In this document: one piece after another, positions 1-64,000 of the stretch | How the letters are laid out: every line of letters begins with the position of its first letter | Numbering within the stretch: position 1 is the first letter of the stretch | From: Candidatus Coatesbacteria bacterium | GTDB taxonomy: Bacteria; RBG-13-66-14; B26-G2; JAUVZD01 | DNA: 64,000 bases | Direction of reading: 5' to 3' | NCBI GenBank assembly: GCA_030602715.1 | Contig: JAUVZD010000001.1 | Location: 364,557 to 428,556 of the forward strand | Position numbers and translations under genes: made by a program | The notes under the pieces: model-generated | What the model saw: only the letters and a program-made list of their open reading frames with translations | Databases searched by the model: none | What the model was told of the DNA's origin: nothing

Positions 1-921
1 ACCATAGGCAACAGAAAGAATACGGTTAGCGCCTTCATCGCCGTGATGCGGGGCTGTAACAACAAGTGCAGTTACTGCATCGTCCCCTCGGCACGAGGAC
101 CGGAACGCTACCGTCCGGCAGAGGAGATTATTGAGGAAGCCAAGATTCTAGCCGATGCCGGCTATCAGCAGATTACCCTCATCGGACAGAATGTAAACGC
201 CTGGCGGGAGGACGCGATGGACTTCGCCGAACTCCTCCGCCGGGTAGCCCAGAAGAGCGGTATCCCCCACCTGCGCTTCGTAACCTCCCATCCCAAAAAT
301 TTGAGCGACGGAGTAATTAAAGCAATGGCTGAGGAGGAGAACATCTGCCCCGCCCTCCACCTTCCCCTCCAGTCCGGCTCAACCAGGGTGCTTTCCGCTA
401 TGGGGCGGGGTTACACCGCCGAGGAGTATCTGCGCCTGGTGCGCAGATTGCAGAAGGCGCTGCCGGGGATAGCCCTGACCACCGACCTGCTGGTGGGCTT
501 CCCCGGAGAGACGGAGGATGATTTTTCCCGCACCCTGAGGATGGTTGAGGAGGCGCCCTTTGATTCCGCCTTCACCTTCAAATACTCCCCCCGCAAGCAC
601 ACATCGGCAAGCGAGCTGAGCGAGACCCTCACCGAGGAGGAGAAAGTCGCCCGCCTGCAATCCCTCATCACCAGGGTGCAGGAGGTGGGTCGCATCCAGA
701 ACCGCAAGCGACTGGGAAAAAGCTTCACCGCCCTCATTGAAGGTCCCGCCAAACGGGGGGGCTCTTTGGGGAGGCTGGCAAGCGGACATCCAATCATAGT
801 CCCCGAGGAACTTGCAGTCGGCAGTTGGGTGGAGGTGGAGGTCAACGATATCAGTGCCTGGACCCTTCGGGGAAGGGTCCCCTCCTCAGCCCCTGCGAAA
901 AAAGCGACATCAAAGATATAA
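1..921 (+). CDS. miaB: tRNA-2-methylthio-N6-dimethylallyladenosine synthase MiaB (5' part lies outside the window)
   Basis: Frame is open from base 1. Radical SAM motif CNNKCSYC, plus LIGQNVN, RFVTSHP, LPLQSGS and C-terminal TRAM-like region. Lies near miaA. Confidence 0.93.
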   Translation, partial: TIGNRKNTVSAFIAVMRGCNNKCSYCIVPSARGPERYRPAEEIIEEAKILADAGYQQITLIGQNVNAWREDAMDFAELLRRVAQKSGIPHLRFVTSHPKNLSDGVIKAMAEEENICPALHLPLQSGSTRVLSAMGRGYTAEEYLRLVRRLQKALPGIALTTDLLVGFPGETEDDFSRTLRMVEEAPFDSAFTFKYSPRKHTSASELSETLTEEEKVARLQSLITRVQEVGRIQNRKRLGKSFTALIEGPAKRGGSLGRLASGHPIIVPEELAVGSWVEVEVNDISAWTLRGRVPSSAPAKKATSKI

Positions 922-936
922 TATGAAAGGATTCTA

Positions 937-3564
937 ATGGGAAAAAATGAGGATAAGCACACACCGGTAATGGTTCAATACTGGCGCATCAAGAAGCGCT
1001 ATGCGGAGGAGATTCTGCTCTTCCGCATGGGCGACTTCTACGAGTGCTTTGAGGAGGACGCCCGCATCGCCTCCCGGGTGCTGGGCATAGCCCTCACCTC
1101 CCGTCAGAAGCAGAGTGACCACCCCATCCCCATGGCCGGTGTGCCGCACCATGCGGTGGAAGAATACATCCATAAACTGATTTCCGCCGGCTATAAAGTG
1201 GCAATCTGCGAGCAGATGGAGGAGCCCCAGCCGGGCAAGAAGCTGGTGGAGCGTGAGGTGGTGCGGGTCATCACCCCGGGAACGGTGATTGAGGAGGGGG
1301 CGCTCTCCTCGGCAAAAGCCAACCACCTGGTCTCCCTGGCATACGACGGGGAGAGAGCCGCCCTGGCTTGTGCCGAAACCTCCACCGGCGAGCTCTCCCT
1401 GACCTATTTTGAAGGAACCCAGGAGTGGGAGGGGATAAGGAATGAGCTGGGAAGGCTTGAGCCTGCGGAGATATTGCTCTGCGAGGGGGAGAGCCGCCTC
1501 CCCCCCTACATTGAAGACCGAACGCTGGTAAGTAACCTGCCGGAGGAGGACTACTACCCCTCCCGCGCCTACCGCCGGGTGCTGGACGGTCTGGGGGTTA
1601 CCAATCTTGAGGGCTACGGTCTGGAGGAGAACCAGTCAGCGATATGTGCCCTGGGGGCTCTATTCGCCTATCTTGAACGCACCTACATGAAGCAGGCTCT
1701 ACACCTCAGGTCACTTCGCATCTACTCGGTAAGCGAGCAGATGGTCCTGGACAGCCAGACCCGTCTCCATCTGGAGCTTACCGATGCCAGCATCCACAAC
1801 ATCAAAGGGGGAACCCTGCTCAAGGTGTTGGATTACACCATGACCGCTATGGGCAAGCGGAAGTTGCGGGAGTGGATACTGGCTCCGCTTCTGGACCCAT
1901 CCAAAATAGATGAGCGCCTGGATGTTGTGCAGGTATTCTACAAGGACACCCTCCTGCGGGAGAGCGTTCAGGGCTTGCTTACCATGATAAGCGACCTGGA
2001 GCGGCTGGGGGGGCGCATCGCCCTGGGAACGGCAAAGGGGCGAGACCTGGCTAACTTGCGGGATTCCCTGGAGGTAATACCCAACCTGCGCAAACGCATA
2101 GAGGATAGAAAAGCTAAACTTTTCGCCGGAGCGGTTGATGAGCTTTCCGGCGTGGAGAAGGTGGCGGAGATAATCGGCGCCTGTCTGGTAGATGAGCCAC
2201 CGCCCACCCTCACCGAAGGAGGCTTGGTCAAAGCCGGCTTCAATGCCGAGCTTGACGAGATCAAAGAGAATGTGAAGGGCGCTATGGAATGGATAGCCAC
2301 CCTGCAAGGTAAGGAGCGGGAGCGCACCAAGATTCCATCGTTAAAGGTGGGATATAACAGGGTCTTCGGCTACTATATTGAGGTCACCAAGACGCATCTG
2401 GCAAAAGTCCCCGACGATTACATACGCAAGCAGACCACCGTCGGCGGGGAGCGCTTCATCACCCCCGAACTCAAAGAGAAGGAGGCTCAGGTTCTCTCCG
2501 CCGAGGAGCGCACCAACCGCCTGGAATATGAACTATTCTGCCAACTGCGGGAACGGGTAGCCGAACACCTGCCACAGATAAAGCGGGCGGCGGAGGCTAT
2601 CGCCACCCTGGACTGCCTTGCATCTCTTGCCAAATCGGCGGTGGCTGGTCGCTATCGCCGCCCGAAAGTTGACCAGGGTTCCTCCATCCTGATAGTTGAC
2701 GGTCGCCACCCGGTAGTGGAGCGCTTCTATCTGGAGGAGGACTTCGTCCCCAACGACGTCCAGCTGGAGCCGAAAGAGCTCTCCATGATGATCCTGACCG
2801 GTCCCAACATGGCTGGGAAATCCACCTACCTGCGACAGGTAGCCCTCATCTGCCTGATGGCGCAGATGGGCGGTTTCGTCCCCGCCAAGAAAGCGGAAAT
2901 CGGGGTGGTGGACCGCATCTTCACCCGCATCGGCGCCTCCGACGAGCTATCCGCCGGACGAAGCACCTTCCTGGTGGAGATGAACGAGACCGCCCAGATC
3001 CTTTCCCGGGCTTCGGAGCGGAGCCTGGTGCTCCTTGACGAGATCGGCAGGGGCACCTCCACCTACGACGGCGTCTCCCTGGCTTGGGCTATAGCCGAGT
3101 TCATCCACAACCACATACAGGCAAAGACCCTCTTCGCCACCCACTATCACGAACTGGCATATCTGGCAAAGGTCCTGCCCCAGGCGCGCAACTACACCAT
3201 TACGGTGCGGGAAAAGGACGACGATATCATCTTCTTGCGCAAGGTGATGCCCGGGGTAACCGACCGCAGTTACGGCATCTCCGTAGCCCGCCTGGCCGGC
3301 ATTCCCGATGAGGTGCTCAGTCGGGCAAAAAAGGTACTCTCCCTGCTTGAGGGAATCTCCGAGGGCTTCTCCACCCCTCTGGCAAAGCTGTTCCCCGATG
3401 ACCAACAGCTCACCATCTTCCAAACCCCCAAAGAGAGCGGTCCCCCTCCACCTCATCCCCTGCTCGCCGAGCTGGCAAAGATAGACACCGACCAGCTCAG
3501 CCCCCTGCAAGCCCTCACTTTACTGGCTGAGATGGTCGCCAAAGCCCAAAGGGAGGACTCTTGA
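937..3564 (+). CDS. mutS: DNA mismatch repair protein MutS
   Basis: LFRMGDFYE mismatch-binding motif, Walker A TGPNMAGKST, DEIGRGTSTYDG, FATHYHEL. Confidence 0.98.
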   Translation: MGKNEDKHTPVMVQYWRIKKRYAEEILLFRMGDFYECFEEDARIASRVLGIALTSRQKQSDHPIPMAGVPHHAVEEYIHKLISAGYKVAICEQMEEPQPGKKLVEREVVRVITPGTVIEEGALSSAKANHLVSLAYDGERAALACAETSTGELSLTYFEGTQEWEGIRNELGRLEPAEILLCEGESRLPPYIEDRTLVSNLPEEDYYPSRAYRRVLDGLGVTNLEGYGLEENQSAICALGALFAYLERTYMKQALHLRSLRIYSVSEQMVLDSQTRLHLELTDASIHNIKGGTLLKVLDYTMTAMGKRKLREWILAPLLDPSKIDERLDVVQVFYKDTLLRESVQGLLTMISDLERLGGRIALGTAKGRDLANLRDSLEVIPNLRKRIEDRKAKLFAGAVDELSGVEKVAEIIGACLVDEPPPTLTEGGLVKAGFNAELDEIKENVKGAMEWIATLQGKERERTKIPSLKVGYNRVFGYYIEVTKTHLAKVPDDYIRKQTTVGGERFITPELKEKEAQVLSAEERTNRLEYELFCQLRERVAEHLPQIKRAAEAIATLDCLASLAKSAVAGRYRRPKVDQGSSILIVDGRHPVVERFYLEEDFVPNDVQLEPKELSMMILTGPNMAGKSTYLRQVALICLMAQMGGFVPAKKAEIGVVDRIFTRIGASDELSAGRSTFLVEMNETAQILSRASERSLVLLDEIGRGTSTYDGVSLAWAIAEFIHNHIQAKTLFATHYHELAYLAKVLPQARNYTITVREKDDDIIFLRKVMPGVTDRSYGISVARLAGIPDEVLSRAKKVLSLLEGISEGFSTPLAKLFPDDQQLTIFQTPKESGPPPPHPLLAELAKIDTDQLSPLQALTLLAEMVAKAQREDS

Positions 3565-5285
3565 GCATACAACCCCTGCCCAAGGAGATTGCCGAACGCA
3601 TCGCTGCCGGTGAGGTAATAGAGCGTCCCGCCGATGTGGTTAAGGAGCTTTTAGAAAACTCACTGGACGCCGGCGCCACCTCCATCGTCCTGGAGTTTAC
3701 CGACGGCTGGCAGAGGATGGAGGGGCGAATAGTGGTAAGCGACGACGGCGAGGGCATTGTGCCCTCGGATCTGCCCCGCTTATTCCACCGCCACTCCACC
3801 AGCAAGATACGGACCCTGGAGGATTTGCAACGGCTGAACACCTTGGGCTTTCGCGGCGAGGCGCTGGCAAGTATGGGCGTGGTGGCAGAGGTGAGTATAA
3901 CCAGCAAGGTGAGCAAAGAACCCTTAGGTCGGCGCATCTCCTGCATCGGGGGTAGGATAGGTGATATTGAGGAGTGCGGGTGTGCGGACGGCACCCGGGT
4001 GAGCGTCTCCCGGCTCTTCTACAACACCCCGGCCAGGGCAAAATTCCTGAGAAGCGAACTGTCTGAATTTCGCTACGCCAGCAGAATTCTGAGCAGGCTG
4101 GCTTTCTTTCACCTGCCGGTCGGTTTCATCCTCCGCCATAAGGGAAAGGACCTGCTATCCACCCCGCAAAGGGACAGCGACCTGCTGGGGCGGGCGGCTG
4201 ATATATGGGGGGGTCAGCTTGCCGAGCAGTTGCAAAAGGTAAACCACAGCAAGGGACCTGTGGAGATAAGCGGGCTTGCCGCCCTGCCCAGTGTCTTTCG
4301 CTCCAATACCAACACCATTTTTCTTGCGGTAAACTACCGCCCCATTCAGGACCGCAGTCTGGTCTTCACCATCTCCAGGTTGTATAAAGGCATTCTCCCC
4401 AGCGGGCGCTTCCCCATAGCGGGGATAAATATCATCGTCCCCCCCGATTTCATAGATGTCAATGTCCACCCTCGCAAAGAGGAGGTCCGCTTCCAGAAAC
4501 CGGCTCTGGTGAAGGAGGCGATTAGCGAAGCGCTTCTCCCCTTAATCGCCGGCTCCGTCACCGGCGTCGGCTTTAGCCCCCAACAATCGCCCTTAGACCT
4601 TTCCACCATCTCCCCCAGGATGAGTGCGGTGGGGACGGAACTGAAGCCCTTCACCCACCTGAGCCATAAATTAGCTGATGAGGCATTCACCACCGAAAAT
4701 GCCCAGCGAGATTGGCACATAGTCGGGCAATTGGAGAGAACCTACATCCTGGTAAGCTACGGCGGGGGTTTGGTAATCATTGACCAGCACGCCGCCCACG
4801 AACGCCTCCTCTACAACTCCCTCAGGGCAAAGAGAGCCGGCAAGACTGCACACACCCAGCCCCTGCTCATCCCACGCCCGGTGCACATGAGCGCGGAAGA
4901 GGCACGCACCCTGGAGAAGTTCCAGAATTCGCTAACGGAGATAGGCCTGGAGGTGGAGCGATTCGGTGGGGGGGTGTGGCTCATCCGCACTCTGCCGGCA
5001 GGTATCCCTCCCCAGGACGAGGAGGGACTTCTGCGGGACATTCTGGAGGGTCTAATGGAGTTGGGGCGGAGCAGTCGTCTGGAGGAAGCGGAGGAGGATA
5101 TACTCATCCGCACCGCCTGTCATGGTGCGGTGCGAGCGGGCGAGGATATGAACCCGGCGGAGATGGAGGCGCTGGTGGAGAGGATAATGTCCCTTCCGCT
5201 GGGTGAGAGGCGCTGTCCTCACGGGCGACCTCTGGTGGTGGAGATAACCGCCGAGGAACTATCCAAACTCTTCGGGCGCAGTTAA
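3561..5285 (+). CDS. mutL: DNA mismatch repair endonuclease MutL
   Basis: IAAGEVIERP, VKELLENSLDA, GFRGEAL, DVNVHP, endonuclease motif DQHAAHER, ACH and CPHGRP. Overlaps the mutS stop. Confidence 0.97.
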   Translation: MSIQPLPKEIAERIAAGEVIERPADVVKELLENSLDAGATSIVLEFTDGWQRMEGRIVVSDDGEGIVPSDLPRLFHRHSTSKIRTLEDLQRLNTLGFRGEALASMGVVAEVSITSKVSKEPLGRRISCIGGRIGDIEECGCADGTRVSVSRLFYNTPARAKFLRSELSEFRYASRILSRLAFFHLPVGFILRHKGKDLLSTPQRDSDLLGRAADIWGGQLAEQLQKVNHSKGPVEISGLAALPSVFRSNTNTIFLAVNYRPIQDRSLVFTISRLYKGILPSGRFPIAGINIIVPPDFIDVNVHPRKEEVRFQKPALVKEAISEALLPLIAGSVTGVGFSPQQSPLDLSTISPRMSAVGTELKPFTHLSHKLADEAFTTENAQRDWHIVGQLERTYILVSYGGGLVIIDQHAAHERLLYNSLRAKRAGKTAHTQPLLIPRPVHMSAEEARTLEKFQNSLTEIGLEVERFGGGVWLIRTLPAGIPPQDEEGLLRDILEGLMELGRSSRLEEAEEDILIRTACHGAVRAGEDMNPAEMEALVERIMSLPLGERRCPHGRPLVVEITAEELSKLFGRS

Positions 5286-6065
5286 AGTATTCCCCCCGCA
5301 CGTGGGGTGTGAATTAAAAAAAGGAGAAAAGAAATGAAAAAGGCTAATGAAAAGGAAATTGACGGAGAGGAAATCTTAAAGATGCTTGAAAAAGCTTGGA
5401 ACGATTTTATTGGCTATTACGACAAATGGGCGCCCAAATATTACAGCGCCTTAACATCACCAAAGGATTTAAGTGAGAAAAAAGCGAAGAAAAAGCAGAA
5501 GGATGAGCATTGGATATGTTGGACTGAAGATGATTTGATGTTACACCTTGGAAGATTCTTTTATAAGCAATTATATAAGCAATTAGGCAGAAATTCGGGC
5601 ATTGAAGTGCACTTGAACAAAATTTTAAGTTATTCAAGTTTTAAAGGATATACGTTTCAGAGTAAAATAAGAGAACTCAATAACAGCCTTAACCGAAAAA
5701 GAGGAGTAAAACTAGATTTGATAATTACCTATGAAACCAGCAAAGGTCCGTTTTTATTATGTGCTGAAGCAAAATTCTTCCACTACTCACAAGAATCTTT
5801 TAGAAGAACTGTACAACGAGTGATACAAGAGGATATAGACAGGTTAGTAGCTCTTAAAGAGCTAGGAATTGCTGAGAACGTTGTTTTTCTACTATTTGAT
5901 GATTATTATTATCTAAAAGAAAATGTAAAACATAAAGCAATTAAAAAAATTCTAGAAAAAGCCCGGAAACAAGGCATTACTGTATTTTATCACAATTCAA
6001 AAGCAAAAATAGTGAGGACGCCACATACATAATGCTCACATAGCCCTTGAATAATTCGCAGTTAA
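5277..6065 (+). repeat. 9-bp direct repeat CGCAGTTAA (5277-5285 and 6057-6065) flanking an AT-rich insertion
   Basis: The first copy is the last 9 nt of mutL. The second is 2 nt before the miaA ATG at 6068. Both read directly from the sequence. Confidence 0.7.
5334..6032 (+). CDS. AT-rich hypothetical protein, possible PD-(D/E)XK nuclease fold
   Basis: 232 aa with AAGGAG RBS. KLDLII...LCAEAKF resembles D...(D/E)xK catalytic spacing. Composition differs sharply from the flanks. Confidence 0.55.
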   Translation: MKKANEKEIDGEEILKMLEKAWNDFIGYYDKWAPKYYSALTSPKDLSEKKAKKKQKDEHWICWTEDDLMLHLGRFFYKQLYKQLGRNSGIEVHLNKILSYSSFKGYTFQSKIRELNNSLNRKRGVKLDLIITYETSKGPFLLCAEAKFFHYSQESFRRTVQRVIQEDIDRLVALKELGIAENVVFLLFDDYYYLKENVKHKAIKKILEKARKQGITVFYHNSKAKIVRTPHT

Positions 6066-6067
6066 CT

Positions 6068-7030
6068 ATGAATGAAAATCGCACTCCCCTTCTAGCAATT
6101 GTGGGTCCCACCGCAAGCGGAAAGAGCAAGCTAGCGGTAACCCTGGCTGGTAAGCTCACCGCCGAGGGTATTACCGACGGTGCGGAGGTCATCTGCTGTG
6201 ACTCCCGCCAACTGTATAAGGGTGCACCCATCGGCACCGCCACACCCAGGCCCGAAGAACGAGCGGGAATACCCCACCATCTTTATAATTTCCTAGACCC
6301 CGGTAAGGAGCTCTCCGCCGGAGAGTATTCCCGCCTGGGGAGGGAGAAGGTCACCGAGGTCCGGGGGAGAGGGAATCTGCCGATTCTGGTCGGCGGAAGC
6401 GGCTTCTACTTTCAAGCACTGGTGGACGGTCTCTTTGAAGCTCCCGAGGTTGACCAAGCCATTCGTAAAAGGCTCGTCTCCTACTGCAAGCGACGGGGAG
6501 TGGTCCGTCTGTGGCGCATACTCTCCCGCCTGGACGGGGAGAGCGGCTCCCGCATCAAACCAAGAGACCGACAGCGGGTCATCCGGGCTATGGAGGTACG
6601 CCTGCAGACCGGAAAACCCCTCTCCCAGCTTCAGCAAAATATACCCCCACCACCCAACTATGACCTGCTTGCCCTGGGCATCGCACCGCCCCGGGAGATT
6701 CTCTATCGGCTTATAGAGGAGCGGGTGGATAAGATGATAGCCGCCGGTCTGGTGGAGGAGGTTGAGGGGCTTCTCTCGCAGGGATTTAGCAAAGAAAGCC
6801 CGGTCTTCAAAGCCATCGGCTACGGGGAGATTGCCACCCATCTGGAGGGAGAGACTGGTCTGGATGAGGCTGTCAAGCAGATCAAGACCCACAGCAGGCA
6901 GTATGCCAAACGCCAGCTCACCTGGTTTAGGAGGGATAAGCGCATCAGGTGGATTGAATGGAGCGGGGAACAAGCTCCGCAGGAGCGGGCGTTGCAGTTG
7001 GTGCAGGAGTGGCTGAGAGGCGAGCGGTGA
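6068..7030 (+). CDS. miaA: tRNA dimethylallyltransferase MiaA
   Basis: GPTASGKS P-loop, DSRQLY, IGTATP, GGSGFY, AIGY, YAKRQLTWFR. Start placed at ATG 6068. Confidence 0.97.
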   Translation: MNENRTPLLAIVGPTASGKSKLAVTLAGKLTAEGITDGAEVICCDSRQLYKGAPIGTATPRPEERAGIPHHLYNFLDPGKELSAGEYSRLGREKVTEVRGRGNLPILVGGSGFYFQALVDGLFEAPEVDQAIRKRLVSYCKRRGVVRLWRILSRLDGESGSRIKPRDRQRVIRAMEVRLQTGKPLSQLQQNIPPPPNYDLLALGIAPPREILYRLIEERVDKMIAAGLVEEVEGLLSQGFSKESPVFKAIGYGEIATHLEGETGLDEAVKQIKTHSRQYAKRQLTWFRRDKRIRWIEWSGEQAPQERALQLVQEWLRGER

Positions 7031-7073
7031 GCGGGGGAGGGGATTTAGCCCGAAGGGAAATCCACTCTCCCGC
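7031..7073. terminator. GC-rich hairpin between convergent genes
   Basis: GCGGG.GGAG.GGATTT..CCC-GAA-GGG.AAATCC..CTCCCGC imperfect stem between the miaA stop and the convergent 7079 stop. Confidence 0.5.
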
Positions 7074-7078
7074 CTTTG

Positions 7079-7606
7079 CTAATCCAGGGAATATCCTTGA
7101 ACATAAAAATAGAGCAGATTGCGGAAATCCTCGGCAAGCATATTGTCATAGCCCACCACTTCGCCCTGCAGACGGATGGCGCCCTGGGGGCTGACCAGGC
7201 GATAATCGTCCCCGGAATCGTGGGTCAGGAAGAGGAAGTATTCCACGCCGACATCCAGATGAGGCACATCAGTTACTTCCACCGAGTATTTATAGTCGGG
7301 GATGTATCCACCTGGATAAATAATATCTATATAACTGTCCACACGCACATTAATAAGGCTCAGCAACTCCTCCTCCACCTCCACCTCAGCCCGGGTCATC
7401 ACCTGATGTTCCTCCATCACAAAGGGGGTGACCGCAAGCACCTTGCCCAGCACTATCACCTCAGCCATAGCCACCAGGTCGGAAAGCTCCAGTGGTATCT
7501 GCATGGCGGTCGCCGGGGACGCAACCAAGCCCAGCACCAGAACGGCGACGCCGACCTTTAAACATATCTTCCCTGCAAAGGGCATATTCAATCCTTTCTC
7601 CATCAA
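7079..7606 (-). CDS. Hypothetical secreted protein
   Basis: Signal peptide ending SPATA-MQ followed by a beta-rich domain (LSDLVAMAEVIVLGKV...PGG...VGVEYFLFL). Overlaps the rdgB stop. Confidence 0.7.
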   Translation of the reverse strand: MMEKGLNMPFAGKICLKVGVAVLVLGLVASPATAMQIPLELSDLVAMAEVIVLGKVLAVTPFVMEEHQVMTRAEVEVEEELLSLINVRVDSYIDIIYPGGYIPDYKYSVEVTDVPHLDVGVEYFLFLTHDSGDDYRLVSPQGAIRLQGEVVGYDNMLAEDFRNLLYFYVQGYSLD

Positions 7607-8229
7607 ATCTCTCCTTTTTCGGCAAGCTCCCTCAGCTTCTTGGCGGCGGAGCTGAAGGCTTTGAACCGATGACTTATGGCGTTCTTCTCCTGCGGTGAAA
7701 TCTCCGCCAGGGTCTTTCCCGTCTGGGGGAGAAGGAACATAGGGTCGTAACCGAAACCGCTCTCCCCCCTGCTCTCCGTGGCGATAACTCCCTCAAGTGA
7801 GCCCTCAACGGTAAAGAGAACCTCATCCGGAACTGCAGCCACAACAGCGGTGCGGAAGCGAGCCCCTCGCATTCCCTCCGCCACGCCCTCCATCTCCGCG
7901 AGCAGTTTTCTACAGTTATCCGCATAGCTCGCCTCAGGACCCGCATAACGGGAGGAATAGACCCCTGGAGCCCCATCCAGAGCCTCCACCTCCAGGGCGG
8001 TATCATCCGCCAGGGTCAACCTCCCCAGCACCTTCGCTACCGAAAGCGCCTTGATCTGTGCATTCTCCTCAATTGTCGCCCCGGTCTCAGCCACCTCCTC
8101 CCAGGCGGGAAGCTCCTCGGGGCTCAACAGACGAATATCGCCGCCGGGCTCAAGTATTGCCCTTATCTCCCCCACCTTATCCATGTTGTGGGTAGCCAAA
8201 GCCACCTCAATAATCCCCTCGGGGGTCAT
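7603..8229 (-). CDS. rdgB: Non-canonical purine NTP pyrophosphatase RdgB/Ham1
   Basis: LATHNMDK, ETGATIEENA, ADDTALEV, APGVYSSRYAG, GFGYDPMF, KNAISHR. Confidence 0.96.
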   Translation of the reverse strand: MTPEGIIEVALATHNMDKVGEIRAILEPGGDIRLLSPEELPAWEEVAETGATIEENAQIKALSVAKVLGRLTLADDTALEVEALDGAPGVYSSRYAGPEASYADNCRKLLAEMEGVAEGMRGARFRTAVVAAVPDEVLFTVEGSLEGVIATESRGESGFGYDPMFLLPQTGKTLAEISPQEKNAISHRFKAFSSAAKKLRELAEKGEI

Positions 8230-8954
8230 TTAATCTCCAGACCTATCGCTTTCATCTGAACGCTGCTGATCTGCTTAATGCCTGAGAGGGCAAGTTCAAT
8301 AACTTCATCTACCAGCTGTTTGCTAAAAGGGGCTGTCTCTCCGCTTCCCTGAAATTCCACCAGCTCCCCTTTGGATGTTGCCACCACATTGAAGTCCGCC
8401 GATGCGCTACTGTCCTCCTCATAGTCCACATCCAACAACAATATCCCCTCAACCAACGCACAGCTCACCGCACCCACATACTCCTTCAGGGGCCATTCAT
8501 TCAGCCATCCCTCGTCTCGCTTTCCGCTCAGGGCGAGGTTGAGGGCTACAAGTGCGCCGTTAACCGCTGCGGTTCGGGTGCCTCCGTCGGCCTGGATGAC
8601 ATCGCAGTCCACCCACACGGTATTTTCGCCCAGCTTCTTCAGGTCGGTAACCGCCCTCAGTGACCGCCCCACCAGCCGTCCTATCTCCGAACTACGCCCG
8701 CTGACAAAAGCCCTTATGCGGTCCCTTATCTTCCTGCCACCACCGGCAGTGGGGAGCATATCGTATTCGGCTGTTATCCAGCCCCGCCCCTGACCCCTAA
8801 GCCAGTTGGGAACTCCCATCTCCACCACCGCGGTGCACACCACCCAGGTATCGCCCATACGCACCAGGGCACTCCCGTCGGGGTGCATCAGATAGTTAGG
8901 GACAATCTCCAGAGGGCGCAATTCATCTTCCGCCCTTCCATCCTTGCGCTCCAT
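8226..8954 (-). CDS. rph: Ribonuclease PH
   Basis: GRAEDELRP, GWITAEYDMLP, EIGRLVGRSLR, DVIQADGGTRTAA. Canonical rph-rdgB pair. Confidence 0.97.
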   Translation of the reverse strand: MERKDGRAEDELRPLEIVPNYLMHPDGSALVRMGDTWVVCTAVVEMGVPNWLRGQGRGWITAEYDMLPTAGGGRKIRDRIRAFVSGRSSEIGRLVGRSLRAVTDLKKLGENTVWVDCDVIQADGGTRTAAVNGALVALNLALSGKRDEGWLNEWPLKEYVGAVSCALVEGILLLDVDYEEDSSASADFNVVATSKGELVEFQGSGETAPFSKQLVDEVIELALSGIKQISSVQMKAIGLEIK

Positions 8955-9013
8955 ACTCCTCCAATCATGTATGATGATATGCCATTAAATCTTCCTCATC
9001 TTTTCTCGCAGGC

Positions 9014-9829
9014 TCACAGCTCCAGCCCCTCAATCTCCGCCAGCTGGACATCAATGTGCTCCTGGTCCAGGAAGGTGCAGGCAACTTTATTAAAATCGTG
9101 GGGAATATCGGTGACGAAGAAGAGCCGACCGGAGGACTCCTTGCGTTTCGGGGAGAGCTCTCCCTGCTCCTTCAATATTTGCTCCACTTCAACCGCCGCC
9201 TGATAGGCGGAATCTATCAGCTTCACTCCACTCCCCATGACCTCACGGATGACCGGCTTTAGCAGGGGATAATGGGTGCAGCCCAGAACCAGGGTATCTA
9301 TCCCCCTGTCCAGCAGGGGGTCCAGATAGCGTTTGGCTATCAGGTAAGCCACCTCATCTGCATACCAGCCCTCCTCCACCAGGGGGACGAAGAGGGGGCA
9401 GGCACGCTCAAAGACGGTGGCGGAATCATCCAGCCGGTGAATGGCGTCAAAATAAGCCCTGCTGGCGATGGTGGTCTTGGTGCCGATCACCCCCACCTGC
9501 TTGGTCTTGGTGGTCTCCACCGCACCCAGGGCTCCACTATTCACCACCCCGACAATCGGCACCGGGGATTTCTCCTGCAGAACGTCCATAGCCACTGAGG
9601 AGGCGGTGTTGCAAGCCACCACCACCAACTTCAGGTCAAAGCGAGAGAGGAAGCCAAGACATTCCAGGGCGAATCGGCGCACCGTCTCCTCGGATTTGTT
9701 GCCGTAGGGCAGGCGAGCGGTATCCCCCAGATAGACGGTGTCCTCGTAGGGCAGGCGGGAGAAGACCTCCTTTGCCACGGTAAGTCCTCCCACACCGGAA
9801 TCAAATATGCCTATAACCCCCTCCATCAT
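9014..9829 (-). CDS. murI: Glutamate racemase
   Basis: IFDSGVGGLTV, DTARLPYG, VACNTAS, LGCTHYP. Confidence 0.97.
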   Translation of the reverse strand: MMEGVIGIFDSGVGGLTVAKEVFSRLPYEDTVYLGDTARLPYGNKSEETVRRFALECLGFLSRFDLKLVVVACNTASSVAMDVLQEKSPVPIVGVVNSGALGAVETTKTKQVGVIGTKTTIASRAYFDAIHRLDDSATVFERACPLFVPLVEEGWYADEVAYLIAKRYLDPLLDRGIDTLVLGCTHYPLLKPVIREVMGSGVKLIDSAYQAAVEVEQILKEQGELSPKRKESSGRLFFVTDIPHDFNKVACTFLDQEHIDVQLAEIEGLEL

Positions 9830-10437
9830 GGCTGTTCCATCTCCAATGGTTCATGTTTATAGCTCCAGATTTTGCCCACTATGCCGGTTATGGGCTGGGA
9901 GCAGTCCAGATGACCCGCCAGGCTCTCCACCGTATCACCCTGATACAATATCTGATAACCCTCAACCTCCACCAGATTGCTTCTCAGGGTGAGCAGGATG
10001 GCGTTTAAGGCAAGCATCTCCCCGCTGGAGCCGGTGTGCACCTCCAGTTGGGAGAAGTTCAGATAGGCGATGCCCTGCTCCACCTCAACCGATTCCAGGG
10101 TAACGACGCCGGGAAGGACCGGAAAGTGCTCCTCCTCCTGTGGTCCTTCCATTAAGGCGGTGAGCAGTTCCACAACCATCTCCTCTACGGTGTCGTGTCG
10201 GGGAAGGCGCCTCTTCTCCTCCAGTAACCTCAGCTCGTCGCCCTGCGAGGACCCGAAATAGAGCAGTGCGTTCCAGGTCTCCCCCTCCTCAGCCGGCGGC
10301 TTCTTCTCCGGCTCCGCAATCTCCTCCCTCTGCCCGATGATATAGCGTATGCCGAAATACATCCCAGCCACCACCACCAAACCCACCACCGACCATAGCA
10401 CAATCAGGGGCCAAGCCCTCTCCTTTCCCCGATTCAT
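9826..10437 (-). CDS. GerMN domain-containing membrane protein
   Basis: N-terminal TM, LYFG, LTALMEGP, AYLNFS, GSSGEMLAL, SLAGHLDCSQP. Typical amidase-GerMN-murI-rph synteny. Confidence 0.85.
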   Translation of the reverse strand: MNRGKERAWPLIVLWSVVGLVVVAGMYFGIRYIIGQREEIAEPEKKPPAEEGETWNALLYFGSSQGDELRLLEEKRRLPRHDTVEEMVVELLTALMEGPQEEEHFPVLPGVVTLESVEVEQGIAYLNFSQLEVHTGSSGEMLALNAILLTLRSNLVEVEGYQILYQGDTVESLAGHLDCSQPITGIVGKIWSYKHEPLEMEQP

Positions 10438-11627
10438 TTGATGCCCATCCTCTTCTCCTGCCGTTTTTTAAACTCGGCAACGCCCTCATATACCGCCCGG
10501 GCGATCAAATCCTGCCAGTAGGGGTCGTTCAGCTTCTCCTCCTCCTCCGGGTTGCTGATGAACAACCCCTCAACCAGTATGGCCGGCATATAACAGCCCA
10601 CCAGGACGAAGAAAGGCGCCTGCTTCACCCCTCGGTCGGTAGAGCCCAGACGGGCTATGAGCGCCTGCTGAACCAGCTCCGCCAGCTCGCTGGACTCCTC
10701 CAGAAACTCGTTTTGTGCTATGGCGGCAAGGATGAACTCCAGATCGGAGAGCTTGGAGGTGGATAGGTTAGGGTCTTCCATGAGGAAGTCCTCGTTCTCC
10801 CGCACCGCCACCGCCCGCTCATCGTCGGTGCGGGACTCGGAGAGGAAGAAGGTCTCCGTGCCGTTCGCCTTGGAGGAGTAGTAAGCGTTGTTGTGGATGG
10901 AGATGAACAGGTCGGCTTTAACATCGTTTGCCAGACCGGTGCGGTCGGCGAGATAGACCATGCTGTCATCATATCTACAAAGATAGACGGTAACACCCAG
11001 TTCTTTCTCCAGATAGTTCTTCAGCTTCAAAGATATCCGCAGATTGACATCCTTCTCCATAACTCCCGTCGGACCCACGGCTCCGCTAAAGCGCCCGCCA
11101 TGCCCCGGGTCTATGCAGATTGTGTTTATCGCCAGGTCATTGTCGGGGATTATCTCCTTGGGGTCATATTTATAGACATTCTCCTCGGTGCTGATATTAG
11201 AAGGATAGTCACCTGTAAAAGCCTCCTCCTTGGGGAAAATTTTTATCACTATGCGTGCCGGGTCCGAAAGCAGATAGCCCTTATATTTGCCAGCCCCCTC
11301 AATCAGGCTGATGTCCATATACAGCACATCCTGATAGTAACTGACCGAATAGCCGGCTATCAAACCGGCGCCCCCACCCTGTTCGGACACCGAGTCAGCC
11401 AGTGTGCAATCGGCGACCGAGAGGCGAAGTCCCCCGGAGGAGGTGGACCCCAATCCAAACTCGCTCTCCTGGTTCAGGGTGATTATCAAGGCGTCAAAAT
11501 CGTCATAGCTCTTCGCCACCACCTGCGCTATGGTGTAACTCGCCCCAAAGGCACATGTGCAAAGATGCAGGAGGAGAATCAGGGCTATCCCTGAACCTGT
11601 AAAAGACAATCTACCCACGAGTCGCAT
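10434..11627 (-). CDS. N-acetylmuramoyl-L-alanine amidase (Amidase_3, AmiC-like)
   Basis: ICIDPGHGG, EKDVNL, LFISIHNNA, PAILVE. Signal peptide and AMIN-like N-terminal region. Confidence 0.93.
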   Translation of the reverse strand: MRLVGRLSFTGSGIALILLLHLCTCAFGASYTIAQVVAKSYDDFDALIITLNQESEFGLGSTSSGGLRLSVADCTLADSVSEQGGGAGLIAGYSVSYYQDVLYMDISLIEGAGKYKGYLLSDPARIVIKIFPKEEAFTGDYPSNISTEENVYKYDPKEIIPDNDLAINTICIDPGHGGRFSGAVGPTGVMEKDVNLRISLKLKNYLEKELGVTVYLCRYDDSMVYLADRTGLANDVKADLFISIHNNAYYSSKANGTETFFLSESRTDDERAVAVRENEDFLMEDPNLSTSKLSDLEFILAAIAQNEFLEESSELAELVQQALIARLGSTDRGVKQAPFFVLVGCYMPAILVEGLFISNPEEEEKLNDPYWQDLIARAVYEGVAEFKKRQEKRMGIK

Positions 11628-12075
11628 CCTTGAGCTCCCTCTCCACATCACGCTCCATGTCCCTCCTTTTTATGTCCTCCCGACGGTCAATCTTGCTCTT
11701 TCCCCGCACCAGCGCCAACTGCACCTTCACCTTTCCCGCCTTGAAATAGAGCTTGAGGGGAACCAAGGTCAGCCCCCTCTCCTGCACTTTACCGGTGATG
11801 CGCTTAATCTGCCACTTGTGCAGTAGAAGACGCCTGGGTCGTCGGGGGTCCAGATTCTGGTGGCTGGCGGGAGCGTAGGGGGCTATGTGCATGCCATAAA
11901 GGAAGACCTCCCCATGCACCGGTCTGCCGTAAGCTTCCTTAAGGCTCACCCGTCCACTGCGCAGGGACTTTACCTCAGCACCTATCAGAGAAATACCTGC
12001 CTCAAACTCCTCTATCACCTCATAATAGAAGCGTGCCCTGCGGTTCTTTACGATGATTTTTATCTTCTCGTCCAT
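11611..12075 (-). CDS. smpB: SsrA-binding protein SmpB
   Basis: NRRARFYY, EAGISLIGAEVKSLR, RRLLLHK, GLTLVPLKLYFK, GKSKIDRRE. Confidence 0.97.
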   Translation of the reverse strand: MDEKIKIIVKNRRARFYYEVIEEFEAGISLIGAEVKSLRSGRVSLKEAYGRPVHGEVFLYGMHIAPYAPASHQNLDPRRPRRLLLHKWQIKRITGKVQERGLTLVPLKLYFKAGKVKVQLALVRGKSKIDRREDIKRRDMERDVERELKDATRG

Positions 12076-12097
12076 AAGATGATTTTAAGTTTACCCC

Positions 12098-12126
12098 ATT
12101 ATAAAAAAAGCCCTGCACCCTGTCAA
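12098..12126 (-). promoter_or_regulatory. Sigma70-type promoter of smpB
   Basis: Minus strand TTGACA-17 nt-TATAAT, a perfect consensus, 22 nt upstream of the start. Confidence 0.85.
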
Positions 12127-12167
12127 GGGATTAGGATTCTAATTGGATTAAATCTACCCAAATATCC

Positions 12168-15041
12168 CTAATAATTCCACCCCACGAAGAACCGCACCGG
12201 GGTGTCCTTGGAGATGGAATGAAAGTCGGTCTTTTTGGCGACATCCAGCCTGAAGACGAAGACATTGAACAGTCCCCAGCGAAGGCTGAAGCCAAAGTCC
12301 CCCCTCACTCCCCCCAGCTTCTCGTCCCAGGCTTCACCTATATCAAAGAATAAAGCCCCGTGGAAGCTCCCCAGATTTGCTTTCCCAATCGGCGTATCTA
12401 TGACCATTTCTTTCAGAATGGGGAAACGTAGTTCCTGGTTGAATATAAACAACTTGGTGCCCATAAAATCACGATATTTATAGCCCCGCATGGAGAGGCT
12501 CCCCCCCATAGCCAAGGGAAGGACATCAGGGCCTCCACTGGCCCGAAAGATGAGCCTCAGGGCATAACAGCTCTGCTGGCTTATGCGGACATATCGGCGC
12601 AGGTCGCAGGAAAGGAGGTAATACTGGAACTCCTGTCGGGTCAAGTCGCCGGTCTGGCTTACGGTCAGATTATAGCGGGAGCCGTCAATGGGACCCACCG
12701 AGTTCCACAGGGAAGTATCTTTGACAAAGCTGACATAGTGCGAAATTGCCACACCACCCTTCAAAGGCTCATCAAAGAAAGACCGCCTGAAGCCGTAGAG
12801 GTTTACTCCAGATTCAATACGATAGAAACGGGAGAGGGGATAGGAAAGGAGGACGGTTGCACCGTAACGCCTTTCGCTGTAGAGGTAGCCCAGGTTCCAA
12901 TCGTAGTAGTCGTCCAGGTAATGAAAGCCCCCCAAGCCGAAGTTGAGACGGTGGGCGAGATTATAGTAATTGACCCCTATATTCATTCGGCTGAAGAAGT
13001 CGCCTACGGTCTCTGCGGAGTTGGAGAAGCTCAAAGTGATCATATTATCGTTAAGCATGTCGGTAAAACTGAAGATAGCCCCAGCCCCACCTCCGAAGTC
13101 CGGGGAATATGCCACCTCAGCCTGGATGATATCCAGGGAATAGTCGGCGCTATACTTTTCGTGGGGATAATCGTCCGCCATATCCCCCTCCGCTTCCTCC
13201 TGGCCATCTCCTTCCTCTAAAATGACCTCCACCGAGCCGATGAAAGCAGAGCGATAGGGCATGGTCAAAATAGAGATGTTTCCCTCACTATAGCAGTCAA
13301 ATATCAGCTCCTCTCCATCCGTGGTCAGGGTGGGCTCAAATGCTCCGGTGGTGAAGTTGGTATTCTGCCAGAGCTCGCCCGTGGAAAGGTCAAGAGTGTA
13401 AATATTGAACCGCCCACTGCGGTCGGAGGCGAAGAGAACCTTACCACCTTCAAGAGGACGGGGATGGATATCCCGGCAGTGCTCATAGGTCAAACGCTCC
13501 ACCTCCCCAAGCCCACCTTCTTCGGTCAACTTCAACAGATACAGACTGCTCTCGTCCTCCCCCTCATCCGCCGAGCGGTCGGAGGAGAAGAGGACGTTTT
13601 CTCCATCGGGCAGGACGGTTGGGTCCCGGTCTGCATATCGGTCGTCGGTCAGAGCGGTCAGCTCCCCGTTAGCTCTATCCAGCAGATAGATGTCCATCTG
13701 CCCGGAGAGGTCCTGCCCGGCAAAGACCAGTTTATCCCCCCGGGGAAAGAAGGCGGGCGAAAAGATGCCTATCAATTTTTCAAAGCGGTAGGTGGCGACC
13801 ACCTCCCGGCTGTTCAAATCCATTATGTTGAGCACATCGTTTGCCCCGCTCTTGGAGACGAAGGCAAGCTCGCCTGACGGGCTCACCGCCAGGGAACTGC
13901 GGAAGATATGCAGGGACTCAAACTCAGGCGTCCGCTGACCCTTGACGATACACTCCACATCGCTCAAATAGATGCTTCTTACACCATGGTCACTTACCTC
14001 CAGACAACCCATATAGATATTGGTGTAGCCACTGCGATTGGAGACGAAGACCAGGTAATCTCTGCCGCCCAGGGTGAAGGCTTCAGCTGAGACATCAACA
14101 CTCTCGCTCTTCGCCAGGGGGAGAGCGGAGGTGGTCGGCTCATCGTACTCCACCACCAGGGGAAGATACTCCTCCCGCAGTTTCCCCTCCCAGCCCCGAG
14201 AGAGCGTCCCCACATCCACGCCCAGAGTAAACTCCATCACCTTGTTGAAGCTCTCATCCACCCAGATATTGTCCAGCATAGCCGGTATCTTATCCTCCCC
14301 GTAGGTCTCGGCGATGTATCCCACCAGGCTCTGCCCTTCCTTATAAACCAGATATGAGCGGTAAGAATGATGAATATCCTCCAGGGGGGCAAAGTAGCCG
14401 TTAAGAACCGCATCACCAAGCACCATATCCGCTTCGCTGTCCCACCGGGATGAGTAATACTCGGCGATTCCCTCCATATACCACAACGGAGGGATGGGAT
14501 AGTAGAACTTGTCCCGGGAGCGCATCACAAACTTTATCTTGTTGAGGGTGAAGTAGTGGACTACTTCGTGGGTGAGGGTGGCACGGAAGCGGGAAAGGGA
14601 GCCGTCAAAGGGCATCAACACCCGACCCTTGAAGAACTCGGTCACCCCTGCGACGGATTCGGGAAGGATGTAGGGGATGACATTGGTCTCCTGGAAGGGT
14701 TGATGGCTGGAGTAGATGATAAGGGGGATTTTGGATGTAAGGGTGTGGTTGAGATGGACCGAGAGGGTGGGGATTATGGTCTCCAGCATCTCGGCGGCTT
14801 CCAGAGCGAGCCACTTCTCCTGGGGGTAGAAATATATGTCAGCGGAAGGAGTGTGCATGACCTGCCAATCCAGGTCCAGGTATTGCACCTTGTTTTTTCC
14901 GAAATAGTAGTATCCACAAGACACCTCTGGCAACACCAGGAGAGAGAGAGCTACCACGATAAACAAACAAACTCCCAACTTTGCCGTTGCTCTCCCAGTA
15001 TATCGGTGAACAGGAGTTCTATCTTCGGTAAAAATACGCAA
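12168..15041 (-). CDS. Omp85-family outer membrane protein with N-terminal gluzincin (peptidase MA-like) domain and PD40/WD40-like propeller
   Basis: Signal peptide, YFGKNKVQY, HEVVH followed by LWYMEGIAEY, PD40-like repeats, C-terminal barrel with LAMGGSLSMRGY and terminal FFVGWNY. Confidence 0.85.
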   Translation of the reverse strand: MRIFTEDRTPVHRYTGRATAKLGVCLFIVVALSLLVLPEVSCGYYYFGKNKVQYLDLDWQVMHTPSADIYFYPQEKWLALEAAEMLETIIPTLSVHLNHTLTSKIPLIIYSSHQPFQETNVIPYILPESVAGVTEFFKGRVLMPFDGSLSRFRATLTHEVVHYFTLNKIKFVMRSRDKFYYPIPPLWYMEGIAEYYSSRWDSEADMVLGDAVLNGYFAPLEDIHHSYRSYLVYKEGQSLVGYIAETYGEDKIPAMLDNIWVDESFNKVMEFTLGVDVGTLSRGWEGKLREEYLPLVVEYDEPTTSALPLAKSESVDVSAEAFTLGGRDYLVFVSNRSGYTNIYMGCLEVSDHGVRSIYLSDVECIVKGQRTPEFESLHIFRSSLAVSPSGELAFVSKSGANDVLNIMDLNSREVVATYRFEKLIGIFSPAFFPRGDKLVFAGQDLSGQMDIYLLDRANGELTALTDDRYADRDPTVLPDGENVLFSSDRSADEGEDESSLYLLKLTEEGGLGEVERLTYEHCRDIHPRPLEGGKVLFASDRSGRFNIYTLDLSTGELWQNTNFTTGAFEPTLTTDGEELIFDCYSEGNISILTMPYRSAFIGSVEVILEEGDGQEEAEGDMADDYPHEKYSADYSLDIIQAEVAYSPDFGGGAGAIFSFTDMLNDNMITLSFSNSAETVGDFFSRMNIGVNYYNLAHRLNFGLGGFHYLDDYYDWNLGYLYSERRYGATVLLSYPLSRFYRIESGVNLYGFRRSFFDEPLKGGVAISHYVSFVKDTSLWNSVGPIDGSRYNLTVSQTGDLTRQEFQYYLLSCDLRRYVRISQQSCYALRLIFRASGGPDVLPLAMGGSLSMRGYKYRDFMGTKLFIFNQELRFPILKEMVIDTPIGKANLGSFHGALFFDIGEAWDEKLGGVRGDFGFSLRWGLFNVFVFRLDVAKKTDFHSISKDTPVRFFVGWNY

Positions 15042-15052
15042 GGTGGTTTGTG

Positions 15053-15217
15053 CTACTTACTCTTCTTATGCCGCCTGCCAGCCAACCAGGCGTGAATCAG
15101 AATGGTGAGGCTGATGGTGTCCAGAGCTATAAGGATACAGAGAATTGCTAAATCCGGTAGAATATAACACTCCACCACCTTGAATGTTTTCAGAATAAGA
15201 AAAATAATTGAAGCCAT
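15053..15217 (-). CDS. Possible small hydrophobic protein (54 aa)
   Basis: GGAGG RBS ahead of ATG 15217, hydrophobic core, basic tail. Fills an AT-rich gap. No recognisable family. Confidence 0.35.
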   Translation of the reverse strand: MASIIFLILKTFKVVECYILPDLAILCILIALDTISLTILIHAWLAGRRHKKSK

Positions 15218-15246
15218 CCATTCACCTCCTGTTAACAGGGTATCTT

Positions 15247-16026
15247 CTATCCCTTCCTGCCCAGAGCATAGAACCAGGGTAGATATACCATCCATTCGCC
15301 GGCATCAAGCGCTTGACGCTCCTCCCGCTTCAATCGCTGTAGCTTCCCTTGCGACACAATATCCTTCCAAGCTCGCTCTCTGAACCACCAGGAGAGCTCA
15401 AAATCGCCCTCATCGCCCTCCCCCAGCACCTGTCCCTGAACTCCCACCTCGGTCTTCAAGCCAGCCTTTACAAACAACTTGCGCAGTCGCCTTCCCAGAA
15501 ATGGGTCCAGCCCCTCCCGCCGTAAACTCTCCAGGTGTAGTTCTGCTATCTCCTTAAGGGGCCAGCAGATGAATCCACCGTAATCCGGTTCTGCACAGGC
15601 TACCACCCAACCTCCCCGGCGAGTAACCCGAGCCATCTCCTGCACCATATCGTCGGGTGTCTGCGACCAGAAGAGTGTGAGATGGCACACAGCCGCCGAG
15701 AAGGTCTCATCCTCAAAGGGGAGAGCCTCACCCGAAGCTAAGCAGTGCAGAATCCCTTCATCTCCACTGTGTACGGCTTTCGCCCGGCGGAGAAGCTCCT
15801 CATCCCTATCCACCGCCACCAGCGAACCGGAGGAACGATGTGCCAGCTCAGCGCTTATCACTCCGCTTCCCGCACCCACCTCTAGAACAGGCGAAATACG
15901 GGCGATATTTATGCGCCGATACAAAAAATTGCGAGTGGCGTAGCTGAACTCAGCCTGCCTGCGCAGATAATATTCCCATTCCTCAGCACTCAAGCCTGCT
16001 ATACGACGCTCCCCTTCACCCATCAT
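15247..16026 (-). CDS. Class I SAM-dependent methyltransferase
   Basis: VLEVGAGSG, VAVDRD, LPFEDETF, MARVTRRGG, AEPDYGG. Starts 5 nt after the radical SAM stop. Confidence 0.88.
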   Translation of the reverse strand: MMGEGERRIAGLSAEEWEYYLRRQAEFSYATRNFLYRRINIARISPVLEVGAGSGVISAELAHRSSGSLVAVDRDEELLRRAKAVHSGDEGILHCLASGEALPFEDETFSAAVCHLTLFWSQTPDDMVQEMARVTRRGGWVVACAEPDYGGFICWPLKEIAELHLESLRREGLDPFLGRRLRKLFVKAGLKTEVGVQGQVLGEGDEGDFELSWWFRERAWKDIVSQGKLQRLKREERQALDAGEWMVYLPWFYALGRKG

Positions 16027-16031
16027 TGAGC

Positions 16032-17396
16032 CTAAGCGGTTGAGACGCTCTCCATGCAGTATAGAACCTCCTCCTCGGAGACCGCCAGGGGACAGCCCCC
16101 ACCGCAGACCTCCAACTCCGGGCAGTCATGGCACTTCTCCATCAGGAACTTCCGCTCCCGCAAATCCTCCAATAAGGTATGATGCCAGATTTTTTCCCAA
16201 TCATCCTTGAGGATATTACCCACCGATTGATAGTAGCTCTGGCAGGGGAGCACCTCTCCATCCGGCTCTACGCACATATTATACTTCCCCGCAGTGCATT
16301 GCTTTATACCCAGCTCCAGTTCAAGGGGGTTGAAAAGGCAATATTGGGTGGGGGTATACCAGATAAAGCGCAGGTTGTTGCGCTGGCAAGCGGAGAGAAG
16401 CCTCGGCAGAACTTCGCTCAATTCATCCTCGGATATCGCAAAGGGGTAGCCCTTGCCGTGCCCGGAGCAGATGATGCCGTTTGCGGCGATCACCTCCAAC
16501 CCCAGGGAAGCAAGAAAGTCCACCGTCTTTTCAATAGTCGGCGAGTTATGCTTGGTCAGTGTAGTGTTGGTAATAGTATAGACCGGGGTGTTGATGGCGT
16601 TCTTTATGCTGGCTACGGTCTCCCGCCAGGCACCTTTCTCTCCCACCATCAGGTTGTGGATGGACTCATCATGGCTCTCCAGGGTAATCTGAAAATGGTC
16701 TATTCCGGCAAGCACCAGTCCATCAAGATAGTCCTTATCGGCTAGTTTGCGCCCGTTGGTCAGAAGCCCGGTAACCACCCCCAAATCCTCGGCATACTCC
16801 ACAAGCTCCCGCAAATCCTCCCGCACTGTAGCCTCACCGCCGGTAAAGCAGATATGGGGAATTCCCGCCTCCCAGCAACGCTTGATGACCTTCTTCCACT
16901 GCTCGGTAGAGAACTCCTCAACCTGGCGGGGCTTGCCGACATAACAGTGGGGGCACATATTCTGACAGCGGTAGGTCAAAGCCAGGTCCATGCGGTAGGG
17001 GGCTATGGTCTCGGAGGTAAAGGGCTCAATGCGTTCAACATCCAGGAAGGTTATGGGACAGACATCGTCGGTTGTGGTGAGGATATCCATCATCTCCTTA
17101 ATCCTCTCCAAATCATCCACAACCTGCTTTTTGCTCACCCGATAGCGCCGTTTCATGCTCTTGATTATCTCTTCGTCGTCGGCGTCAGCCATAATCATCC
17201 TGGCATACTCCGTGCCGGTGGGATTGAGATGGATAATCTTGCTGGCGTTCAGTATCAGCGTGCCCGCGCCCCCCTCCTCCACCCGCAGGTGGAGCCGAAA
17301 GTTGCCGAACTCGTTATCTATTCGCTTCTCATACAAGCCCGTTTCCAGTGGCTTCTGTATGGTGAAGAATCCCTTTATTTTCCCTTTCACTCCCAT
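16032..17396 (-). CDS. Radical SAM/SPASM peptide-maturase-like protein with N-terminal PqqD/RRE-like domain
   Basis: CQNMCPHC, FTGGEAT, LLTNG. SPASM motifs CTAGKYNMCVEPDGEVLPC and CHDCPELEVCGGGC. N-terminal LNPTG..YARMI..DDEEII..RRYRV..VVDDL resembles PqqD. Confidence 0.9.
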   Translation of the reverse strand: MGVKGKIKGFFTIQKPLETGLYEKRIDNEFGNFRLHLRVEEGGAGTLILNASKIIHLNPTGTEYARMIMADADDEEIIKSMKRRYRVSKKQVVDDLERIKEMMDILTTTDDVCPITFLDVERIEPFTSETIAPYRMDLALTYRCQNMCPHCYVGKPRQVEEFSTEQWKKVIKRCWEAGIPHICFTGGEATVREDLRELVEYAEDLGVVTGLLTNGRKLADKDYLDGLVLAGIDHFQITLESHDESIHNLMVGEKGAWRETVASIKNAINTPVYTITNTTLTKHNSPTIEKTVDFLASLGLEVIAANGIICSGHGKGYPFAISEDELSEVLPRLLSACQRNNLRFIWYTPTQYCLFNPLELELGIKQCTAGKYNMCVEPDGEVLPCQSYYQSVGNILKDDWEKIWHHTLLEDLRERKFLMEKCHDCPELEVCGGGCPLAVSEEEVLYCMESVSTA

Positions 17397-17421
17397 AGTC
17401 CTTACCCCTTGAAGAAACCGG

Positions 17422-17613
17422 TCATACCTGTTGCTGTTCCAGAGCTATCACCACCAACTCGTCATCCTCTTGCAGGTGGAAACCCACCTTCGGGTTCAGA
17501 TAAAGCTTACCCTCCCTTATCACCTCAACCGGTATAGCCCGATGGTTATGCATAAGGATCCCAAAAACCAAACAACATAACTGACGAGAATTACAGTGGT
17601 TATCTTTCTCCAA
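17422..17613 (-). pseudogene. Remnant of a TrkA-C/RCK C-terminal domain
   Basis: AIPVEVIREGKLYLNPKVGFHLQEDDELVVIA matches the RCK-C pattern. No N-terminal domains are present. Confidence 0.45.
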
Positions 17614-17855
17614 TTACGACGCAAAATACAATATATCCAGAATAAAATCCTGGTAGCACTATTCATATCCATCCCTCAAACTATATTCTTATTTATGAAA
17701 AGTATATCACGAATTTAGTCCAACTGTAAAGGGAATAAATGCCCCTTTAATCCCCTCCTATTCCGCAAAAAAGACTGATTTTGCCCTAAAGTTGGATTTT
17801 ATTCCATATCACTTACCGAGTAGCCTGGGGTCAGCTTATGTATATGATAAATTAA

Positions 17856-17881
17856 AGGGTGTCCTTATGCAAGGACACCCT
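17856..17881 (-). terminator. Intrinsic terminator downstream of the Cys-tail membrane protein gene
   Basis: Perfect 11-bp stem AGGGTGTCCTT/AAGGACACCCT with a 4-nt loop, followed by TTAATTT on the minus strand, 15 nt after the stop. Confidence 0.75.
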
Positions 17882-17896
17882 AAAAAATACTCAACC

Positions 17897-19534
17897 CTAT
17901 CTTCCACCACCGGCGCAGGCACAGGCACATCCGGCGCAAGCGCAAGCGCAGGCGCAAGAACTACCCCCACCACTACTTCTTCCACCCCCGCCCTTGTAAG
18001 ATGATACCGGCGGGGGATTGGTCTTGGCGGTAACTCCACCGGTGAAACCGGTTACGCTTCCCACTATGTTCTTTGAGAAATTCTGCATCTTACCGATGAC
18101 CCCGGCGGCGAAGGAAGAACCGGGAAGTGAGGGCACGGTTATCTTCCCCCCGCCCGCACCCCCCCTACCCCCACCAACTGTGCCGGGCCACCAGCCCGGC
18201 GCATAGACCGTTCTGCCGACGAAGATGGTGCGGGTGTTCTCCTCAAAGTCATCGTCCATTATAGTCCACTCTACATTATCCTCCCAACGAGCCATCGCCA
18301 GCTCCGGAGTATCCGCACTCTTCACCGTCTCCCATGCCTTCTTGACGATGGATTGGTAATACTCAATCGTCTCCCTTCGGCTGAAGCCCTTCATCCGCTT
18401 GTTGACATTCTTGATCATATTGATCAGCACCTTGCGCAGTCTGACTTCGCTCAAATTACCTTTTTTGGTAATCGCCTCCATAAATTCCACCTCATACTCA
18501 CGCGGTTTAGCATCCGATGGTATAGATAGCTTCTTCAGCTTCAGGGGGTCCTCCGACTTCACCGAAAGAGAGCGTTTCTTCAACAGTCCGAACAGTATCA
18601 TGGTCAATATCTTATTTAGAGGAAGCTCCAGGACCAGGGCGGCTTCAGGGGCGGTCAAGCCCCGCTTTATGCCCACACCCTCTATTGAGGCTTTGGCGGG
18701 CATGTATTTCATCCTCCTCATCCTATTGCCGACGACGGCGAGGAAGATGATTATGCCGATTGTCCCGAAGGGAATCAGACAGGGCAGGAAGGTGAAGATA
18801 AAACCCAGCAGACCACTTAAGAACTTCTCAAAGCCCGAAGGCGGTGAGCTTATCGGACCGGTCACATAGGCTCTGGGGAAGGAGACTCCAAAAAAATACT
18901 GGGTGTAGGGGTTGGCGGAAGGATTATGCCAGGTATAGACTACTCGGTCATCTAGAAATCCCATAGCGGTGGGTGGGCTCATATCTTCGCCGGTGTGGTA
19001 GCGGGGCTCCTCGGAGTTCAAGCCCGGCGGAAAGTGGATGTGCACGGTCAGGTCGGTGGTGCCGTGGGCGTAATCACTGCCGAACCAGGTGGTGGCGAAG
19101 ACCACGCTGGCGTAGTTCTGGTCGCTTTCGTCGCCGTAGACCATATTGTAGTTGCGCCCCATCACCGTCAGGGTCTTGGTCTCCCCGGGCATTATCTGCT
19201 GGCTACCGCTCAGGTGCACCTCAATGCCGATGTCTATGTATTCCGAGACCCGGATATCGTATAACTGCTCACCGTCAATCCAGGCTTCACAGGAGTCGAG
19301 ATCGTAATCATTTGAGGGAAAGCCGACATCCACCACATCTATGGGGTCGGCGAATGTGTCGTTACTGAATGTAAATTGATACTGGATGACCAGGGAGCAG
19401 TCCGGGTCAATGAATACATCCACCACCTCTTTGGGCATCGCGAAGTAATAATATTGCCCGTAAGCGACGGCACCCGAAAACAACACCGCCAAAAAAGCCA
19501 CCCAGAGGAAATGTCTCATCGCTTTCTCCATCAT
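17897..19534 (-). CDS. Membrane protein with Gly/Ser linker and C-terminal Cys-Ala repeat tail (CACACACAGCACACAGGGR)
   Basis: Signal peptide, DUF2207-like beta ectodomain, TM LLGFIFTFLPCLIPFGTIGIIIFLAVVG, cytoplasmic domain KRGLTAPEAALVL, 7-Cys tail. GGAGG RBS. Confidence 0.9.
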   Translation of the reverse strand: MMEKAMRHFLWVAFLAVLFSGAVAYGQYYYFAMPKEVVDVFIDPDCSLVIQYQFTFSNDTFADPIDVVDVGFPSNDYDLDSCEAWIDGEQLYDIRVSEYIDIGIEVHLSGSQQIMPGETKTLTVMGRNYNMVYGDESDQNYASVVFATTWFGSDYAHGTTDLTVHIHFPPGLNSEEPRYHTGEDMSPPTAMGFLDDRVVYTWHNPSANPYTQYFFGVSFPRAYVTGPISSPPSGFEKFLSGLLGFIFTFLPCLIPFGTIGIIIFLAVVGNRMRRMKYMPAKASIEGVGIKRGLTAPEAALVLELPLNKILTMILFGLLKKRSLSVKSEDPLKLKKLSIPSDAKPREYEVEFMEAITKKGNLSEVRLRKVLINMIKNVNKRMKGFSRRETIEYYQSIVKKAWETVKSADTPELAMARWEDNVEWTIMDDDFEENTRTIFVGRTVYAPGWWPGTVGGGRGGAGGGKITVPSLPGSSFAAGVIGKMQNFSKNIVGSVTGFTGGVTAKTNPPPVSSYKGGGGRSSGGGSSCACACACAGCACACAGGGR

Positions 19535-19562
19535 CTATCCTCCATTTTACGATTTTCCCTCA

Positions 19563-19757
19563 TCATCTGTGGACTATTCTATAGATGCGACCGCAATATG
19601 AACACCTGAATCTATACATGGACACTTGCTCGTTATCCTCCCCAAGCGGCGCACCGCAGGAGTAGCAATGCATCCGCTCCCTCCCCAACCCACGATACCT
19701 CTCCTCCAACCCTCCCCGCAAAAGTTTTAGCTCTCCCCTATGACCGTCTCCCTCCAT
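19563..19757 (-). CDS. Small zinc-ribbon protein
   Basis: CYSCGAPL...CSYCG. Starts 2 nt after the upstream stop. Confidence 0.7.
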   Translation of the reverse strand: MEGDGHRGELKLLRGGLEERYRGLGRERMHCYSCGAPLGEDNEQVSMYRFRCSYCGRIYRIVHR

Positions 19758-19759
19758 CC

Positions 19760-20086
19760 CTAATCCTTCTCATCGTCCACATAGACCTGATAACTAGCCC
19801 CGCAGAAAGGGCAACTGACCAACGCCAGGTTACCCTCTATGACCAGATCATCCCTCTTAATCGGCGCCCCGCACTTTTTGCATTCTATCTCCTCAAGTTT
19901 GATCTTGCCACCAAGCTGTATCTCCTCCCTGGAGCCTGAGGTCGCTGTGGGCTCGCCCCTTCCCTCCTTCCTACCCGAGGCCAAGGACTTGATTATGGCA
20001 ATCACCACGACGACTAAAGCCGCCAAGAAGATAAGCACGAAGATGAAACCAAGCCCCATCATACCACTCATACCCATATGACCCAT
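19760..20086 (-). CDS. Membrane-anchored zinc-ribbon protein
   Basis: One TM, then CKKCGAPI...CPFCGASYQV. Start placed at ATG 20086 after GGAGG; the alternative is GTG 20116. Confidence 0.82.
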   Translation of the reverse strand: MGHMGMSGMMGLGFIFVLIFLAALVVVVIAIIKSLASGRKEGRGEPTATSGSREEIQLGGKIKLEEIECKKCGAPIKRDDLVIEGNLALVSCPFCGASYQVYVDDEKD

Positions 20087-20109
20087 AACCCAATCCCTCC
20101 AAGGAGCAT

Positions 20110-20496
20110 CTACCACTTGGGTTCTTCGGATATCTGATATACCGAACCGCAGTAGGGGCAGTGCACGGTGATAGCCCCGCCTTCAACCGAGATGGATTTC
20201 TTATCTACAGGACCACCGCACTGTTCACACTTCAGCTTCTCCATCTCCAAATCACCGGTAAGTTCAATCTGCTGGGTGATCTCTATCTTCTGTTCCTTTC
20301 GCTTCTGCCACCAAGCGAATCCGATGATTGCTAATCCCACTACGATGAGGGCCACACCCACACCACACCACAATCCCAACTGCCCGCCGGCTTGTGCTTC
20401 CTCACTTGTGGAGGCTATCACAAACAGAACCCCAAAAAGAATCATCAAGATGGCAACGATAATACCGACAATTCTCAGTCCCCGCAAACCGTTCAC
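20110..20496 (-). CDS. Two-TM zinc-ribbon protein
   Basis: Two TMs, then CEQCGGPV...CPYCGSVYQISEEPKW. Its C-terminal domain is paralogous to that of the next gene. Confidence 0.85.
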   Translation of the reverse strand: MNGLRGLRIVGIIVAILMILFGVLFVIASTSEEAQAGGQLGLWCGVGVALIVVGLAIIGFAWWQKRKEQKIEITQQIELTGDLEMEKLKCEQCGGPVDKKSISVEGGAITVHCPYCGSVYQISEEPKW

Positions 20497-20635
20497 CTCC
20501 CCGGTATTTTCTTATAGTATATCTAATTTTGCAATCGGTGGAAAGAAAAATCGTAACCAAAGCACCTGTTACAGACAAACCCACCCTGTATGCGGGTGGG
20601 CAGTCTGCAAGCAATCATCTATTTTCACACAGTTG

Positions 20636-21595
20636 TTATTTTTTGCGATACTTCTCCACAATGATGGAGAGCAAGTCTATTGCGTCGGGCATGGTCAGGT
20701 TCTTGCGCCCAACTTTTACCTTGTTCCCCCGAATCTCAATGACCAGTTGTCGCAACTCCTCCTCAACCTTCTCTACAACAACTTCTTCCGGTCTCTCCTC
20801 AACCGGGGGAGCCTCCTTTGCCGGCGCTTCCTCTGCAACAGGGGGAATACCCTCAATCTTTGGTCCCTCCACCTCTATCGGCGTCGCCTCCTTTGCAGGA
20901 GCCGGTTCCACATGTCGCCCAATACCCACCTCCGCCAGTATCTCCTCCGGTTCGGTTTTTGGTTCCTCAACCTTCGGCTCCACAACCTCTGCCAGCGCTT
21001 TCTCCTCCCAGGCACTCGGTGCCAGCCCCTCCAACCCTAGCTCCTCCAGCGAGGGCAAGCCAAAACCCTCCTCCTCACCCTCGGCTGTAACTGGAACTCC
21101 CTCGGCAGGAACCTCGCCGACAGGCGGTGCAGCGGGTAATTCCTCGGGGAAGACCACAGGAGCCCTCTCCTCAGCGGCAACTCCTGGAGGTGGCGGGGGA
21201 ATCTCAGCCCCAATATCCTCAACCGGAGGCGGTGGAGGAACTTCGCCCACATCCTCCCCCACACCTACTTCCTCAAAGACGGGTATCCCCTCATCCCTAA
21301 TCGGCGGAATTTCCGGCACGACCAACTCCTCCTCCCCTACCGGGGTGGGTTCCACCTCCTCCGGAATATGGTCCACCAGGCTGTCATCCGGGATTGGCAG
21401 CGGAGCGACCTCACTCACCGCAGGCTCCCCCAAAGGAACACCCAAATCCTCAAGAACCGCTTCTCCCTCGCTCTTCTTCTCCTCAGCAAGCCCGAAGTCG
21501 CCGTACCTCAGGCTTTCCCTTAGACGCCTAGCCCTCTCCTCATTACGCCTTTTTATCGCCTCTATGGGGTCCTCTTTATCCAGTTCATCAACCAT
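20636..21595 (-). CDS. Acidic Pro/Glu/Val-rich low-complexity protein
   Basis: Helical-looking N-terminus (DPIEAIKRRNEERARRLRESL), long P/E/V/A-rich middle, compact basic C-terminal domain. RBS ahead of ATG 21595. Confidence 0.75.
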   Translation of the reverse strand: MVDELDKEDPIEAIKRRNEERARRLRESLRYGDFGLAEEKKSEGEAVLEDLGVPLGEPAVSEVAPLPIPDDSLVDHIPEEVEPTPVGEEELVVPEIPPIRDEGIPVFEEVGVGEDVGEVPPPPPVEDIGAEIPPPPPGVAAEERAPVVFPEELPAAPPVGEVPAEGVPVTAEGEEEGFGLPSLEELGLEGLAPSAWEEKALAEVVEPKVEEPKTEPEEILAEVGIGRHVEPAPAKEATPIEVEGPKIEGIPPVAEEAPAKEAPPVEERPEEVVVEKVEEELRQLVIEIRGNKVKVGRKNLTMPDAIDLLSIIVEKYRKK

Positions 21596-21713
21596 AAAAA
21601 CACTTCCCTTGCTGATTATTCCGAAAAGTGCCGAATTGTCAAAAGTCAACCACTTCCCACTATTAACTAATAATAACTTATTTCTTTAAAAATGTCAAGT
21701 GATTTCGGTTATC

Positions 21714-22790
21714 CTATCCCTTTCTGTGTATAAAGTTATATACCAACCCGGAGATGACCACCGCATCGTATATACACATCTCCTGACAGCAGTAGCAGGA
21801 TATACACCTATCCCGGTCTATTCGGGGGGTATCATCTATCGCCTGTAGCGGGCAGGCTTCCACACAACGCATGCACCTGACACACTTTTCTATGTCTATA
21901 CGGGGTCTGGGATGGGTATAGCGAAAGGCAACCGTATTGACCAGCGGAGCGACCAGACGGCGCAGACCGCCAAAAGGCATATTGAAGTCTGGCAGGGGGC
22001 TGGCATCCCCCTCAATCTGCACCCCTCCATACAACCCCCTGGCTCCAGCGTAGCGAATCTGGAAGATATCCGCCTCCCTGCGTCCCATAATCCTGGCTAT
22101 GGCTGAATCTGCGGCTACTGCGCTGTAGGAGGCGATCAGCCGCCCCAGAGGACGCAATTCGCTTGATGAAGGTCCCTCGCCCTCCATAGCGGTCAAACCG
22201 TCAACAATGGTCAGGTCCGGGGGGCGAAACGCAAAGATATCCACCACCAACTCGGAGAATTGTCGGGTTCCTCTGGCTCGAGTATGTAAGCGGGACTTAT
22301 CCCCCCCGGCAATATAACCGTAGGTATTCTTCATCCCTCCGGTCAACTGGGTCAGGCTGTGGGTCTTGAAGCGGGGTAAACTGATAATATAATCCGCCTC
22401 CAGAACAATGCGGGAGAAGCGCACTTTATCTGCATATCTACTCTTTACCCTCTCCTCCACCGCCTGTTGAGCGATGTTGACGAAAAAGCCCTCACTTGCA
22501 GAAGCGATGCCGGAGACCTCGGCGGCTTTCTGGTTGGCTCCATATCCTCCCACCCCGGGATTATCCCCCACCACCACCTTCGCCCCCCGGCGGGCAAGCT
22601 GCCTCACCACCGTTCGCACCAGCGCAGGATGGGTGGTCACCCCTTTCTGGGGAGGAAAGGGACCCAGGATGTTGGGCTTGACCAGGACCAACCTGCCCTC
22701 CCAGGGCAGGGGGAATTCCTCTAAAATTCGCTCAACTTGTGATGGAAAATCGGGAATCTCTGCAGGAAGGATGAGCACCCGTTCGCTCAA
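21714..22790 (-). CDS. DUF362 domain protein with two C-terminal 4Fe-4S motifs
   Basis: VLVKPN, TTHP, GDNPG, FKTH..TGGMKN, DGLTAMEGEGP, CVRCMRCVEACP and CISCYCCQEMC. TTG start 2 nt after the folE2 stop. Confidence 0.9.
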   Translation of the reverse strand: MSERVLILPAEIPDFPSQVERILEEFPLPWEGRLVLVKPNILGPFPPQKGVTTHPALVRTVVRQLARRGAKVVVGDNPGVGGYGANQKAAEVSGIASASEGFFVNIAQQAVEERVKSRYADKVRFSRIVLEADYIISLPRFKTHSLTQLTGGMKNTYGYIAGGDKSRLHTRARGTRQFSELVVDIFAFRPPDLTIVDGLTAMEGEGPSSSELRPLGRLIASYSAVAADSAIARIMGRREADIFQIRYAGARGLYGGVQIEGDASPLPDFNMPFGGLRRLVAPLVNTVAFRYTHPRPRIDIEKCVRCMRCVEACPLQAIDDTPRIDRDRCISCYCCQEMCIYDAVVISGLVYNFIHRKG

Positions 22791-22792
22791 AA

Positions 22793-23587
22793 CTACCCCT
22801 CTTGCTTCTTGGAGGCGCTTCGCTTGTCTTCCTCTATGAAGGCGAAGGCGTCGTGTTTGTGGATTGATTCGTGGGATTGGGAGAGCACGCTGAACCAATC
22901 TATGCGCCGGTCCCGGCGCAGGCAGGTAGCCACCTCACGCACGATGTCCTCCACAAAGCGGGGATTCTCATATGCCCGCTCGGTGACATACTTCTCGTCA
23001 CTGCGCTTGAGGAGGGCGAAGATATCCGAGCTGGCTGAATCCTCCACCACCTTGACAATCTCCTCTATCCACACCAGCTTATTCATACGCACCTGCACGG
23101 TAACATCGTTACGCTGATTGTGGGCTCCATACTTGGATATCTCCTTGGAACAGGGGCAGAGGGTGAGCACCGGCACCTCCACCCTGAGGATGATATCGGT
23201 CTCTCCGCAGTTGCTGGCTATAAAAGCTGCCTTATACTCCAGAAGGCTTCGCTCGGCGGATACTGGAGCCTCCTTCTCAATAAAGTAGGGAAAGACTATC
23301 TCTATGTGGGCACAGTGAGCCTGGAAGCGCTCTCGCATCTGCTGGAGCATATCATCTATGGAACGGACGGTGATCTTTCCCCGATGGTAGTTGAGTGTCT
23401 CTATGAACCGGGACATGTGCGTGCCCCGAAACTGATGGGGTAGGTCAACGGACATAGAGATCTTGGCCACAGTCTCCTGCCAACGGTTGATGCGGTCCAT
23501 CACCGTGATGGGATAGGTTACATTGCGCACCCCCACCTTATCCAGGTGCACGGAGTGATTTGCCGGCTGAGATTGTATATCCCGCAT
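22793..23587 (-). CDS. folE2: GTP cyclohydrolase I, type IB
   Basis: RDIQ, RGTHMSRF, TLCPCSKEIS..GAHNQR, YENPRFVEDIVR, ESIHKHDAFA. Confidence 0.96.
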   Translation of the reverse strand: MRDIQSQPANHSVHLDKVGVRNVTYPITVMDRINRWQETVAKISMSVDLPHQFRGTHMSRFIETLNYHRGKITVRSIDDMLQQMRERFQAHCAHIEIVFPYFIEKEAPVSAERSLLEYKAAFIASNCGETDIILRVEVPVLTLCPCSKEISKYGAHNQRNDVTVQVRMNKLVWIEEIVKVVEDSASSDIFALLKRSDEKYVTERAYENPRFVEDIVREVATCLRRDRRIDWFSVLSQSHESIHKHDAFAFIEEDKRSASKKQEG

Positions 23588-23662
23588 GAGCTTAACTCAA
23601 AGTTTTTCCAAAGCTACCACGAAAGAAAACAAAAGACAAGTCCAATATATGGCAAAGCTTGC

Positions 23663-25060
23663 TCATATCCCCTTCTCCTTCCACCGTCCGGCTCGGAACC
23701 AGAAGAAAATTATTATCCCCTCAACTAACATAGAGGCGGTTATAGCCCACCAGATACCAGAAAGCCCGAAATCTATCCCCGAAAATAAAGCCACTCCTTT
23801 CAAAGAGGTGAAAGCTCTTATGACGAGCCCGGAGCAGATGAAGGCTAGTGGCAGTTTGACAGCCCAGTTGGCGACGATACCGGCAACCATAGGCGGGGTG
23901 TTGTTACCGGCGCCGCGGAAGGCGGCACCATAGACACCGGCAAAGACCCCTAAAATCCAGCCCACAGCCACCGCCCGCAGATAATCCACGCCATATCCAA
24001 TGACCAAACGGTCTGCGCTGAAGATGCGGATGATTAAGAATCCGCAGAAAAAGTAGGCGAAGAACATTATGAAACGCAGACCGCCGGCAAGCATGAGGTT
24101 GGTGTTTGCAGAACGCTCAGCCATCTTCGGCTCCCCCCGCCCCAGAAACTGTCCCACCAGGGTGGAGGTAGCCACCCAGATGCCGCTCAAAAAAGTATAA
24201 GAGAAACTGAGACTGCGCAAACCGACTCCGAAAGCGGCAAGGGCTTGGGTTCCGAAGACGCTGACCATGCGAAACAGTAAAAGACCGGTAATCGGTCGCT
24301 GTATCTGCTGTCCGAAGGCGGGAACGCCTATCTTCAACAAGCGGGGAAGCCAGGAGAGGGAGATCGGCTTCCGCCAACTGCGGGCAAAGGGTCGTATTAT
24401 GCTCCTTTTGCGGGAGATGAACCACAATCCCAACATGGTGGAGCAGAGCATACTAATTACAGTAGCCATCGCCGAGCCGGCGGTCTCCAGGCGGGGGAAG
24501 GGACCGATACCGAAGATGAGAAAGGGATTTATGATGATATTCAGAACATTTCCTACGGCGAAGAATATCAGCGGGGTGCGGGTATCACCGGCGGCGGAGA
24601 GCATCTGGTTGATGATGACAGCGACCATAATAAGAGGATAACCCAGCATCATCACCCGCAGGTAGTCGCTCCCCCTCTGTATTACCTCCTCGCTGGCACC
24701 GAAGAAGGCGATAAACTGCTGGGAGAAGATATATCCCACAACTCCCACAAAAACTGAGCCCACCAAGCCAAACAGCAGGGAGTGAAAGGCAACCTCTCGT
24801 GCCTGTTGGTCCTCCCCCGCTCCGGTGAAGCGGGAGACCAGAGCCAGGGTGCCAGCACCGATGAGCTCGGTGATGATGAACAGTATCCAGACAATAGTCC
24901 CGCACAGTGCCACCGCGGCGATAGCAGGCGAGCCAAGCCTCCCTATCCATATCATATCAACTATGGTCAGGGCGCTTCCCAGCATCTGGCTGAGGGTGGC
25001 GGGCCAGGCAAGCTCCCAGACATTTTGCAGAAGGGATTTCTTTTCCAGGTCTATTGCCAT
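23663..25060 (-). CDS. MATE family efflux transporter
   Basis: LAWPA, VDMIWIGRLG..AIAAV, GDTRTPL, IINPFLIFG, 12-TM hydrophobicity. Confidence 0.93.
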   Translation of the reverse strand: MAIDLEKKSLLQNVWELAWPATLSQMLGSALTIVDMIWIGRLGSPAIAAVALCGTIVWILFIITELIGAGTLALVSRFTGAGEDQQAREVAFHSLLFGLVGSVFVGVVGYIFSQQFIAFFGASEEVIQRGSDYLRVMMLGYPLIMVAVIINQMLSAAGDTRTPLIFFAVGNVLNIIINPFLIFGIGPFPRLETAGSAMATVISMLCSTMLGLWFISRKRSIIRPFARSWRKPISLSWLPRLLKIGVPAFGQQIQRPITGLLLFRMVSVFGTQALAAFGVGLRSLSFSYTFLSGIWVATSTLVGQFLGRGEPKMAERSANTNLMLAGGLRFIMFFAYFFCGFLIIRIFSADRLVIGYGVDYLRAVAVGWILGVFAGVYGAAFRGAGNNTPPMVAGIVANWAVKLPLAFICSGLVIRAFTSLKGVALFSGIDFGLSGIWWAITASMLVEGIIIFFWFRAGRWKEKGI

Positions 25061-25096
25061 GCAAGTTATTGAAAGGTTATGCCTGTCAGCGGATGT

Positions 25097-26089
25097 TCAC
25101 CCGGCAAGCATCTCCAGGAAGGTCTCCAGGCGCAGGATGCTCTTGGCGTCAAGGGGATTGGGGCGGTCCCCCTCCAGGGTGAGGATGGGAAGCTTCAGAT
25201 GTCGGCGCAGGATGATATCCTCCACCTGACGGTAACAGAACCCCTGGACATAATGGATAAGACCGTCCAGTCGCCGCCGCCCCAACTCCAGTTTTATGTC
25301 CTCCAGGCGGGGAAAGATGCCGTAAGGATAGGTATAGTGCCAGTATTGCTCAACCAGATCTTCGCCACCATAAGGCATAGCGAACTGGCGGGGGATCTCC
25401 AGATAGACCACCCGCACCCCCCGGCGTTCCTCAAGCCACTCCAGGAGGTCGTTGAAGATGAAAGGCACCCCGGCTATCCCCAGCCTTATCTCCTTATGCT
25501 CCCTCCTCCCCTCTCCAGCCGGCAATATCTTGGACTCAATAACATCATCCAAGACCCGTCCAAAACCCTCCATATCTCCAGCCATCATATCGCTGGTTGA
25601 TAGAAGCAGTTGGTTGACCTCCGTCGCCTGAAGCCCCCCCGCTTCCATATTCCCCTCATCAACCGCCAGGGCTTTTTCCCTAAACACATCAAGGCGACCC
25701 TTCCACTCCTCGGCGTCGTTCCAGCTCACGCCCAACCGTTCCAGGAAACGCTCCAACTCCCCTCGCAGAGCCCGTCGGTCGCGGTCAAAAGGATAGGCGA
25801 AGGTGATAACCTCCACCCCCTCGTCAGCCAGGGTCTCAATGAGCGCGTGGGTGTTGGAGCAGTCGCCCTGGGTCACCCCCACCATCCGCCGAAAACCCTC
25901 CGTCCGCACCACCGAGTAAATGCCCTTTATCCAGGAGCAAAAAGAGCGGGGATAACCCTCCCGCTCAGCCTCATCTACCAGTTCGCCGGGTTTCCGGTGG
26001 GCTACAAACAAATTATTCAAATCCACCGGCAACAAACCGGCGGCGAAGATGGCTTCAATGGGGACGGTGGTGGTTATACCTATCCGGCG
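25097..26089 (-). CDS. 2-hydroxyacyl-CoA dehydratase family subunit (HgdB/FldB-like)
   Basis: IGITTTVPIEAIFAAG.LPVDLNNLF, CSWIKG, QGDCSNTH, YVQGFCYRQ, LEGD, RLETFLEML. The conserved N-terminus lies upstream of the first canonical start (TTG 26035). Confidence 0.82.
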   Translation of the reverse strand, partial: RRIGITTTVPIEAIFAAGLLPVDLNNLFVAHRKPGELVDEAEREGYPRSFCSWIKGIYSVVRTEGFRRMVGVTQGDCSNTHALIETLADEGVEVITFAYPFDRDRRALRGELERFLERLGVSWNDAEEWKGRLDVFREKALAVDEGNMEAGGLQATEVNQLLLSTSDMMAGDMEGFGRVLDDVIESKILPAGEGRREHKEIRLGIAGVPFIFNDLLEWLEERRGVRVVYLEIPRQFAMPYGGEDLVEQYWHYTYPYGIFPRLEDIKLELGRRRLDGLIHYVQGFCYRQVEDIILRRHLKLPILTLEGDRPNPLDAKSILRLETFLEMLAG

Positions 26090-26105
26090 GTCATTTGCAT
26101 TCCCA

Positions 26106-27197
26106 CTAATAGTTCCTCTCCAGAATGAAGTCGCCCCATATTTCCAACAGTCGTTTATACTCGCTGTCCGGGATACAATTCAGCTCTTGCTTACCCTCTT
26201 CCACCAGAGCGCAAGCCTTATCCTTAGCGGTCTCAACCCCACCCAGCTCCTCAACCAGACCGATGAACTCCTTCATACGGTCCTCGTCGGTGGTATCATC
26301 GCCCAGGGTCCCCCTGATAAACTTACGCTGGGACTTGCTCGCCTGCGACCATGCGTGGAGCACCATAACCGTCCGCTTCCCCTCGTGCACATCACTGCCT
26401 ACCGGCTTTCCCAATATCTCCTCATCCCCCACCAGCCCCAGAATGTCATCAACTATCTGAAAGGCAAGACCACAACAACTGGAATACTGGGAGACCGCCT
26501 TGACCTGTTCGTCTTCTTCGTCCATGCTATCCTTCCCTATCATCGCCCCTGCCATTCCCGCAAAGCGGTAGAGTGCGCCGGTCTTCTTCCACAGCATATC
26601 CAGGACCATCTCCTGGCTGACCGATTCCAGGGGCAGGTGCTCAAACTGCACATCCAACGCCTCCCCTTCAAGAAGCAGGGGCAGGACCACCCCCTCCAAT
26701 TCCATTATGAGTGCCAAAGTCAGTTCGGCGGAGACCCCCCTTTCCAACAACCGTCCAAAAAGGGAGATCGCCCAGCCGTGCTGGATATCGCCGGCAAGTA
26801 TGCCCATAGATGTGCCGTAATGGTTGGCGCTCTCCAAATCACAACCCATCTCCTTAATGGCGGTATCCGAAAAGCGCTTATGGACGGTGAGACCACCCCG
26901 GCGCAGGTCATCCCGGTCTATGATATCGTCGTGCACCAAAGTCCAGGTATGGTATGCCTCCAGACCGGCGGCGGCTGGCAGGGCTTTCATCTCATCTCCG
27001 CCCACCGCACCACAGGAGAACAACAACACCCCCGGACGAAGGGACTTTCCACCCACCTTGAAATAGCTATATACCGCCTCGTTCAGGTGATTGGGGGCGA
27101 ACTTGCGCTGATATTCGGCATCAAAGATCAGCGCCTCCACCTCCTTTGCCCGGCTCTTCAAGGCATCAAGAAAGACCTGGTATCTACTAAGGTCCAT
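26106..27197 (-). CDS. Polyprenyl diphosphate synthase, type I GGPP-synthase-like
   Basis: GGKSLRP, FARM HTWTLVHDDIID...RRG, KTGAL, SARM FQIVDDILG, GKPVGSD..EGK. Follows xseB. Confidence 0.93.
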   Translation of the reverse strand: MDLSRYQVFLDALKSRAKEVEALIFDAEYQRKFAPNHLNEAVYSYFKVGGKSLRPGVLLFSCGAVGGDEMKALPAAAGLEAYHTWTLVHDDIIDRDDLRRGGLTVHKRFSDTAIKEMGCDLESANHYGTSMGILAGDIQHGWAISLFGRLLERGVSAELTLALIMELEGVVLPLLLEGEALDVQFEHLPLESVSQEMVLDMLWKKTGALYRFAGMAGAMIGKDSMDEEDEQVKAVSQYSSCCGLAFQIVDDILGLVGDEEILGKPVGSDVHEGKRTVMVLHAWSQASKSQRKFIRGTLGDDTTDEDRMKEFIGLVEELGGVETAKDKACALVEEGKQELNCIPDSEYKRLLEIWGDFILERNY

Positions 27198-27218
27198 CCG
27201 CCCTTCCTTTGGTTGTGG

Positions 27219-27530
27219 TCAAAACAACGACGCGTCAGGGTCCTCCCCGGAATCATCCTCGGAAACCTCTGCCTCCCCCTCCGCCTCTCCCATACCGAAC
27301 TCGCCGGGTTCGGCGGCAATAGCCTCCATCTGCCCTTCCAGGTCCTTGCGCAGTATCTCAATCCTTCTCTGGGAGTCAGAAAGCTCCTTCCTGCAAAAGC
27401 CCACCAGCTTGACCGACTCCTCATACAACTTCACCGACTCCTTGAGAGTCAGCTTGCCCGCAGATAACTGCTCAATTATCCCCTCCAGACGAGTCATAGC
27501 CTCCTCAAATTCCATCTCAGCCACTCTCAT
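27219..27530 (-). CDS. xseB: Exodeoxyribonuclease VII small subunit
   Basis: FEEAMTRLEGIIEQL..GKLTLKESVKLYEE. Downstream of xseA. Confidence 0.93.
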   Translation of the reverse strand: MRVAEMEFEEAMTRLEGIIEQLSAGKLTLKESVKLYEESVKLVGFCRKELSDSQRRIEILRKDLEGQMEAIAAEPGEFGMGEAEGEAEVSEDDSGEDPDASLF

Positions 27531-28788
27531 CCTCCTCCACTCTTATATCTATCTCCCCATCACTCACCTCAGCCCTAAGAGCCTCCCCTGCCCTAACCTG
27601 TGTGGTGGAGAATACGACCTCCTCGGAAACCCTTCGGCTTATAACGCTGTAACCCCGCTCAAGAACCCCCTGAGGATTGAGTGCGGAAAGCCGACCCTCC
27701 GCCTCCCTCAAATTCCATACATAGCCGTTAAAAAGCTGCTCGCCTGCCCCCAGCAGGTCCCGGCCGGTCCTTATCATCTGCTCGCCTCTTCTCTGACTGC
27801 TGTGGGAATATTGCTCCTCAAATCTCACCTGCAGGCGGTCTATATCCTGGGCGGAGTTATCTAAAAGCTCCTGCACCCGCCTGAGACCCGGATGTCGCAT
27901 CAACCGGGTAAGCTTCTCCCCCGCCTCGGAATATCCCCTGGAGACAAAGTAATCCAGATCGCTCACCGTCCCCGAAAGCCAGTCTCGCAACTCACCGATG
28001 TCCTGGGTTACCAGCTCGCCGGCTGCGGTGGGCGTCGCCGCTCGCTTATCGGCCACAAAATCGCTGATGACGAAATCCACCTCATGACCCACAGCGCTGA
28101 CCACCGGAATTGGCGATTCAAATACCGCCCGGGCTACTGCCTCCTCGTTGAAAGCCCACAAGTCCTCCATTGAACCTCCCCCCCGACCGATGATAATCAC
28201 CTGGGCTCTCCCGTCGGCGCAAAGCATCTCTATACCTTCTACGATGGACTGAGCCGCCCCCTCACCCTGCACTTTGGCGGGAGCAAGTATCACCAGAGCA
28301 GAGGGGTGTCTGCGCCAGATGACCTTGAGCATATCCCTTATCGCCGCCCCGGTCTCGGAGGTCACTATGCCGATGCGCTGGATTAGAAACGGCAGGGCTC
28401 TCTTTCGCTTCTCATCAAACAAGCCCTCATCTCGTAGTCGCTCCTTGAGCTGTTCAAAGGCAAGCGCCAGCTCACCGACCCCCAGGGGCTTGACCTGCTC
28501 GGCTACCAGTTGATACTGTCCCCCCTTGGGATAGACGGAGATGCGTCCCAGGGTGCTCACCGCCAAGCCCTCCTCCAGGCGAAAACGAAGCGAGCCGGCA
28601 TAACGCTTGAAGAGCACCGCCTTCAACACCGCACCCTCATCCTTGAGGGAGAAATAGACATGACCGGAGGAATGATAGGTCAGGTTGGAGACCTCACCCT
28701 CCACCCAAACCGGCTGGGGGAAGGCTTCGTCTATAAGCCCGCTTATCAGGTCGGTAATCTGACTTACTGAATATACCAGAGCTTCCAT
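27517..28788 (-). CDS. xseA: Exodeoxyribonuclease VII large subunit
   Basis: WVEGEVSN, SGHVYFSLKD, TSETGAAIRD, RGGGSMEDLWAFN, SAVGHEVD, AATPTAA. Confidence 0.97.
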   Translation of the reverse strand: MEALVYSVSQITDLISGLIDEAFPQPVWVEGEVSNLTYHSSGHVYFSLKDEGAVLKAVLFKRYAGSLRFRLEEGLAVSTLGRISVYPKGGQYQLVAEQVKPLGVGELALAFEQLKERLRDEGLFDEKRKRALPFLIQRIGIVTSETGAAIRDMLKVIWRRHPSALVILAPAKVQGEGAAQSIVEGIEMLCADGRAQVIIIGRGGGSMEDLWAFNEEAVARAVFESPIPVVSAVGHEVDFVISDFVADKRAATPTAAGELVTQDIGELRDWLSGTVSDLDYFVSRGYSEAGEKLTRLMRHPGLRRVQELLDNSAQDIDRLQVRFEEQYSHSSQRRGEQMIRTGRDLLGAGEQLFNGYVWNLREAEGRLSALNPQGVLERGYSVISRRVSEEVVFSTTQVRAGEALRAEVSDGEIDIRVEEDESG

Positions 28789-28970
28789 CGCCTCGGATGA
28801 ATTTTTCCAAGAATGCCCCAAGGTTAAATTGAGGGGTATGATAGCATAAAGGCATATTAAATGGAAGGGGTAAACAACGCGCCGGGGAAGTCCCGGCGCA
28901 GTATTTACAATTAAAATTACGATTTCAATTACTTTGTGTAATTGAAACCGGGAATCTCCGCTACAATAAT

Positions 28971-29801
28971 TCAGCCAACACCCACCGCCGCCCGGGCGGC
29001 GTGCAGGAGAAGAACCGCGGTGGTAACCGGACCCACCCCGCCGGGAACCGGTGTATATGCACCGGCTACCTCCCCGACCTCCGGGTGGCAGTCGCCCAGG
29101 GGACCGCTACCGTCATCCAGATAGTTATAACCAGCGTCCACAACCACCATCTCCGAAGAGACCATATCCGGGGTGATGAGCCCCGCTTTCCCCGCCGCCA
29201 CGCAGAGAACCTCCGCCCGGGAGACCTCGGCACGCAAGTCCTTGGTTCGTGTATGACACACTGTTATGGTGGCGTGCTCCCTCAAAAGCAGTGCCCACAG
29301 CGGACGCCCCACCGCCAGGCTCCGCCCCACAATCACCACCCTGCTCCCCTTCAAAGGCAGTCGGTGATGCTTCATCAACCTGAGCATTGCGGAGGCGGTT
29401 GCGGGTACATATCTGGGATGATAGGCGAAGAGCCGGCCCAGGTTGGTGAAGGAGATGCCGTCCACATCCTTCTCCTCGGGGACCTTGGCCTGCAAATCCT
29501 CCTCGGCCACATCCTGCGGATAGGGGCGCTGGACGATTATCCCCCCCACCTGGGGGTCTGCTGAGGCTTGAGTGAGGGCGGAAAAGAGCTCCTTTGCATC
29601 ATCTACGACAATGCTCTGGGTAGGAAGACCAATCTTCTCCCCGGACTTGGCGATGAAGGAAGCGTAGTCTGCGGCGGAGGCGTCGCCCCTGGGTAGGATG
29701 ATGGCAAGCGTCTTCGGAGGCTCGTTTGATGTGGAAAGCAGCTTTTTCGCCTCGGCTTTGATACTTCCTGCAAGCTCCTTCCCCTTCCAGAGCTCAGTCA
29801 T
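28971..29801 (-). CDS. folD: Methylenetetrahydrofolate dehydrogenase/cyclohydrolase
   Basis: KDVDG, PATASA, GRSLAVGRP, TVCHTRT, VVDAG, PVPGGVGPVT. Confidence 0.93.
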   Translation of the reverse strand: MTELWKGKELAGSIKAEAKKLLSTSNEPPKTLAIILPRGDASAADYASFIAKSGEKIGLPTQSIVVDDAKELFSALTQASADPQVGGIIVQRPYPQDVAEEDLQAKVPEEKDVDGISFTNLGRLFAYHPRYVPATASAMLRLMKHHRLPLKGSRVVIVGRSLAVGRPLWALLLREHATITVCHTRTKDLRAEVSRAEVLCVAAGKAGLITPDMVSSEMVVVDAGYNYLDDGSGPLGDCHPEVGEVAGAYTPVPGGVGPVTTAVLLLHAARAAVGVG

Positions 29802-30621
29802 CCTCATCACCGTCCTGTAGTGAATACTCTTCTTCTTCCTCCAGAATCTGTATCCGCCGGGGGAGGGAGCACCTCCCCCCCTCCTCCAACTGCAGAAGAA
29901 CCCCCATCAGGACAGCGGGTCCCTTCTGGGGGGTCAGACGAACCGGCATATTGGTGAGCATATACTCAATAGCCTTGTCCCTATCAACACCTATCACCGA
30001 GTTCGCCGCTGCACAACAGCCGGCATCGGTTATGTAAGCGGTGCCTTTTGGCAGTATGGTCTCGTCGGCGGTGGGGACATGGGTGTGGGTGCCGATTACT
30101 GCACTTACCCGCCCGTCCAGATAATGCCCGATAGCCATCTTCTCGGCGGTGGCTTCGGCGTGAAAGTCAACGATTATGGGAACCTCTCCCGCTTTCTCCC
30201 TCAGCTCCTCAATGACCGCATCGGCGGTGCGGAAGGGACAATCAATGGGGTCCATAAACACCCGCCCCTGCAGGTTGATGACCCCGACTTTGGTCCCGTC
30301 CTTTGCCTCAAAGATACCGTAGCCGGAGCCGGGAGCTCTGGGGGGGAAGTTTGCCGGACGCAGAAGGCGGAGTTCCTCGCCAAACACCGGCAGGATGTCC
30401 TTATTTTTAAAGATGTGATTTCCGCCGGTGATAACATCAACGCCCAGGTCAAAGAGTAGGTCCATCACCTTGGGGGTGATGCCTATCCCCCCGGCGGAGT
30501 TCTCCCCGTTGGCTATAACCAGGTCAAGATGGTAGCGACGGCGCAAACCACCCAACTCACGGGCGACTATGCGCCGTCCCACCCTTCCTACTATATCCCC
30601 CAAGAATAGAATGTCGGTCAT
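29794..30621 (-). CDS. YmdB-like metallophosphoesterase (TIGR00282-type)
   Basis: GDIVG, NGENSAGG, TGGNH, VDFHAEATAEK, GTHTHVPTAD. Directly after rny. Confidence 0.95.
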   Translation of the reverse strand: MTDILFLGDIVGRVGRRIVARELGGLRRRYHLDLVIANGENSAGGIGITPKVMDLLFDLGVDVITGGNHIFKNKDILPVFGEELRLLRPANFPPRAPGSGYGIFEAKDGTKVGVINLQGRVFMDPIDCPFRTADAVIEELREKAGEVPIIVDFHAEATAEKMAIGHYLDGRVSAVIGTHTHVPTADETILPKGTAYITDAGCCAAANSVIGVDRDKAIEYMLTNMPVRLTPQKGPAVLMGVLLQLEEGGRCSLPRRIQILEEEEEYSLQDGDEDD

Positions 30622-30624
30622 AAT

Positions 30625-32202
30625 CTACTTGGCGTACTCCACCGCCCGCACCTCACGAATGACGGTGACCTTGATCTTGCCGGGATAATCCTGCTCCTCC
30701 TCAATCTTCCTGGCAATCTGGCGGGCCAGGTTGAAAGCCTCCTCATCGGGAACCTGGTCGTGCTCCACTATGATGCGCACCTCCCGACCTGCCTGAATGG
30801 CATAGGACTTGGACACACCGGCGAATGAGCCGGCAAGTTCCTCCAGCTGCTTGACCCTCTTGATGTAGCTCTCCAGGGTCTCCCGGCGGGCGCCGGGGCG
30901 GGTGGCGGAGATGGTATCACAGGCGGCGATCAGCACCGCCTCCAGAGTCTGGGGCTCGCACTGCTCGTGGTGGGAGGCGATGGCGTTCACCACCTTGGGG
31001 GATTCACCGAAACGTTGAGCAAGATCGGCGCCTATCTGGGCATGGGTGCCCTCCACCTCGTGGTCCACAGCCTTACCCAAGTCGTGCAGTAAGCCCATCC
31101 TGCGGGCGAGGTTGAAGTCCGCTCCCAGCTCGCTTGCCAGCACCCCGGCAAGATAGGCGACCTCCTTGGAGTGCTGGAGTACATTCTGACCGTAGCTGGT
31201 GCGATAAGCCAGCCGACCCAGGGTCTTTATCAGCTCCCGGTGGATTCCGGAGATGCCCAGCTCAAAGATAGCCTGCTCTGCCTCCTCCCGAATCTTATCC
31301 TCCATCTCCTGCTTTACCTTCTCCACCACCTCTTCAATTCGGGCTGGATGGATACGACCGTCCTGTATCAACCGTTCCAGCGATTCCCTGGCTATCTCCC
31401 GGCGAATGGGGTCAAAGGCGGAGACGATCACCGCCTCCGGGGTATCGTCAATTATCAGGTCCACGCCGGTGGCGTTCTCTATGGAGCGAATATTTCGCCC
31501 CTCCCGACCGATGATGCGCCCCTTCATCTCATCTGAGGGCAGATGCACCACCGAGACCGTGGATTCCACCGCATGGTCGGAGGCACAACGCTCCACAGCC
31601 AGGGCGAGGATATTACGAGCCTCTCTTTCGGCGTCCTCCTTGGCCTGCTCAACGATATCCTTCACCATTACCGCCGCCTCGCGCTCGGCATCCTGGCGCA
31701 TATTCTCCTTCAATATCTCCTTCGCCTCATCCCTGGTCAGTCCACCGATTCGTTCCAGCTGGCGGTTCTGCTCCTCCAGCACCTGCTTAACCCGATTCTC
31801 ACTCTCCATCACCTGCTGTTCACGACTCTGCAGTTTCGCCTGGCGTGATTCCAGCTCCGCCTCTTTGCGGTCCACATTATCCGACCTGCGCTCCAAACTG
31901 GCTTCCTTGGAGAGCTGGCGCTGTTCCATCTGCCGAAGTTCCCCGCGCTTATCCCGATTCTCCCGCTCCATTGCCTCCTTGGAGCGGTAGAGCTCATCTT
32001 TTGCCTCCAGCAGGGCGGCGCGCTTCTGGTTGGCTGCTTCCCGCTGAGCCTCCTCCAGGATGCTCTTCACCCGCTGCTCAGCGGTGCCTATCCTGGACTC
32101 CGCAATCCTCCTGCGCAGGATATATCCCAGGAAAAATGCCAGGGCGGAAAACCCCAACACCCCCACGACGGTCAGTAGAAAAGCGTATATGGGCACATTC
32201 AT
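30625..32202 (-). CDS. rny: Ribonuclease Y
   Basis: N-terminal TM, coiled coil, KH motif MKGRIIGREGRNIR, RTSYGQN, HD motif LLHDLGK, SYAIQAGRE. Confidence 0.98.
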   Translation of the reverse strand: MNVPIYAFLLTVVGVLGFSALAFFLGYILRRRIAESRIGTAEQRVKSILEEAQREAANQKRAALLEAKDELYRSKEAMERENRDKRGELRQMEQRQLSKEASLERRSDNVDRKEAELESRQAKLQSREQQVMESENRVKQVLEEQNRQLERIGGLTRDEAKEILKENMRQDAEREAAVMVKDIVEQAKEDAEREARNILALAVERCASDHAVESTVSVVHLPSDEMKGRIIGREGRNIRSIENATGVDLIIDDTPEAVIVSAFDPIRREIARESLERLIQDGRIHPARIEEVVEKVKQEMEDKIREEAEQAIFELGISGIHRELIKTLGRLAYRTSYGQNVLQHSKEVAYLAGVLASELGADFNLARRMGLLHDLGKAVDHEVEGTHAQIGADLAQRFGESPKVVNAIASHHEQCEPQTLEAVLIAACDTISATRPGARRETLESYIKRVKQLEELAGSFAGVSKSYAIQAGREVRIIVEHDQVPDEEAFNLARQIARKIEEEQDYPGKIKVTVIREVRAVEYAK

Positions 32203-32253
32203 AATCTCACACCTCTCGGTATCTATTCCCCGAGTGGTAGAGGATTTTTATGG

Positions 32254-32395
32254 AATTTTCTGGGAGGAACCCTCCGAGTTGAGGGTCGGCAGGAACTCAA
32301 CGGAAAGGCAAACCATCAATGCCAAGATGGTCTTATGATGAGACATCCCTTCTACATATAGCAGGGCTGATATGTTCAGGTCGGTACCTAGAATT
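32254..32395 (-). ncRNA. ssrS: Probable 6S RNA (ends approximate)
   Basis: Lies upstream of rny, a common ssrS position. The minus strand folds as a rod: TTCTAGG/CCCAGAA, CCGA/TCGG, TGA/TCA, an internal ACATAT/ATATGT hairpin, and a GAAGGG/CCTTTC plus ACCATC/GATGGT terminal stem. No covariance search was run. Confidence 0.45.
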
Positions 32396-32607
32396 TTGTG
32401 TTGCGGTCCTCAAATTCGCCTTCTATCTCTATCTCTTGGGTCATGAAGCCCTATTTGAACTTTCTGCCTTTGCCCTTCCTTCAAAACCGGCGCTAAAACC
32501 GGTCCTCTAATGCCTTCCACCCAATCCTTCTACCCGCAAGGGAAGTTTTAGTTCTTCTCTAAACGCTCCAAAAAAGAGCCGATAATTGCAAATTAAAGCG
32601 ATTCCAT

Positions 32608-33561
32608 CTACATAAAATATGTAATTCCTATCCTGTGGGATAAGCCGAACTGTTCGGGGAAGGAGACCGCATAGTCCACCCCCACCATCTTCAGCCGAAC
32701 TCCCACCCCGGCAAAGGGCTCGTCGGTTGCGGTGCGATAACCCCCACGCACGCTCAGTAGCTCCATCAAGGTAAACTCCCCCCCGAAGCGACCGCTCAAT
32801 CTTCCCTCCAGGTCCACTTCCATCTCCCCGCTGGCGGTGAAGCCGTAAAGGGAGCCGAATGCGGTTCCCAGACGAAAATGCTGGAGGGGAATGTCCGACT
32901 GCTCCTTCAGACGAATATTGGGGGATACCAGGTTCTCAACGGTAAAAGCGATGCGGAAGAGGGAGTGGAAATAGCGCATAAAGCCGATATCAATCCCGAA
33001 GCCGGAATCGGAATACTTATCCAACTTGCTATAAAATATCTTGAAATTGAATCCGATGTAGGTTGAGGGAGGAATCTCCTCCTCAAAATCTCCGCCGAAA
33101 CCCTTCCCCCAAGCCAGGGCAATCAGCGTCTCGGTGGGGATGAAGGTGCGTCCGGTGGGACCGAAGTCAACCTCTTCCATCTCCCCGAACTGCATATGGA
33201 CAAAACCCGCCCCCAAGGTGCCCAGAGTTCCGAAGCCGATGGTCAGTGGTTTTGCCAGACCGAGATAGGAGATGGTGTAGCCGGGAAGCTCCGTAAAGGG
33301 GCGAGAGAAACTAAGGGAAAGCTCGCCCTCCTCCAACTGCCCCAGTCCGGCGGGATTGTAGAGGAAAGCCGAGGCGTCGTCAGCCACGGCGGTGAAGGCT
33401 CCGCCAAAGCCCACTGCCCGGGCGGATATGCCCTGGTCAAGAAAAGCAAACGGCTCTCCCCCTGCAGGTCCGTCCACTGCCGGGACTTGAGAGACGAAAA
33501 GTAAAAATATAAATGTTAAAACGCCGAAAAGGATAAAGTATCTATAAGACATTAAGTTCAC
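32608..33561 (-). CDS. PorV/PorQ-like (UPF0164) outer-membrane beta-barrel protein
   Basis: Signal peptide, FLDQGISARAVGFGGAFTAVADDASAFLYNPAGL, DIG, SVRGGY, SHRIGITYF. Confidence 0.87.
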   Translation of the reverse strand: MNLMSYRYFILFGVLTFIFLLFVSQVPAVDGPAGGEPFAFLDQGISARAVGFGGAFTAVADDASAFLYNPAGLGQLEEGELSLSFSRPFTELPGYTISYLGLAKPLTIGFGTLGTLGAGFVHMQFGEMEEVDFGPTGRTFIPTETLIALAWGKGFGGDFEEEIPPSTYIGFNFKIFYSKLDKYSDSGFGIDIGFMRYFHSLFRIAFTVENLVSPNIRLKEQSDIPLQHFRLGTAFGSLYGFTASGEMEVDLEGRLSGRFGGEFTLMELLSVRGGYRTATDEPFAGVGVRLKMVGVDYAVSFPEQFGLSHRIGITYFM

Positions 33562-33674
33562 CTTTCAAAACCACTTGCACAGATGTATAGTTCAAGAGGT
33601 AATACTAAGAATAACACTATTAAAGTTTTTATGCAAGGGATATTTTACCCTTTATCGGTGGCTTTCTCCGCCAG

Positions 33675-34138
33675 TCCGGGCGTATGTAATGTACGCGGTG
33701 AACGCGGTCGTAATCGTCGCGGCGGCCAGCTTCCTTCCGGGTCTGGGCGCGCGCATCGCCGAGATGACGGGCCTGGGGCAGACCTTCGTCGGGAGCCTGT
33801 TTATCGCGATGTCCACGTCGCTGCCGGAGCTGGTCGTAACGATGGCGACGGTACGCATCGGCGCGATTGACTTGGCCCTGGGGAACCTCTTCGGGAGCAA
33901 CCTATTCAACGTCGCGATTCTGGCGGCCGACGACATCATCTACACAAAAGGCCCTATTCTGGCCGACGTCTCGAGCAACCACCTGATAACCGCCGCGTCG
34001 GCGATTGCGATGACGGCGGCGGTGGTCGTAGGCCTGACCTACCGAACTATAAAGCAACCGTTCCTCCTGGCCTGGGATTCAATGGGCATCCTCGCGATCT
34101 ACTTCGTCAGCACCGTGATGTTGTATACGTTGAGGTGA
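33675..34138 (+). pseudogene. 3' half of a Na+/Ca2+ (CaCA) antiporter
   Basis: Alpha-repeat STSLPELVV...GNLFGSNLFN. Only about 5 TMs and no credible start. Abrupt switch to CpG-rich codons near 33675. Confidence 0.75.
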
Positions 34139-34256
34139 ATATATTTAAAGAAGCACATCCATCATTTATGTTGACTTGTAGTTAGTAATATGCTAAATTA
34201 GTAAAAAATCTAGGTTTGAATTTAGAATAACTCATTATTACTTAGGGGGCTAAGAT

Positions 34257-35795
34257 ATGCCAGAATGGGTTGTGGAGCTATTAAGCATTTTAAAATGGCC
34301 CGCCTGTGTGGCGTTCATTGTAATAATCGCCCTCCTATTATTCAAGAAGGGGATACTCAAACGTTTAAATTCGATTAAGCAAGTTAAGTTTAAAAAAGGA
34401 GACTCTGAGGCTAAAGTAGATTTAGGAAAAGACGAACTCGAAACGGAACAACTAACCGAATCTAAACCTAAACTAATAAACGAAGAAGCCCCGGCGAAAG
34501 AAGAAATACCAAAGAAGCCGAAACCGGAAAAGCCGAAAGATTGGTTTTCCGAAATGATTATAGCCTTTATTAATAGGGATACCGATAAAGCTAAAGAAGC
34601 ATATGGAAAATTGCAAAAATCGGAGAAAGAAGAAATACCGAAATTGAAGAACGAAGTTATTTACCAATCTAATCTATATATGTACGGCATAGATTCCGCC
34701 GGTCTAGAAAATTTATACGAATTAGCTAAAAACGAAAAAGTATCCGCGTTTGCTTGGTATAGGATAGGTATGTGCTACGAGAAAAACGGCGAATTAGAAA
34801 AAGCTTGCTCTGCTTACGAAAACGCCGTCGAAAAAACCGATAATGACGATCAATACATCCGATATATTATAGAATTGGCCAACTGCTTATACTTAAACGG
34901 TAATAAACTAGAAGCTTTTAATAGATTAGCGGATTCCAGCCTATTGACTTCAGATTCGGATAATGTTTATAAAGTATACGAAGCATTAGGGAAACTATAC
35001 GGAAAAGAAAACGACCCGCTATCACGTGCTCTCGCTCTTGAATTAGCGTTAGAAAATAACCCTTCTAAATCCGGCGTAAAATTTGATACCGCATATTCAT
35101 ATAGCGATGCCGATTTACCATTACTCTCTATGTTACATTATAAAAACCTATTAAATATTAAACCTGAAAATCGTATTGCTACTAATAACTTAGGAGTATT
35201 TTACGACAAATTGGGCCTAAATATAAAATCCGTCGATTGTTTCAGGAAAGCCGCTGATAACGAATTACCGCTCGCTTTAGGTAATCTTTCTAAAATATAC
35301 TCAAGTTCCGGCTTTAAAAGAGAAGCTATGGAGTTAAATGAAAAGGCTAAAAAACTGGAGAATATCCCCGGCCCAATAGCCGAAGCCATTACCGCTTTAT
35401 CTAATAAGGAGGAGAAAGAGGAAGAAACGGAAACTAAATTATTATCAACAGCGTTGGAAGAACAACGGTTTTTGCGGCAATTCGCGAAAGCGTATATACA
35501 GAAAACCGATACTATCCCTAAAATAAAAGGTATTTGGCAAATACCGGAAAAAGGGGAATTAACTATTGAACAAAACGATAATATCATAAATGGTTTATCA
35601 GAATGGGATAATAAGAAATTCGAAATCGAAGGTAAGCTAAAAAACCGTGGTCTATTATTTAAGACCTCAGAATATAGTTACAGTTGGAAATTCGGTAAAG
35701 GATTCGGTATCGTTTCGGATAATCAACAAGTAATCAACGCCATGTTAGTATCCGGTAACGAAGTCGACTTCTTGAAGCTAACTAAGTCCGATTAA
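34257..35795 (+). CDS. AT-rich membrane-anchored TPR-like protein
   Basis: N-terminal TM, TPR-like repeats (AWYRIGMCYEKNG, ATNNLGVFY). Upstream TTGACT-17-TAAATT promoter and GGGG RBS. Confidence 0.75.
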   Translation: MPEWVVELLSILKWPACVAFIVIIALLLFKKGILKRLNSIKQVKFKKGDSEAKVDLGKDELETEQLTESKPKLINEEAPAKEEIPKKPKPEKPKDWFSEMIIAFINRDTDKAKEAYGKLQKSEKEEIPKLKNEVIYQSNLYMYGIDSAGLENLYELAKNEKVSAFAWYRIGMCYEKNGELEKACSAYENAVEKTDNDDQYIRYIIELANCLYLNGNKLEAFNRLADSSLLTSDSDNVYKVYEALGKLYGKENDPLSRALALELALENNPSKSGVKFDTAYSYSDADLPLLSMLHYKNLLNIKPENRIATNNLGVFYDKLGLNIKSVDCFRKAADNELPLALGNLSKIYSSSGFKREAMELNEKAKKLENIPGPIAEAITALSNKEEKEEETETKLLSTALEEQRFLRQFAKAYIQKTDTIPKIKGIWQIPEKGELTIEQNDNIINGLSEWDNKKFEIEGKLKNRGLLFKTSEYSYSWKFGKGFGIVSDNQQVINAMLVSGNEVDFLKLTKSD

Positions 35796-35853
35796 CTATG
35801 ATACGACATATTAAAGCCCTCTTTCTATAACAATATACTCTCTCTTCATAAGG

Positions 35854-35910
35854 TTGCGTACTCTCGCGATAGACTGGGGCGAAGCCCGCGTGGGCCTCGC
35901 GATGACCGCG
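35854..35910 (+). pseudogene. 5' fragment of Holliday junction resolvase-like RuvX/YqgF
   Basis: LRTLAIDWGEARVGLAMT matches the YqgF N-terminus. Similarity stops after about 18 codons, at the duplicated block. Confidence 0.65.
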
Positions 35911-35916
35911 GCGCCC

Positions 35917-36421
35917 GCTTCGACTGGGGAGACAAGAACGTATCCGCCGCTTCGATGGAGTATTATCTGGTCGGCGGTAAATCTCTGTCCGGACCTTTCG
36001 AGGGCGAAGATTGTATCCCCTTCAAACAGTCCTCTTATCCACAAACACACTGTTATCAAAGGGATTCTCCGAAGTGTAGCCCATCTTTCTAAAGTGCTCC
36101 CGACGGTGCTCTATCAGCTTCCTGCGCCCCATCTTCATCAGGGGCTTGAGATGCCCCAGGATTGCTTCCTTCAGCGCCTTTGCTGAAGCCTCATAGTCGG
36201 TATGAGCTCCGCCCAGCGGCTCCTGAACCACCTCATCCACCACCCCCAGCTTGAACAGGTCCCGGGCGGTAATCCTGAGTATTCGCGAGCTCTCCGGGGC
36301 TTCCGCCCTATCCCGCCACAGTATGGCGGCGCAACCCTCAGGGGATATGACCGAATAGTAGGCGTTTGAAAGTATCAGCACCACATTGCCGACGCCGATG
36401 CCCAAAGCCCCCCCACTTCCC
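35917..36421 (-). repeat. Diverged second copy of the accA 3' end plus about 100 bp of downstream DNA
   Basis: Aligns to 38286-38790 at an offset of 2369 nt. 16 substitutions counted by eye; 9 of the 11 in the coding part are synonymous. Confidence 0.95.
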
Positions 36422-36512
36422 GGACGGTCTTCGCCGGCGGGTTGAACTTGTTGCGGAGCGAAAAGAAGACGGCGGAAAGCCAAAAACCGACCTTGCCGTC
36501 TCTTTTGGCCAT
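36411..36512 (-). pseudogene. 5' fragment of a class I methyltransferase fused to the accA copy
   Basis: MAKRDGKVGFWLSAVFFSLRNKFNPPAKTVREVG resembles small MTase N-termini. It breaks off in GGGAAGTGGG, which also reads as the accA copy. Confidence 0.5.
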
Positions 36513-36541
36513 AAGCAACCCGGGGATTCAGTTGTTAATTT

Positions 36542-38002
36542 TTATTCGCCGTTCGTTCCTTCCAAATCCGCCAGACCCTCCCGGGCAAAATCCAAAGACC
36601 CGGTAAAATCTATGCCTGATTCGAGAACCGTTTCGAACTCGGCCCGGGCTTCGTCGGTCCTCCCCGTTTCCGAATAGCATTTGCCGAGGTAGTTACGCGC
36701 CAAGACTTCAATAATGGGTTTTACGCTGCCGCCTTTACCCTGCAGGCAATTATTCAACGCCCCTATGGCTTCGTCGAACTTACCCTGTTCCAGATAGGTC
36801 TGTCCCAGGTACAGCCACGCCCACGCGTTATCGGGCTCGGCCTCGGTTTTCTTCAGGAATCCGGCCTCGGCTTCCTCGTAACGGCCGATCTGTAAATACC
36901 CGACGGCCATCTCGGTCGACGCCTTTTCTCGGGCAGTCCCGAGGTCGTCGCAGCCGTCGCCGAACAAAAAGAACCCGGCCGCAACCGGCGGTTCCGACAG
37001 CCCTTCCCACTCGAACGCCGGCGGATAAGAGACCAGGCCGCCCGGCTGTAGAAACCTGAACTCCCGCTCCAACCCGAGGTCCGGGTGCTCGACCTTAATG
37101 TTGTTGCCGACCGAGACGATAAGCCGGTTGGGGTATAGATTGCCGAACAGGTAATCCCCGCTCTTTTCCGGGATACCCGTTTTTTCCATAAAGCGTTCAA
37201 TCTGCTCCTCGTCGTTAAAATTCGGGTCATGCCCTTCCACCAATTCAGCGACGGTCGCATCCGCTGGTATCCAACCGTACGGCGGTACGTAGAACTCCGC
37301 CCACTGGTGCCCCTCCTTGTCGAACCAGACGCAGGTCACGGTTCTGGCGGGAATACCCTGGGCCCGACACAAAGCGCAAAAGACTACGCTGTACTCGCCG
37401 CAGTCGCCCTTCAGGCGCACGAACGAGTTAGCGGCGCCCCGAAGGCTCAAGTCCGGGTATTCGTACGTCATGTTGTCGACGACCCAATCGAATATTAAAT
37501 GGGCTTTAACGTACGGGTTTTTCTCGTCGCCCACTATCTCTTCGGACTTGGCGATTATCGCGTTCGTTACGTCAATCCAGTACTCCGATTTGGTGTAACG
37601 GACGTACTTCTCGGATTCCACGTCGTACGGTTCAACGCCGGCGGGGTCGGCGTCCACGTTTACTTCATAGACCGCGTAATCGAAATCGTAATAGAACAAC
37701 AATCCGCCGCTCTCGTCGAAATCCGTAACGCGCCAGAAGATTATCCGGTTCCCGCCCAGGTCGTCCTCGACCACGTCGTAAGGCTCGGGGTATATCTCGC
37801 CCATCTCGACGTCCTGCCCCCGATGGTTTACCGGCTGAGCCACCCAGAGCCGGAGTTCGCCGTCATCGCCTTCTGCGGATACGTTTTCGACGAAAAACCA
37901 GAACCTTCCCTTGCTCGTTTCCCGAGCGCCCTCCTCCGAAGCGACGGCGAACGCCCCCAGAGCCAATATTACCGTTAACGTCATAACCGATAAATAGCGC
38001 AC
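36542..38002 (-). CDS. Secreted transglutaminase-like cysteine enzyme with C-terminal TPRs
   Basis: GGAGG RBS and GTG start at 38002, signal peptide, triad GDCGEYS / GHQWAEFY / WIPADAT, TPRs. CpG-rich. Confidence 0.9.
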   Translation of the reverse strand: MRYLSVMTLTVILALGAFAVASEEGARETSKGRFWFFVENVSAEGDDGELRLWVAQPVNHRGQDVEMGEIYPEPYDVVEDDLGGNRIIFWRVTDFDESGGLLFYYDFDYAVYEVNVDADPAGVEPYDVESEKYVRYTKSEYWIDVTNAIIAKSEEIVGDEKNPYVKAHLIFDWVVDNMTYEYPDLSLRGAANSFVRLKGDCGEYSVVFCALCRAQGIPARTVTCVWFDKEGHQWAEFYVPPYGWIPADATVAELVEGHDPNFNDEEQIERFMEKTGIPEKSGDYLFGNLYPNRLIVSVGNNIKVEHPDLGLEREFRFLQPGGLVSYPPAFEWEGLSEPPVAAGFFLFGDGCDDLGTAREKASTEMAVGYLQIGRYEEAEAGFLKKTEAEPDNAWAWLYLGQTYLEQGKFDEAIGALNNCLQGKGGSVKPIIEVLARNYLGKCYSETGRTDEARAEFETVLESGIDFTGSLDFAREGLADLEGTNGE

Positions 38003-38084
38003 TTCTTTACCTCCTGTTTGTATTTGATAACTCTTACACCGATAGACTTCTCCCACGTATGAGGGCGACCAATTAAACGTGAAG

Positions 38085-38280
38085 CTACAGACCCTCCATT
38101 TCTGCCCACAAGTCCGCGCCCCGGGCCCAATCGGCGAGCCACGCCTCGAAGGTCGCCTTGTGCGCGACGAGCTGAGCCGGCGGCGCCAGCGCGCCCGGGT
38201 TCGGTTCCGATAAACTCCGCCGGGTCAAACCGGTAGCGGCGGTTGAAACCCCAGGTGCTTAACCCGCCGAAGGCCGCGAA
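38085..38280 (-). pseudogene. Degenerate 3' fragment of an unidentified donor gene
   Basis: GC3-rich codons in two frames (GFAAFGGLSTWGFNRRYRFDPAEF, then LAPPAQLVAHKATFEAWLADW...EGL-stop). No start. Confidence 0.35.
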
Positions 38281-38285
38281 TCCCG

Positions 38286-38790
38286 GCTTCAACCGGGGAG
38301 ACAAGAACGTATCCGCCGCTTCGATTGAGTATTATCTGGTCGGCGGTAAATCTCTGTCCGGACCTTTCAAGGCCGAAGATTGTATCCCCTTCAAACAGTC
38401 CTCGTATCCACAAACACACTGTTATCAAAGGGATTCTCCGAGGTGTATCCCATCTTTCTAAAGTGTTCCCGGCGGTGCTCTATCAGCTTCCTGCGCCCCA
38501 TCTTCATCAGGGGCTTGAGATGCCCCAGGATTGCTTCCTTCAGCGCCTTTGCTGAAGCCTCATAGTCGGTATGAGCTCCGCCCAGCGGCTCCTGCACCAC
38601 CTCATCCACCACCCCCAGCTTTAACAGGTCCCGGGCGGTAATCCTGAGTATTCGCGAGCTTTCCGGGGCTTCCGCCCTATCCCGCCACAGTATGGCGGCG
38701 CAACCCTCAGGGGATATGACCGAATAGTAGGCGTTTGAAAGTATCAGCACCACATTGCCGACGCCGATTCCCAAAGCTCCCCCGCTTCCC
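38286..38790 (-). repeat. Resident copy of the 505-bp accA 3' duplication
   Basis: Partner of 35917-36421. Confidence 0.95.
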
Positions 38791-39392
38791 CCCTCACCGA
38801 TGACATTGATGATTATGGGCACGCCCAGATTGTGCATCTCCTTGATGTTTTTGGCTATTGCCTCCGCCTGACCCCGCTCCTCAGCCTCTATGCCGGGATA
38901 TGCGCCGGCGCTGTCCAGGAAGGTGAGTATGGGGATGTTGAACTTGTCGGCGATGCGCATAATCCGAAGCGCCTTGCGAAATCCCTCGGGATGGGGAGAG
39001 CCGAAGTTACGCATCAGGTTCTCCTTGGTGGTGCGCCCCTTCTGATGACCGACGACGCACACCGTTTGCCCGTCCAGCCGCCCGAAACCGGCGAGGATTG
39101 CCTTATCGTCGGCGAAGAGCCTGTCGCCGTGCACCTCAACGAAGTCAGTTATCATCAGCTTGACGAAGTCGTAGGTGTAGGGGCGCCGAGGATGGCGCGC
39201 CACCTGCACCCTCTGCCAGGGATCAAGATTGGAGAAAATTTCCCGGCGCAACTCGTCGGCTCTGTTCTCCAGCTCCTCTATCTTCTGGGAGAGATCCAGC
39301 CCCTCCTCCTCCATCATCTTCTTAAGCTCGGCGACCTTCTGCTCCACTTCATATATCGGTCGCTCAAAATCCAGCACCCCGAATTCCGCCAT
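38391..39392 (-). CDS. accA: Acetyl-CoA carboxylase carboxyltransferase alpha subunit
   Basis: LDFERPI, ARHPRRP, HGDRLFADD, GHQKG, GAYPGIEAEERGQ, GEGGSGGAL, YSVISPEGCA. Confidence 0.98.
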   Translation of the reverse strand: MAEFGVLDFERPIYEVEQKVAELKKMMEEEGLDLSQKIEELENRADELRREIFSNLDPWQRVQVARHPRRPYTYDFVKLMITDFVEVHGDRLFADDKAILAGFGRLDGQTVCVVGHQKGRTTKENLMRNFGSPHPEGFRKALRIMRIADKFNIPILTFLDSAGAYPGIEAEERGQAEAIAKNIKEMHNLGVPIIINVIGEGGSGGALGIGVGNVVLILSNAYYSVISPEGCAAILWRDRAEAPESSRILRITARDLLKLGVVDEVVQEPLGGAHTDYEASAKALKEAILGHLKPLMKMGRRKLIEHRREHFRKMGYTSENPFDNSVFVDTRTV

Positions 39393-39426
39393 CTATGAAT
39401 ACCTCCGATTGAGGGGCGGGGGTTGG

Positions 39427-40332
39427 TCAGTCGAACAGTCTTCCTTGTTTTTGAAAATCGGCGATACGCTTATCTGCCAATTGACAATATTTTTTATCTA
39501 TCTCATACCCGACAAATTTTCTTTCTAATCCCAAAGCGGCAATAGCCGAAGCCCCACTGCCCATAAAAGGGTCAAGGACAACATCGCCATTGAAAGTATA
39601 TAGTTGGGTCAATCTATATGGTAGCTCTATCGGAAAAGGAGCAGGATGACCAACTTTTTTCGCCGACTCCGGCTTGAAACTCCAAATGCTTTTGGTGAAC
39701 TCTAGAAATTCGTCTCGGGAGATAGTATCTTTACGATCACCCATCTTCTTCCTGGAAAAAGAACCTTTGGAGAATACCAAGATATATTCGTGGATATCTC
39801 GCAGAGTGGGATTTGAAGCCGAAAGCCAACTTCCCCACGCAGTAGAGGGACTTGAGCTCTCCGCCTTGTTCCAAATTATCTCACCCCGCATAAGAAAGCC
39901 TAAATCAAGCATATCTCGGATTATAAAAATATGGAGGGGGATATAAGGTTTTCTCCCCAGGTTAGCTATGTTAATACACGCCCTTCCGCCGGGTACCAAA
40001 AGGCGATATACTTCCTCCCAAACCCGCTTGAGAAATTCCAGGTATTCCTCCAAGGTCAAATCTTGGTCGTAGTCCTTTCCCACATTGTATGGGGGTGAGG
40101 TCACCATAAGATGTATACAGGAGTCTGGTAACTCATCAATTCTTTCCGATGATTTACAAAGGATTTGGTTCAGGTATTGCTGAGGGACTGGGTTTTCTAC
40201 ATATTCTAATTTCGTTTCTTGAGGCAATCCCTCATACAAACGGCTGGAATAAAAGGAAGAAGAGTCGTGACCTATTCTTCCCGGTGAGCCGAAAGACGAA
40301 GTGCGAGTGTTTCTTTTTTTAGACGAGGACAT
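39427..40332 (-). CDS. Amino (N4-C/N6-A) DNA methyltransferase, beta class; partner of the ThaI-like REase
   Basis: VTSPPY precedes LDPFMGSG; HPAPFP. Start overlaps the REase stop region. Confidence 0.93.
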   Translation of the reverse strand: MSSSKKRNTRTSSFGSPGRIGHDSSSFYSSRLYEGLPQETKLEYVENPVPQQYLNQILCKSSERIDELPDSCIHLMVTSPPYNVGKDYDQDLTLEEYLEFLKRVWEEVYRLLVPGGRACINIANLGRKPYIPLHIFIIRDMLDLGFLMRGEIIWNKAESSSPSTAWGSWLSASNPTLRDIHEYILVFSKGSFSRKKMGDRKDTISRDEFLEFTKSIWSFKPESAKKVGHPAPFPIELPYRLTQLYTFNGDVVLDPFMGSGASAIAALGLERKFVGYEIDKKYCQLADKRIADFQKQGRLFD

Positions 40333-40969
40333 TGCTGTCACCCTCCTTCCAATAGTCAACCCATCTCTTATAAGGATTATATTCTATCTTTGACCTCTGC
40401 CATTGTATATAAATAGCAATGGTCTCTTTGTCTTCTGCTAATGTTTTAAGGGCTTCTCCATCGATCTCCACGCCCCTAGGATTAGTTCCCGGTTTAGGCA
40501 ATTTAATATAGACATCCCTACCTATCCTGTTAAAAAGCTTCCTCTGAACTTTAAGTGGGATATAATAAAATCCCCCGCAATCATTCCAGTTGATTTGAAT
40601 GAAAAGCATATCATAACTAGGGCGGTAATTCTCCCGAAAATCACTTGCTTTCTGGATGTCAACTGTCCAAATTAACTTTACCCCGCTAAACCTAGTACTA
40701 GTAATAGTTTTTATTGCAATCGGACTACCAAACAGTCTTACATCCACCTCTGGCTCGGTTATAGGTATTTCTATATCTACATTTTCCTCGCCGAACTTAT
40801 AAATTAAAAGAGCCACAACTATCCTCTCCCTTAGTGACCCAACCTCCATCCCAATCCTTCCCGCCCTTGAACTCTCAATTTCCGCCAATTGAAATAGAAA
40901 GGGCAAACGTTGTTTGATTCTATAAACAAGTTTTTCATCCTCAAACAATTCTTTAAATTGACCTAGCAT
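40319..40969 (-). CDS. ThaI-family type II restriction endonuclease
   Basis: LPFLFQLAEIESSRAGRIGMEVGSLRERI, EPEVDV, AIKT, KLIWTVD and PGTNPRGVE recalled as ThaI-family motifs. Adjacent to an MTase. Confidence 0.8.
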   Translation of the reverse strand: MLGQFKELFEDEKLVYRIKQRLPFLFQLAEIESSRAGRIGMEVGSLRERIVVALLIYKFGEENVDIEIPITEPEVDVRLFGSPIAIKTITSTRFSGVKLIWTVDIQKASDFRENYRPSYDMLFIQINWNDCGGFYYIPLKVQRKLFNRIGRDVYIKLPKPGTNPRGVEIDGEALKTLAEDKETIAIYIQWQRSKIEYNPYKRWVDYWKEGDSNVLV

Positions 40970-41050
40970 TCTTCACCTCAAAAAATACGGTCAAACCTTC
41001 TCTACTCCAAAAAAAACCCTCCAAAACTTAAAAATAAACATTAGGTTGCA

Positions 41051-41150
41051 CTACCATCTTAACATTACTGCCTTCCCCACATTCCTCTCCCAGAACACAC
41101 CGTCCTCATATCCCTGAATACGCCCATCACCCTCCATCTTCGCCATCCCC
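41051..41150 (-). pseudogene. Diverged 3' stub of the 42701-43660 DNA methyltransferase
   Basis: Reads MEGDGRIQGYEDGVFWERNVGK versus AEEDGRIQGYEDGLFWERNVVGK. 41079 aligns to 42741. Confidence 0.85.
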
Positions 41151-41239
41151 TCATCCTTAAACCAAAAAACATTATCATTGGGGCTTGGAAGAAGCAGGAT
41201 AATCAAACTGCTCTACCCTATATTATACCAAATCCCGAC

Positions 41240-41960
41240 TCACTTCAGACAGTAGAGATACCCGTCCCAGCTCCCGAAATAGACCCTGCCCCCCACCACA
41301 CAAGGGGATGAAAACACGTCGTCCCCGGTCTCAAACTCCCAGATTAGCTTGCCGCTGTCAGCAGAGAGACAGTAGAGGCGGTCGTCCTCACTGCCCACAT
41401 AGACCCGCTCATCAACCACACAGGGGGAGGAGAGCACATCATCCCCGGTCTTAAACTTCCAGATAAGCTCGCCGTCAGCAGAGGACAAGCAGTAAATATG
41501 GTCGTCCCTGCTCCCCACATAAACCCGGTCAGCGACCACACAGGGGGAGGAGACCACTTCACCCCCGGTCTCAAACTTCCAGATTAAACTACCGTCCTCA
41601 ATTGAGAGACAGTAAATATTACCGTCGTCACTCCCCACATAGACCATCTCATCATAAAAACAGGGGGAGGAGCGGACCCAGTCCTCCGCCTTGAACCTCC
41701 ATGCAAAACCGCCGTCATCGGCGAAAAGACAGAAGATGTCACCTGCAAAATTTCCAATGAAAACCCTGCTCTTCACAACCAGGGGGGAAGAGAGGTCCCA
41801 CTCTCCTATCCCAAATCTCCAAATCAGTTCGCCGTCGGCGGCAGAGAGACAGTAGAGACGGTCATCCCAACTCCCGGCATAGACCCTGCCCTCCACCACA
41901 GAGGTAGAGGATATCACCATATCGCCGGTCTTAAACTCCCAGATTAATCTGCCGTCGCCA
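41240..41960 (-). repeat. About six tandem 120-nt (40-aa) coding repeats
   Basis: The CCCCGGTCT(C/T)AAACT(T/C)CCAGAT-like motif recurs with an exact 120-nt period near 41322, 41443, 41563, 41683, 41803 and 41923. Confidence 0.85.
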
Positions 41961-42694
41961 GCCGAGACACAATAAACATAACCGTCGTCACAGCCGAAGT
42001 AACACCTCCCGTCCACCACCGCAACTCCAGAATGACAATCGCTATCACCCCGTCCCTCCTGATAGGTGGAGAACTGCCAGATGACATTACCGGTCCGGGA
42101 ATCCACACAGTAGAGCCCATCCCCCTCATCGTCATAACCCGCATCCCCTTCCGAGGTAACATATAATCTCCCGTCAACCAGGGCGAAACGATTGCCCAAA
42201 CCCATGTCCCCCATCGGCGTCTTCCAGGCTAACTCGCCCTCCGGCAATATTCCCGAATCAACACCGCCCTTGTGAGAGGGCTCAAGCCCAAACATATACC
42301 AGTTCGGGGGCGAACCCCCATAAACCGAACTCAAACAGACATCGCCCTTATAAACCGCCTTCAGCCAGCCCTCAAATCCCTCCACCGTCCTGCACTTCAC
42401 CCACACTCCATTGCGCTCCATAACCTCTATTCTATCTCCTTTATCAAATATGTATTCTCCGTTCACCATCTTGGAATCTAAAGAGCGGGAAACTCTCAAG
42501 GACAACCCATCGGCTAAGATATAGAAGAAGGCACTCTTTCCCCCTTGGTCCTCCCTCCCCTTCCCCTCACAACTCCCCTGCACCACATCGCCGATCTCTC
42601 CGTCTGCTTCCTCTCTCTCATATGACACAAACGCCAACATTAGAAGCAGAACGAACATAACCGGAAATAGACCGTATTTCATAAACCTTGACAA
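41240..42694 (-). CDS. Membrane-anchored SH3-like plus PQQ-type beta-propeller repeat protein
   Basis: N-terminal TM, GDRIEV...WVKC...EGWL (SH3b-like), repeated SSPCVV.RVYVGS.D..LYCLSA.DG.LIWKF.TG units. Confidence 0.88.
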   Translation of the reverse strand: MSRFMKYGLFPVMFVLLLMLAFVSYEREEADGEIGDVVQGSCEGKGREDQGGKSAFFYILADGLSLRVSRSLDSKMVNGEYIFDKGDRIEVMERNGVWVKCRTVEGFEGWLKAVYKGDVCLSSVYGGSPPNWYMFGLEPSHKGGVDSGILPEGELAWKTPMGDMGLGNRFALVDGRLYVTSEGDAGYDDEGDGLYCVDSRTGNVIWQFSTYQEGRGDSDCHSGVAVVDGRCYFGCDDGYVYCVSAGDGRLIWEFKTGDMVISSTSVVEGRVYAGSWDDRLYCLSAADGELIWRFGIGEWDLSSPLVVKSRVFIGNFAGDIFCLFADDGGFAWRFKAEDWVRSSPCFYDEMVYVGSDDGNIYCLSIEDGSLIWKFETGGEVVSSPCVVADRVYVGSRDDHIYCLSSADGELIWKFKTGDDVLSSPCVVDERVYVGSEDDRLYCLSADSGKLIWEFETGDDVFSSPCVVGGRVYFGSWDGYLYCLK

Positions 42695-42700
42695 CTCTCA

Positions 42701-43660
42701 TCACCCCTCACATCCACCCCCGACCCTCATCTTTCCAACGACATTCCTCTCCCAGAACAAACCGTCCTCGTAACCCTGAATACGCCCATCCTCCTCCGCC
42801 ATCGCCAGCCGCTTCTCCGCCAGAAGACAGTATTCCAGCTCACGCTCTATGCCCACATAACGGCGACCCAGCTTCTTGGCGGTAACCGAGGTGGTGCCAC
42901 TGCCCAGAAACGGGTCCAGGACCACATCGCCGGGGTTGGAGGAGGCGAGTATCACCCGGGCGAGCAATTTCTCCGGCTTCTGGGTGGGATGGTCGGTGTT
43001 CTCCGCCATTGACCAGAAGGGGACGGTCAGGTCGGTCCAGATGTTGGATGGATGGGTCAGGCGAAAGCCGCCGTCCTTCTCCCTCCGCCAGTCCTTGGGC
43101 TCACCCTCTTCGGTGGTATAGGGGGCAATCACCCTCCGCTTCAACTTCACGTCCCGAACATTGAAAGTATAATCGTCCGAGACCGTCCCGAACCAGATGT
43201 CCTCGCAATTGTTCTTCCAGTTACTGCGAGCCCCCCTTCCCTTCTCCCGCTCCCAGGTGATGCGATTGCGGACGATGAAGTGTTTTTCCATCACCCCATA
43301 GACCGATGTGGAGGTGAACCACTCACTGCAGATATAGACCGAGGCGGTGGGCTTGAGCAAGCGAAGCATCCGGGAGAGCCAGCCCTCCATCCAGGCGGAA
43401 TACTCCTCCCCGCCAAGGCGGGGTGAAAAACCGCCTCCGCCGAATTTTTTGCTAATGTTATAGGGGGGGTCAATGAAGAGCAGGTCCACACAGGAGGAGG
43501 GCAAGAACTCCAGGGCGGAGATAGTATCCTGATGGATGGTGCGGTCTAAAATTTCTCCGAGTTCGGCTCTTTCCTTCAGGGTCAAGAGATGCCGATTAAG
43601 TTCCTCCCGCTCCTCATCGGTCAGGACGATGGTTCGGTTCCTGGGCGCCCGAGGACCCAA
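42701..43660 (-). CDS. Orphan amino DNA methyltransferase, beta class
   Basis: FIDPPY, TWEREKGRG, HPTQKPEKL, LDPFLGSGTT. Confidence 0.93.
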   Translation of the reverse strand: MGPRAPRNRTIVLTDEEREELNRHLLTLKERAELGEILDRTIHQDTISALEFLPSSCVDLLFIDPPYNISKKFGGGGFSPRLGGEEYSAWMEGWLSRMLRLLKPTASVYICSEWFTSTSVYGVMEKHFIVRNRITWEREKGRGARSNWKNNCEDIWFGTVSDDYTFNVRDVKLKRRVIAPYTTEEGEPKDWRREKDGGFRLTHPSNIWTDLTVPFWSMAENTDHPTQKPEKLLARVILASSNPGDVVLDPFLGSGTTSVTAKKLGRRYVGIERELEYCLLAEKRLAMAEEDGRIQGYEDGLFWERNVVGKMRVGGGCEG

Positions 43661-43682
43661 AGCGTCTCTCCCCGCAATAGAA

Positions 43683-44537
43683 CTAGAAATAGGTTTTAAA
43701 GGTCATCGCCAGGGCCCGATACCACTTGCCGGCGTCTTCGCGGTCCAGAAGTTTGGTCTTATCCTTCTGGTTCTCCAGCAGGTTCATCAGATAGAACTCC
43801 ACATTGAACTCCGGAGCCACCCGCCAACGGATGCCCAGGTCCAGAAATCCCCGCTTACCGCCCAGAGAGTAGTCGCTGTTGTCGTTCAAACCCAGGTCAT
43901 AGTCCAACAGTATCCAGAAGTCCGGGTTGATGGACTTCTCCAGAGCCGCATAGGCGGTGATACCCCCCTCATCACTGCGCTCGGTAATTGCATAATTGAC
44001 GCCAATGTGAAAAGCGGTCACCCCCAAAAGAGAGAACTCCTGGCTGGCTACCAGGAAGAAGCCCTTGGATTTTACCTGATAGCGGCTGAAGTCCTCACTG
44101 ACCCCCTCCCCCTTCAGTTTAAAGGGATTGACCCCGTCCAACCAGGGACCGAAACCCTGGTCATCGTAGCCGAAGCAGACCGCCGGGACGATACTGTTCC
44201 CCTGGGTGATGGATATCTTCACCAGAAAGCCCGGTCGGGGATTCCAGTCCGGTGGACCATAGCCGATGACATTTGAACCGCCGTAGGAGATACCCAGGGT
44301 CAGATGATTGGTCAGCCCCAGCTCCCCACGGAAGAGGAAGGGCAAAAGACGGAGCCCCAGCTCCCAACTCCCTTTCTCCTTGGTCCAGGCGGTGGGGCTG
44401 TTGATGACCCTCCCCTCGCCGTAGGGAATGTAGCGTCCGCCCAGGGTGGTTCCGCTCTCCACCTGAGCCGGGGCTTCCAGTGATGAAATGGATATCACAA
44501 AAATTGCCAGAAGTAACCCGCCTAAAATTCTCTGCAT
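43683..44537 (-). CDS. YjbH-like outer-membrane protein
   Basis: Signal peptide, INSPTAW, GISYGGSNVIG..PPDWNPRPG, beta-strand pattern, terminal aromatic residue (KTYF). Confidence 0.7.
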   Translation of the reverse strand: MQRILGGLLLAIFVISISSLEAPAQVESGTTLGGRYIPYGEGRVINSPTAWTKEKGSWELGLRLLPFLFRGELGLTNHLTLGISYGGSNVIGYGPPDWNPRPGFLVKISITQGNSIVPAVCFGYDDQGFGPWLDGVNPFKLKGEGVSEDFSRYQVKSKGFFLVASQEFSLLGVTAFHIGVNYAITERSDEGGITAYAALEKSINPDFWILLDYDLGLNDNSDYSLGGKRGFLDLGIRWRVAPEFNVEFYLMNLLENQKDKTKLLDREDAGKWYRALAMTFKTYF

Positions 44538-44570
44538 CTCACACTCCCCCGTTTTTTTGTGGTTTTAGGA

Positions 44571-44599
44571 ATTATATTGATTTTACACCTGAAAGTCAA
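44571..44599 (-). promoter_or_regulatory. Sigma70-type promoter of the 43683-44537 gene
   Basis: TTGACT-17 nt-TATAAT on the minus strand. Confidence 0.75.
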
Positions 44600-44681
44600 G
44601 CCATTATAATTTGGGCGGTAAAAGGAAAGGCGGTTCTATACCGCCATATGTGCCTCATTACATATCCGCCCTGGAATGTGC

Positions 44682-45950
44682 TTACTTCCCCTCACCTGCC
44701 TCCTTATTCCGTCCTCGTCCCCTCTCCTCTTCCTCTGTGGTGGCAATTATCGCCCATCTCACCCGGCGCTCATCGGCATCCTTAATCTCAATGGAGACGT
44801 TATCCTCCTGGATAACCTCCCCCGGCAGAGGAACCCTCTCCAGTTGTTGGAGGATGTAACCCCCAAGCGACTCAAAATCCTCGCTGGGAAGGTCTATGCC
44901 CAAAGCCTCGTTCAGCTCTTCAATATCTATCTTGGCGTTGACCAGATAACGACCGTCGCCCAACCTCTTCACCAACGGCTCCTCAAAGTCATACTCGTCC
45001 TGAATCTCCCCCACAATCTCCTCCATTATGTCCTCAATAGTTACAATACCGGCGGTTCCACCGTATTCATCTACCACGATAGCCATCTGTATCTTATCCC
45101 TCTGGAACTCACTGAGCAGTTGGTTTACCCGCTTGGTTTTGGGGACGAAATACGGCTGGCGAAGATAGTCCCCCAGCTTTCCCCCCTGCTTCTTGATCCG
45201 CAAGAGCAGGTCTTTGGCGTGGATGATGCCGATGATGTTATCTATAGTCTCCTCATAAATGGGAATGCGAGAGTGTCCGCTCTCTATGATCAAATCCTCA
45301 ATCTCCTCCACCGGGGTCTCAATATCCGCCGCCACTAAGTCAATGCGGGGGACCATAATCTCCTTGGTCTGGGTGTCACGGAAATCTACGATACCCCGAA
45401 TCATCTCCTTCTCCTGCTCTGCCAGGGGCTGTTGGTCATCGGCGTAATCCAGAAACTCGGAGAGGTCCTCCCGGCTATCAATCAAGTCGGGACGATAGTC
45501 CTCTCGTAAAAAGAAAGCCTCAAGAGAACTGCCCAATACCCGTGCCAGCCAAGCCAGGGGAAATATGAGGAAGGATAACAGGAAGAAGGGATATACCAAA
45601 ATTTCCAGCAATCTGAAATTCTGGAACATCCGTCCCAATTGGTGGGCAAGATGGCGGACGACGACCAGAACGCCAGCCAGAGCGGAAGCGAGCGCCAATC
45701 CGCTGAACAGCCAGTCAAGTCTGAATAAAGGAAGGAATAGCGAAATCAAAAAGAGGGCGGCGACCGTCTCCAGCAAACGCATAAAGAATACCACCTGGAA
45801 ACGAAAGCGTCCCCAAATTGATTTTATCTTACCGTTCTTTTTGGAGGAATTTTCCCGAAAGAGGACATACGGCTCAAGGAATGAAGCCAGGAAGAAGAGC
45901 AAGAACCAGGCTATAATCTGAATATATATGGGCAACTCATCTAAGCCCAA
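44682..45950 (-). CDS. Hemolysin-family/CorC protein (CNNM TM, CBS pair, CorC_HlyC domain)
   Basis: EIMVPR, GHSRIP, PYFVP, AIVVDEYGGTAGIVTIEDIMEEIVGEIQDEYD, SLGGY. Confidence 0.93.
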   Translation of the reverse strand: MGLDELPIYIQIIAWFLLFFLASFLEPYVLFRENSSKKNGKIKSIWGRFRFQVVFFMRLLETVAALFLISLFLPLFRLDWLFSGLALASALAGVLVVVRHLAHQLGRMFQNFRLLEILVYPFFLLSFLIFPLAWLARVLGSSLEAFFLREDYRPDLIDSREDLSEFLDYADDQQPLAEQEKEMIRGIVDFRDTQTKEIMVPRIDLVAADIETPVEEIEDLIIESGHSRIPIYEETIDNIIGIIHAKDLLLRIKKQGGKLGDYLRQPYFVPKTKRVNQLLSEFQRDKIQMAIVVDEYGGTAGIVTIEDIMEEIVGEIQDEYDFEEPLVKRLGDGRYLVNAKIDIEELNEALGIDLPSEDFESLGGYILQQLERVPLPGEVIQEDNVSIEIKDADERRVRWAIIATTEEEERGRGRNKEAGEGK

Positions 45951-45985
45951 AAGTTAAGGCACCTCCTTTAGCATTTTAGCCAATA

Positions 45986-46360
45986 TCAGTCCAGGTAGAG
46001 GTATTTTCCCGCCAGTTCCTCATCAAAGTCAAAGACATCTGTGAAATCCTCAACGCTGTCCTGCTCGGTCTTGCCCATCAGTCCGTTCTCAACCAGGGTG
46101 AAAACGATATTTCCAAAGTCAACGGTCTCCTTTATACCCCAATTGCGCAGAACATCAGCAGCCAAAGGACCGAAGAGCTCCTTAGCATAACGACTGATAC
46201 CTGAGAGAAACTCCCTTCCGCTAATATGCCGTTTCTCATCAAGTAAATTCAAGGTGTAAGATAAAGCTGCCAGGACAAACCCGTATGCTTCTATCCTATA
46301 ACGGCCGTCCTCTCTTAGAATCTTGTTCAAGACAAGCTTTATCTTCAAGCTATTGAACAT
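45986..46360 (-). CDS. Minf_1886-like conserved hypothetical protein
   Basis: DGRY..EAY.FV..AL, RHISGRE, FGPLA..VL..WGI..T.DFG.IVF.LVE.GLM....DS..DF. Confidence 0.8.
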   Translation of the reverse strand: MFNSLKIKLVLNKILREDGRYRIEAYGFVLAALSYTLNLLDEKRHISGREFLSGISRYAKELFGPLAADVLRNWGIKETVDFGNIVFTLVENGLMGKTEQDSVEDFTDVFDFDEELAGKYLYLD

Positions 46361-46557
46361 CTCTCCCTCACTGTGTATCCAAACCCAAGATTATCATAAC
46401 ACCAAAACAATGAAAAATCAAGCAAGAAAAGACATCCCTCAAAGCACTTCCCCCAAAACCAGGGCAAACTCCATACCGGCACTCAAAATCAACCATACCA
46501 CAATTTCAGCCCCTTTACGATTTTCCAAGACACAATCTTCACGCTTCCAGCCCCGGC

Positions 46558-47838
46558 TCAGTCCCTCTCCCTCAATCCTCGCACCTCCTTCAGCTCACGG
46601 CTCATGGAGCCCAAGGGGTTCCGCGACGGGGGCACATGGTATAACCTCAGAGGTGCGGAAAGCGAGCTCGCCCAGCAGACGGTGAACTCACCAAAGCGGT
46701 CGTTCAGCTTATCTATCGCCGAAATCAGCGCCTTGCGTTTGCGCTCTCTGGCGAAGAGGGGGCGACTCTCCCCGCCGACCGCCAACAGGCTCACGCTCAC
46801 CCCCACCAGCCGCACCGCCCGATGCCTGATGCTTATGCGGGAGAGAACCCGAAGCGCAGTCCGGTATATCTCCCCTCCCTCGTCCACATAGTACTTCATG
46901 GTGGTGAAGCGGGTGACGGTCTCAAAGTCCTTGAAGCGCAGGGTCAGCGCCACCCGCCGTCCCCGGTAGCCCTTCATGCGCAGGCGCCGTCCCACCTGCT
47001 CGGAGAGACCCAGCATCACCCCCCGCACCACCGCCGGGTCATAAGTGTCTGCCCGCAGGGTGATGGAATGACCCACGCTCTTGGCGTCCTCGGGGCGATA
47101 GTAGGGCACCAGCGGAGTGTCGTCCCGCCCCTGCCCCATCAGCTTCAGCCGCTCACCGTTTATGCCGAAAATTCCCCTCAGCACCCGCACCGGGAACCGC
47201 CCCAGCTCCCCGCAGGTGTGGACGCCCCGGGCGCCGAGATGGACGCCCAGCCTCCTGCCGATACCGGGCATCTCCTCAACTGGAAGCTCCTCCAATACCT
47301 TAGGCAAATCCTGGCGGGAAAAGACGGTGCGCCCCCTCGGCTTGACCCAGCCGGAGGCAAGCTTTGCCATCAGCTTGTTGGGAGCCAAGCCCACCGAGCA
47401 AGGCAGTTCCAGCTCCCTGCTCACCGCAGAGAAGACCTCCTCCGCCAGTGCGGTTGCGCCCTTCCTCCCCCCGCCCCGCTCCGCCACCGCCCGGCTCGCC
47501 TCCAGATAGAGCTCGTCTATGGAGGCGACCTCCACCTCCGGTCCGAAGCGCTCCAGCAGCGCCAGCAGGCGGGAGAGGGTGGAGATGTAGCGGGCCGGGT
47601 TTCCGCAGACCACCACCAGATGGGGGCAGAGCCTCCTGGCGTCGCCTACGGGCATCCCCGCCTTGATGCCGTATTCCCGCGCCGGATAGCTGGCGGTAGC
47701 CACCACCGAGCGCCCCTTGGGGTCGCCGGTCACCACCAGGGGCTTCCCTTTCAGCGCGGGATTGACCTTCTCCTCAATGGAGGCGAAGCAGGCGTTCATA
47801 TCCAGATGAAGAATCCAGCGTGGCGGTTGCTCAGACAT
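46558..47838 (-). CDS. dinB: DNA polymerase IV (Y family)
   Basis: HLDMNACFASIE, SYPAREYGI, ASIDE, SVG.APNKLMAKLAS..KP, GIG, SVGHS.T. Confidence 0.96.
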   Translation of the reverse strand: MSEQPPRWILHLDMNACFASIEEKVNPALKGKPLVVTGDPKGRSVVATASYPAREYGIKAGMPVGDARRLCPHLVVVCGNPARYISTLSRLLALLERFGPEVEVASIDELYLEASRAVAERGGGRKGATALAEEVFSAVSRELELPCSVGLAPNKLMAKLASGWVKPRGRTVFSRQDLPKVLEELPVEEMPGIGRRLGVHLGARGVHTCGELGRFPVRVLRGIFGINGERLKLMGQGRDDTPLVPYYRPEDAKSVGHSITLRADTYDPAVVRGVMLGLSEQVGRRLRMKGYRGRRVALTLRFKDFETVTRFTTMKYYVDEGGEIYRTALRVLSRISIRHRAVRLVGVSVSLLAVGGESRPLFARERKRKALISAIDKLNDRFGEFTVCWASSLSAPLRLYHVPPSRNPLGSMSRELKEVRGLRERD

Positions 47839-47879
47839 AAGAACCCCCTCCCCCCCGCCAGAGGCGGGGGAGAGAGGAT

Positions 47880-47908
47880 ATTATACTCTACATTTGTTGA
47901 GCTGTCAA
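47880..47908 (-). promoter_or_regulatory. dinB promoter with candidate LexA operator CAACAAATGTAG (47888-47899)
   Basis: TTGACA-gct-CAACAAATGTAG-ag-TATAAT, the same layout as the lexA promoter. Confidence 0.8.
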
Positions 47909-47952
47909 GGGGGAAAATGGGGGACAAGGTATAGTAGACTATTGAAGAAAAC

Positions 47953-47981
47953 TTGACTAGTATGGAGGATTGTGTTATCTT
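47953..47981 (+). promoter_or_regulatory. Promoter of the AT-rich three-gene island
   Basis: TTGACT-17 nt-TATCTT with TG at the extended -10 position. Confidence 0.55.
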
Positions 47982-48048
47982 TGTTAAAAATATTTGAAGA
48001 TTTATCTAAAGAACATGATAGAATTGCTAATTGTAACTTTAGGAGAAA

Positions 48049-48459
48049 ATGATGATTAAAAAACTCTCAACTTCAGATCCATATAAGTCTATGTGTAGCG
48101 ATTTATATTCGTTAGGAATATTTGACAAAGTTATCAATGGACTACTATCAATAACGGAAAAGAATGACACAGATCAAACGATAATAATTGAGAGGAAATT
48201 TACAAATAACTCTGGAATTGATATAAGTTTTGGATATTACTTCATTCAATGCCTAAATTCCCCCTGTGAGGAAGAACATCTAAAGCATTTCCGAGGTTCT
48301 TTGGAAACCTTTGTAAAACGAAAAACAAAATGTAACTATATGGAGGTAGAACCAATTGTTATTGCTCCGGAATATAGCGATGTTGTTATTAATTTTATTG
48401 ACCAATATAACAGGATACAAAGGAGAAAACCAATAAAACTATTTAGATATGGAGAATAA
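48049..48459 (+). CDS. Hypothetical protein (AT-rich island gene 1)
   Basis: 136 aa with AGGAG RBS. C-terminal IVIAPEYS...IKLFRY resembles the tail of NucS/Mrr-like folds; no clear catalytic motif. Confidence 0.7.
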   Translation: MMIKKLSTSDPYKSMCSDLYSLGIFDKVINGLLSITEKNDTDQTIIIERKFTNNSGIDISFGYYFIQCLNSPCEEEHLKHFRGSLETFVKRKTKCNYMEVEPIVIAPEYSDVVINFIDQYNRIQRRKPIKLFRYGE

Positions 48460-48461
48460 CT

Positions 48462-49499
48462 ATGGGTTCCTTCATTTGTGCCATTTCAGAAAGAGACTGG
48501 AAAATATCAAGAATTAAAGGTATTTATGGCAATAAAATGGGTAAACTTAGTAGAGATGGGTCATACCGTGAATTTCCACTTACAACAAAATACTCTATTA
48601 TAAGGGACCTTGTTGGAATGCAAAAAGGAGACAAGATCTTTTTTCATGTTATAGGCGATAGCAGCGTCCATGGTATCTACATTGTTCGTGAGGAACCCTT
48701 TTATGACACTTCAAAAATTTGGAAGGATGACCACGAAATATTTCCATATCGATTTCTCTTCAAGCCTCACCCTAAATACAAACATCTTTGCAAACAAGAT
48801 GCGAGTATTTCAGTTATTGATTTCTATGAAGTAATCGAACAGCGTATTATTTGGTCTTTGGCCACTCTTGAAAACGAAAGGAATATTGAAGCGCGTAGCG
48901 TTCGTAAAATTGAAGACGGGAAAGAGACAAAGGAGATCCTGAAGCTTCTTCATAGAGATTTCATCATTAACCGAATTAGCACTAATATCAAATTTTTTCC
49001 TATTAAATTACCCACCAATGCTAAACCCCTCAGAGATTGCATTCAAGATATTGGTCGATTTGAGAATTCCATCAAAGCATTGTTTATGTATAAAATTGGG
49101 CAAAATGAACCATCTATTGTCAATATTTTTGGAGCAGTATCTGACTTTATGAATGAAGTATTTATTGCCCAAACTACTAGAAAAAGCATCGACATCCTTT
49201 GCATTCAAAATAATAAACCTAATTCAAGAAGATATATCATTTGCGAGTTTAAAACTGACAAATGCGATATAAAAAGCCTTAGTCAGCTCCTTTATTATAC
49301 GGATCTGTTTAAAAGAAGGGATTTTGTAGACATAGCTAATGATGTAATATTTGGGTGCCTGATCGGTAAGCGTTTTGATCCTGAAGTCATAGAATTTTCC
49401 AAGAAAAGAAATTCTTATGGCATAAACGGTAGTATTTTCCTAATTGAATATACACCAATTGAAAAAGGAACGGATGCAGCTTTCAGGAGGATAGCCTAA
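48462..49499 (+). CDS. EVE/PUA-like domain fused to a PD-(D/E)XK (NucS-like) nuclease
   Basis: N-terminal DW..S...G.YG...GDKIFFH...GIY.V...PFYD...IW....FPYR. C-terminal E...SIDILC...ICEFK...QL..Y. Confidence 0.65.
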   Translation: MGSFICAISERDWKISRIKGIYGNKMGKLSRDGSYREFPLTTKYSIIRDLVGMQKGDKIFFHVIGDSSVHGIYIVREEPFYDTSKIWKDDHEIFPYRFLFKPHPKYKHLCKQDASISVIDFYEVIEQRIIWSLATLENERNIEARSVRKIEDGKETKEILKLLHRDFIINRISTNIKFFPIKLPTNAKPLRDCIQDIGRFENSIKALFMYKIGQNEPSIVNIFGAVSDFMNEVFIAQTTRKSIDILCIQNNKPNSRRYIICEFKTDKCDIKSLSQLLYYTDLFKRRDFVDIANDVIFGCLIGKRFDPEVIEFSKKRNSYGINGSIFLIEYTPIEKGTDAAFRRIA

Positions 49500-50305
49500 T
49501 GCAGAGATTAGGACCTGATAAGGTTTATTTCAAAGAAGGTTCAATCGTAATTTACAACGATGACTTTCTAAGTACAAAGTGCATAGATAAAGGTTGCATT
49601 GATTTGATTGTAACTTCCCCTCCTTACAATGTAGATATAAAGTATGGTTCATATAGCGATGAAATTCCCTATAAAGATTATTTAAAATTTACTTCAGATT
49701 GGCTTACCAAATGCTTTCAATTGTCAAAGGATGACGGAAGGTTTTGCCTAAACATACCATTAGATAAAAACAAAGGAGGACAGCAAAGTGTATGCGCTGA
49801 TATAACAACAATAGCAAAAAAGGTTGGATGGAAATATCACTCTACAATAATTTGGAATGAACAAAACATCTCAAGGAGGACTGCATGGGGTTCTTGGCTT
49901 AGTGCCTCAGCTCCCTATGTAATAGCCCCCGTTGAAGTAATCGTAATACTATATAAAAAGAACTGGAAAAAAACCAGTGGGACCAAACTGTCTGATATCA
50001 CAAAAGAGGAATTTGTTGAGTATACAAATGGAGTTTGGAATTTTAGTGGAGAGAGTAGGAAAAAAATAGGACATCCAGCACCATATCCCATAGAATTACC
50101 AAGAAGATGTATAAAGTTATTCAGCTACACCGGTGATACAATTCTTGATCCCTTTCTTGGAAGTGGAACAACTCTTATTGCTTGTTTGAACACAAAAAGA
50201 AAAGGAATTGGTATAGAAATAGATAAAAAATATTGTGAACTGGCTAAACAAAGACTTATCGCAGAAGGAAAAGTTTTTCAGTTAAGACTTGAATCTACCA
50301 AATAG
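49499..50305 (+). CDS. Amino DNA methyltransferase, beta class
   Basis: VTSPPYN, RTAWGSWLSAS, GHPAPYP, LDPFLGSGTT. Start overlaps the upstream stop. Confidence 0.93.
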   Translation: MQRLGPDKVYFKEGSIVIYNDDFLSTKCIDKGCIDLIVTSPPYNVDIKYGSYSDEIPYKDYLKFTSDWLTKCFQLSKDDGRFCLNIPLDKNKGGQQSVCADITTIAKKVGWKYHSTIIWNEQNISRRTAWGSWLSASAPYVIAPVEVIVILYKKNWKKTSGTKLSDITKEEFVEYTNGVWNFSGESRKKIGHPAPYPIELPRRCIKLFSYTGDTILDPFLGSGTTLIACLNTKRKGIGIEIDKKYCELAKQRLIAEGKVFQLRLESTK

Positions 50306-50320
50306 TCTAATACCCCCCCC

Positions 50321-51514
50321 TCACTCCCCCACCACTGACATAAAGTCGGCGTCCTTCCACAAGCTCACGAAGGCTAAGTCCACACTCGCGTTCGCCAAAA
50401 ACCCGGGGTCTAGCGCACCGGCTTGTTCAAGATACCACAGGGCGGTCTCCTTGCAATCCTGCACCGCACATATCTGCGCCGCCCAGTAATAGACCTGGGG
50501 GATGTCGTCCTTCAGCTCAATAATCCGCTCCATAGTGGTGAGCGCCTGGTCGTATTTTCGCAGGTTGATGAGCGACGCCGCCAGATTATAATGGGCCTCC
50601 ACATTGCCCGGCTCCTCCTCTATCGCCCGCTGGAAATAACCCTCCGCCTCTCCGTCCCTGCCCAACCGGGCAAGGGCAAAGCCCAAAGCCACCCACAAGT
50701 CTATGTCCTCATAGCCCTCAACGGATGCCCGCTCAAAGGCTTCCAACGCCTCATCATACCGCCCGGCCTGGGTGAGGGACCAGCCCTCCCAGAATAGCTC
50801 CTGCGGTCCCCCTTCGCCGAATGTCTTTGCGGTCTCCAGAGCGGACATCCCCCCGTAGGTATCCCCCAGGTTCATACGAGCCCGAGCCAGACCGAACCAG
50901 CCGTCGCCGTCGTGGGGCTCAAAGACCAGATAGCGCTCAAATGCCGATTCTGCTTCCTCGTCCAAGCCGGCGGAGAGCGCCGTCTCCGCCTTCAGCTTCC
51001 AGGCGTCGGGGTTGTCCCCCTCAATGGAGAGAAGCGCCGCCAGGTCGTCAAAGCAATCCTGGTAATATCCCAACTTACTGTTGAAGAACGCCCGATAGTA
51101 GAGCCCCAGAGGATAATCCGGCACCAGGTTCAGGGCGATATCCAGCTCATCCAGAGCCTCACTCACCTCTCCCAGGTGGAAGAGGGCAAAAGCTATATGG
51201 GCGTGGATCTCCGCCATCTTGCCCTCGGGGGCATAGATGACCGCTGTATCCAGACTGTCCAGAGCCTCCTGGAACCGTTTCAGGGAGTTCAGGGCGGCGC
51301 CCTTGTTAAAATACGGCGCCCAGTAGTCCGGGGCGATGTGGATTGCATGGTCGTAGGCTTCAATTGCGGTCTCAAAGCCACCGCTGGAAGCCATGAAGAG
51401 CCCGTAGCGATTGAACTCCTCGGCGTCCCTGTTGACCGCAAAGGAGACGGTCGCCGAAAGCAGAACTAAAAACATAAAGGCGACAACTCTCACATTACCC
51501 TCCATTATAAGCAA
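50321..51514 (-). CDS. Secreted multi-TPR protein
   Basis: Signal peptide and about 9 TPR repeats (YFNKGAAL, AHYNLAASL, YYWAAQICA). Confidence 0.87.
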   Translation of the reverse strand: MLIMEGNVRVVAFMFLVLLSATVSFAVNRDAEEFNRYGLFMASSGGFETAIEAYDHAIHIAPDYWAPYFNKGAALNSLKRFQEALDSLDTAVIYAPEGKMAEIHAHIAFALFHLGEVSEALDELDIALNLVPDYPLGLYYRAFFNSKLGYYQDCFDDLAALLSIEGDNPDAWKLKAETALSAGLDEEAESAFERYLVFEPHDGDGWFGLARARMNLGDTYGGMSALETAKTFGEGGPQELFWEGWSLTQAGRYDEALEAFERASVEGYEDIDLWVALGFALARLGRDGEAEGYFQRAIEEEPGNVEAHYNLAASLINLRKYDQALTTMERIIELKDDIPQVYYWAAQICAVQDCKETALWYLEQAGALDPGFLANASVDLAFVSLWKDADFMSVVGE

Positions 51515-51546
51515 TGATTATACCATATTCAATTGCACAGTATTAT

Positions 51547-51574
51547 AAAAAAACCGCCGGCAGGCGCCAGCGGT
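51547..51574 (-). terminator. Intrinsic terminator of the lexA operon
   Basis: ACCGCTGGC-GCCT-GCCGGCGGT followed by a T run on the minus strand. Confidence 0.7.
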
Positions 51575-51698
51575 CCCTCCACTATCATTCACCCCGACCA
51601 TTCTCAGTCCCCGGGGCTAATCTCTTAGACCAGCTTGAAAAATCTCCCCGACCGACCCGCCGGGCTCAGGCGCTCCTGCTCGCCTTCATGCGCCCGTC

Positions 51699-51950
51699 TC
51701 AGCCCGAGGAGTAACTGCCCTTGATGCGCCACTCCGAGAACTGGGCATCAAAGCATATCTCAAAGATATTGACCCCGTCGCTCACCGCAAAACAGCGCAG
51801 GGGGCGCATCCCCTGCCGGTCCTCCCAGGAATAGGTTACCCTGACGATGTTGTAGCGGATACCGCGCCACTCAAACCAGACCGGACGAATGTTCCCGCCG
51901 TAAAATACAGCCCCCACCCGGATGGGGTCGTTCCAACGTTCCTGCTCCAA
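51699..51950 (-). CDS. Small conserved protein co-transcribed with lexA
   Basis: 83 aa, PVWFEWRGIRY...W...F.VSDG.NIFEICFD...WR. Starts 4 nt after the lexA stop. Confidence 0.8.
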   Translation of the reverse strand: MEQERWNDPIRVGAVFYGGNIRPVWFEWRGIRYNIVRVTYSWEDRQGMRPLRCFAVSDGVNIFEICFDAQFSEWRIKGSYSSG

Positions 51951-51954
51951 CTCT

Positions 51955-52578
51955 TTATCCTCCTACCCCCTCCCTTATGAGACTTACCACTCTGCCGATT
52001 ATGCGCACCTCGTCCTCCACCCCCTCCATCACTATGGGCTTATATCTGGGGTTGGAGGGGATGAGGGTGGGGCGTCCGCCCTTGCGGGAGAAGCGTTTGA
52101 CCGTAGCCTCCTCGCCCAACAGAGCCACCACGATCTGACCCTCCTCGGCGGTCTCGGCACGGCGCACCACCACCAGATCGCCGTCCAGGATGTGGTCGCC
52201 TATCATGCTGTCCCCACTAATCCGCAAGAGAAAGATATCCCCCTGGGGAAGCAGACTGCGGTCTATGGATAGCACTCCCTCCCAGTTCTCCTCCGCCAGC
52301 AGGGGCACCCCGGCAGCCACCCGACCGATGATGGGAAGAGCCCTGGCGCTTACCGCCGGTCCCTTTCCCTCACCTATCACCGAAAGCCCCCGGGAGAGCC
52401 CCGGCTTACTGCGCAGGTAGCCCTTCCTGATCAGGGCCTGCAGATGGTCAAAGACCGCCCGAGGACCGATGCCCAGCACCCCGGCCATCTCCCGCACCGT
52501 GGGGGGCTGACCGTTAGCCTCTATCCACTCCACCACCACCCGATAGACCTCTCCCTGTCTGTGGGTCAAGCCTTCCAT
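51955..52578 (-). CDS. lexA: SOS repressor LexA
   Basis: LT.RQ, PPTVREM, GRVAAG.P cleavage site, GDSMIG (Ser), EEATVKR (Lys). Confidence 0.96.
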   Translation of the reverse strand: MEGLTHRQGEVYRVVVEWIEANGQPPTVREMAGVLGIGPRAVFDHLQALIRKGYLRSKPGLSRGLSVIGEGKGPAVSARALPIIGRVAAGVPLLAEENWEGVLSIDRSLLPQGDIFLLRISGDSMIGDHILDGDLVVVRRAETAEEGQIVVALLGEEATVKRFSRKGGRPTLIPSNPRYKPIVMEGVEDEVRIIGRVVSLIREGVGG

Positions 52579-52618
52579 GGCTACACCTCCATGATAGCTA
52601 AAGAGTGCACATCAGCCG

Positions 52619-52665
52619 AAACATCCGCTCAACAAAAGTATACACAACATCCGTTGCGATGTCAA
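52619..52665 (-). promoter_or_regulatory. lexA promoter with two candidate operators (52645-52656 and 52619-52630)
   Basis: TTGACA-tcg-CAACGGATGTTG-tg-TATACT, plus a downstream GAGCGGATGTTT. AACATCCG is repeated 26 nt apart. Confidence 0.8.
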
Positions 52666-52711
52666 GTAAAATTTTCGCTCCAGGAGCGTTTTTTTGCATT
52701 TTTGGGGCGTT

Positions 52712-52739
52712 AAAAAATCCCTCCCTTGTGGAGGGATTT
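52712..52739 (-). terminator. Intrinsic terminator after the nadB-guaA unit
   Basis: Perfect 10-bp stem AAATCCCTCC/GGAGGGATTT with a T tract on the minus strand. Confidence 0.8.
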
Positions 52740-52767
52740 CTCTTCACCGGCGGGGTAAAAAGCCAGT

Positions 52768-53060
52768 TTAAGTGAGGATGTAGCTTTTAAGCTCGGCGAG
52801 ATATTCAATGTCCTCAAAGGGGTCGGGCAGATCAACCTGTATATACATTTTCATCCGCCCCACACCCGGTTTGAACCATACATATATCGGCAGGACCAGG
52901 GGGAAATCCCCCCAGCTGGAGAGGTGGACGACCATAATGCTGTTATAGATAATCTTATAGCAGTCGGCAAAGGTCCCGGCGGTAACCACGACATCCTCCT
53001 GGGAATCAACGCTGGCGGCGATGGTGATATCAATAGTATCATCTATGGGGAATGAGTTCT
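52768..53060 (-). pseudogene. 3' fragment of a DUF3108/TapB-like secreted protein
   Basis: EDVVVTAGTFADCYKI...VWFKPGVG..KM motif. No signal peptide or N-terminal domain; abuts the guaA stop. Confidence 0.55.
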
Positions 53061-53096
53061 TTTTGCAAAGAGACCCCCCTTCACCCCCCTCAGCCC

Positions 53097-54659
53097 CTAC
53101 TCCCATTCTATGGTCGCCGGGGGCTTGGAGCTGATGTCATAGACAACCCGATTTATACCCCTGACCTCATTTATAATCCTGGTGGAGATGGAGGAAAGTA
53201 AGCTCTCCGGCAGGTGGATCCAGTCGGCGGTCATGCCGTCGGTTGAGGTTACACAGCGCAGGGCGACCACATTCTCGTAGGTGCGGGCGTCGCCCATCAC
53301 CCCCACCGTGCGCACCGGCAGAAGCACCACCAGAGCCTGCCACACTTTATCATAGTAGTCTGCTTTCTTCAACTCCTCTATGGCGATGGCGTCAGCCCGA
53401 CGGACCAGCTCCAACCTCTGTGGGGTCACCTCCCCCAGTATACGTACCGCAAGTCCCGGTCCCGGGAAGGGATGTCTGCCGACTATCTCCTCCGGCAAAT
53501 CCAGTTCCCGCCCCACCTCCCGCACCTCGTCCTTGAAGAGATACTTCAAGGGCTCCACCAGCTCAAGTTCCATCCCCTCCGGCAGTCCGCCCACATTGTG
53601 ATGGCTCTTGATGATGGCGCTGGGACCCTTGACCGAGACCGATTCTATATAATCGGGATAGAGCGTCCCCTGGGCTAGGAAGCGCAAGCCCTGCTCCTTT
53701 CGGGCTCGCTCCTCAAAAACCTCAATGAAGGTATGACCGATGATGCGCCGTTTCTCCTCCGGTTCCTCCACCCCGCTAAGGTTCTTGATGAAGAGCTGGC
53801 CGGCGTCAACGACCTCAAGGGGAAGGATGGCGGATAGATAGCCCTGAACCTGCTCCACCTCCCCCTGGCGCATTAAACCGTTGTCCACCAGAACGCAGAG
53901 CAGTTGTTCGCCAATCGCCCGGCGAATGAGGGTAGCCATCACCGTGGAATCCACCCCGCCGGAGAGGGCGCAGAGCACTTTCTCGGCACCCACCTGCTCC
54001 TTTATCTTCAGAATCGCCATCTCCACAAAGGATTTGACGGTCCAGTCGGGGGAGAGGTTGCAGATTTTGAACAGGAAGTTGGCAAGCATCTGCTTTCCCT
54101 TCTCCGTATGATGCACCTCCGGATGGAACTGCACCCCCAGGATAGTGTCGTCTGCGTTGGCGACAGCCGCATAAGGGGCGTTCTCGGTGTGGGCGATGGC
54201 GTGAAAATCAGGGGGGATAGTCTCAAGCGCATCGCCGTGGCTCATCCACACCCGCTCCACCTCATCCAGACCGGAGAAGAGGGGATGGGCGGTATCCACA
54301 TTGAGGTCGGCAAAACCATACTCCCTTCTCCCGGCGCCTGCCACCTTCCCTCCCAGCTTATGGGATATATACTGCAGACCGTAGCAGATGCCCAGCAGAG
54401 GAATCCCCATCCGCAGGATAAAATCCCCCGGCAGGGGGGCATCCTCATCGGTGACCGAGCTGGGACCCCCGGAGAGGATAATCCCCCCGATGGTGGAGAG
54501 TGGCGCCAGTTCCCCTTTAGTCACCCAATAGGGAAATATCTCCGAATAGATGCCCAACTCCCTGACTTTGCGGGCGATGAGCTGGGTATATTGGGACCCG
54601 AAATCAAGGATAGCCACTCTCTTCGCACCAGCTTCGGATTTACCCTTCAATTCTGCCAT
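53097..54659 (-). CDS. guaA: GMP synthase (glutamine-hydrolysing)
   Basis: LDFGSQYTQLIAR, GICYG, QFHPEV, SGGVDS, LAQGTLYPD, IKSHHNVGGLP, SKPPATIEWE. Confidence 0.98.
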   Translation of the reverse strand: MAELKGKSEAGAKRVAILDFGSQYTQLIARKVRELGIYSEIFPYWVTKGELAPLSTIGGIILSGGPSSVTDEDAPLPGDFILRMGIPLLGICYGLQYISHKLGGKVAGAGRREYGFADLNVDTAHPLFSGLDEVERVWMSHGDALETIPPDFHAIAHTENAPYAAVANADDTILGVQFHPEVHHTEKGKQMLANFLFKICNLSPDWTVKSFVEMAILKIKEQVGAEKVLCALSGGVDSTVMATLIRRAIGEQLLCVLVDNGLMRQGEVEQVQGYLSAILPLEVVDAGQLFIKNLSGVEEPEEKRRIIGHTFIEVFEERARKEQGLRFLAQGTLYPDYIESVSVKGPSAIIKSHHNVGGLPEGMELELVEPLKYLFKDEVREVGRELDLPEEIVGRHPFPGPGLAVRILGEVTPQRLELVRRADAIAIEELKKADYYDKVWQALVVLLPVRTVGVMGDARTYENVVALRCVTSTDGMTADWIHLPESLLSSISTRIINEVRGINRVVYDISSKPPATIEWE

Positions 54660-54662
54660 CGT

Positions 54663-56282
54663 TTACACCTCACCAAAATCCTCAATCGGCGGGTCTATAA
54701 AATTATCCCTCCGCCAATTCTCATCATCCCTTTCGGGGTGATCTATATTATAATGCAAACCACGGGACTCCTTTCTGCGCATAGCCCCATAGATGACCAG
54801 ACCGGCGACCACGGCGATATTTTTGGTCTCCAGGCTGTCCACTGTGGGGAAATATTTCCCGCAGAACTCATCCACCACCCGGCGAATTTGAGCTATCTTG
54901 CCGGCGGCGATGGCAAGCCTTTCATCGGAGCGCACCACCCCCACATAATTGTGCATCAACCGTCTGACCGCGGCCCACTCGTGGGAGACCACCACCGACT
55001 CCTTCGCCTGAGGAAGCCCCTCCAAAACAGTGGATTTGACCTCATTATCCTTCAGGTTGACCTCTTGCATCAACTCCGGGGCGATGGTAGCCGCCCGATG
55101 AGCCATCACCAGCGCCTCCAGCAGGGAATTGGAGGCTAAGCGGTTGGCTCCGTGCATCCCGGTGCAGGCTACCTCCCCCACCGCCTGAAGCCCCAGGAGA
55201 CTGGTCTTGCCGTAAGTATCCGTCCACACCCCGCCACAGAAATAATGCGCCGCCGGAACCACCGGAATGGGTTCCTTGGTCACATCTATGCCCAACAGCT
55301 TACAGTTCTCATAGATGTAGGGGAAGCGCTCCCTGACCTGGGCGGAGCCGATGGGGCGCATATCCAGATAGACGCAGTCATCGCCCCGCTTCTTTATGGT
55401 GGCGTCTATCGCCCTGGCGACGATATCCCGTGGTGCCAGCTCACCACGGGGGTCAAACTTTTGGGCGAAGCGCTCTCCGTCCCTGGTAATCAGTATACCC
55501 CCCTCACCCCGCACCGCTTCGGTGATGAGGAAAGAGCGCTCCAGGATAGTTTTTGCCCCGGGATAGTAAAGGCAGGTGGGGTGGAACTGGACGAACTCCA
55601 TATTGGCAAGCCTCACGCCAGCTCTATAAGCCATAGCCATACCGTCGCCGGTGGCCACATTGGGGTTGCTGGTCACCAGATAGACCTTTCCCGCACCGCC
55701 CGAAGCCAGAAGGGTCAATCGGGAGAGAAAGAGCTCCACTCTCCCCTCGTCGGTCAACACCCAACATCCCAGACAGCGCCTTGAGGGACCCTCGCCGGCT
55801 GTAGCAATATCTATAACCATAGAATTCTCCAGCAGGGTGATATTCTCATGCTCCCGCACATTTTGGAGCAGGGCTGATTCCACCTTCTGACCGGTGAAGT
55901 CCTTGGCGTGGACGATGCGCCTGCGGGAATGCCCCCCTTCCTTGCCCAAATCCAGTCGGTTCCCATCGCCCTTCTTCTTGGTGAAATCCACCCCCAACTC
56001 CATCAACGCCTCTATCCGGGACGGTCCTTCTCGCACCACCAACTCCACCACCTCCCGGTGGCAGAGTCCCGCTCCCGCATTCACGGTGTCTTCCAGATGG
56101 GTCTTAAAGCTGTCCTCCGGGTCCAGCACCGCAGCAATCCCCCCCTGGGCGAAGTTGGTAGCCGAATCGGAGTCCTCCTTCTTGGTAACTATTACCACCT
56201 TGCCGTAGTCAGCCACCTGCAAAGCGTAGGAAAGCCCGGCGATTCCCGAACCTATGATTAGAAAATCACTCCGCTCCATCAC
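54663..56282 (-). CDS. nadB: L-aspartate oxidase
   Basis: GSGIAG, AQGGIAA, EGGHSRRRI.H, QFHPT, TEAVRGEG, PAAHYFCGG, HGANRLASNSLLE, ESRGLHY. Confidence 0.97.
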   Translation of the reverse strand: MMERSDFLIIGSGIAGLSYALQVADYGKVVIVTKKEDSDSATNFAQGGIAAVLDPEDSFKTHLEDTVNAGAGLCHREVVELVVREGPSRIEALMELGVDFTKKKGDGNRLDLGKEGGHSRRRIVHAKDFTGQKVESALLQNVREHENITLLENSMVIDIATAGEGPSRRCLGCWVLTDEGRVELFLSRLTLLASGGAGKVYLVTSNPNVATGDGMAMAYRAGVRLANMEFVQFHPTCLYYPGAKTILERSFLITEAVRGEGGILITRDGERFAQKFDPRGELAPRDIVARAIDATIKKRGDDCVYLDMRPIGSAQVRERFPYIYENCKLLGIDVTKEPIPVVPAAHYFCGGVWTDTYGKTSLLGLQAVGEVACTGMHGANRLASNSLLEALVMAHRAATIAPELMQEVNLKDNEVKSTVLEGLPQAKESVVVSHEWAAVRRLMHNYVGVVRSDERLAIAAGKIAQIRRVVDEFCGKYFPTVDSLETKNIAVVAGLVIYGAMRRKESRGLHYNIDHPERDDENWRRDNFIDPPIEDFGEV

Positions 56283-56294
56283 TTTCCCTCATCT

Positions 56295-57353
56295 TTACCC
56301 TTGACCCTCCATAAGAACGATGGGATTGGAGAATACCCACGGAAGAGAGCGGTTTTTTCCGGACTCCGACGGCAGATAGACCTCCGCCCGATAGACCCCC
56401 GGTGAGCCTGCTTCATACTCCAGCCGACTACCTACCGCTTCCTTGACCACAATACCACTGCACAATAGCCTTATCTTCGCCTCCCTGGGGCTCTCAATCC
56501 GAAAAGCCACTCCCTCAGAGAATTCCACCCTATCACCCATAGAAAGACTCTTCCCATCTGAAAGCTCCCCCCAAAAGCGAAATCCCTTTGCCGACCCAAA
56601 AGCCTCCATGGAAATATACAGGCGACCCAACCTGAGAGCATCCAGAAGTGCCCGCTTATCCCGCTTGAAATCACCGCTCAGGGGCTTTTCCAGCAGGAGA
56701 TGATTGTGCACCGTGCCCATAGCGAAGCGGTAAGGGAATATGGTCAGGCGGATGAAAAGAAACCCGTGGTGCTTCCCGTGATTGTCTATCTCTCCGATTC
56801 CCACCACCCGCCGTTTCAGGTTCATCTCATCCCACCGCTTCAGGGTAACTGTCCTGGGTCCGCGAATATGTCCCAGGGGATTGAGCACCCCTTTTATTCC
56901 CTGCCAGATGCCGGTCACCCGCTCCTGCCAGTCGGTCATCAGGTCCCAGATACCGATACCGGTGAAGCCATCCACCTCCCAGTGGGTCCAGTTATAACAC
57001 CCCACACCGAAGCGAGGAACCCCCACATGGTCCGGGTGAGCGATGAAGCCCAGACCGCCGGCATACCTCACCGCTGTTACAAAAACCTGTGGACCTCCAT
57101 CGCTGTTGATGAGTTTATCGGTGCCTAAAACCAGATAGTGGTCCTTTTCCGGGGTGATCTCATATCCACACAGAAGCATTATCCTATCATGATACCCCTC
57201 GTAACCAAACTCAAGCGCCCGCAGAGTGTCGTGGTCGGTCAAAACCACAAAATCCAGGTGATTCTGTGAAGCCGCAGTCATAATCTCTCCGATATCTGCG
57301 GTGCCGTCGGAGAAAGTGGAATGGAGATGTATCACCCCTACAGCTTCATACAT
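56295..57353 (-). CDS. PHP-domain (CehA/McbA-like) metallohydrolase
   Basis: IHLHSTFSDG, LTDHD, AHP, GEIDNHG, WVFSNPI. Start placed at ATG 57353. Confidence 0.87.
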   Translation of the reverse strand: MYEAVGVIHLHSTFSDGTADIGEIMTAASQNHLDFVVLTDHDTLRALEFGYEGYHDRIMLLCGYEITPEKDHYLVLGTDKLINSDGGPQVFVTAVRYAGGLGFIAHPDHVGVPRFGVGCYNWTHWEVDGFTGIGIWDLMTDWQERVTGIWQGIKGVLNPLGHIRGPRTVTLKRWDEMNLKRRVVGIGEIDNHGKHHGFLFIRLTIFPYRFAMGTVHNHLLLEKPLSGDFKRDKRALLDALRLGRLYISMEAFGSAKGFRFWGELSDGKSLSMGDRVEFSEGVAFRIESPREAKIRLLCSGIVVKEAVGSRLEYEAGSPGVYRAEVYLPSESGKNRSLPWVFSNPIVLMEGQG

Positions 57354-57384
57354 GGAGACTCCCAACCATCGGACTAAACATCCC

Positions 57385-58275
57385 TTACTGCGAGCCCAGC
57401 AACTCCATAATCTCCGCATCTTCCAGATAGGGCTCAAAGTTGGGCTCGGCGAGGATGTAGTAGTAAAAGTCCGGATACAGTTCAGTCAACTCCTGCAAGA
57501 TGGCAACCAGCTCGTCCTTTCTCCCCTGCAAGGCAAAGATGCACGCCTTCACATACAGTGCGTCAAAATACTGGGGATAGATTGCCAGCGCTTCCTCCAC
57601 AGCTTGCATCGCCTCATCCAGCCGACCCATCTCCTTCAAGACATACCCCTCAAGCTGATAGACGGATGGGTCCACATATTCCAACTCCTCAGCTTCCTCC
57701 AGTGCGGCAAACGCCCCCTCCAACTGTCCCTCCCCAGCCAGAATTACCGCTTTGGCGCAGTAAGACCGATAATCATCCGGAGCAAGGGCTATCATCTCAT
57801 CCACCAGCTGCAGGGCTTCGTCAGTGCGACCCAGGTTGTTCAAGGTTATGGCCTTGTTGTTCATAACATCTACATTTCCTGACTCTATCTCCAGAGCCCG
57901 GTCAAAGCAGTAAAGCGCTTCATAGAGGGAATCATAGGCAAGATAGATGCTCCCTTTGTAATTATATGCCTCCATGTTCTCCTCATCCAGAAGAAGAGCC
58001 TTGTCCGCCGCTCGCATGGCGCTTTCAAAGTCACCGGTCTGGATGGCGACAAAGGCAAACACCAACCAGGGGGCGGCATAATCGGGATAATCCTCCATAG
58101 CCTGAAATGCTATCTCCAACGCCGGCTCAAAATCCCAGTTTGCCAGATACTGTGCCGCCTCCTCCATCCTGGTCTGCAACTGTGGAGGCATTTCCTGCGC
58201 CGCTTGGGCGAGAAATGGGGACAGGCAGATGAGTGAGAACACAAGAACCGCAGAAACTACCACTCTTTCGGTCAT
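57385..58275 (-). CDS. Secreted TPR protein
   Basis: Signal peptide from ATG 58275, about 7 TPRs. C-terminal motif similar to that of 50321-51514. Confidence 0.85.
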   Translation of the reverse strand: MTERVVVSAVLVFSLICLSPFLAQAAQEMPPQLQTRMEEAAQYLANWDFEPALEIAFQAMEDYPDYAAPWLVFAFVAIQTGDFESAMRAADKALLLDEENMEAYNYKGSIYLAYDSLYEALYCFDRALEIESGNVDVMNNKAITLNNLGRTDEALQLVDEMIALAPDDYRSYCAKAVILAGEGQLEGAFAALEEAEELEYVDPSVYQLEGYVLKEMGRLDEAMQAVEEALAIYPQYFDALYVKACIFALQGRKDELVAILQELTELYPDFYYYILAEPNFEPYLEDAEIMELLGSQ

Positions 58276-58421
58276 AGACTTCTCCAGCTTCCTCCGATTG
58301 GAGTTGTCCCTGGATTTTACCAATAATAGATTGCCCTTCAAGGCTTGCTATGATAGCATCTCTAAGGTTAGAGTTAAAGACAAATAGATAATTTTAAGGA
58401 TTTTTTTAGCCCAAAACTACA

Positions 58422-59396
58422 TTGTCCACTATCTGCATAAAGAATATCCATCACACCTACATCTCCAAAAGCGGCATATTCGGTCGCAAGCGCAAGGAGG
58501 TGGAGGCGCTCAAGGGCATCTCCTTCACGGTGAATGAAGGGGAAATCTTCGGCTTGCTGGGACCAAACGGAGCGGGGAAGACCACTATGGTCAAGATTCT
58601 CATCACCCTGCTCATCCCCAGCTCAGGTTCCGCCACCGTCCTGGGCTACAATGTGGTCAGCGATGCGGCGAAACTCCGTCCGCTGATCGGCTTCGTGCTC
58701 GGCGGGGAGCGAGGGGTTTACTGGCGGCTCTCCGGTCGGGAAAACCTGCGCTACTTCGCCGACCTCTACGGCATCCCCCCTGCCGAAAGCTCTAAGCGCA
58801 TATCGCAGCTGCTGGAACTTGTGGGACTATCAAAACGGGGCGATGACAAGGTGGAGGGTTATAGCCGGGGGATGAAACAGAGACTACACATCGCCCGCTG
58901 CCTGTTGCACAACCCACGCATTCTCTTTCTGGATGAGCCAACTTTAGGTCTGGACCCGGTGGGAGCCAGGGAGATGCGCTCCCTCATAAAGCAGTTCCAG
59001 GAGGAGGGACGGACCATCTTCCTCACCACCCACTATATGTTTGAAGCCGACGAGCTATGCGACCGGGTGGCGGTCATCAGCAAGGGAACCGTCGCCGCCC
59101 TGGACAGCCCCAGAGAATTGAAGCGCTTCGTCGCCGATTTGCATGTGATAGAATGTGAGGTTTATGGAATTCTGCCCCGGCAGATTGAGCGCATCAAGAC
59201 CATAGCCTCGGTAACCGATGTAGCCATCCGGGACGAGGACGGCACCCAGAGGGTCTTCATCCACACCAAGGAGGGTGGCGCGGCAATGCCCAGAGTCATC
59301 TCCATTTTAGAGGACACCCGCGTGGGAAATATAAACTTAAGGGAGCCGACCCTGGAAGACGCCTACGTGCGTCTGGTTGGAGGGGAGATAGATTAA
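58422..59396 (+). CDS. ABC-2 type exporter, ATP-binding subunit
   Basis: GPNGAGKTT, YSRGMKQR, LFLDEPT.GLD, LTTHYM.EA..LCDR, PTLEDAY. Confidence 0.96.
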   Translation: MSTICIKNIHHTYISKSGIFGRKRKEVEALKGISFTVNEGEIFGLLGPNGAGKTTMVKILITLLIPSSGSATVLGYNVVSDAAKLRPLIGFVLGGERGVYWRLSGRENLRYFADLYGIPPAESSKRISQLLELVGLSKRGDDKVEGYSRGMKQRLHIARCLLHNPRILFLDEPTLGLDPVGAREMRSLIKQFQEEGRTIFLTTHYMFEADELCDRVAVISKGTVAALDSPRELKRFVADLHVIECEVYGILPRQIERIKTIASVTDVAIRDEDGTQRVFIHTKEGGAAMPRVISILEDTRVGNINLREPTLEDAYVRLVGGEID

Positions 59397-59397
59397 T

Positions 59398-60516
59398 ATG
59401 AATCGCAACTTTAACATCCTACGGTTTATATTTGCAGTCGTCCTGATATTCACCACCTTCCTCTCCTGCCTGGGCAGAGTGATGTGGAATGAGGTCTGGC
59501 GCACCCCGATAGGTCAGGTGGAGCCCGGTAATATCGCCAAACTGGGCAATCTGGTGGCGGTGGTCACCAACGATGAGACCACTCTGGCGGTCTTTGATGC
59601 CGGGAGCGGGGAGGCGCTCTGGGAATATTACACGGAAGCCTACTTCTACGCCCCTCCCACCATGCTCGCCGGCAATATCTACATCGGCGACTCCGAGGGC
59701 TCCATCCACTCCTTAACTTCCCAAGGTGAACTCCGCTTCACCTTTGACGGCGGTGATAGTATCCTCACTCCCCTCATCCCCTGGGGGAACAAACTATATT
59801 TCAGCGATGGCCCCCATCTGCGCTGCTTTAACCCCAAAGGTAAAGACATAGAGTGGAGTTTCACCGCCCACACAGGCGAAGGGGAGCGCCTCATCTGGTC
59901 CCCTCCGGCAATTGAGGACGGTCGTCTCTATTTCACTTGCGATGAATTCTTCTACTGCCTGGATGCTAGGTCGGGCGTTGAGCTGTGGCGCTACCAGACC
60001 ACCGACTACGCCGTCCTCGGCGTGCACCACCCCCCGGTCTTTCGTGAGGATAAAGTCATCGTTCCCAACCCCGGCGATAGACTGATCGCCCTCTACACAG
60101 CCGACGGCTCACTTGCCTGGGAGGCTCACATTCCGGGTAGTTTCTGGGAACAGCCCATGGATGTAGCCCTCATCTGCCAGCGGGGAAAGGTGTTTTACGG
60201 AGTCATGGGGGTAAGCACCTACTTCCAAGCCGAGGAGGAAACCCCCAAGCTGTTGGAGGGGATAATCATCGCTCAGTCCGCGGATGGAGGAGACATCCTT
60301 TGGCGCAAGAAGGTGGATACCTTCTCCGGACTCTTTTGGGACCACAACCGCCTGTTCGCCGTCTGCGGAAACAAGCTCTACTGGCTCAACCTAAACGATG
60401 GCTCTGCGCGGGCTTCCTTTGAGATAACCTCCAACATGGAAAGCCCCACCATCCGGGACGGCTATCTCTTCTACTACGACCCTCAGACCAGTGAGCTGGT
60501 GGGGGTAAGGCTGTGA
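59398..60516 (+). CDS. PQQ-like beta-propeller lipoprotein
   Basis: Lipobox FLSC, repeats AVFDAGSGEALWEY and YCLDARSGVELWRY. Confidence 0.8.
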   Translation: MNRNFNILRFIFAVVLIFTTFLSCLGRVMWNEVWRTPIGQVEPGNIAKLGNLVAVVTNDETTLAVFDAGSGEALWEYYTEAYFYAPPTMLAGNIYIGDSEGSIHSLTSQGELRFTFDGGDSILTPLIPWGNKLYFSDGPHLRCFNPKGKDIEWSFTAHTGEGERLIWSPPAIEDGRLYFTCDEFFYCLDARSGVELWRYQTTDYAVLGVHHPPVFREDKVIVPNPGDRLIALYTADGSLAWEAHIPGSFWEQPMDVALICQRGKVFYGVMGVSTYFQAEEETPKLLEGIIIAQSADGGDILWRKKVDTFSGLFWDHNRLFAVCGNKLYWLNLNDGSARASFEITSNMESPTIRDGYLFYYDPQTSELVGVRL

Positions 60517-61364
60517 GCCAAATACAAACATCAGACACCCTGATTCTAGAGATTACCTCCTCCGGTAAGGTAGGTTTGGGGGCACTCTTGCGGGCTATGT
60601 TCACCGCCGGTTGGTATAACCTCAAGATGATGGCAATAGACTGGTTCGTCATCTTCACCGTCATCGTTCAGCCTCTGCTGTTCGCCTTCCTGGCGGTTTT
60701 CCTTCTAAAGGGCAAGGGGGCGGAATTTCCCCTCATCTCCATCGTGGTGGGAAGCGGGATGGTGGGAATCTGGGGGGGCTTGCTCTTCAGCTCAGCCTTC
60801 AACTTAGAGGGGGAGCGCTGGATAGGTTCACTGGAGTATATCGTAGCCAGCCCCACCCCGCTAGGACCGGTCATCACCGCCAAGACCGCCTCCAACGTGC
60901 TCACAAGCTTCGTCTCCATGAGCGCCTGCTACGCACTGGCAGCCGCCCTCCTGCGGGTGCCCATCACCATAGCCAACATTCCCGCCTTCCTCCTGGCGGT
61001 TCTGGTCGCATTAGCCAGCCTACTCTGTTTCGGGATGCTCCTGGCTCCCCTCTTCGCGGTCAACCTGATGATGACTAGCTGGGCTAATGCACTTGAATTC
61101 CCCGTCTATATTCTGGGCGGATTCCTCTTCCCCATATCCCTCCTGCCCGGCTGGACCAACCCCCTCTCCTACATCCTGGCGCCGTATTGGGCATGCCGGG
61201 CTATGCGCGCCGCCGCCACTGGAGGTGAGGGGATGTGGGCTGAGATAAGTCTCTCCATCGCAGTCATGGCAATCCTCTCGGCGGTCTATGTCATACTCTC
61301 CTTCTGGCTCTTCAGGGTGGTCCTGCGCAGACTGCGAGAGAGGGCGCTTTTAGGGATGCAATAA
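60513..61364 (+). CDS. ABC-2 type permease
   Basis: Six TMs, ERWIGSLEY..ASP, LGGFLFPISLLPGW. Confidence 0.92.
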   Translation: MSQIQTSDTLILEITSSGKVGLGALLRAMFTAGWYNLKMMAIDWFVIFTVIVQPLLFAFLAVFLLKGKGAEFPLISIVVGSGMVGIWGGLLFSSAFNLEGERWIGSLEYIVASPTPLGPVITAKTASNVLTSFVSMSACYALAAALLRVPITIANIPAFLLAVLVALASLLCFGMLLAPLFAVNLMMTSWANALEFPVYILGGFLFPISLLPGWTNPLSYILAPYWACRAMRAAATGGEGMWAEISLSIAVMAILSAVYVILSFWLFRVVLRRLRERALLGMQ

Positions 61365-61408
61365 ACTCCATCAAAAAAGTTCACAGCAAAACAACAGGGA
61401 GAACTGAG

Positions 61409-62596
61409 ATGCCCAAGCAAAAGAGCGGAATCATCTATCTAATTGACATTGTGCAGGACCCGGCAAAGGTCTTCCTGGCCCTGCTCACCCTGATAGTGGC
61501 TCTGGCTTTAGTCTTCATCACCTACAACCTGACCCCCTTATTCGGTAATAGCTTGACCGGTTTTCTAAGCGGGCAATTCCAGGGGGAGATGAGCGAGCCG
61601 TTTGAGAATGCGGCCGCTGCCCTCAATCTGGCGCTTATGCTCTTCGGTGTGCTTTTGGCTTCGGTGGTGCTGATTCTGGGAAACGGGGCAATAAGCAAAA
61701 TGGTGCAGGAAGAGATCAGAGGCGGGCAAAAGGTATCCCCGGCGGAGGCTTTCCATTTCATCAAACGCCACTTCGCCTCCATGATATTTCTGCCCATCAT
61801 CCAGATTCTGGTCGGTTTCTGCGTGCTGGCGGTGGTCTTTACAGCATTGAGTCTGATCTATTCATTAAACTACATAGGACCGATAATCTCCGCCCTGCTC
61901 TACTTACCCCTTTCCCTCATCGCCCTCTTCACCCTCATCTATCTTGCGGTGAGTATGAGCATGATTCCCCCCATCGTGGTCAGCCGGGAGAGTGGATTCG
62001 CCGACACCTTCGCCCATGTCTTTCGGGTCTTCACCAAACAGATGGGGCGCTTCGTCTTCCTGGAGTTCGCCGCTCTGGTCTCCCTGCCCTTCATGGTGCT
62101 CTATATGTTGATTCTCTCCATCCACAACATCTGCACCTACGGTCTGGCGCGCATCGGACTGGTGGACCGGGAGGGGAGCCAGGATTCGCCGGAGCTATCC
62201 ATCAGGAAACTGCACCAAACCGCAGCTATCCCCGCACAGCCCACCAACGCCTACTTGATACCTCTTATATTCGTAGTAACTTTATTGATACTAATCATCA
62301 CCCTCCCCTTCCTGCCCTTCCTGTTCCTGCTGGTGGCGCTCTACGGCTACATCACCTACATCGCCATGCAGGTCATCATCTACAACAAGTTCTACGACTC
62401 CGACTACAGCCAGTTCAACCTGGACTTCCTGCGTGCCATCTTCAAGCGCCAGGCGCCCACCCGCCCGGTGGTGGCGGTCTGCCCCCACTGCGACGCCGCC
62501 ATCGTTGACAAGAAGCCCAGATACTGCCCCCGCTGTGGGAAGGAGCTGGGGAAGGCTCCGAAGCCGAAAGGGAAAGAAGAGACGAAAAAAATGTAA
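61409..62596 (+). CDS. Polytopic membrane protein with C-terminal zinc ribbon
   Basis: Multiple TMs, CPHCDAAIVDKKPRYCPRCG, Lys-rich tail. Confidence 0.8.
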   Translation: MPKQKSGIIYLIDIVQDPAKVFLALLTLIVALALVFITYNLTPLFGNSLTGFLSGQFQGEMSEPFENAAAALNLALMLFGVLLASVVLILGNGAISKMVQEEIRGGQKVSPAEAFHFIKRHFASMIFLPIIQILVGFCVLAVVFTALSLIYSLNYIGPIISALLYLPLSLIALFTLIYLAVSMSMIPPIVVSRESGFADTFAHVFRVFTKQMGRFVFLEFAALVSLPFMVLYMLILSIHNICTYGLARIGLVDREGSQDSPELSIRKLHQTAAIPAQPTNAYLIPLIFVVTLLILIITLPFLPFLFLLVALYGYITYIAMQVIIYNKFYDSDYSQFNLDFLRAIFKRQAPTRPVVAVCPHCDAAIVDKKPRYCPRCGKELGKAPKPKGKEETKKM

Positions 62597-62629
62597 GCGA
62601 GGATGCAAATCCTCGCCTAAAACAAACCC

Positions 62630-63430
62630 ATGGCAACCCCCTTCACTAATTTCCGCATATTCTGGCAGAGCGCCTATCTCTCCTACAAGGCGCTCTTCCG
62701 CTGGTTCTCGCCCATCTCTTACGCCTCCAGCAAGGTGATAATGCCCCTCTTCCAGCTCATCTTCTTCACCTTTCTGGGCACCTTCGCCACCGGCGCCGAG
62801 AACGCCCCCTTCTTCCTCATCGGCAATTCGGTGCTGGCGGTGGCGATCAACGGCATCTACGGCGTCTCCATGACCGTGGGGATGGAACGCAGGCAGGGCA
62901 CCCTGCCCTACCTCTTCGGCACCCCGGCAAACAGGCTCTTCCTTTTCAGCGGGCGGGCGGTGGTGCACATCTTTGACGGCATGGTGGGTGCGGGAATAAG
63001 CCTGCTCGCCGCGGTGCTCATCTTCCGCCTGGACCTCTCGGCCACAAATCCCCTCGCCTTCGCCCTGACCATCCTCATCACCTCCGCCTCCACGGCGGCT
63101 ATGGGACTTCTCCTGGGCTCCCTCTCTCTGGTCACCCTCAATGTGATGTTTTTTAACAATACTATCTATTTCCTCCTGCTGGTCTTAGCCGGGGTCAACC
63201 TCCCCCTGGAGATGCTCCCCGGCTGGGCGCGGATAATCTCTCAGGGACTTCCCCTGACCCGGGGGCTTGCCGCGGCGCGGATGATAGTCGCCGGTTCGGG
63301 CTTAGGCGACATCTGGTGGCTGCTGGTGCAGGAACTCGGCATCGGGGCGATATACTTCACCATCGGCTATATTGCCTTCAGCCTATTTGAGAGGGAAGCG
63401 AAGAAGCGAGGGACGTTGGAGGCGTATTAA
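62630..63430 (+). CDS. ABC-2 type permease
   Basis: ERRQGTLPYLFGTP, LAGVNLPLEMLPGW, PLTRG, six TMs. Confidence 0.92.
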   Translation: MATPFTNFRIFWQSAYLSYKALFRWFSPISYASSKVIMPLFQLIFFTFLGTFATGAENAPFFLIGNSVLAVAINGIYGVSMTVGMERRQGTLPYLFGTPANRLFLFSGRAVVHIFDGMVGAGISLLAAVLIFRLDLSATNPLAFALTILITSASTAAMGLLLGSLSLVTLNVMFFNNTIYFLLLVLAGVNLPLEMLPGWARIISQGLPLTRGLAAARMIVAGSGLGDIWWLLVQELGIGAIYFTIGYIAFSLFEREAKKRGTLEAY

Positions 63431-63510
63431 ATATTATGTGGTCAAGGCATACATTTATCAATCGTTCTTTTGAAAACTCTCTTATATAGAATTGGGCTTA
63501 AAAAAATGCC

Positions 63511-63539
63511 TTGACATAAACCAAGAAAAAGGATTTAAT
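63511..63539 (+). promoter_or_regulatory. Promoter of the hicB-like gene
   Basis: TTGACA-17 nt-TTTAAT, then GGAGG RBS and ATG 63576. Confidence 0.65.
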
Positions 63540-63575
63540 ATTCTACAAAGAATCATTAAATTGGAGGAAATTCCT

Positions 63576-63758
63576 ATGAAGTTCAACATACCAATAATAG
63601 TTGAAAAGGACGAGGATGGATACTTCGCCTACGCGCCCGACCTGCAGGGATGTTACACACAAGGCGATACCTATGAGGAGACTTTGGCGAATATTAAAGA
63701 TGTGGTCATCCTGCATATAGAGGACCGTTTGGAGTCGGGTGATAAAATTACAGTATAA
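63576..63758 (+). CDS. Short HicB-family antitoxin, no HicA partner nearby
   Basis: IIVEKDEDGYFAYAPDLQGCYTQGDTYEETLANIKD, 60 aa. Confidence 0.85.
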   Translation: MKFNIPIIVEKDEDGYFAYAPDLQGCYTQGDTYEETLANIKDVVILHIEDRLESGDKITV

Positions 63759-63770
63759 AATTACTAAAAT

Positions 63771-63803
63771 GCAAAGAGAAGGGGAACGCTGGAGGCGTAT
63801 TAG
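63771..63803 (+). repeat. Diverged 33-nt stub of the 62630-63430 permease 3' end
   Basis: GCA AAG AGA AGG GGA ACG CTG GAG GCG TAT TAG (AKRRGTLEAY*) versus 63398-63430 GCG AAG AAG CGA GGG ACG TTG GAG GCG TAT TAA (AKKRGTLEAY*). Confidence 0.8.
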
Positions 63804-63828
63804 GCGGTCATCATACTCACAATAAAAC

Positions 63829-63854
63829 ACCCCCATCCAAAATCGGGTGGGGGT
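63829..63854 (-). terminator. Hairpin terminator between convergent genes
   Basis: ACCCCCATCC/GGGTGGGGGT stem with an A run upstream, which is a U tract on the minus strand. Confidence 0.6.
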
Positions 63855-63885
63855 TATCTTTGCAGATAAAGCTCTATCTTAATTC

Positions 63886-64000
63886 CTACTCCTCCCACCC
63901 CATAGCCCTATAAAGCTCATAGACCGCCAATAGATAGTCGTGCAGAGCCTGCATGTAGCCAATCTCCGCTTGGCGCAGGGTCAGCTGGGAATCGGTAACA
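63886..64000 (-). CDS. C-terminus of a TolC-family outer-membrane efflux protein (partial)
   Basis: VTDSQLTLRQAEIGYMQALHDYLLAVYELYRAMG matches the OEP C-terminal helix. Confidence 0.75.
   Translation of the reverse strand, partial: VTDSQLTLRQAEIGYMQALHDYLLAVYELYRAMGWEE

What the first reader, a model, noticed from the sequence alone, without database searches (positions are those of the whole stretch)
35917..38790. 505-bp accA 3' duplication with synonymous-biased divergence and a microhomology junction
Seen: 35917-36421 matches 38286-38790 with 16 substitutions; 9 of 11 coding changes are synonymous. The second copy begins inside GGGAAGTGGG, shared with the interrupted MTase fragment. Both copies end at about the same point roughly 100 bp past the accA stop, where different cargo follows. 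Inference: the copy came from a related strain's functional accA, not from recent self-duplication or misassembly, which fits homology-facilitated illegitimate recombination at a fixed variable slot.
Basis: partly seen in the sequence, partly recalled or inferred. Interest (0 to 1): 0.65.

Follow-up and report, generated by a model that had tools for sequence, protein, structure and literature searches.

The report
Strain-hybrid joint behind accA
A 505-base repeat of the end of the fatty-acid gene accA is real and marks the spot where DNA from two strains of an uncultured sediment bacterium was spliced at a 9-10-base chance match; it is a clear natural example of a known kind of recombination scar, not a new mechanism.

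Summary
Bases 35917-36421 match 38286-38790 with 16 substitutions; 11 are coding, 9 of those synonymous.

The repeat lies inside a 4.7-kb composite insert (33678-38395). Same-species contigs lack it: there accA runs straight into the UPF0164 gene and rny.

Between the copies is a piece cut from a conserved cluster: the 3' end of an SMI1_KNR4 gene, a whole transglutaminase/TPR gene, and the first 32 codons of a small SAM methyltransferase. That methyltransferase is fused to accA inside GGGAAG(T/C)GG.

The joint is not an assembler artefact. A unitig at about 108x in the likely source run spans it, all segments have similar depth, and a contig from a second study also spans it.

The two copies are different population alleles. 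At 9 of 16 differing sites, both states occur in single-copy accA loci of other strains. Copy B's flank continues 49 bp into sequence shared with other strains, so a simple insertion with target duplication does not fit.

Best reading: homology-facilitated illegitimate recombination between two strain haplotypes in a strain-variable slot. The donor and recipient roles are unresolved.

The parts
38391..39392 (-). Intact accA, the acetyl-CoA carboxylase carboxyltransferase alpha subunit. This is the 333-aa variant ending ..RTV*.
   Evidence: Pfam ACCA, E = 1.8e-141. It is the annotated 333-aa protein P0248. Sister loci have a 338-aa form ending ..RTGGKSHR*.
38286..38790 (-). Repeat copy B: the last 133 codons of the intact accA plus 105 bp after the stop.
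   Evidence: A 474-bp unitig from run X1 is identical to it at depth 149.5.
38237..38395 (-). 'Long tail', the sequence that replaces the ancestral last codons of accA. The first 34 bp (38395-38362) are a remnant of a transposase (rve) reading frame. Bases 38285-38237 lie beyond the repeat but are shared with other strains.
   Evidence: L169 shares 38395-38362 and then continues as an rve_3 fragment. L171, L172 and an X3 strain continue through 38285-38237. The local alignment of B against L171 scores 56, against a shuffle mean of 14.
38085..38207 (-). 3' fragment (last 41 codons) of an SMI1_KNR4-family gene; its 5' part is missing.
   Evidence: It aligns with the C-termini of the SMI1_KNR4 genes that sit upstream of the transglutaminase gene in L162 and L161.
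36542..38002 (-). Complete transglutaminase-core plus TPR gene (486 aa as annotated; the ORF is open to 38056).
   Evidence: Pfam Transglut_core, E = 8.7e-25, plus TPR families. Orthologues of 79-82% identity lie in the cluster SMI1_KNR4 - TGase - SAM MTase - DUF3795.
36422..36518 (-). 5' fragment (32 codons) of a 177-aa class I SAM-dependent methyltransferase, cut at the joint.
   Evidence: The translation MAKRDGKVGFWLSAVFFSLRNKFNPPAKTVRE matches the N-termini of P0249-P0255 and the L162/L165 genes.
36412..36421 (-). Microhomology at the illegitimate joint: GGGAAGTGGG on the gene strand.
   Evidence: The methyltransferase in L165 reads CCGGGAAGCGGATATT. accA reads GGGGGGAAGCGGGGG (B and all sister loci) or ..AAGTGG.. 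(A). Nine to ten bases are shared.
35917..36421 (-). Repeat copy A: an accA 3' fragment (codons from GSGGALG to the stop at 36022-36024) plus a 105-bp tail. It is out of frame with the methyltransferase stub and is annotated as a 127-aa CDS.
   Evidence: The A-type bases at 35922/35925 and at 36400/36409/36415 sit in X1 unitigs at depths 92.8 and 107.9. The interior 35956-36369 is absent from X1's Logan contigs.
35850..35916 (.). GC-rich 67-bp spacer of unknown origin between copy A and the low-GC gene.
   Evidence: It is not similar to the sequence after copy B (score 17, shuffle p = 0.12).
34257..35795 (+). Low-GC (about 36%) TPR-containing gene of 512 aa; foreign-looking cargo.
   Evidence: No PADLOC hit. 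Found only in run X1.
33689..34138 (+). Half-length Na+/Ca2+ exchanger gene with a single Na_Ca_ex domain. It ends where GC drops.
   Evidence: Pfam Na_Ca_ex matches profile positions 3-150 of 151, in a 187-aa ORF. GC profile.
33652..33677 (-). Right edge of the slot: GGACTG (33677-33672) followed by the ancestral last 20 bases of accA (GCGGAGAAAGCCACCGATAA).
   Evidence: Alignment to L166, L167 and L170. A contig in run X4 joins 33671 to 36027 with 6 shared bases, which is the empty site.
32608..33561 (-). UPF0164/TraF_2-like gene, the ancestral downstream neighbour of accA.
39427..40969 (-). ThaI-like restriction enzyme plus N6/N4 DNA methyltransferase, low GC, directly upstream of accA. A second strain-variable segment.
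   Evidence: Pfam ThaI, E = 1.2e-94, and N6_N4_Mtase, E = 1.4e-47. Absent in L167 and in the X2 and X4 strains, with the breakpoint at 39421/39422.

Best explanation
The window carries a recombinant joint between two haplotypes of one species.

- Haplotype Sb had accA, a long tail, an SMI1_KNR4 stub, the transglutaminase/TPR gene and the SAM methyltransferase.
- Haplotype Sa had accA, a 105-bp tail, a spacer, the low-GC TPR gene, the Na/Ca-exchanger half gene, and then the UPF0164 gene.

A linear piece of one haplotype entered a cell of the other. It recombined homologously on one side, in accA or upstream, or in the UPF0164/rny core. On the other side it was joined illegitimately, where codon 32 of the methyltransferase and an internal accA site share GGGAAG(C/T)GG.

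Both haplotypes carried the accA 3' end. The product therefore has that segment twice: once as part of the working gene (copy B) and once as a dead fragment (copy A).

Shown here: the repeat, the joint and its microhomology, the empty site in sister strains, the allelic nature of the differences, and the different flanks of the two copies.

Inferred: the HFIR mechanism itself, one homologous plus one illegitimate crossover, and uptake of DNA from another strain. Which haplotype was the recipient is unknown. The geometry in which Sb was the recipient and lost the rest of its methyltransferase is the classical one.
For: - Repeat and counts.
- Empty site: L166, L167/L168 and L170 (96-97% nucleotide identity) are collinear with window 44344-38396 and 33677-24499. 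There accA is followed 100 bp later by UPF0164, rny, ymdB and folD. A relative with 81% AccA identity keeps accA-(4HBT)-UPF0164-rny.
- The inter-repeat segment is cut out of a conserved cluster, with truncated genes at both ends.
- Microhomology of 9-10 bp at the joint.
- Allelic origin: both states are seen in other strains at 36400, 36292, 36103, 36073, 36035, 36004, 35957, 35925 and 35922.
- Copy B's flank (38285-38237) is shared with L171, L172 and X3, whereas copy A's is not.
- The joint is real. The X1 unitig 36370-38324 has depth 107.9, and the flanks have depths of 92.8, 80.2 and 95.1. The repeat unitig has depth 149.5, against about 116-156 expected for diverged copies and 160-216 for identical ones. 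An X2 contig from another study spans the joint.
- No integrase or transposase lies in or beside the insert.
- HFIR with one homologous anchor and short microhomology is established experimentally (PMC3240628; the de Vries & Wackernagel 2002 and Prudhomme 2002 papers are cited in PMC5361080).
Against: - Neither parental haplotype was recovered whole. No contig shows accA - long tail - SMI1' - TGase followed by a full-length methyltransferase, and none shows an intact A-type accA followed by the low-GC gene.
- In X2 the last 30 bp or more of the fragment are identical to that strain's intact accA and differ from window copy A at 3 positions. This needs an extra gene-conversion step or a different history.
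- The 11 interior A-type variants are not present in any Logan contig set. They rest on the deposited assembly plus a depth argument.
- Natural competence, or any other DNA-transfer route, is unknown for this lineage.
Confidence: 0.62

Rival explanations
1. Intragenomic origin. In an Sb-type genome, an unequal illegitimate exchange or a replication template switch at GGGAAGCGG made two identical copies. Later homologous recombination with other strains replaced one copy and its downstream flank with another allele.
For: In X2 the fragment beside the joint is identical to that strain's intact accA. The population is visibly mosaic. The synonymous bias alone does not reject post-duplication divergence (P = 0.07-0.12).
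Against: In the window, A-type bases reach to within 7 bp of the joint (36415) and within 6 bp of the other repeat end (35922). A later replacement would therefore need crossovers in the last few bases of homology. It also needs more steps: a tandem duplication of 2.4 kb or more, then loss of the second cargo copy. Nine of the 16 differences are pre-existing polymorphisms.
Confidence: 0.17
2. Campbell-type integration. A 2369-bp circle (accA 3' end, tail, SMI1', TGase, MTase'), closed at the GGGAAGYGG microhomology in a donor, integrated by a single homologous crossover inside the accA 3' region of another strain.
For: A single crossover of such a circle gives exactly repeat-insert-repeat, with the copies differing at all donor/recipient polymorphisms. 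The de Bruijn graph of X1 cannot by itself tell this from a chromosome plus a circle.
Against: After integration, copy A would be followed by the recipient's flank and copy B by circle sequence. The long tail behind B is compatible with that, but the circle has no replication or recombination functions. Such circles are not known to transfer. The model needs the same illegitimate joint plus circularisation, so it is less economical than HFIR.
Confidence: 0.1
3. Integrative mobile element that targets the 3' end of accA and supplies a substitute gene end, as e14 does with icd/icdC. The repeats would be attL and attR.
For: The layout resembles icd-e14-icdC: an intact gene with an element-borne 3' end, a displaced 3' pseudogene and mostly silent differences (PMC13626634). 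The slot behind accA has fixed edges, and one variant holds an rve_3 fragment.
Against: There is no integrase, excisionase or intact transposase in the 1.86-kb or the 4.7-kb segment or next to it. The cargo is a chromosomal piece with genes truncated at both ends. The joint lies inside a methyltransferase coding sequence at a chance microhomology.
Confidence: 0.03
4. Assembly artefact: two strain haplotypes of the accA region concatenated by the assembler.
For: The sample holds several strains (minor X1 contigs at depth about 4.5). Copy A's interior variants are absent from Logan's contigs. The genome is a metagenome-assembled one.
Against: The methyltransferase|accA' joint shares only 9-10 bases, too few for a k-mer join. 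It still sits inside a 31-mer unitig at depth 107.9 in X1 and in an X2 contig from another study. The low-GC segment, the inter-repeat segment and the accA 5' side all have about the same depth as the core (92.8, 107.9, 80.2, 95.1) instead of summing.
Confidence: 0.04

Closest known systems
Homology-facilitated illegitimate recombination (HFIR), shown in Acinetobacter baylyi, Pseudomonas stutzeri and Streptococcus pneumoniae transformation and in E. coli conjugation (PMC3240628; the primary papers are cited in PMC5361080)
   Same: One side of the incoming DNA has extensive homology. The other side is joined at a short GC-rich microhomology (here 9-10 bp). Foreign or rearranged DNA is trapped next to a conserved gene.
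   Different: This is a natural event inferred from sequence in an uncultured lineage, not an experiment. Part of the homologous region ended up duplicated (505 bp), whereas laboratory events usually delete recipient DNA. Donor and recipient roles and the transfer route are unknown.
Orphan 3' fragments and immunity-gene arrays behind T6SS effector, Rhs and CDI loci, explained by sequential displacement (PMC5361080)
   Same: A constant 5' gene acts as the anchor. New modules are added behind it. Displaced 3' fragments of the old gene are kept downstream, and content varies between strains.
   Different: Here the anchor is a housekeeping gene (accA), not a toxin gene. The cargo is a mix of truncated chromosomal genes and, in other strains, defence genes. 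No selective logic such as retained immunity is apparent.
icd / e14 / icdC in E. coli K-12 (Hill et al. 1989, as described in PMC13626634)
   Same: An intact metabolic gene has its 3' end supplied by inserted DNA. A displaced 3' pseudogene copy sits on the far side of the insert. The copies differ mostly by silent changes and can recombine to delete the insert.
   Different: e14 is a prophage with its own site-specific integrase and a defined att core. Here there is no recombinase, and the joint is an accidental microhomology inside another coding sequence.

Membership tests
HFIR product | One end of the acquired segment lies in sequence homologous between the two parents (the anchor). | tested here: met
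   Both sides of the composite region are 96-97% identical to sister strains. accA and the UPF0164/rny core could each serve as the anchor.
HFIR product | The other end is an illegitimate joint at a microhomology of a few bases, between sequences that are otherwise unrelated. | tested here: met
   Codon 32 of the SAM methyltransferase is joined to an internal accA site inside GGGAAG(T/C)GG. There is no similarity beyond it.
HFIR product | The two sides of the joint derive from different genomes (donor and recipient). | tested here: inconclusive
   The copies are different population alleles and carry different flanks. However, no parental haplotype was recovered whole, and X2 shows identical copies beside the joint.
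HFIR product | The DNA entered as a linear fragment by transformation or conjugation and was processed by RecA. | not testable with these tools
   This needs experiments or a cultured strain.
Site-specific integrative element (e14-like) | The element encodes an integrase or recombinase. | tested here: not met
   Pfam scans of all ORFs in and around 33678-38395 found none. Only L169, another strain, has a truncated rve_3 fragment.
Site-specific integrative element (e14-like) | The flanking direct repeats are att sites with a common core at both element ends in independent insertions. | tested here: not met
   The repeat's ends are a chance microhomology inside a methyltransferase gene and a private breakpoint at 35917. 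Other strains break at 35993, 35999, 35967 and about 38237.
Tandem or segmental self-duplication | The copies are identical at birth, so differences should be private mutations of one copy. | tested here: not met
   Nine of the 16 differences have both states in other strains' single-copy loci. Only 4 are A-private and 2-3 are B-private.
Assembler chimera | The joint is unsupported by reads, or the segment depths are additive. | tested here: not met
   The joint lies in a unitig at depth 107.9 in X1 and in an X2 contig. Depths are not additive.

The most novel reading that the evidence does not exclude
The gap between accA codon 330 (GGACTG|) and the retained last 20 bases of ancestral accA (33671/33672) may be a dedicated cargo slot. 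Its variants all begin with the same left-end sequence (TTTGAAGGGGATAC.., a transposase-gene remnant) and share the same right edge. They carry unrelated cargo: a GmrSD-type restriction gene, a low-GC TPR gene, a 429-aa low-GC gene, or the transglutaminase piece. If so, turnover would be driven by an unrecognised site-directed exchange process rather than by repeated accidents, and the 505-bp repeat would be one of its by-products.
Probability: 0.1. Interest if true: 0.55.

Novelty: new member of a known kind. Interest (0 to 1): 0.3.

Why it matters
Natural HFIR-type events are rarely caught with population context around them. Here the record includes the empty site, several alternative fillings of the same slot, the microhomology, and the displaced gene fragment still carrying another strain's allele. 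It also shows an essential gene (accA) acting as the fixed anchor between two strain-variable segments: a ThaI-type R-M system upstream and a cargo slot downstream, in a candidate-phylum bacterium related to Coatesbacteria. Practically, the 505-bp direct repeats at 97% identity are a built-in deletion or amplification switch for the transglutaminase gene, and a trap for assemblers and annotators (the fragment is annotated as a 127-aa CDS). It does not change what is known about recombination mechanisms.

Tried and rejected
The window's own genome could not be searched for the rest of the SMI1_KNR4 - TGase - MTase - DUF3795 cluster or for a second transglutaminase copy.
- The GTDB representative scan with AccA found nothing closer than 59-61% identity, so it gave no sister genomes.
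- The JGI metagenome scan with the transglutaminase protein gave only TPR-level matches of 28-49%.
- Exact look-ups of the window's own AccA and the 504-aa ORF failed. The annotated transglutaminase start differs, and the window's AccA is held only as a cluster member.
- The search for a same-species full-length methyltransferase found only relatives of 76-84% identity to the L165 query enzyme, apart from that enzyme's own 99% entry (P0249). The Sb parent stays hypothetical.
- No run holds copy A's interior k-mers (the maximum share is 0.46, all from shared or partly A-type alleles).
- I tested whether similarity continues beyond 35917. It does not (p = 0.12).
- I looked for terminal inverted repeats at the ends of the 4.7-kb insert and for extra copies of the tail in the window. 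There are none.
- The promoter/terminator scan of the region was uninformative.
- PADLOC found nothing for the low-GC TPR gene, the transglutaminase gene or L169's 429-aa gene.
- The clustering of differences near both repeat ends (Poisson p about 0.03 each) at first suggested mutagenic repair. I rejected this for the tail end because 35922 and 35925 are standing polymorphisms shared with L172. Only 36415 remains private to copy A near the joint.
Full report
**The observation**

The repeat is as described. At a constant offset of 2369, bases 35917-36421 match 38286-38790 with 16 substitutions, and similarity is lost sharply on both sides. Copy B is part of an intact accA (38391-39392, minus strand; Pfam ACCA E = 1.8e-141). 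Copy A is a 3' fragment of accA, from the GSGGALG motif to the stop at 36022-36024, plus the same 105 bp after the stop.

Eleven differences are coding. Nine are synonymous and two are not: L/F at 36253 and T/K at 36035. pN/pS is 0.07.

The joint on the accA side lies in GGGAAGTGGG (36421-36412 on the gene strand).

**What lies between and around the copies**

Read in gene direction on the minus strand, the layout is:

- a ThaI-like restriction enzyme and its DNA methyltransferase (40969-39427, low GC);
- the intact accA;
- a 'tail';
- the last 41 codons of an SMI1_KNR4-family gene (38207-38085);
- a complete transglutaminase-core/TPR gene (38002-36542);
- the first 32 codons of a small class I SAM methyltransferase (36518-36422);
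- the accA fragment with its tail (36421-35917);
- a 67-bp GC-rich spacer;
- a 36%-GC TPR gene on the other strand (34257-35795);
- a half-length Na/Ca-exchanger gene (33689-34138);
- the hexamer GGACTG;
- the last 20 bases of an ancestral accA (33671-33652);
- the UPF0164 gene, rny, ymdB and folD.

In relatives whose transglutaminase is 79-82% identical, that gene sits in a conserved cluster: SMI1_KNR4 - transglutaminase - 177-aa SAM methyltransferase - DUF3795. That cluster is not next to accA. The inter-repeat segment is therefore a piece cut out of that cluster, with a truncated gene at each end.

The methyltransferase in L165 reads CCGGGAAGCGGATATT where accA reads GGGGGGAAGCGGGGG. The joint thus sits in 9-10 shared bases.

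**The empty site**

The AccA protein cluster at 90% identity has nine members. Contigs L166, L167/L168 and L170 are 96-97% identical in DNA to the window. They are collinear with window 44344-38396 and 33677-24499. In them accA (338 aa, ending RTGGKSHR*) is followed 100 bp later by the UPF0164 gene. A contig in run X4 shows the same join, 33671 to 36027 with six shared bases. A relative with 81% AccA identity keeps accA-(thioesterase)-UPF0164-rny.

The window therefore has a 4718-bp composite insert (33678-38395) inside accA codon 330. The insert replaces the last eight codons with V-stop.

**A variable slot, with different edges from those proposed**

Other strains fill the same site differently.

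- L169 shares the left junction and 34 bp. It then continues as the C-terminal part of an rve-type transposase, followed by a 429-aa low-GC gene.
- L171 and a strain in run X3 share 154 bp and then carry a GmrSD/HEC-06-type restriction gene.
- Strains in X4, X5 and X11 diverge at 35999, and a minor X5 strain diverges at 35967.
- On the other side, strains in X1 (minor), X2 and X3 diverge from the window at 33670-33672.

The fixed edges are therefore GGACTG| in accA and |GCGGAGAAAGCC at 33671. The repeat's far end at 35917 is only the private breakpoint of copy A's haplotype.

The R-M system upstream of accA is also present or absent between strains, with a breakpoint at 39421/39422.

**Are the copies alleles or a decayed self-duplication?**

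I compared the 16 differing sites with six single-copy loci and with contigs from three other samples.

- Both states occur elsewhere at 36400, 36292, 36103, 36073, 36035, 36004, 35957, 35925 and 35922.
- Four states are private to copy A: 36415, 36253 (the L-to-F change), 36226 and 36079.
- Two to three are private to copy B: 36409, 36097 and 36000.

A self-duplication followed by mutation predicts only private states.

A second argument comes from the flanks. The 49 bp that follow copy B (38285-38237) are also found behind accA in L171, L172 and X3, which lack the transglutaminase piece. The sequence after copy A is unrelated. Copy B therefore came together with its own native flank. This rules out a model in which the transglutaminase piece was simply inserted into an accA-tail-low-GC genome with a 505-bp target duplication.

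The synonymous bias is significant against pure neutrality (P = 1e-4). It is not significant against a model in which one lineage is constrained and the other is free (P = 0.07-0.12).

**Is it an assembly artefact?**

Run X1 is a marine sediment metagenome that holds 0.91 of the sampled words and is probably the source. Logan's contigs from X1 cover:

- 33523-35955 at depth 92.8;
- 36370-38324 at depth 107.9;
- a 474-bp repeat unitig at depth 149.5;
- 38739 onward at depth 80.2.

The core to the left has depth 95.1. The 107.9-deep unitig contains both edges of the inter-repeat segment. These include the methyltransferase|accA' joint with the A-type bases at 36400, 36409 and 36415. The 92.8-deep unitig contains the A-type bases at 35922 and 35925. 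Ten shared bases cannot create a 31-mer join, and the depths do not add up as they would for two co-assembled strains.

A 208-bp contig from run X2, from a different study, spans the same joint.

There is one weak point. The repeat unitig is entirely B-type, and no run holds copy A's interior words. I attribute this to bubble popping in Logan's contigs. Of its 444 31-mers, 247 would be copy-specific. That predicts a depth of 116-156 for diverged copies and 160-216 for identical ones, against the observed 149.5. This is suggestive, not proof.

**An unexplained detail**

In X2 an 81-bp unitig ends exactly at 36421, and the joint contig starts exactly at 36392. Each has three differences from window copy A. 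The simplest reading is that in X2 the fragment next to the joint is identical to that strain's intact, B-type accA. Gene conversion between the two copies, running to the end of homology, explains this without extra assumptions. It also leaves room for an intragenomic origin followed by allele replacement in the window's lineage. I give that rival 0.17.

**Mechanism**

No integrase or intact transposase lies in or beside the insert. The best-supported account is homology-facilitated illegitimate recombination between two haplotypes: one homologous crossover in the shared core, and one illegitimate joint at GGGAAG(C/T)GG. Experimental HFIR has exactly these ingredients (PMC3240628).

The geometry in which an Sb-type recipient took up an Sa-type fragment is the classical one. 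That fragment would run from inside accA through the low-GC gene into the UPF0164/rny core, and the recipient would have lost the rest of its methyltransferase. The reverse direction is also possible.

The closest described natural patterns are:

- orphan 3' fragments behind T6SS/Rhs/CDI loci, explained by sequential displacement (PMC5361080);
- the icd/icdC pair around prophage e14 (PMC13626634). That case differs in having a site-specific integrase.

**Taxonomy and record**

The transglutaminase and AccA relatives point to a lineage related to Candidatus Coatesbacteria. The window's contig is 438,831 bp in an NCBI MAG. The fragment is annotated there as a 127-aa protein.

**Verdict**

This is a well-documented instance of a known process. 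Interest is modest.

Noticed in passing
window 39422-41150: The ThaI-like restriction enzyme and N6/N4 methyltransferase pair directly upstream of accA varies between strains. It is present in L166, L170 (in part), L172 and an X3 strain. It is absent in L167, X2 and X4, with a sharp breakpoint 29 bp upstream of the accA start. accA is thus a core gene between two variable segments.
   Followed up: partly
L171:1476-2072: In another strain the slot behind accA holds a GmrSD_N / PADLOC HEC-06-type (type IV restriction-like) gene. It is preceded by a terminator-like CCGGGCGTTTTTT and a TTGACA..TATAAT-like stretch.
   Followed up: partly
L169:1029-2788: Another filling of the slot. A C-terminal rve_3 transposase fragment is fused in a different frame onto the accA end. 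A 429-aa Lys/Asn/Ile-rich low-GC protein with no Pfam or PADLOC match lies on the opposite strand.
   Followed up: partly
window 38391-38401 and 33652-33677: The insert changed the AccA C-terminus from ..RTGGKSHR* (338 aa) to ..RTV* (333 aa). The ancestral last 20 bases survive 4.7 kb away. Both protein forms occur in the population, so the last eight residues seem dispensable.
   Followed up: partly
window 33689-34138: The Na/Ca-exchanger gene has a single Na_Ca_ex domain and ends exactly where GC falls from 52% to 37%. It looks like the N-terminal half of a two-domain gene, truncated by the low-GC segment. This would be another illegitimate joint inside the insert.
   Followed up: no
window 36370-38324 versus flanks: In X1 the inter-repeat segment has a somewhat higher word depth (107.9) than the segments on either side (92.8 and 80.2). 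This could be GC bias. It could also reflect a subpopulation with the 2.37-kb unit amplified through the 505-bp repeats, or excised circles.
   Followed up: no
window 33589-33672: X1 itself contains a minor strain (contigs at depth about 4.5) that diverges from the window at 33589 and 33672. X2 and X3 strains carry yet another sequence (..GGCGACTACGTGATAT) at the same right-hand edge of the slot.
   Followed up: no
window 41150-41294: L167, which lacks the R-M pair, aligns at 79% to 41150-41294. The left edge of the R-M insertion therefore lies near 41150, next to the PQQ/beta-propeller repeat gene.
   Followed up: no

Follow-up and report, generated by a model that had tools for sequence, protein, structure and literature searches.

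The window analyzed here is a 64-kb stretch of Candidatus Coatesbacteria DNA. Five features make up the locus under study:

51955 to 52578, minus strand: lexA, encoding a predicted canonical LexA repressor of 207 aa
51699 to 51950, minus strand: 83-aa gene directly 3' of lexA, encoding a probable standalone ImuB-C protein
50321 to 51514, minus strand: gene for a TPR-repeat protein (Pfam TPR families), between the lexA-imuB-C pair and dinB
48049 to 50305, plus strand: AT-rich island (33-34% GC) with a 136-aa ORF, a NucS_C-like nuclease, and an N4/N6 DNA methyltransferase
46558 to 47838, minus strand: dinB, encoding a Y-family DNA polymerase of 426 aa (Pfam IMS, IMS_C, and IMS_HHH)

The 83-aa gene comes after lexA in every related locus. 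Its product has a weak match to DUF6504 (E = 0.0015, below the Pfam cut-off), 41% identity to an ORF of the Geomonas operon, and an all-beta AF2 model. A fold search with the protein gave no significant PDB match, a literature search on DUF6504 returned no matches, and a GTDB scan with the protein recovered one Coatesbacteria MAG and Geobacteraceae. The closest named relative of the dinB product is a Ca. Coatesbacteria DNA polymerase IV at 55% identity. The island is a putative restriction-modification system. At the same position, one related locus (L003) has a different restriction-modification pair, consisting of a methyltransferase and an EcoO109I-like enzyme, and another (L009) has unannotated ORFs of matching sizes, as well as an ORF of similar size (392 aa, also unannotated here) at the place of the TPR gene.

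The order lexA-imuB-C-polY is unbroken in a sister clade (clade B, below) and in Geomonas. The window keeps this gene order, but with about 3.9 kb inserted ahead of polY. The window genes derive from the known lexA-imuB-C-polY cassette, split by the TPR gene and the restriction-modification island. A gene search of the window also found mutS, mutL, nadB, guaA, and others, while recA, uvrA, ssb, and ruvAB were found neither in the window nor in the related loci examined, which for the long related contigs of 354 kb to 1.85 Mb comprised the retrieved flanking stretches. Our evidence therefore covers one cassette (lexA, imuB-C, and dinB) in two related clades. Searching with GuaA returned relatives at 97%, 76%, and 75% identity, followed by matches at 63% or less across many phyla. 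The lineage is Coatesbacteria-related and poorly sampled.

The lexA product has both LexA domains and the catalytic residues. Its N-terminus matches the LexA_DNA_bind winged helix (PF01726, E = 5.5e-18, residues 1-64) and its C-terminus matches Peptidase_S24 (PF00717, E = 1.5e-33) in Pfam, and the protein aligns over its full length with E. coli LexA structures. The motifs VAAG, GDSM, and TVKR align with E. coli A84-G85, S119, and K156, such that the cleavage site and the Ser/Lys dyad are kept. By these alignments the window LexA is canonical and predicted to be cleavable.

The initial annotation had pointed to a CAAC-N4-GTWG dyad at an identical position in the lexA and dinB promoters, and reading the minus strand directly bore this out:

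52637 to 52665, minus strand: lexA promoter, with -35 TTGACA (52660-52665), 17-nt spacer, and -10 TATACT (52637-52642), an 11/12 sigma-70 match
52645 to 52656, no strand assigned: predicted lexA operator O1, CAACGGATGTTG, a perfect CAAC-N4-GTTG dyad within the promoter spacer
47880 to 47908, minus strand: dinB promoter, with -35 TTGACA (47903-47908), 17-nt spacer, and -10 TATAAT (47880-47885), a 12/12 consensus match
47888 to 47899, minus strand: predicted dinB operator, CAACAAATGTAG, CAAC-N4-GTAG, in the same register as lexA O1
47843 to 47879, minus strand: dinB leader hairpin of 17 bp, G+C-rich, taking in the Shine-Dalgarno sequence

The lexA promoter reads TTGACA-tcg-CAACGGATGTTG-tg-TATACT and the dinB promoter reads TTGACA-gct-CAACAAATGTAG-ag-TATAAT, with the 12-bp dyad 3 nt past the -35 and 2 nt ahead of the -10 in both. 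These two promoters are the best sigma-70 matches across positions 46400-53200. Scanning the window placed the box at no other promoter, in agreement with what had been noted for the other promoters read earlier. The leader hairpin was absent from the dinB upstream regions of L003 and L009 with which it was compared.

We next considered whether the dyad could be a chance resemblance of two promoters. By chance, 64 kb should hold about two matches to the degenerate pattern. The patterns CAACNNNNGTWG and CWACNNNNGTWG each match just the lexA and dinB sites within the window, and a shuffled window likewise yields about two matches to the degenerate pattern. We dropped the motif count as evidence because it does not exceed this shuffle expectation. 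The non-random aspects of the dyad are its position and its conservation in other genomes. Its register is the same in two SOS promoters that are linked in function, and it recurs, allowing at most one mismatch, at all lexA and dinB promoters of both clades. By our own rough arithmetic, a 200-nt upstream region would contain an exact 8-base dyad with a probability of about 0.003, and a single fixed position would match with no more than one mismatch with a probability of about 4e-4. Chance is thus a barely credible explanation.

Conservation was evaluated first within the clade of the window and its close relatives (clade A). In the relative at 78-80% identity (LexA 78%, DinB 80%), the arms of both boxes are retained, the 4-nt spacer and flanks differ, and the sequence 5' of the -35 is unalignable with the window. 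The lexA box changes from CAAC-GGAT-GTTG in the window to CAAC-TAAT-GTTG (CAACTAATGTTG, L001/L009). The dinB box changes from CAAC-AAAT-GTAG to CAAC-AGAT-GTAG (CAACAGATGTAG, L003 and L009), keeping the imperfect GTAG arm. The lexA promoter is kept in L001, L002, L007, and L009. The footprint signal within clade A comes from only 2-4 informative substitutions, because the promoters are well conserved overall from -35 to +10.

Clade B comprises Ca. Coatesbacteria B26_G2 and long Coatesbacteria-like metagenome contigs, with LexA proteins 48-52% identical to that of the window. Their lexA promoters read TTGACA-N17-TATACT-CAACATTAGTTG-AGT, placing a perfect CAACATTAGTTG directly after the -10. There the dyad extends to the 18-bp palindrome ACTCAAC-N4-GTTGAGT and occupies another promoter position than in the window, in a promoter otherwise unalignable with that of the window. 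One clade-B locus (L013) has a single mismatch in the lexA palindrome, and another (L004) carries ACTCAAC-AGGT-GGTGAGT immediately 5' of dinB. Orthologous lexA promoters of both clades therefore contain the dyad, whose absence had been named beforehand as a ground for abandoning the motif. Neighbor-joining trees placed the LexA and PolY proteins of clades A and B as sister groups, which maps the motif to one monophyletic group. A locus with a stand-alone dinB gene (L033/L034, 51% DinB identity) has no box and is for that reason uninformative on the motif.

We also ranked dyads blindly by enumerating all 4- and 5-nt dyads with spacers of 0-12 in seven upstream regions. CAAC-N4-GTTG ranked first, with exact matches in 4/7 regions and matches with at most one mismatch in 7/7. 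Across about 150 kb (the window and related loci), there was only one further distinct exact match, which is intragenic. With at most one mismatch allowed, scanning the window together with about 90 kb from related loci gave no extra matches other than those within coding sequences and the dinB-proximal site of L004. All nine distinct sites share the geometry of 4-nt inverted arms and a 4-nt gap, with arms that are CAAC/GTTG, or GTAG at dinB, rather than GAAC/GTTC.

These data bear on the possibility that the dyad simply reflects common descent or a shared strong-promoter design, with the dinB promoter copied from that of lexA and no protein reading the repeat. The two promoters have their -35, spacer length, and -10 in common, as well as an ATTTT/C-rich stretch upstream, and motif counts within the window do not rise above chance. 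A duplication could indeed lie behind the two promoters, and they would then not be independent. However, changes between relatives in each promoter hit the 4-nt spacer and flanks rather than the arms, and clade B has the dyad as an 18-bp palindrome outside the -35/-10 spacer of otherwise different promoters. CAAC-N4-GTTG was moreover the top dyad overall, and a duplicated promoter would carry a working operator all the same. We regard descent without function as quite improbable.

A second site, GAGCGGATGTTT, had been proposed 3' of the lexA -10. Two candidates in this region were compared among relatives:

52619 to 52630, minus strand: the proposed second site GAGCGGATGTTT, a poor motif match and no conserved element
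52630 to 52641, minus strand: possible second operator O2, ATAC-TTTT-GTTG(AG), which overlaps both the -10 and the start site

The window does contain GAGCGGATGTTT, but its position reads GAGCGAGTGTTT in a 99% strain (L002) and GAGCTGGATAAC in the 78% relative (L001/L009). For this lack of conservation we rejected it as an operator. What the relatives do share is the GTTGAG half-site next to it (52628-52633), and TATACTT(T/A)TGTTGAG is kept in the window, L002, L007, and L001/L009. O2 has one mismatch to C[AT]AC-N4-GT[AT]G, and its location directly after TATACT matches that of the clade-B operator. The ATAC-N4-GTTG box over the lexA -10 is tentatively a possible second operator.

The position of the dyad also speaks to whether the palindrome works in RNA, as a leader hairpin for stability, termination, or translation. 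A terminator scan marked CGCAACGGATGTTGTG, with T-rich sequence behind it, as a weak hairpin, and the clade-B dyad sits past the -10, where it would be partly transcribed. In contrast, the clade-A dyad is placed between -35 and -10, ahead of every plausible start site, and so is not in the transcript. The stem would be only 4-6 bp. A role in RNA is accordingly very hard to sustain.

The earlier proposal of CAAC-N4-GT(T/A)G as a LexA/SOS operator, of an undescribed type and common to lexA and dinB, is supported strongly by phylogenetic footprinting, and also by the clade-B dyad, the blind ranking, and the canonical LexA. From the observed sequences, positions, and conservation, and from the protein domains and catalytic residues, we infer that CAAC-N4-GTTG is very probably the LexA operator in the lexA and dinB core promoters. 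A LexA dimer would bind the dyad inside the lexA core promoter, resulting in autoregulation, and inside the dinB core promoter, blocking RNA polymerase at both. After DNA damage, RecA-ssDNA filaments would trigger LexA self-cleavage at the Ala-Gly bond, and both promoters would fire. In the clade of the window, the cassette would have been split by the TPR gene and the restriction-modification island, with SOS control of dinB retained or re-acquired through its own promoter and a presumably slightly weaker operator (GTAG arm).

The repeat might alternatively be the operator of another regulator or of the 83-aa protein, whose gene is always co-encoded with lexA. Several points weigh against a reader other than LexA. 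LexA as a rule regulates its own gene through a dyad in the promoter, and a conserved dyad of this kind is what the lexA promoter contains. The dyad type shifts between lineages together with the LexA clade. The 83-aa protein, whose model is all-beta, appears to be an ImuB-C-like accessory of the polymerase, and no DNA-binding motif could be recognised in it. Furthermore, Geobacter LexA is reported to bind the promoters of this cassette (PMC8565304; PMC6511836). A non-LexA reader is consequently unlikely.

How does the predicted LexA operator compare with known LexA boxes? The box of the Gram-positive LexA (DinR) is GAAC-N4-GTTC, as in Bacillus subtilis and Mycobacterium tuberculosis (PMC3323433). 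It has the same 4-nt arms, 4-nt gap, and inner AAC-N4-GTT core as the window motif, overlaps the core promoters of lexA and of genes for translesion polymerases, and has as its reader a canonical LexA with wHTH and S24 domains. Unlike the window motif, its outer pair is G/C instead of C/G, and the clade-B flanks lengthen the symmetry (ACTCAAC...GTTGAGT). Inspection by eye of the lexA and dinB promoters read turned up no exact GAAC-N4-GTTC. In the B. subtilis box the outer G matters for binding, and therefore the specificities of the B. subtilis and window LexA proteins are probably distinct. The cyanobacterial box shares the xxAC-N4-GTxx geometry but has GTAC rather than CAAC arms, differing at both outer positions. 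The E. coli SOS box, CTGT-N8-ACAG, is unrelated in sequence and spacing, although E. coli LexA belongs to the same family and shares its catalytic residues, and its operators likewise overlap the promoters (PMC3323433).

By comparison of arms and spacing, the motif is an xxAC-N4-GTxx LexA box whose outer pair is C/G, and is a one-base-pair variant of the GAAC/GTAC-N4 class as opposed to a radically new box. Analogous dyads occupy a similar position in other lexA promoters, including CTATAC-N4-GTATAG in NC10 and GTCTAC-N4-GTAGAC in L032. The lexA promoter of a lexA-imuB-C-...-polY locus (L036) contains a GTAC-N4-GTAC dyad, in full GTGTAC-N4-GTACAC. We consider it likely that CAAC-N4-GTTG, as an undescribed specificity, forms a series with the CTAC, ATAC, and GTAC dyads found ahead of lexA in neighbouring uncultured lineages, in which an AC-N4-GT core is invariant and the outer two pairs vary. 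The CAAC/GTTG variant is not known to have been described, and among the papers searched none linked LexA to CAAC-N4-GTTG or to Coatesbacteria.

The recognition helix was initially singled out as divergent. The peptide GPRAVFDHL is present and differs from SPNAAEEHL at the aligned positions of E. coli, but it is not peculiar to this organism, because NC10/Methylomirabilis-type LexA proteins have nearly the same helix (PRSVFDHL). On these alignments, the helix does not appear unusually divergent among the LexA proteins of neighbouring candidate phyla. The NC10 lexA promoter dyad has ATAC arms despite this near-identical helix, which implies that helix sequence alone leaves the outer-base preference unexplained.

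By 2021, 17 LexA motifs had been reported (PMC8565304). LexA is unusual among global regulators in that its binding motif has changed repeatedly, and the window motif may represent an intermediate step in this history, from a candidate phylum without a cultured member. The gain is incremental and of interest to specialists in SOS evolution, being a modest variation on a well-known theme and no surprise. The motif supplies a search pattern for the SOS regulon of Coatesbacteria-like genomes. If the series is true, pairing it with recognition-helix sequences would permit direct mapping of the LexA helix-to-base code. If LexA control is true, the locus illustrates regulon maintenance, with the polymerase having kept or regained a LexA-controlled promoter after the split, and shows how control of an SOS cassette can outlast its disruption by mobile defence genes.

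A close parallel in gene content is the Geobacter operon, a cassette in which lexA is accompanied by a small ImuB-C-like gene and a gene for a Y-family polymerase. Geobacter LexA is not known to bind the recA promoter, and the window LexA regulon may be small as well. Geobacter LexA autoregulates the lexA-imuB-C-polY cassette (PMC6511836, PMC8565304) via a promoter dyad, as predicted for the window. In contrast, the operator there is the 18-bp GGTT-N10-AACC, described for G. sulfurreducens by Jara et al. 2003 as related in PMC8565304 and PMC6511836, and the window cassette is split, with dinB having its own operator-bearing promoter. GGTT-N10-AACC was absent from clade A and B promoters. Some Geobacter-type boxes contain GTTG...CAAC, which we considered as an everted window motif and dropped because that position varies in Geomonas. 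The complete GGTT-N10-AACC was confirmed in Geomonas lexA promoters, and one further locus (L014) has only the inner GTT-N10-AAC core of the Geobacter-type box.

Reading the minus strand and scanning for the patterns CAACNNNNGTWG and CWACNNNNGTWG confirmed the promoter-embedded dyads of lexA and dinB as the initial annotation had written them. The genes and their boxes are as follows:

51955-52578, minus strand: lexA; promoter upstream, TTGACA-tcg-CAACGGATGTTG-tg-TATACT
52656-52645, read on the minus strand: lexA box, dyad CAACGGATGTTG between -35 and -10
46558-47838, minus strand: dinB, a Y-family polymerase gene; promoter upstream, TTGACA-gct-CAACAAATGTAG-ag-TATAAT
47899-47888, read on the minus strand: dinB box, dyad CAACAAATGTAG between -35 and -10

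These promoters were the best two sigma-70-type matches in 46400-53200 (lexA, 11/12; dinB, 12/12), and the two boxes were the sole pattern matches in the 64-kb window. Since shuffled sequences yielded about two matches, against two observed, the box count by itself proves nothing. The weight of the observation lies in promoter position and comparison with other genomes. Allowing one mismatch gave 17 matches in the window; all but the lexA and dinB boxes resembled ordinary coding-type sequence, and none of the 17 fell in a further consensus promoter. CAAC-N4-GTTG was also absent upstream of the adjoining mutS and mutL genes (937-5285, plus strand). The dinB leader (47843-47879, minus strand) holds a 17-bp G+C-rich hairpin with the Shine-Dalgarno sequence buried within it. 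This hairpin, which is missing from the 80% relatives L003 and L009, could provide additional translational control.

We compared the window with related loci. Only two close LexA clusters were found, L002 (99%) and L001 (78%), the rest being at 53% or less. DinB had relatives at 96%, then 80% (L003) and 55% (L004/L005, 'Candidatus Coatesbacteria'). GuaA relatives were at 97%, 76% and 75%, and those below, at no more than 63%, were spread over many phyla. Judged from its proteins, the window organism comes from a deep lineage with sparse sampling. The 83-aa gene directly after lexA served as a probe that recovered 14 metagenome loci, several on contigs of 0.3-1.85 Mb, in addition to seven genome loci: a single Coatesbacteria MAG, the other six being from Geobacteraceae such as Geomonas. 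We defined clade A as the window plus those relatives at 78-80% (L001, L003 and L009), and clade B as a Coatesbacteria-like group (L004/5/12/21, L006, L010/11/35 and L013). The two are sister groups in neighbor-joining trees of both LexA and DinB. Their promoters read:

Clade A, lexA: TTGACA-tcg-CAAC[GGAT or TAAT]GTTG-tg-TATACT
Clade A, dinB: TTGACA-[g/a]ct-CAAC[AAAT or AGAT]GTAG-[a/t]g-TATAA[T/C]
Clade B (L004/5, L010/11/35), lexA: TTGACA-N17-TATACT-CAACATTAGTTG-AGT
Clade B (L013), lexA: as in the preceding line, with AAACATTAGTTG

Within clade A, the arms of the boxes are constant while spacer and flanks vary, and no alignment was possible upstream of -35. Because these promoters are strongly conserved overall, few substitutions bear footprint signal inside clade A; independent weight for the operator reading comes mostly from clade B. 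There, lexA, the 83-aa gene and dinB form a single operon, the lexA dyad lies immediately 3' of the -10 with its symmetry extended to ACTCAAC-N4-GTTGAGT, and the -35/-10 spacer differs in each of three sub-lineages. L004 carries a further dyad, ACTCAAC-AGGT-GGTGAGT, immediately 5' of dinB. In a blind enumeration of all 4- or 5-nt inverted dyads with spacers of 0-12 across seven upstream regions, CAAC-N4-GTTG ranked first, being exact in four regions and within one mismatch in all seven. Across ~150 kb of window and loci, there was one other distinct exact match, within a gene. By our own arithmetic, the chance of an exact 8-base dyad is ~0.003 per 200-nt region, and for a dyad no more than one mismatch off, in a single fixed register, it is ~4e-4; the recurrence across promoters is far beyond chance.

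A second site had been noted downstream of the lexA -10 (52630-52619). We rejected it as an operator because its sequence is not conserved among relatives. The conserved stretch at the lexA promoter is TATACTT(T/A)TGTTGAG. Tentatively, ATAC-N4-GTTG (52641-52630), over the -10, is a candidate second box; it occupies the same place as the clade-B operator and could be a second, weak operator, or else a remnant. Clade-B lexA promoters have in common a second dyad of their own, GACA-N10-TGTC, over the -35 hexamer and spacer (L004 145-165; equivalent positions in L010 and L013).

The window LexA has LexA_DNA_bind and Peptidase_S24 domains and can be aligned with E. coli LexA structures over its full length. 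It retains the VAAG motif of the Ala-Gly cleavage site, the serine of GDSM and the lysine of TVKR. By these features it is canonical. Its third helix reads GPRAVFDHLQAL, versus SPNAAEEHLKAL in E. coli. The recognition helix is unlike those of model organisms, but it is not peculiar to this genome: the same helix reads PRSVFDHLKAL in NC10/Methylomirabilis-type LexAs, and VRGAYDHI in Coatesbacteria-like ones. The dinB product has IMS, IMS_C and HHH domains. Between lexA and dinB lie:

51699-51950, minus strand: 83-aa gene
50321-51514: TPR gene
48049-50305, plus strand: AT-rich island (33% G+C), a putative R-M system, that codes for a NucS_C-like nuclease alongside an N4/N6 methyltransferase

The 83-aa gene directly follows lexA in every related locus. 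Its product has a weak DUF6504 match, an all-beta AF2 model (pLDDT 77) with no fold match in the PDB, and 41% identity to a Geomonas ORF lying between lexA and the polymerase gene. It is probably a standalone ImuB-C protein, in which case the locus is a mutagenesis cassette, lexA-imuB-C-polY, like that of Geobacter. Timinskas and Venclovas described this 'GeoPolY-like' operon, which in G. sulfurreducens is a single transcription unit induced by damage (PMC6511836). The window probably has the same cassette, but interrupted after imuB-C by the TPR gene and the island; dinB, thus split off, has its own promoter, box included.

In both clades the dyad lies within the core promoter: clade A has it in the -35/-10 spacer, and in clade B it covers the start site. 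Given this position, a LexA that should be cleavable and a cassette known to be under LexA autoregulation in Geobacter, the best explanation is a LexA operator, and the dyad likely serves lexA and dinB as such. Arm conservation, recurrence in clade B and rank in the blind enumeration all support the initial proposal of CAAC-N4-GT(T/A)G as a LexA/SOS operator. LexA bound to the dyad would keep RNA polymerase off the promoter, and RecA-stimulated self-cleavage of LexA would lift repression, as in the general model (PMC3323433). The imperfect GTAG arm of the dinB box is retained in all three clade-A genomes; we speculate that it makes a deliberately weaker operator. The window and the related loci retrieved contained none of recA, uvrA, ssb and ruvAB. 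Outside lexA, imuB-C and dinB, the SOS regulon could be minimal, which is what has been reported for Geobacter.

Other lexA promoters carried different dyads, that of Geomonas being the Geobacter LexA box as reported (PMC8565304):

Geomonas: GGTT-N10-AACC
L014: GTT-N10-AAC, the inner core of the Geobacter box
NC10/Methylomirabilis (L028, about 2040-2060): CTATAC-GTTT-GTATAG
L032 (about 2950-2970): GTCTAC-ATCT-GTAGAC
L036 (about 325-345): GTGTAC-ACAT-GTACAC
L030 (about 2930-2950): TTGTTA-CCA-TAACAA

The perfect dyads of the last four, each from one lineage, look like undescribed LexA boxes. By its pattern, CAAC-N4-GTTG is a member of the xxAC-N4-GTxx class, as is the GTAC-type cyanobacterial LexA box. 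The Gram-positive box, GAAC-N4-GTTC (PMC3323433), is in that class too; CAAC-N4-GTTG differs from it at the outer base pair only, and would work like it. Strictly, CAAC-N4-GTTG is not a GAAC box, because its arms do not read GAAC/GTTC. Within incomplete literature coverage, we found no publication pairing LexA with CAAC-N4-GTTG or with Coatesbacteria. LexA motif plasticity is already known, so the variant is unsurprising; the operator should be of use to specialists in SOS evolution and in annotating related genomes.

Defence-type genes recur in or beside the SOS cassette (window, L003, L036 and L033), which may be an insertion hotspot. The R-M pair of L003 (methyltransferase and EcoO109I-like; 391-1388) is a different one, placed just 5' of dinB, the same spot as the window island. 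In L009, ORFs matched by size sit at the equivalent positions: one of 392 aa at that of the TPR gene, and two, of 288 and 255 aa (7769-9399), at that of the island. An AAA_15/AAA_21 ATPase gene lies between imuB-C and polY in L036 (1826-3624), and an MTase gene 3' of polY in L033 (5358-7230). Just 3' of the window dinB is a gene for a small Minf_1886-family protein of Planctomycetes/Verrucomicrobia type (45986-46360, minus strand); at the matching place L003 has a 124-aa ORF whose record lists no family match. Elsewhere in the window, stretches at 5001-6000, 34001-36000 and 40001-41000 have 38-41% G+C, versus ~56% for the window, and may be other horizontally acquired islands.

Follow-up and report, generated by a model that had tools for sequence, protein, structure and literature searches.

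An EVE-domain nuclease, a degenerate nuclease-fold partner and a linked methyltransferase: a possible atypical type II restriction–modification system

Type II restriction–modification (R-M) systems with a beta-class N4-cytosine methyltransferase have adjacent, often overlapping genes and a mobile, patchy distribution; their restriction enzymes are non-homologous and interchangeable, and some of the methyltransferases carry regulatory HTH extensions. In Sau3AI-type enzymes, which have a MutH-like fold, an active nuclease domain is accompanied by an inactive duplicate. The mismatch endonuclease NucS/EndoMS, the product of a housekeeping repair gene, is a symmetric homodimer with two active sites and an N-terminal dimerization and DNA-binding domain. 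VcaM4I and TspA15I (EVE–HNH) and MspJI and AspBHI (SRA–PD-(D/E)XK) instead have an N-terminal base-flipping domain of the PUA superfamily, a helical linker and a C-terminal nuclease, and act alone. All characterized fusions of an EVE, SRA or YTH domain to a nuclease are modification-dependent (PMC6765204, PMC7897488), and Lutz et al. (2019), in whose survey fewer than 6% of PUA–nuclease fusions had a DNA methyltransferase within 3 kb, took this scarcity as evidence for modification dependence (PMC6765204). A PUA reader also occurs in the PUA-Calcineurin-HAD defence module, which is reported to take its ligand from the host's own methylation, being triggered by m6-dAMP from host Dam, and to act by dNTP depletion (bioRxiv 10.64898/2026.01.15.699771).

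The window, by which we mean the whole 64 000-nucleotide stretch of DNA that was analysed, contains a PUA–nuclease fusion directly beside a methyltransferase. It is the second of three open reading frames on the + strand, here called A, B (48462–49499) and C, with a 2 nt gap between A and B and a 1 nt overlap between B and C (Table 1). The preliminary description of this DNA had reported both this coupling and an AT-rich island, and both are borne out: the GC content is 0.31–0.36 over 48000–50250 and 0.55–0.67 on both flanks, giving an island of ∼2.4 kb. GATC is under-represented in the host part of the window (O/E 0.19) but as frequent as expected within the island, a contrast that fits a foreign origin of the island. 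The GC boundaries coincide with the arms of a 12 nt inverted repeat that are 92% complementary (pair I6); this repeat could be a chance occurrence, and neither a transposase nor an integrase is present with it. Neither an unoccupied insertion site nor variation between strains could be demonstrated from metagenome contigs aligned to the region: these were too fragmented, and none gave a clean join spanning the island. No island sequence was present in the single metatranscriptome available for the source sample.

Table 1. Features of the three-gene island and its edges, in positions of the window.
Feature	Position	Strand	Details
Inverted repeat, left arm, 12 nt, TAGTAGACTATT	47932–47943		Exactly at the upstream GC boundary
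Promoter-like TTGACT-17-TATCTT with extended −10 TG	47953–47981	+	∼70 nt upstream of gene A; 9/12 consensus match only
Shine–Dalgarno AGGAG of gene A	48041–48045	+	3 nt before ATG 48049, 6 nt before ATG 48052
Gene A, small subunit, 136 aa (135 aa from 48052)	48049–48459	+	Degenerate, non-catalytic NucS-like PD-(D/E)XK fold
Gene B residues 1–150, EVE (PUA-superfamily) domain	48462–48911	+	Fold and invariant residues
Gene B residues 151–227, helical linker and start of nuclease domain	48912–49142	+	Invariant G198, E201, N202
Gene B residues 228–345, NucS/RecB-like PD-(D/E)XK nuclease	49143–49499	+	Invariant catalytic residues
Gene C, 268 aa, beta-class N4/N6 amino-methyltransferase	49499–50305	+	Motif IV TSPPY, motif I FLGSGT
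Inverted repeat, right arm, AATAGTCTAATA	50301–50312		Overlaps the stop codon of C; downstream GC boundary

A promoter of its own had also been claimed for the island. A plausible candidate does lie upstream of gene A and may serve the island, but promoter-like matches in the region (14 found) are little above the 8.6 ± 2.4 expected from shuffled sequence. Gene A probably starts at its second ATG, since all of the homologs open with MIKKL or MIEKL and the spacing from AGGAG is better for that codon. The order A–B–methyltransferase behind one upstream promoter provides no obvious methyltransferase-first expression, which speaks against reading the island as an R-M system.

The product of C matches PF01555 over its full length (E = 2.8e-48) and is scored by PADLOC as MTase_II (1.6e-96), in agreement with its earlier assignment as a methyltransferase. 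TSPPY precedes FLGSGT, as in beta-class amino-methyltransferases. The motif reads SPPY and not DPPY in 20 of the 20 partner methyltransferases, which suggests, but does not prove, cytosine N4 as the target, and the PDB relatives of C include N4-cytosine enzymes. Three of the partner methyltransferases have an N-terminal MerR-type HTH, which points to regulation in the style of R-M systems and is counted in favour of such a reading here. A plasmid search gave a sole match for the methyltransferase, Calditerrivibrio pCALNI01, where it is paired with an 'HNH endonuclease' for which no recognition site is given; no methylome of the pCALNI01 strain, from which the recognition sequence could be read, turned up in the literature. 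CCGG-type sites, which the BsaWI-like partners described below would suggest, show no avoidance in the host-derived part of the window (O/E 0.87–1.04).

B comprises 345 residues and its model has a pLDDT of 91.5. Its N-terminal domain, termed EVE-like in the preliminary description, is indeed PUA-like: Foldseek matches it to PH1033 (E = 6.6e-9, TM-score 0.75) and also to MJECL36, VcaM4I (1e-5), the YTH protein YTHDF2 (4e-5) and THYN1. Agreement with the EVE fold is weak in sequence, PF01878 being matched in 20 of 47 members of the B family. The invariant residues of the domain are C6, S9, D12, Y22, G23, N24, R48, D49, D57, H62, W87, P95, R97 and Y122, together with the loop L136-E137-x-E139-x-N141-x-E143-x-R145. 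S9, D12, Y22, N24, W87 and Y122 lie on the same secondary-structure elements as Q10/T11, E15, W22, P24, W82 and Y130 of VcaM4I; VcaM4I is unreachable from B by sequence profile, and the correspondence of the EVE pockets is a purely positional one. The C-terminal part is the PD-(D/E)XK nuclease that had been proposed, with a NucS-like fold (match to 2vld, E = 1.7e-3) and with the D, ExK and QxxxY elements intact; E232, R240, K241, D244, E262-x-K264 and Q275-xxx-Y279 are invariant in 47 sequences. NucS_C (PF01939) is matched by B with E = 3e-4 and 21.1 bits against a gathering score of 24, and by 18 of the 47 family members, at best with 5e-7. B thus has the PUA domain, linker and nuclease of the VcaM4I/MspJI type, but it is not a stand-alone gene, its nuclease resembles NucS/RecB and is of neither the HNH nor the MspJI type, and an additional dead subunit, A, comes with it. 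Compared with NucS/EndoMS, the island has a NucS_C-like fold in both the C-terminus of B and A, and the D..ExK..QxxxY motif set in B; in contrast, the N-domain of B is an EVE domain and the N-terminal domain of NucS is absent, one active and one degenerate copy take the place of the symmetric homodimer with two sites, and B is island-borne and linked to a methyltransferase instead of being a housekeeping repair gene.

The model of A (pLDDT 92.5) is most similar to EndoMS/NucS (5gkj, E = 1.5e-4; 2vld). A aligns to residues 258–330 of B, the nuclease core, with the ExK positions lost, and on these models is a degenerate copy of that core. By sequence it has no match in Pfam, NCBIfam, PADLOC or the PDB, and the informative evidence came instead from fold, profile comparison and fusion: A matches the C-terminal ∼100 residues of homologs of 483–497 aa (E = 4e-9 to 3e-8), and in relatives of 470–500 aa B and A form one chain with A as the C-terminal domain. 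In other relatives A lies upstream or downstream of B. The catalytically empty nuclease-fold tail that had been suspected in this protein is therefore present. It had further been called a regulatory or partner subunit, and here the second alternative is favoured, A appearing to be a structural partner (a split domain); a role as a regulator is not obvious. We rejected a role for A as a controller (C) protein: it lacks an HTH, its fold is that of a nuclease and many homologs have it joined to B in one chain. The succession of a catalytic domain and a degenerate duplicate, both in one chain in the fused B homologs, recalls Sau3AI-type enzymes, although the fold family is different and the dead copy often has a gene of its own, sometimes upstream of the active one.

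At all B loci with readable flanks (∼30, from bacteria and archaea) a PF01555 methyltransferase (M) lies directly beside B/A, whereas enzymes of the VcaM4I/MspJI type are rarely near one (<6%; PMC6765204); the pairing is thus as unexpected as the preliminary description had held, and the trio recurs together in ∼30 independent loci. At least five gene orders occur (A-B-M, M-A-B, M-B-A, M-[BA fused], [BA]-M and convergent [BA]-M), often with stop and start codons that overlap. Adjacency that is kept through such rearrangements indicates selection on the pair, and chance adjacency in a defence island was rejected because the linkage is conserved across the rearranged orders. The partner methyltransferases share 65–71% identity with C, also at loci where identity in B falls to 40–49%; R-M pairs typically combine a conserved methyltransferase and a nuclease that evolves fast. 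A B relative of 25% identity (P0149) still lies beside a methyltransferase of 69% identity, in the order M-BsaWI-B'. A more distant full-length relative lies in a toxin–antitoxin island without a methyltransferase, which makes it probable that the wider B superfamily includes type IV enzymes; the 92 aa ORF beside this relative is not A-like.

The B family is rare (29 clusters at E ≤ 1e-30 among 1.84 billion representatives), and the trio is spread patchily over at least ten phyla of bacteria and archaea. Plasmid and phage collections contained no B relatives, nor any annotated or named homolog. The family is without a Pfam, NCBIfam or PADLOC model, and its members are annotated as 'hypothetical' or 'predicted RNA-binding protein'. 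Since the AT-rich composition and the patchy spread point to mobility, the best reading of the three genes is a horizontally acquired, self-contained and mobile island.

A partner census of the same methyltransferase family then took the methyltransferase as the only criterion for choosing loci and covered the best 80 of at least 521. An HNH nuclease of ∼195 aa is the neighbour in 48 of these, a BsaWI-like enzyme (PF18643) in 11 and B(+A) in 11; ten have no partner, seven of these having short flanks. Orphan copies are rare (three of 39 with adequate flanks). The family is 65–78% identical across the HNH, BsaWI-like and B+A partnerships. Mutual exclusivity between B and the other nucleases is marked but incomplete (Fisher p about 1e-6): ∼78% of the B loci have no second nuclease and ∼22% have an HNH or BsaWI-like enzyme. 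In the methyltransferase tree the B-linked members are interspersed among the HNH- and BsaWI-linked members, and well supported branches force at least five changes of partner. As the same methyltransferase family pairs elsewhere with HNH or BsaWI-like enzymes, B+A occupies the slot of the restriction enzyme. Seven loci have B or a remnant of it and a second nuclease beside the same methyltransferase, in the arrangements A-B-M-HNH, BA-M-HNH, M-BA..HNH, M-BsaWI-BA and M-BsaWI-B-A, the remainder being a decayed locus (L024) and one with a B remnant beside an intact M-HNH pair (L061). These loci and P0149 weigh against the R-M reading, as B could be an accessory.

With moderate confidence we consider the island to be an atypical type II R-M system in which B+A is a methylation-blocked nuclease. 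As in type II systems, the methyltransferase and endonuclease genes are adjacent and co-inherited (∼30 loci, at least five orders) and the active site of the endonuclease is intact (invariant in 47 sequences, on a NucS-like fold); sequence-specific, methylation-blocked cleavage by B+A is what we infer from occupancy of the restriction-enzyme slot. C would methylate a specific sequence in the host DNA, with cytosine N4 as the most likely target. B and A would form the restriction endonuclease, with B bringing the EVE domain, the helical linker and the sole active centre, of the NucS/RecB type. The fusion in homologs suggests that A and B associate physically; the two would pair to give a functional pseudo-dimeric nuclease, in trans in this island and in cis where homologs have them fused. 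DNA without the methyl mark of C would be cut by B+A, and methylation by C would block cutting. The EVE domain may flip the target cytosine into its pocket and accept only the unmethylated form; that it is such an 'inverse reader', licensing cutting only when N4 is unmethylated, is a tentative proposal that we put forward with some doubt. Alternatively, it could bind DNA in an autoinhibitory or effector role, like its counterpart in VcaM4I.

That every characterized EVE-, SRA- or YTH-nuclease fusion is modification-dependent weighs against the R-M reading. It is also the basis for the alternative that fares best, in which B+A belongs, like VcaM4I and MspJI, to the modification-dependent (type IV/IIM) nucleases and uses its EVE pocket to locate foreign modified cytosines or adenines, and the methyltransferase is part of a classical R-M system, often one whose restriction enzyme has been lost, and writes a mark that B does not read. 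The resemblance of the EVE fold to VcaM4I, YTH and THYN1 agrees with this, as do the distant relative without a methyltransferase and the M-BsaWI-B(-A) and A-B-M-HNH loci, which have the look of complete R-M pairs with a type IV gene next to them. An independent gene, however, would not be expected beside one methyltransferase family in ∼30 of 30 loci and at least five orders, when fewer than 6% of such fusions lie near any methyltransferase (PMC6765204); and the ∼78% of B loci without another nuclease would leave as orphans a methyltransferase family in which orphans are otherwise rare (3/39). We regard this alternative, for the nuclease and for the methyltransferase alike, as unlikely.

A further proposal accounts for the obligate linkage to the methyltransferase and also for the co-resident classical restriction enzymes: B+A would read the mark of its own methyltransferase, either as m4C in DNA or as N4-methyl-dCMP from a chromosome degraded by phage, and the nuclease would thereby be switched on. 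C would then write a signal rather than protect, in an abortive-infection or second-layer response. There is a precedent in PUA-Calcineurin-HAD with its Dam-derived m6-dAMP trigger (bioRxiv 10.64898/2026.01.15.699771), although that module uses dNTP depletion as its effector and host Dam in place of a linked methyltransferase; the invariance of the residues in the EVE pocket region is in keeping with a reader. That B and the HNH or BsaWI-like nucleases so strongly exclude each other is not something this proposal would predict, and a reader-nuclease for DNA-bound m4C would endanger the methylated host chromosome. The proposal seems improbable to us, and a self-contained 'write-your-own-alarm' defence module is equally doubtful.

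Least probable of all is a strand-specific repair nickase like Vsr, acting on lesions (deaminated or mispaired target cytosines) at the methylated site: both nuclease folds are NucS/EndoMS-like, a single active site in a pseudo-dimer suits a nickase and B is always with a methyltransferase, with or without a restriction enzyme, just as Vsr accompanies one (dcm-vsr), but such an accessory should co-occur with the HNH or BsaWI-like enzymes at ∼90% of loci and not at the actual ∼22%, no island protein has a Vsr match (PF03852) in Pfam or NCBIfam or a Vsr fold, the partner is an amino-methyltransferase and not an m5C enzyme, and m4C deaminates to uracil, a base that general uracil repair takes care of anyway.

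The island nuclease, with an EVE domain and a division into active and dead nuclease-fold subunits, departs from classical type II R-M systems; to our knowledge, no type II enzyme combines an EVE domain, an active nuclease and a split dead nuclease. If B+A is blocked by methylation, as in the R-M reading that we prefer, this architecture of reader, active nuclease and split dead nuclease would be added to the type II repertoire, a base-flipping reader domain would have been repurposed to check for the absence of a methyl group, and the specificity might be useful for m4C-sensitive cutting. If B+A reads its own mark, the logic would be new for defence systems. Fusions of PUA readers (EVE, SRA, YTH) to nucleases are at present read as a signature of modification dependence, and the B family breaks this rule; either way, pipelines that call 'type IV' from domain content alone would mis-assign it.

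The island spans 2.4 kb with a GC content of 31–36%, against 55–67% in its surroundings. Genes A and B are separated by 2 nt and B and C share 1 nt; coordinates and GC profile agree with the three-gene AT-rich island of the preliminary description. An AGGAG motif lies upstream of gene A, whose translation probably starts at the second ATG (48052), because all A homologs start there. The two arms of a 12-nt inverted repeat (TAGTAGACTATT / AATAGTCTAATA; 11/12 complementary) coincide exactly with the GC borders of the island; the repeat could be due to chance or be a relic of the insertion mechanism, and there is no recombinase gene inside the island. The sequence of the window was assembled from a marine-sediment metagenome. 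In one sediment metagenome (run X5), contigs from a relative of 90–99% similarity cover both flanks of the island, with zero depth across A and the beginning of B; these contigs are short, and the gap may reflect a strain that lacks this island or carries another insert.

Features of the window and of loci gathered for comparison (L handles; M, methyltransferase; BA, fused B and A; HNH and BsaWI, HNH nuclease and BsaWI-like restriction enzyme genes)
Feature	Location	Strand	Remark
Gene A	48049-48459	+	ORF
Gene B	48462-49499	+	ORF
Gene C	49499-50305	+	ORF
Weak putative sigma-70-like site	47953-47981		extended -10, upstream of A
Inverted-repeat arms	47932-47943, 50301-50312		
dinB-like polymerase gene	46558-47838	-	one flank of the island
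TPR gene	50321-51514	-	other flank
LexA-like repressor ORF	51955-52578	-	
Perfect TTGACA-17-TATAAT	47908-47880	-	ahead of dinB
17-bp GC-rich hairpin	47879-47843		between that site and dinB
Second PF01555 methyltransferase	42701-43660	-	319 aa, E 3.8e-45
Methyltransferase-like fragment	40001-40359	-	
Low-GC stretch (0.38-0.43)	40250-41250		beside the fragment
Zero depth in run X5	47972-48707		
A-B-M-HNH	L014		
BA-M-HNH	L021		
M-BA..HNH	L003		
M-BsaWI-BA	L004		
M-BsaWI-B-A	L008		
B remnant alone	L061		beside intact M-HNH pair
Decayed locus	L024:6449-7666		Sumerlaeota MAG
Distant full-length B relative	L111:2003-2989		
99-aa EVE protein	L008:6764-7063	-	
99-aa EVE protein	L009:6738-7037	-	
MerR/HTH_17-extended methyltransferase	L001:4489-5574		
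MerR/HTH_17-extended methyltransferase	L022:7445-8548	-	
MerR/HTH_17-extended methyltransferase	L025:4984-6000		
HNH partner	L031:5792-6379		
HNH partner	L038:3779-4381		

In the host part of the window (1–47930 and 50313–64000) several 4-bp palindromes are strongly avoided relative to Markov expectation (observed/expected 0.19 for GATC and GGCC, 0.20 for TCGA, 0.25 for CGCG, 0.27 for GTAC, 0.31 for CTAG and 0.47 for CATG); CCGG is near expectation (0.87) and GATC occurs at its expected frequency inside the island. This pattern suggests that the host was long exposed to many 4-cutter restriction systems and that the island arrived recently. The second methyltransferase region, about 5 kb upstream, is probably another R-M island. 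The DinB/Pol IV-type gene lies on one side and the LexA-like ORF two genes beyond the other, and the island is therefore situated among SOS-type genes.

The assignment of B as an EVE-like domain joined to a PD-(D/E)XK nuclease, made earlier from the sequence, is borne out by its predicted fold. Its profile matches are sub-threshold (EVE, PF01878, residues 53–151; an EVE-type NCBIfam model, 5.6e-7; NucS_C, residues 238–308), and PF01878 and NucS_C match 20/47 and 18/47 family members, respectively. The AlphaFold2 model, computed from an alignment of 47 sequences, is confident (pLDDT 91.5, pTM 0.90). Using Foldseek against the PDB, the N-terminal half is matched to PH1033 (E 6.6e-9, TM 0.75 on the target) and further to MJECL36, the EVE-HNH restriction enzyme VcaM4I, YTH domains and THYN1, and the C-terminal part to the NucS endonuclease (2vld). 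E232, D244, E262-x-K264 and Q275-xxx-Y279 are invariant, and B has an intact RecB/NucS-type active site. Unusually conserved EVE residues (C6, S9, D12, Y22-G23-N24, R48-D49, D57, H62, W87, P95, R97 and Y122) appear to share secondary-structure elements with the VcaM4I pocket residues Q10/T11, E15, W22, P24, W82 and Y130 (PMC7897488), by positional match rather than superposition. The loop L136-E-N-E-x-N-I-E-A-R145 is also conserved, with lower model confidence. The family is rare, with 29, 83 and 178 representative clusters at E ≤ 1e-30, 1e-10 and 1e-3 among 1.84 billion representatives; Pfam, NCBIfam and PADLOC hold no curated model for B or A, and source records annotate B homologs as ‘hypothetical’ or ‘predicted RNA-binding protein’.

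Gene A has 15 close homologs and no family match in Pfam, NCBIfam, PADLOC or a PDB sequence search. Roughly one in three B homologs is longer (470–500 aa), and the C-terminal ∼100 residues of these proteins align with A (E 4e-9 to 3e-8), a Rosetta-stone relation; in other loci an A homolog directly follows B (E 7e-11). Confidence in the A model is high (pLDDT 92.5), and its best PDB fold matches are EndoMS/NucS (5gkj, E 1.5e-4; 5gke; 2vld), followed at lower rank by the PD-(D/E)XK effector domains of Cap4, Card1, Can2 and MspJI. In profile–profile comparison A aligns to the nuclease core of B (258–330; E 1.4e-4, at a probability of only 53%), with non-catalytic residues at the positions of E262-x-K264; Y120, N121 and R126 are the sole invariants of the A alignment, in which no acidic pair is conserved. 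Because of the fusion relation, the NucS fold, the profile alignment and the lost catalytic residues, A represents a degenerate copy of the B nuclease domain that has no catalytic function, much as the preliminary description had it in calling the 136-aa protein a catalytically empty nuclease-fold tail. As A occurs as a C-terminal domain of B, as a downstream gene or, in the window, as an upstream gene, it must be able to work in trans.

The third gene is the methyltransferase it was taken for: PF01555 (N4/N6 methyltransferase) matches C over its full length (2.8e-48) and the PADLOC type II MTase model gives 1.6e-96. Motif IV (TSPPY) precedes motif I (FLGSGT), the beta-class order; S-P-P-Y is the form usual for N4-cytosine enzymes, and PDB relatives include both N4-cytosine and beta-class adenine methyltransferases.

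B neighbourhoods, gathered through identity look-ups and by scanning one genome for each species, belong to Chloroflexota, Nitrospiraceae, Actinomycetes, Saccharibacteria, Omnitrophota, Scalindua, Sumerlaeota, Desulfurella, Atrimonas, Thermoplasmata and Bathyarchaeota. The linkage is obligate: a PF01555 methyltransferase adjoins B/A in 100% of loci with enough flank, so the trio is conserved, in varying order (A-B-M, M-A-B, M-B-A, M-[BA], [BA]-M and convergent [BA] / M). These partners share SPPY, and their identity to C stays at 65–71% even at loci with a B of only 40–49%; a Dehalococcoidia subgroup has a divergent SPPY enzyme (31–35%) that keeps the RRTAWGSW block. Three partners carry an N-terminal MerR/HTH_17 extension of ∼90 aa, which suggests that the methyltransferase gene is autoregulated in those systems. 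That B+A is an independent type IV enzyme parked beside an R-M system is unlikely, as this would leave the 100% linkage unexplained. Activation of B+A by its own system's mark has a precedent in the m6-dAMP-triggered PUA-Cal-HAD module and is rather improbable.

Loci were also sampled through the methyltransferase alone, taking the best 80 of at least 521 metagenome-contig relatives (68–78% identical to C) and classifying neighbours by profiles and Pfam. Among these 80, a ∼195-aa HNH nuclease lies directly downstream in 48, a BsaWI-like restriction enzyme (PF18643) is adjacent in 11 and B (with A) in another 11; ten have no recognisable neighbour, seven of them short-flanked. B and the other nucleases largely exclude one another (Fisher p about 1e-6 under three counting schemes), which contradicts a Vsr-like strand-specific nickase, the least probable reading of B+A. 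In a quick methyltransferase tree, sequences linked to B lie dispersed among those linked to HNH or BsaWI-like nucleases, well-supported branches force at least five partner changes, and the nearest relative of C (76% identity) is HNH-linked. Such swapping is expected if one methyltransferase specificity uses interchangeable, unrelated restriction nucleases, B+A among them. The commonest partner (∼195–200 aa; HNH motif, PF01844/PF14279; weak AbiEi-like winged-helix match), found at many of the loci L031–L104 and on the Calditerrivibrio plasmid pCALNI01 (L108), is presumably the main restriction enzyme of this specificity.

At seven loci, B or its remnant and a second nuclease stand beside the same methyltransferase, and B is therefore not always the sole nuclease. 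At the decayed Sumerlaeota locus B is in two fragments, the methyltransferase is cut to 135 aa and the BsaWI-like gene is a fragment, with A intact. One B relative, at just 25% identity, lies in the order M-BsaWI-B', with a methyltransferase 69% identical to C. The distant relative at L111 (E 4.6e-27 to the family profile) has no methyltransferase in its island, its neighbours being toxin–antitoxin genes (HicA, PIN, Arc/RHH), and the 92-aa ORF after it is unrelated to A; it is probably a stand-alone modification-dependent superfamily member, and the wider superfamily probably includes such enzymes. The M-BsaWI-B-A operon is followed, ∼430 nt downstream and on the other strand, by a gene for a 99-aa stand-alone EVE protein (PF01878).

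Comparative genomics and predicted structures lead us to favour, on balance, an atypical type II restriction-modification system; linkage and partner swapping support this part of the preliminary description. C would put a methyl mark on host DNA, and B+A would be an endonuclease for unmarked DNA that the mark blocks. A and B may assemble into a pseudo-dimer with a single active site; Sau3AI-type active/inactive domain pairs are an analogue. In VcaM4I, E15 and a backbone carbonyl accept hydrogen bonds from N4 of the flipped cytosine (PMC7897488), and by analogy the EVE pocket of B could accommodate unmethylated cytosine and exclude N4-methylcytosine. Alternatively, the EVE domain could be an autoinhibitory or effector module; the VcaM4I nuclease is autoinhibited by its EVE domain and linker (PMC7897488).

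The island resembles type II R-M systems and has all of their sequence-testable features. B shares its domain grammar with the PUA-nuclease modification-dependent enzymes, but these are defined as stand-alone, without a methyltransferase; the pairing had been called unexpected, and fewer than 6% of known fusions lie near a methyltransferase (PMC6765204), compared with 100% here. B/A appear to share the nuclease fold of NucS, whereas the NucS architecture is absent. The data support a type II-like R-M nuclease that joins a reader domain to a split active/dead nuclease pair. Judged from comparative genomics and predicted structures alone, the B family breaks cleanly, and in a testable way, with the rule of modification dependence for reader-nuclease fusions.
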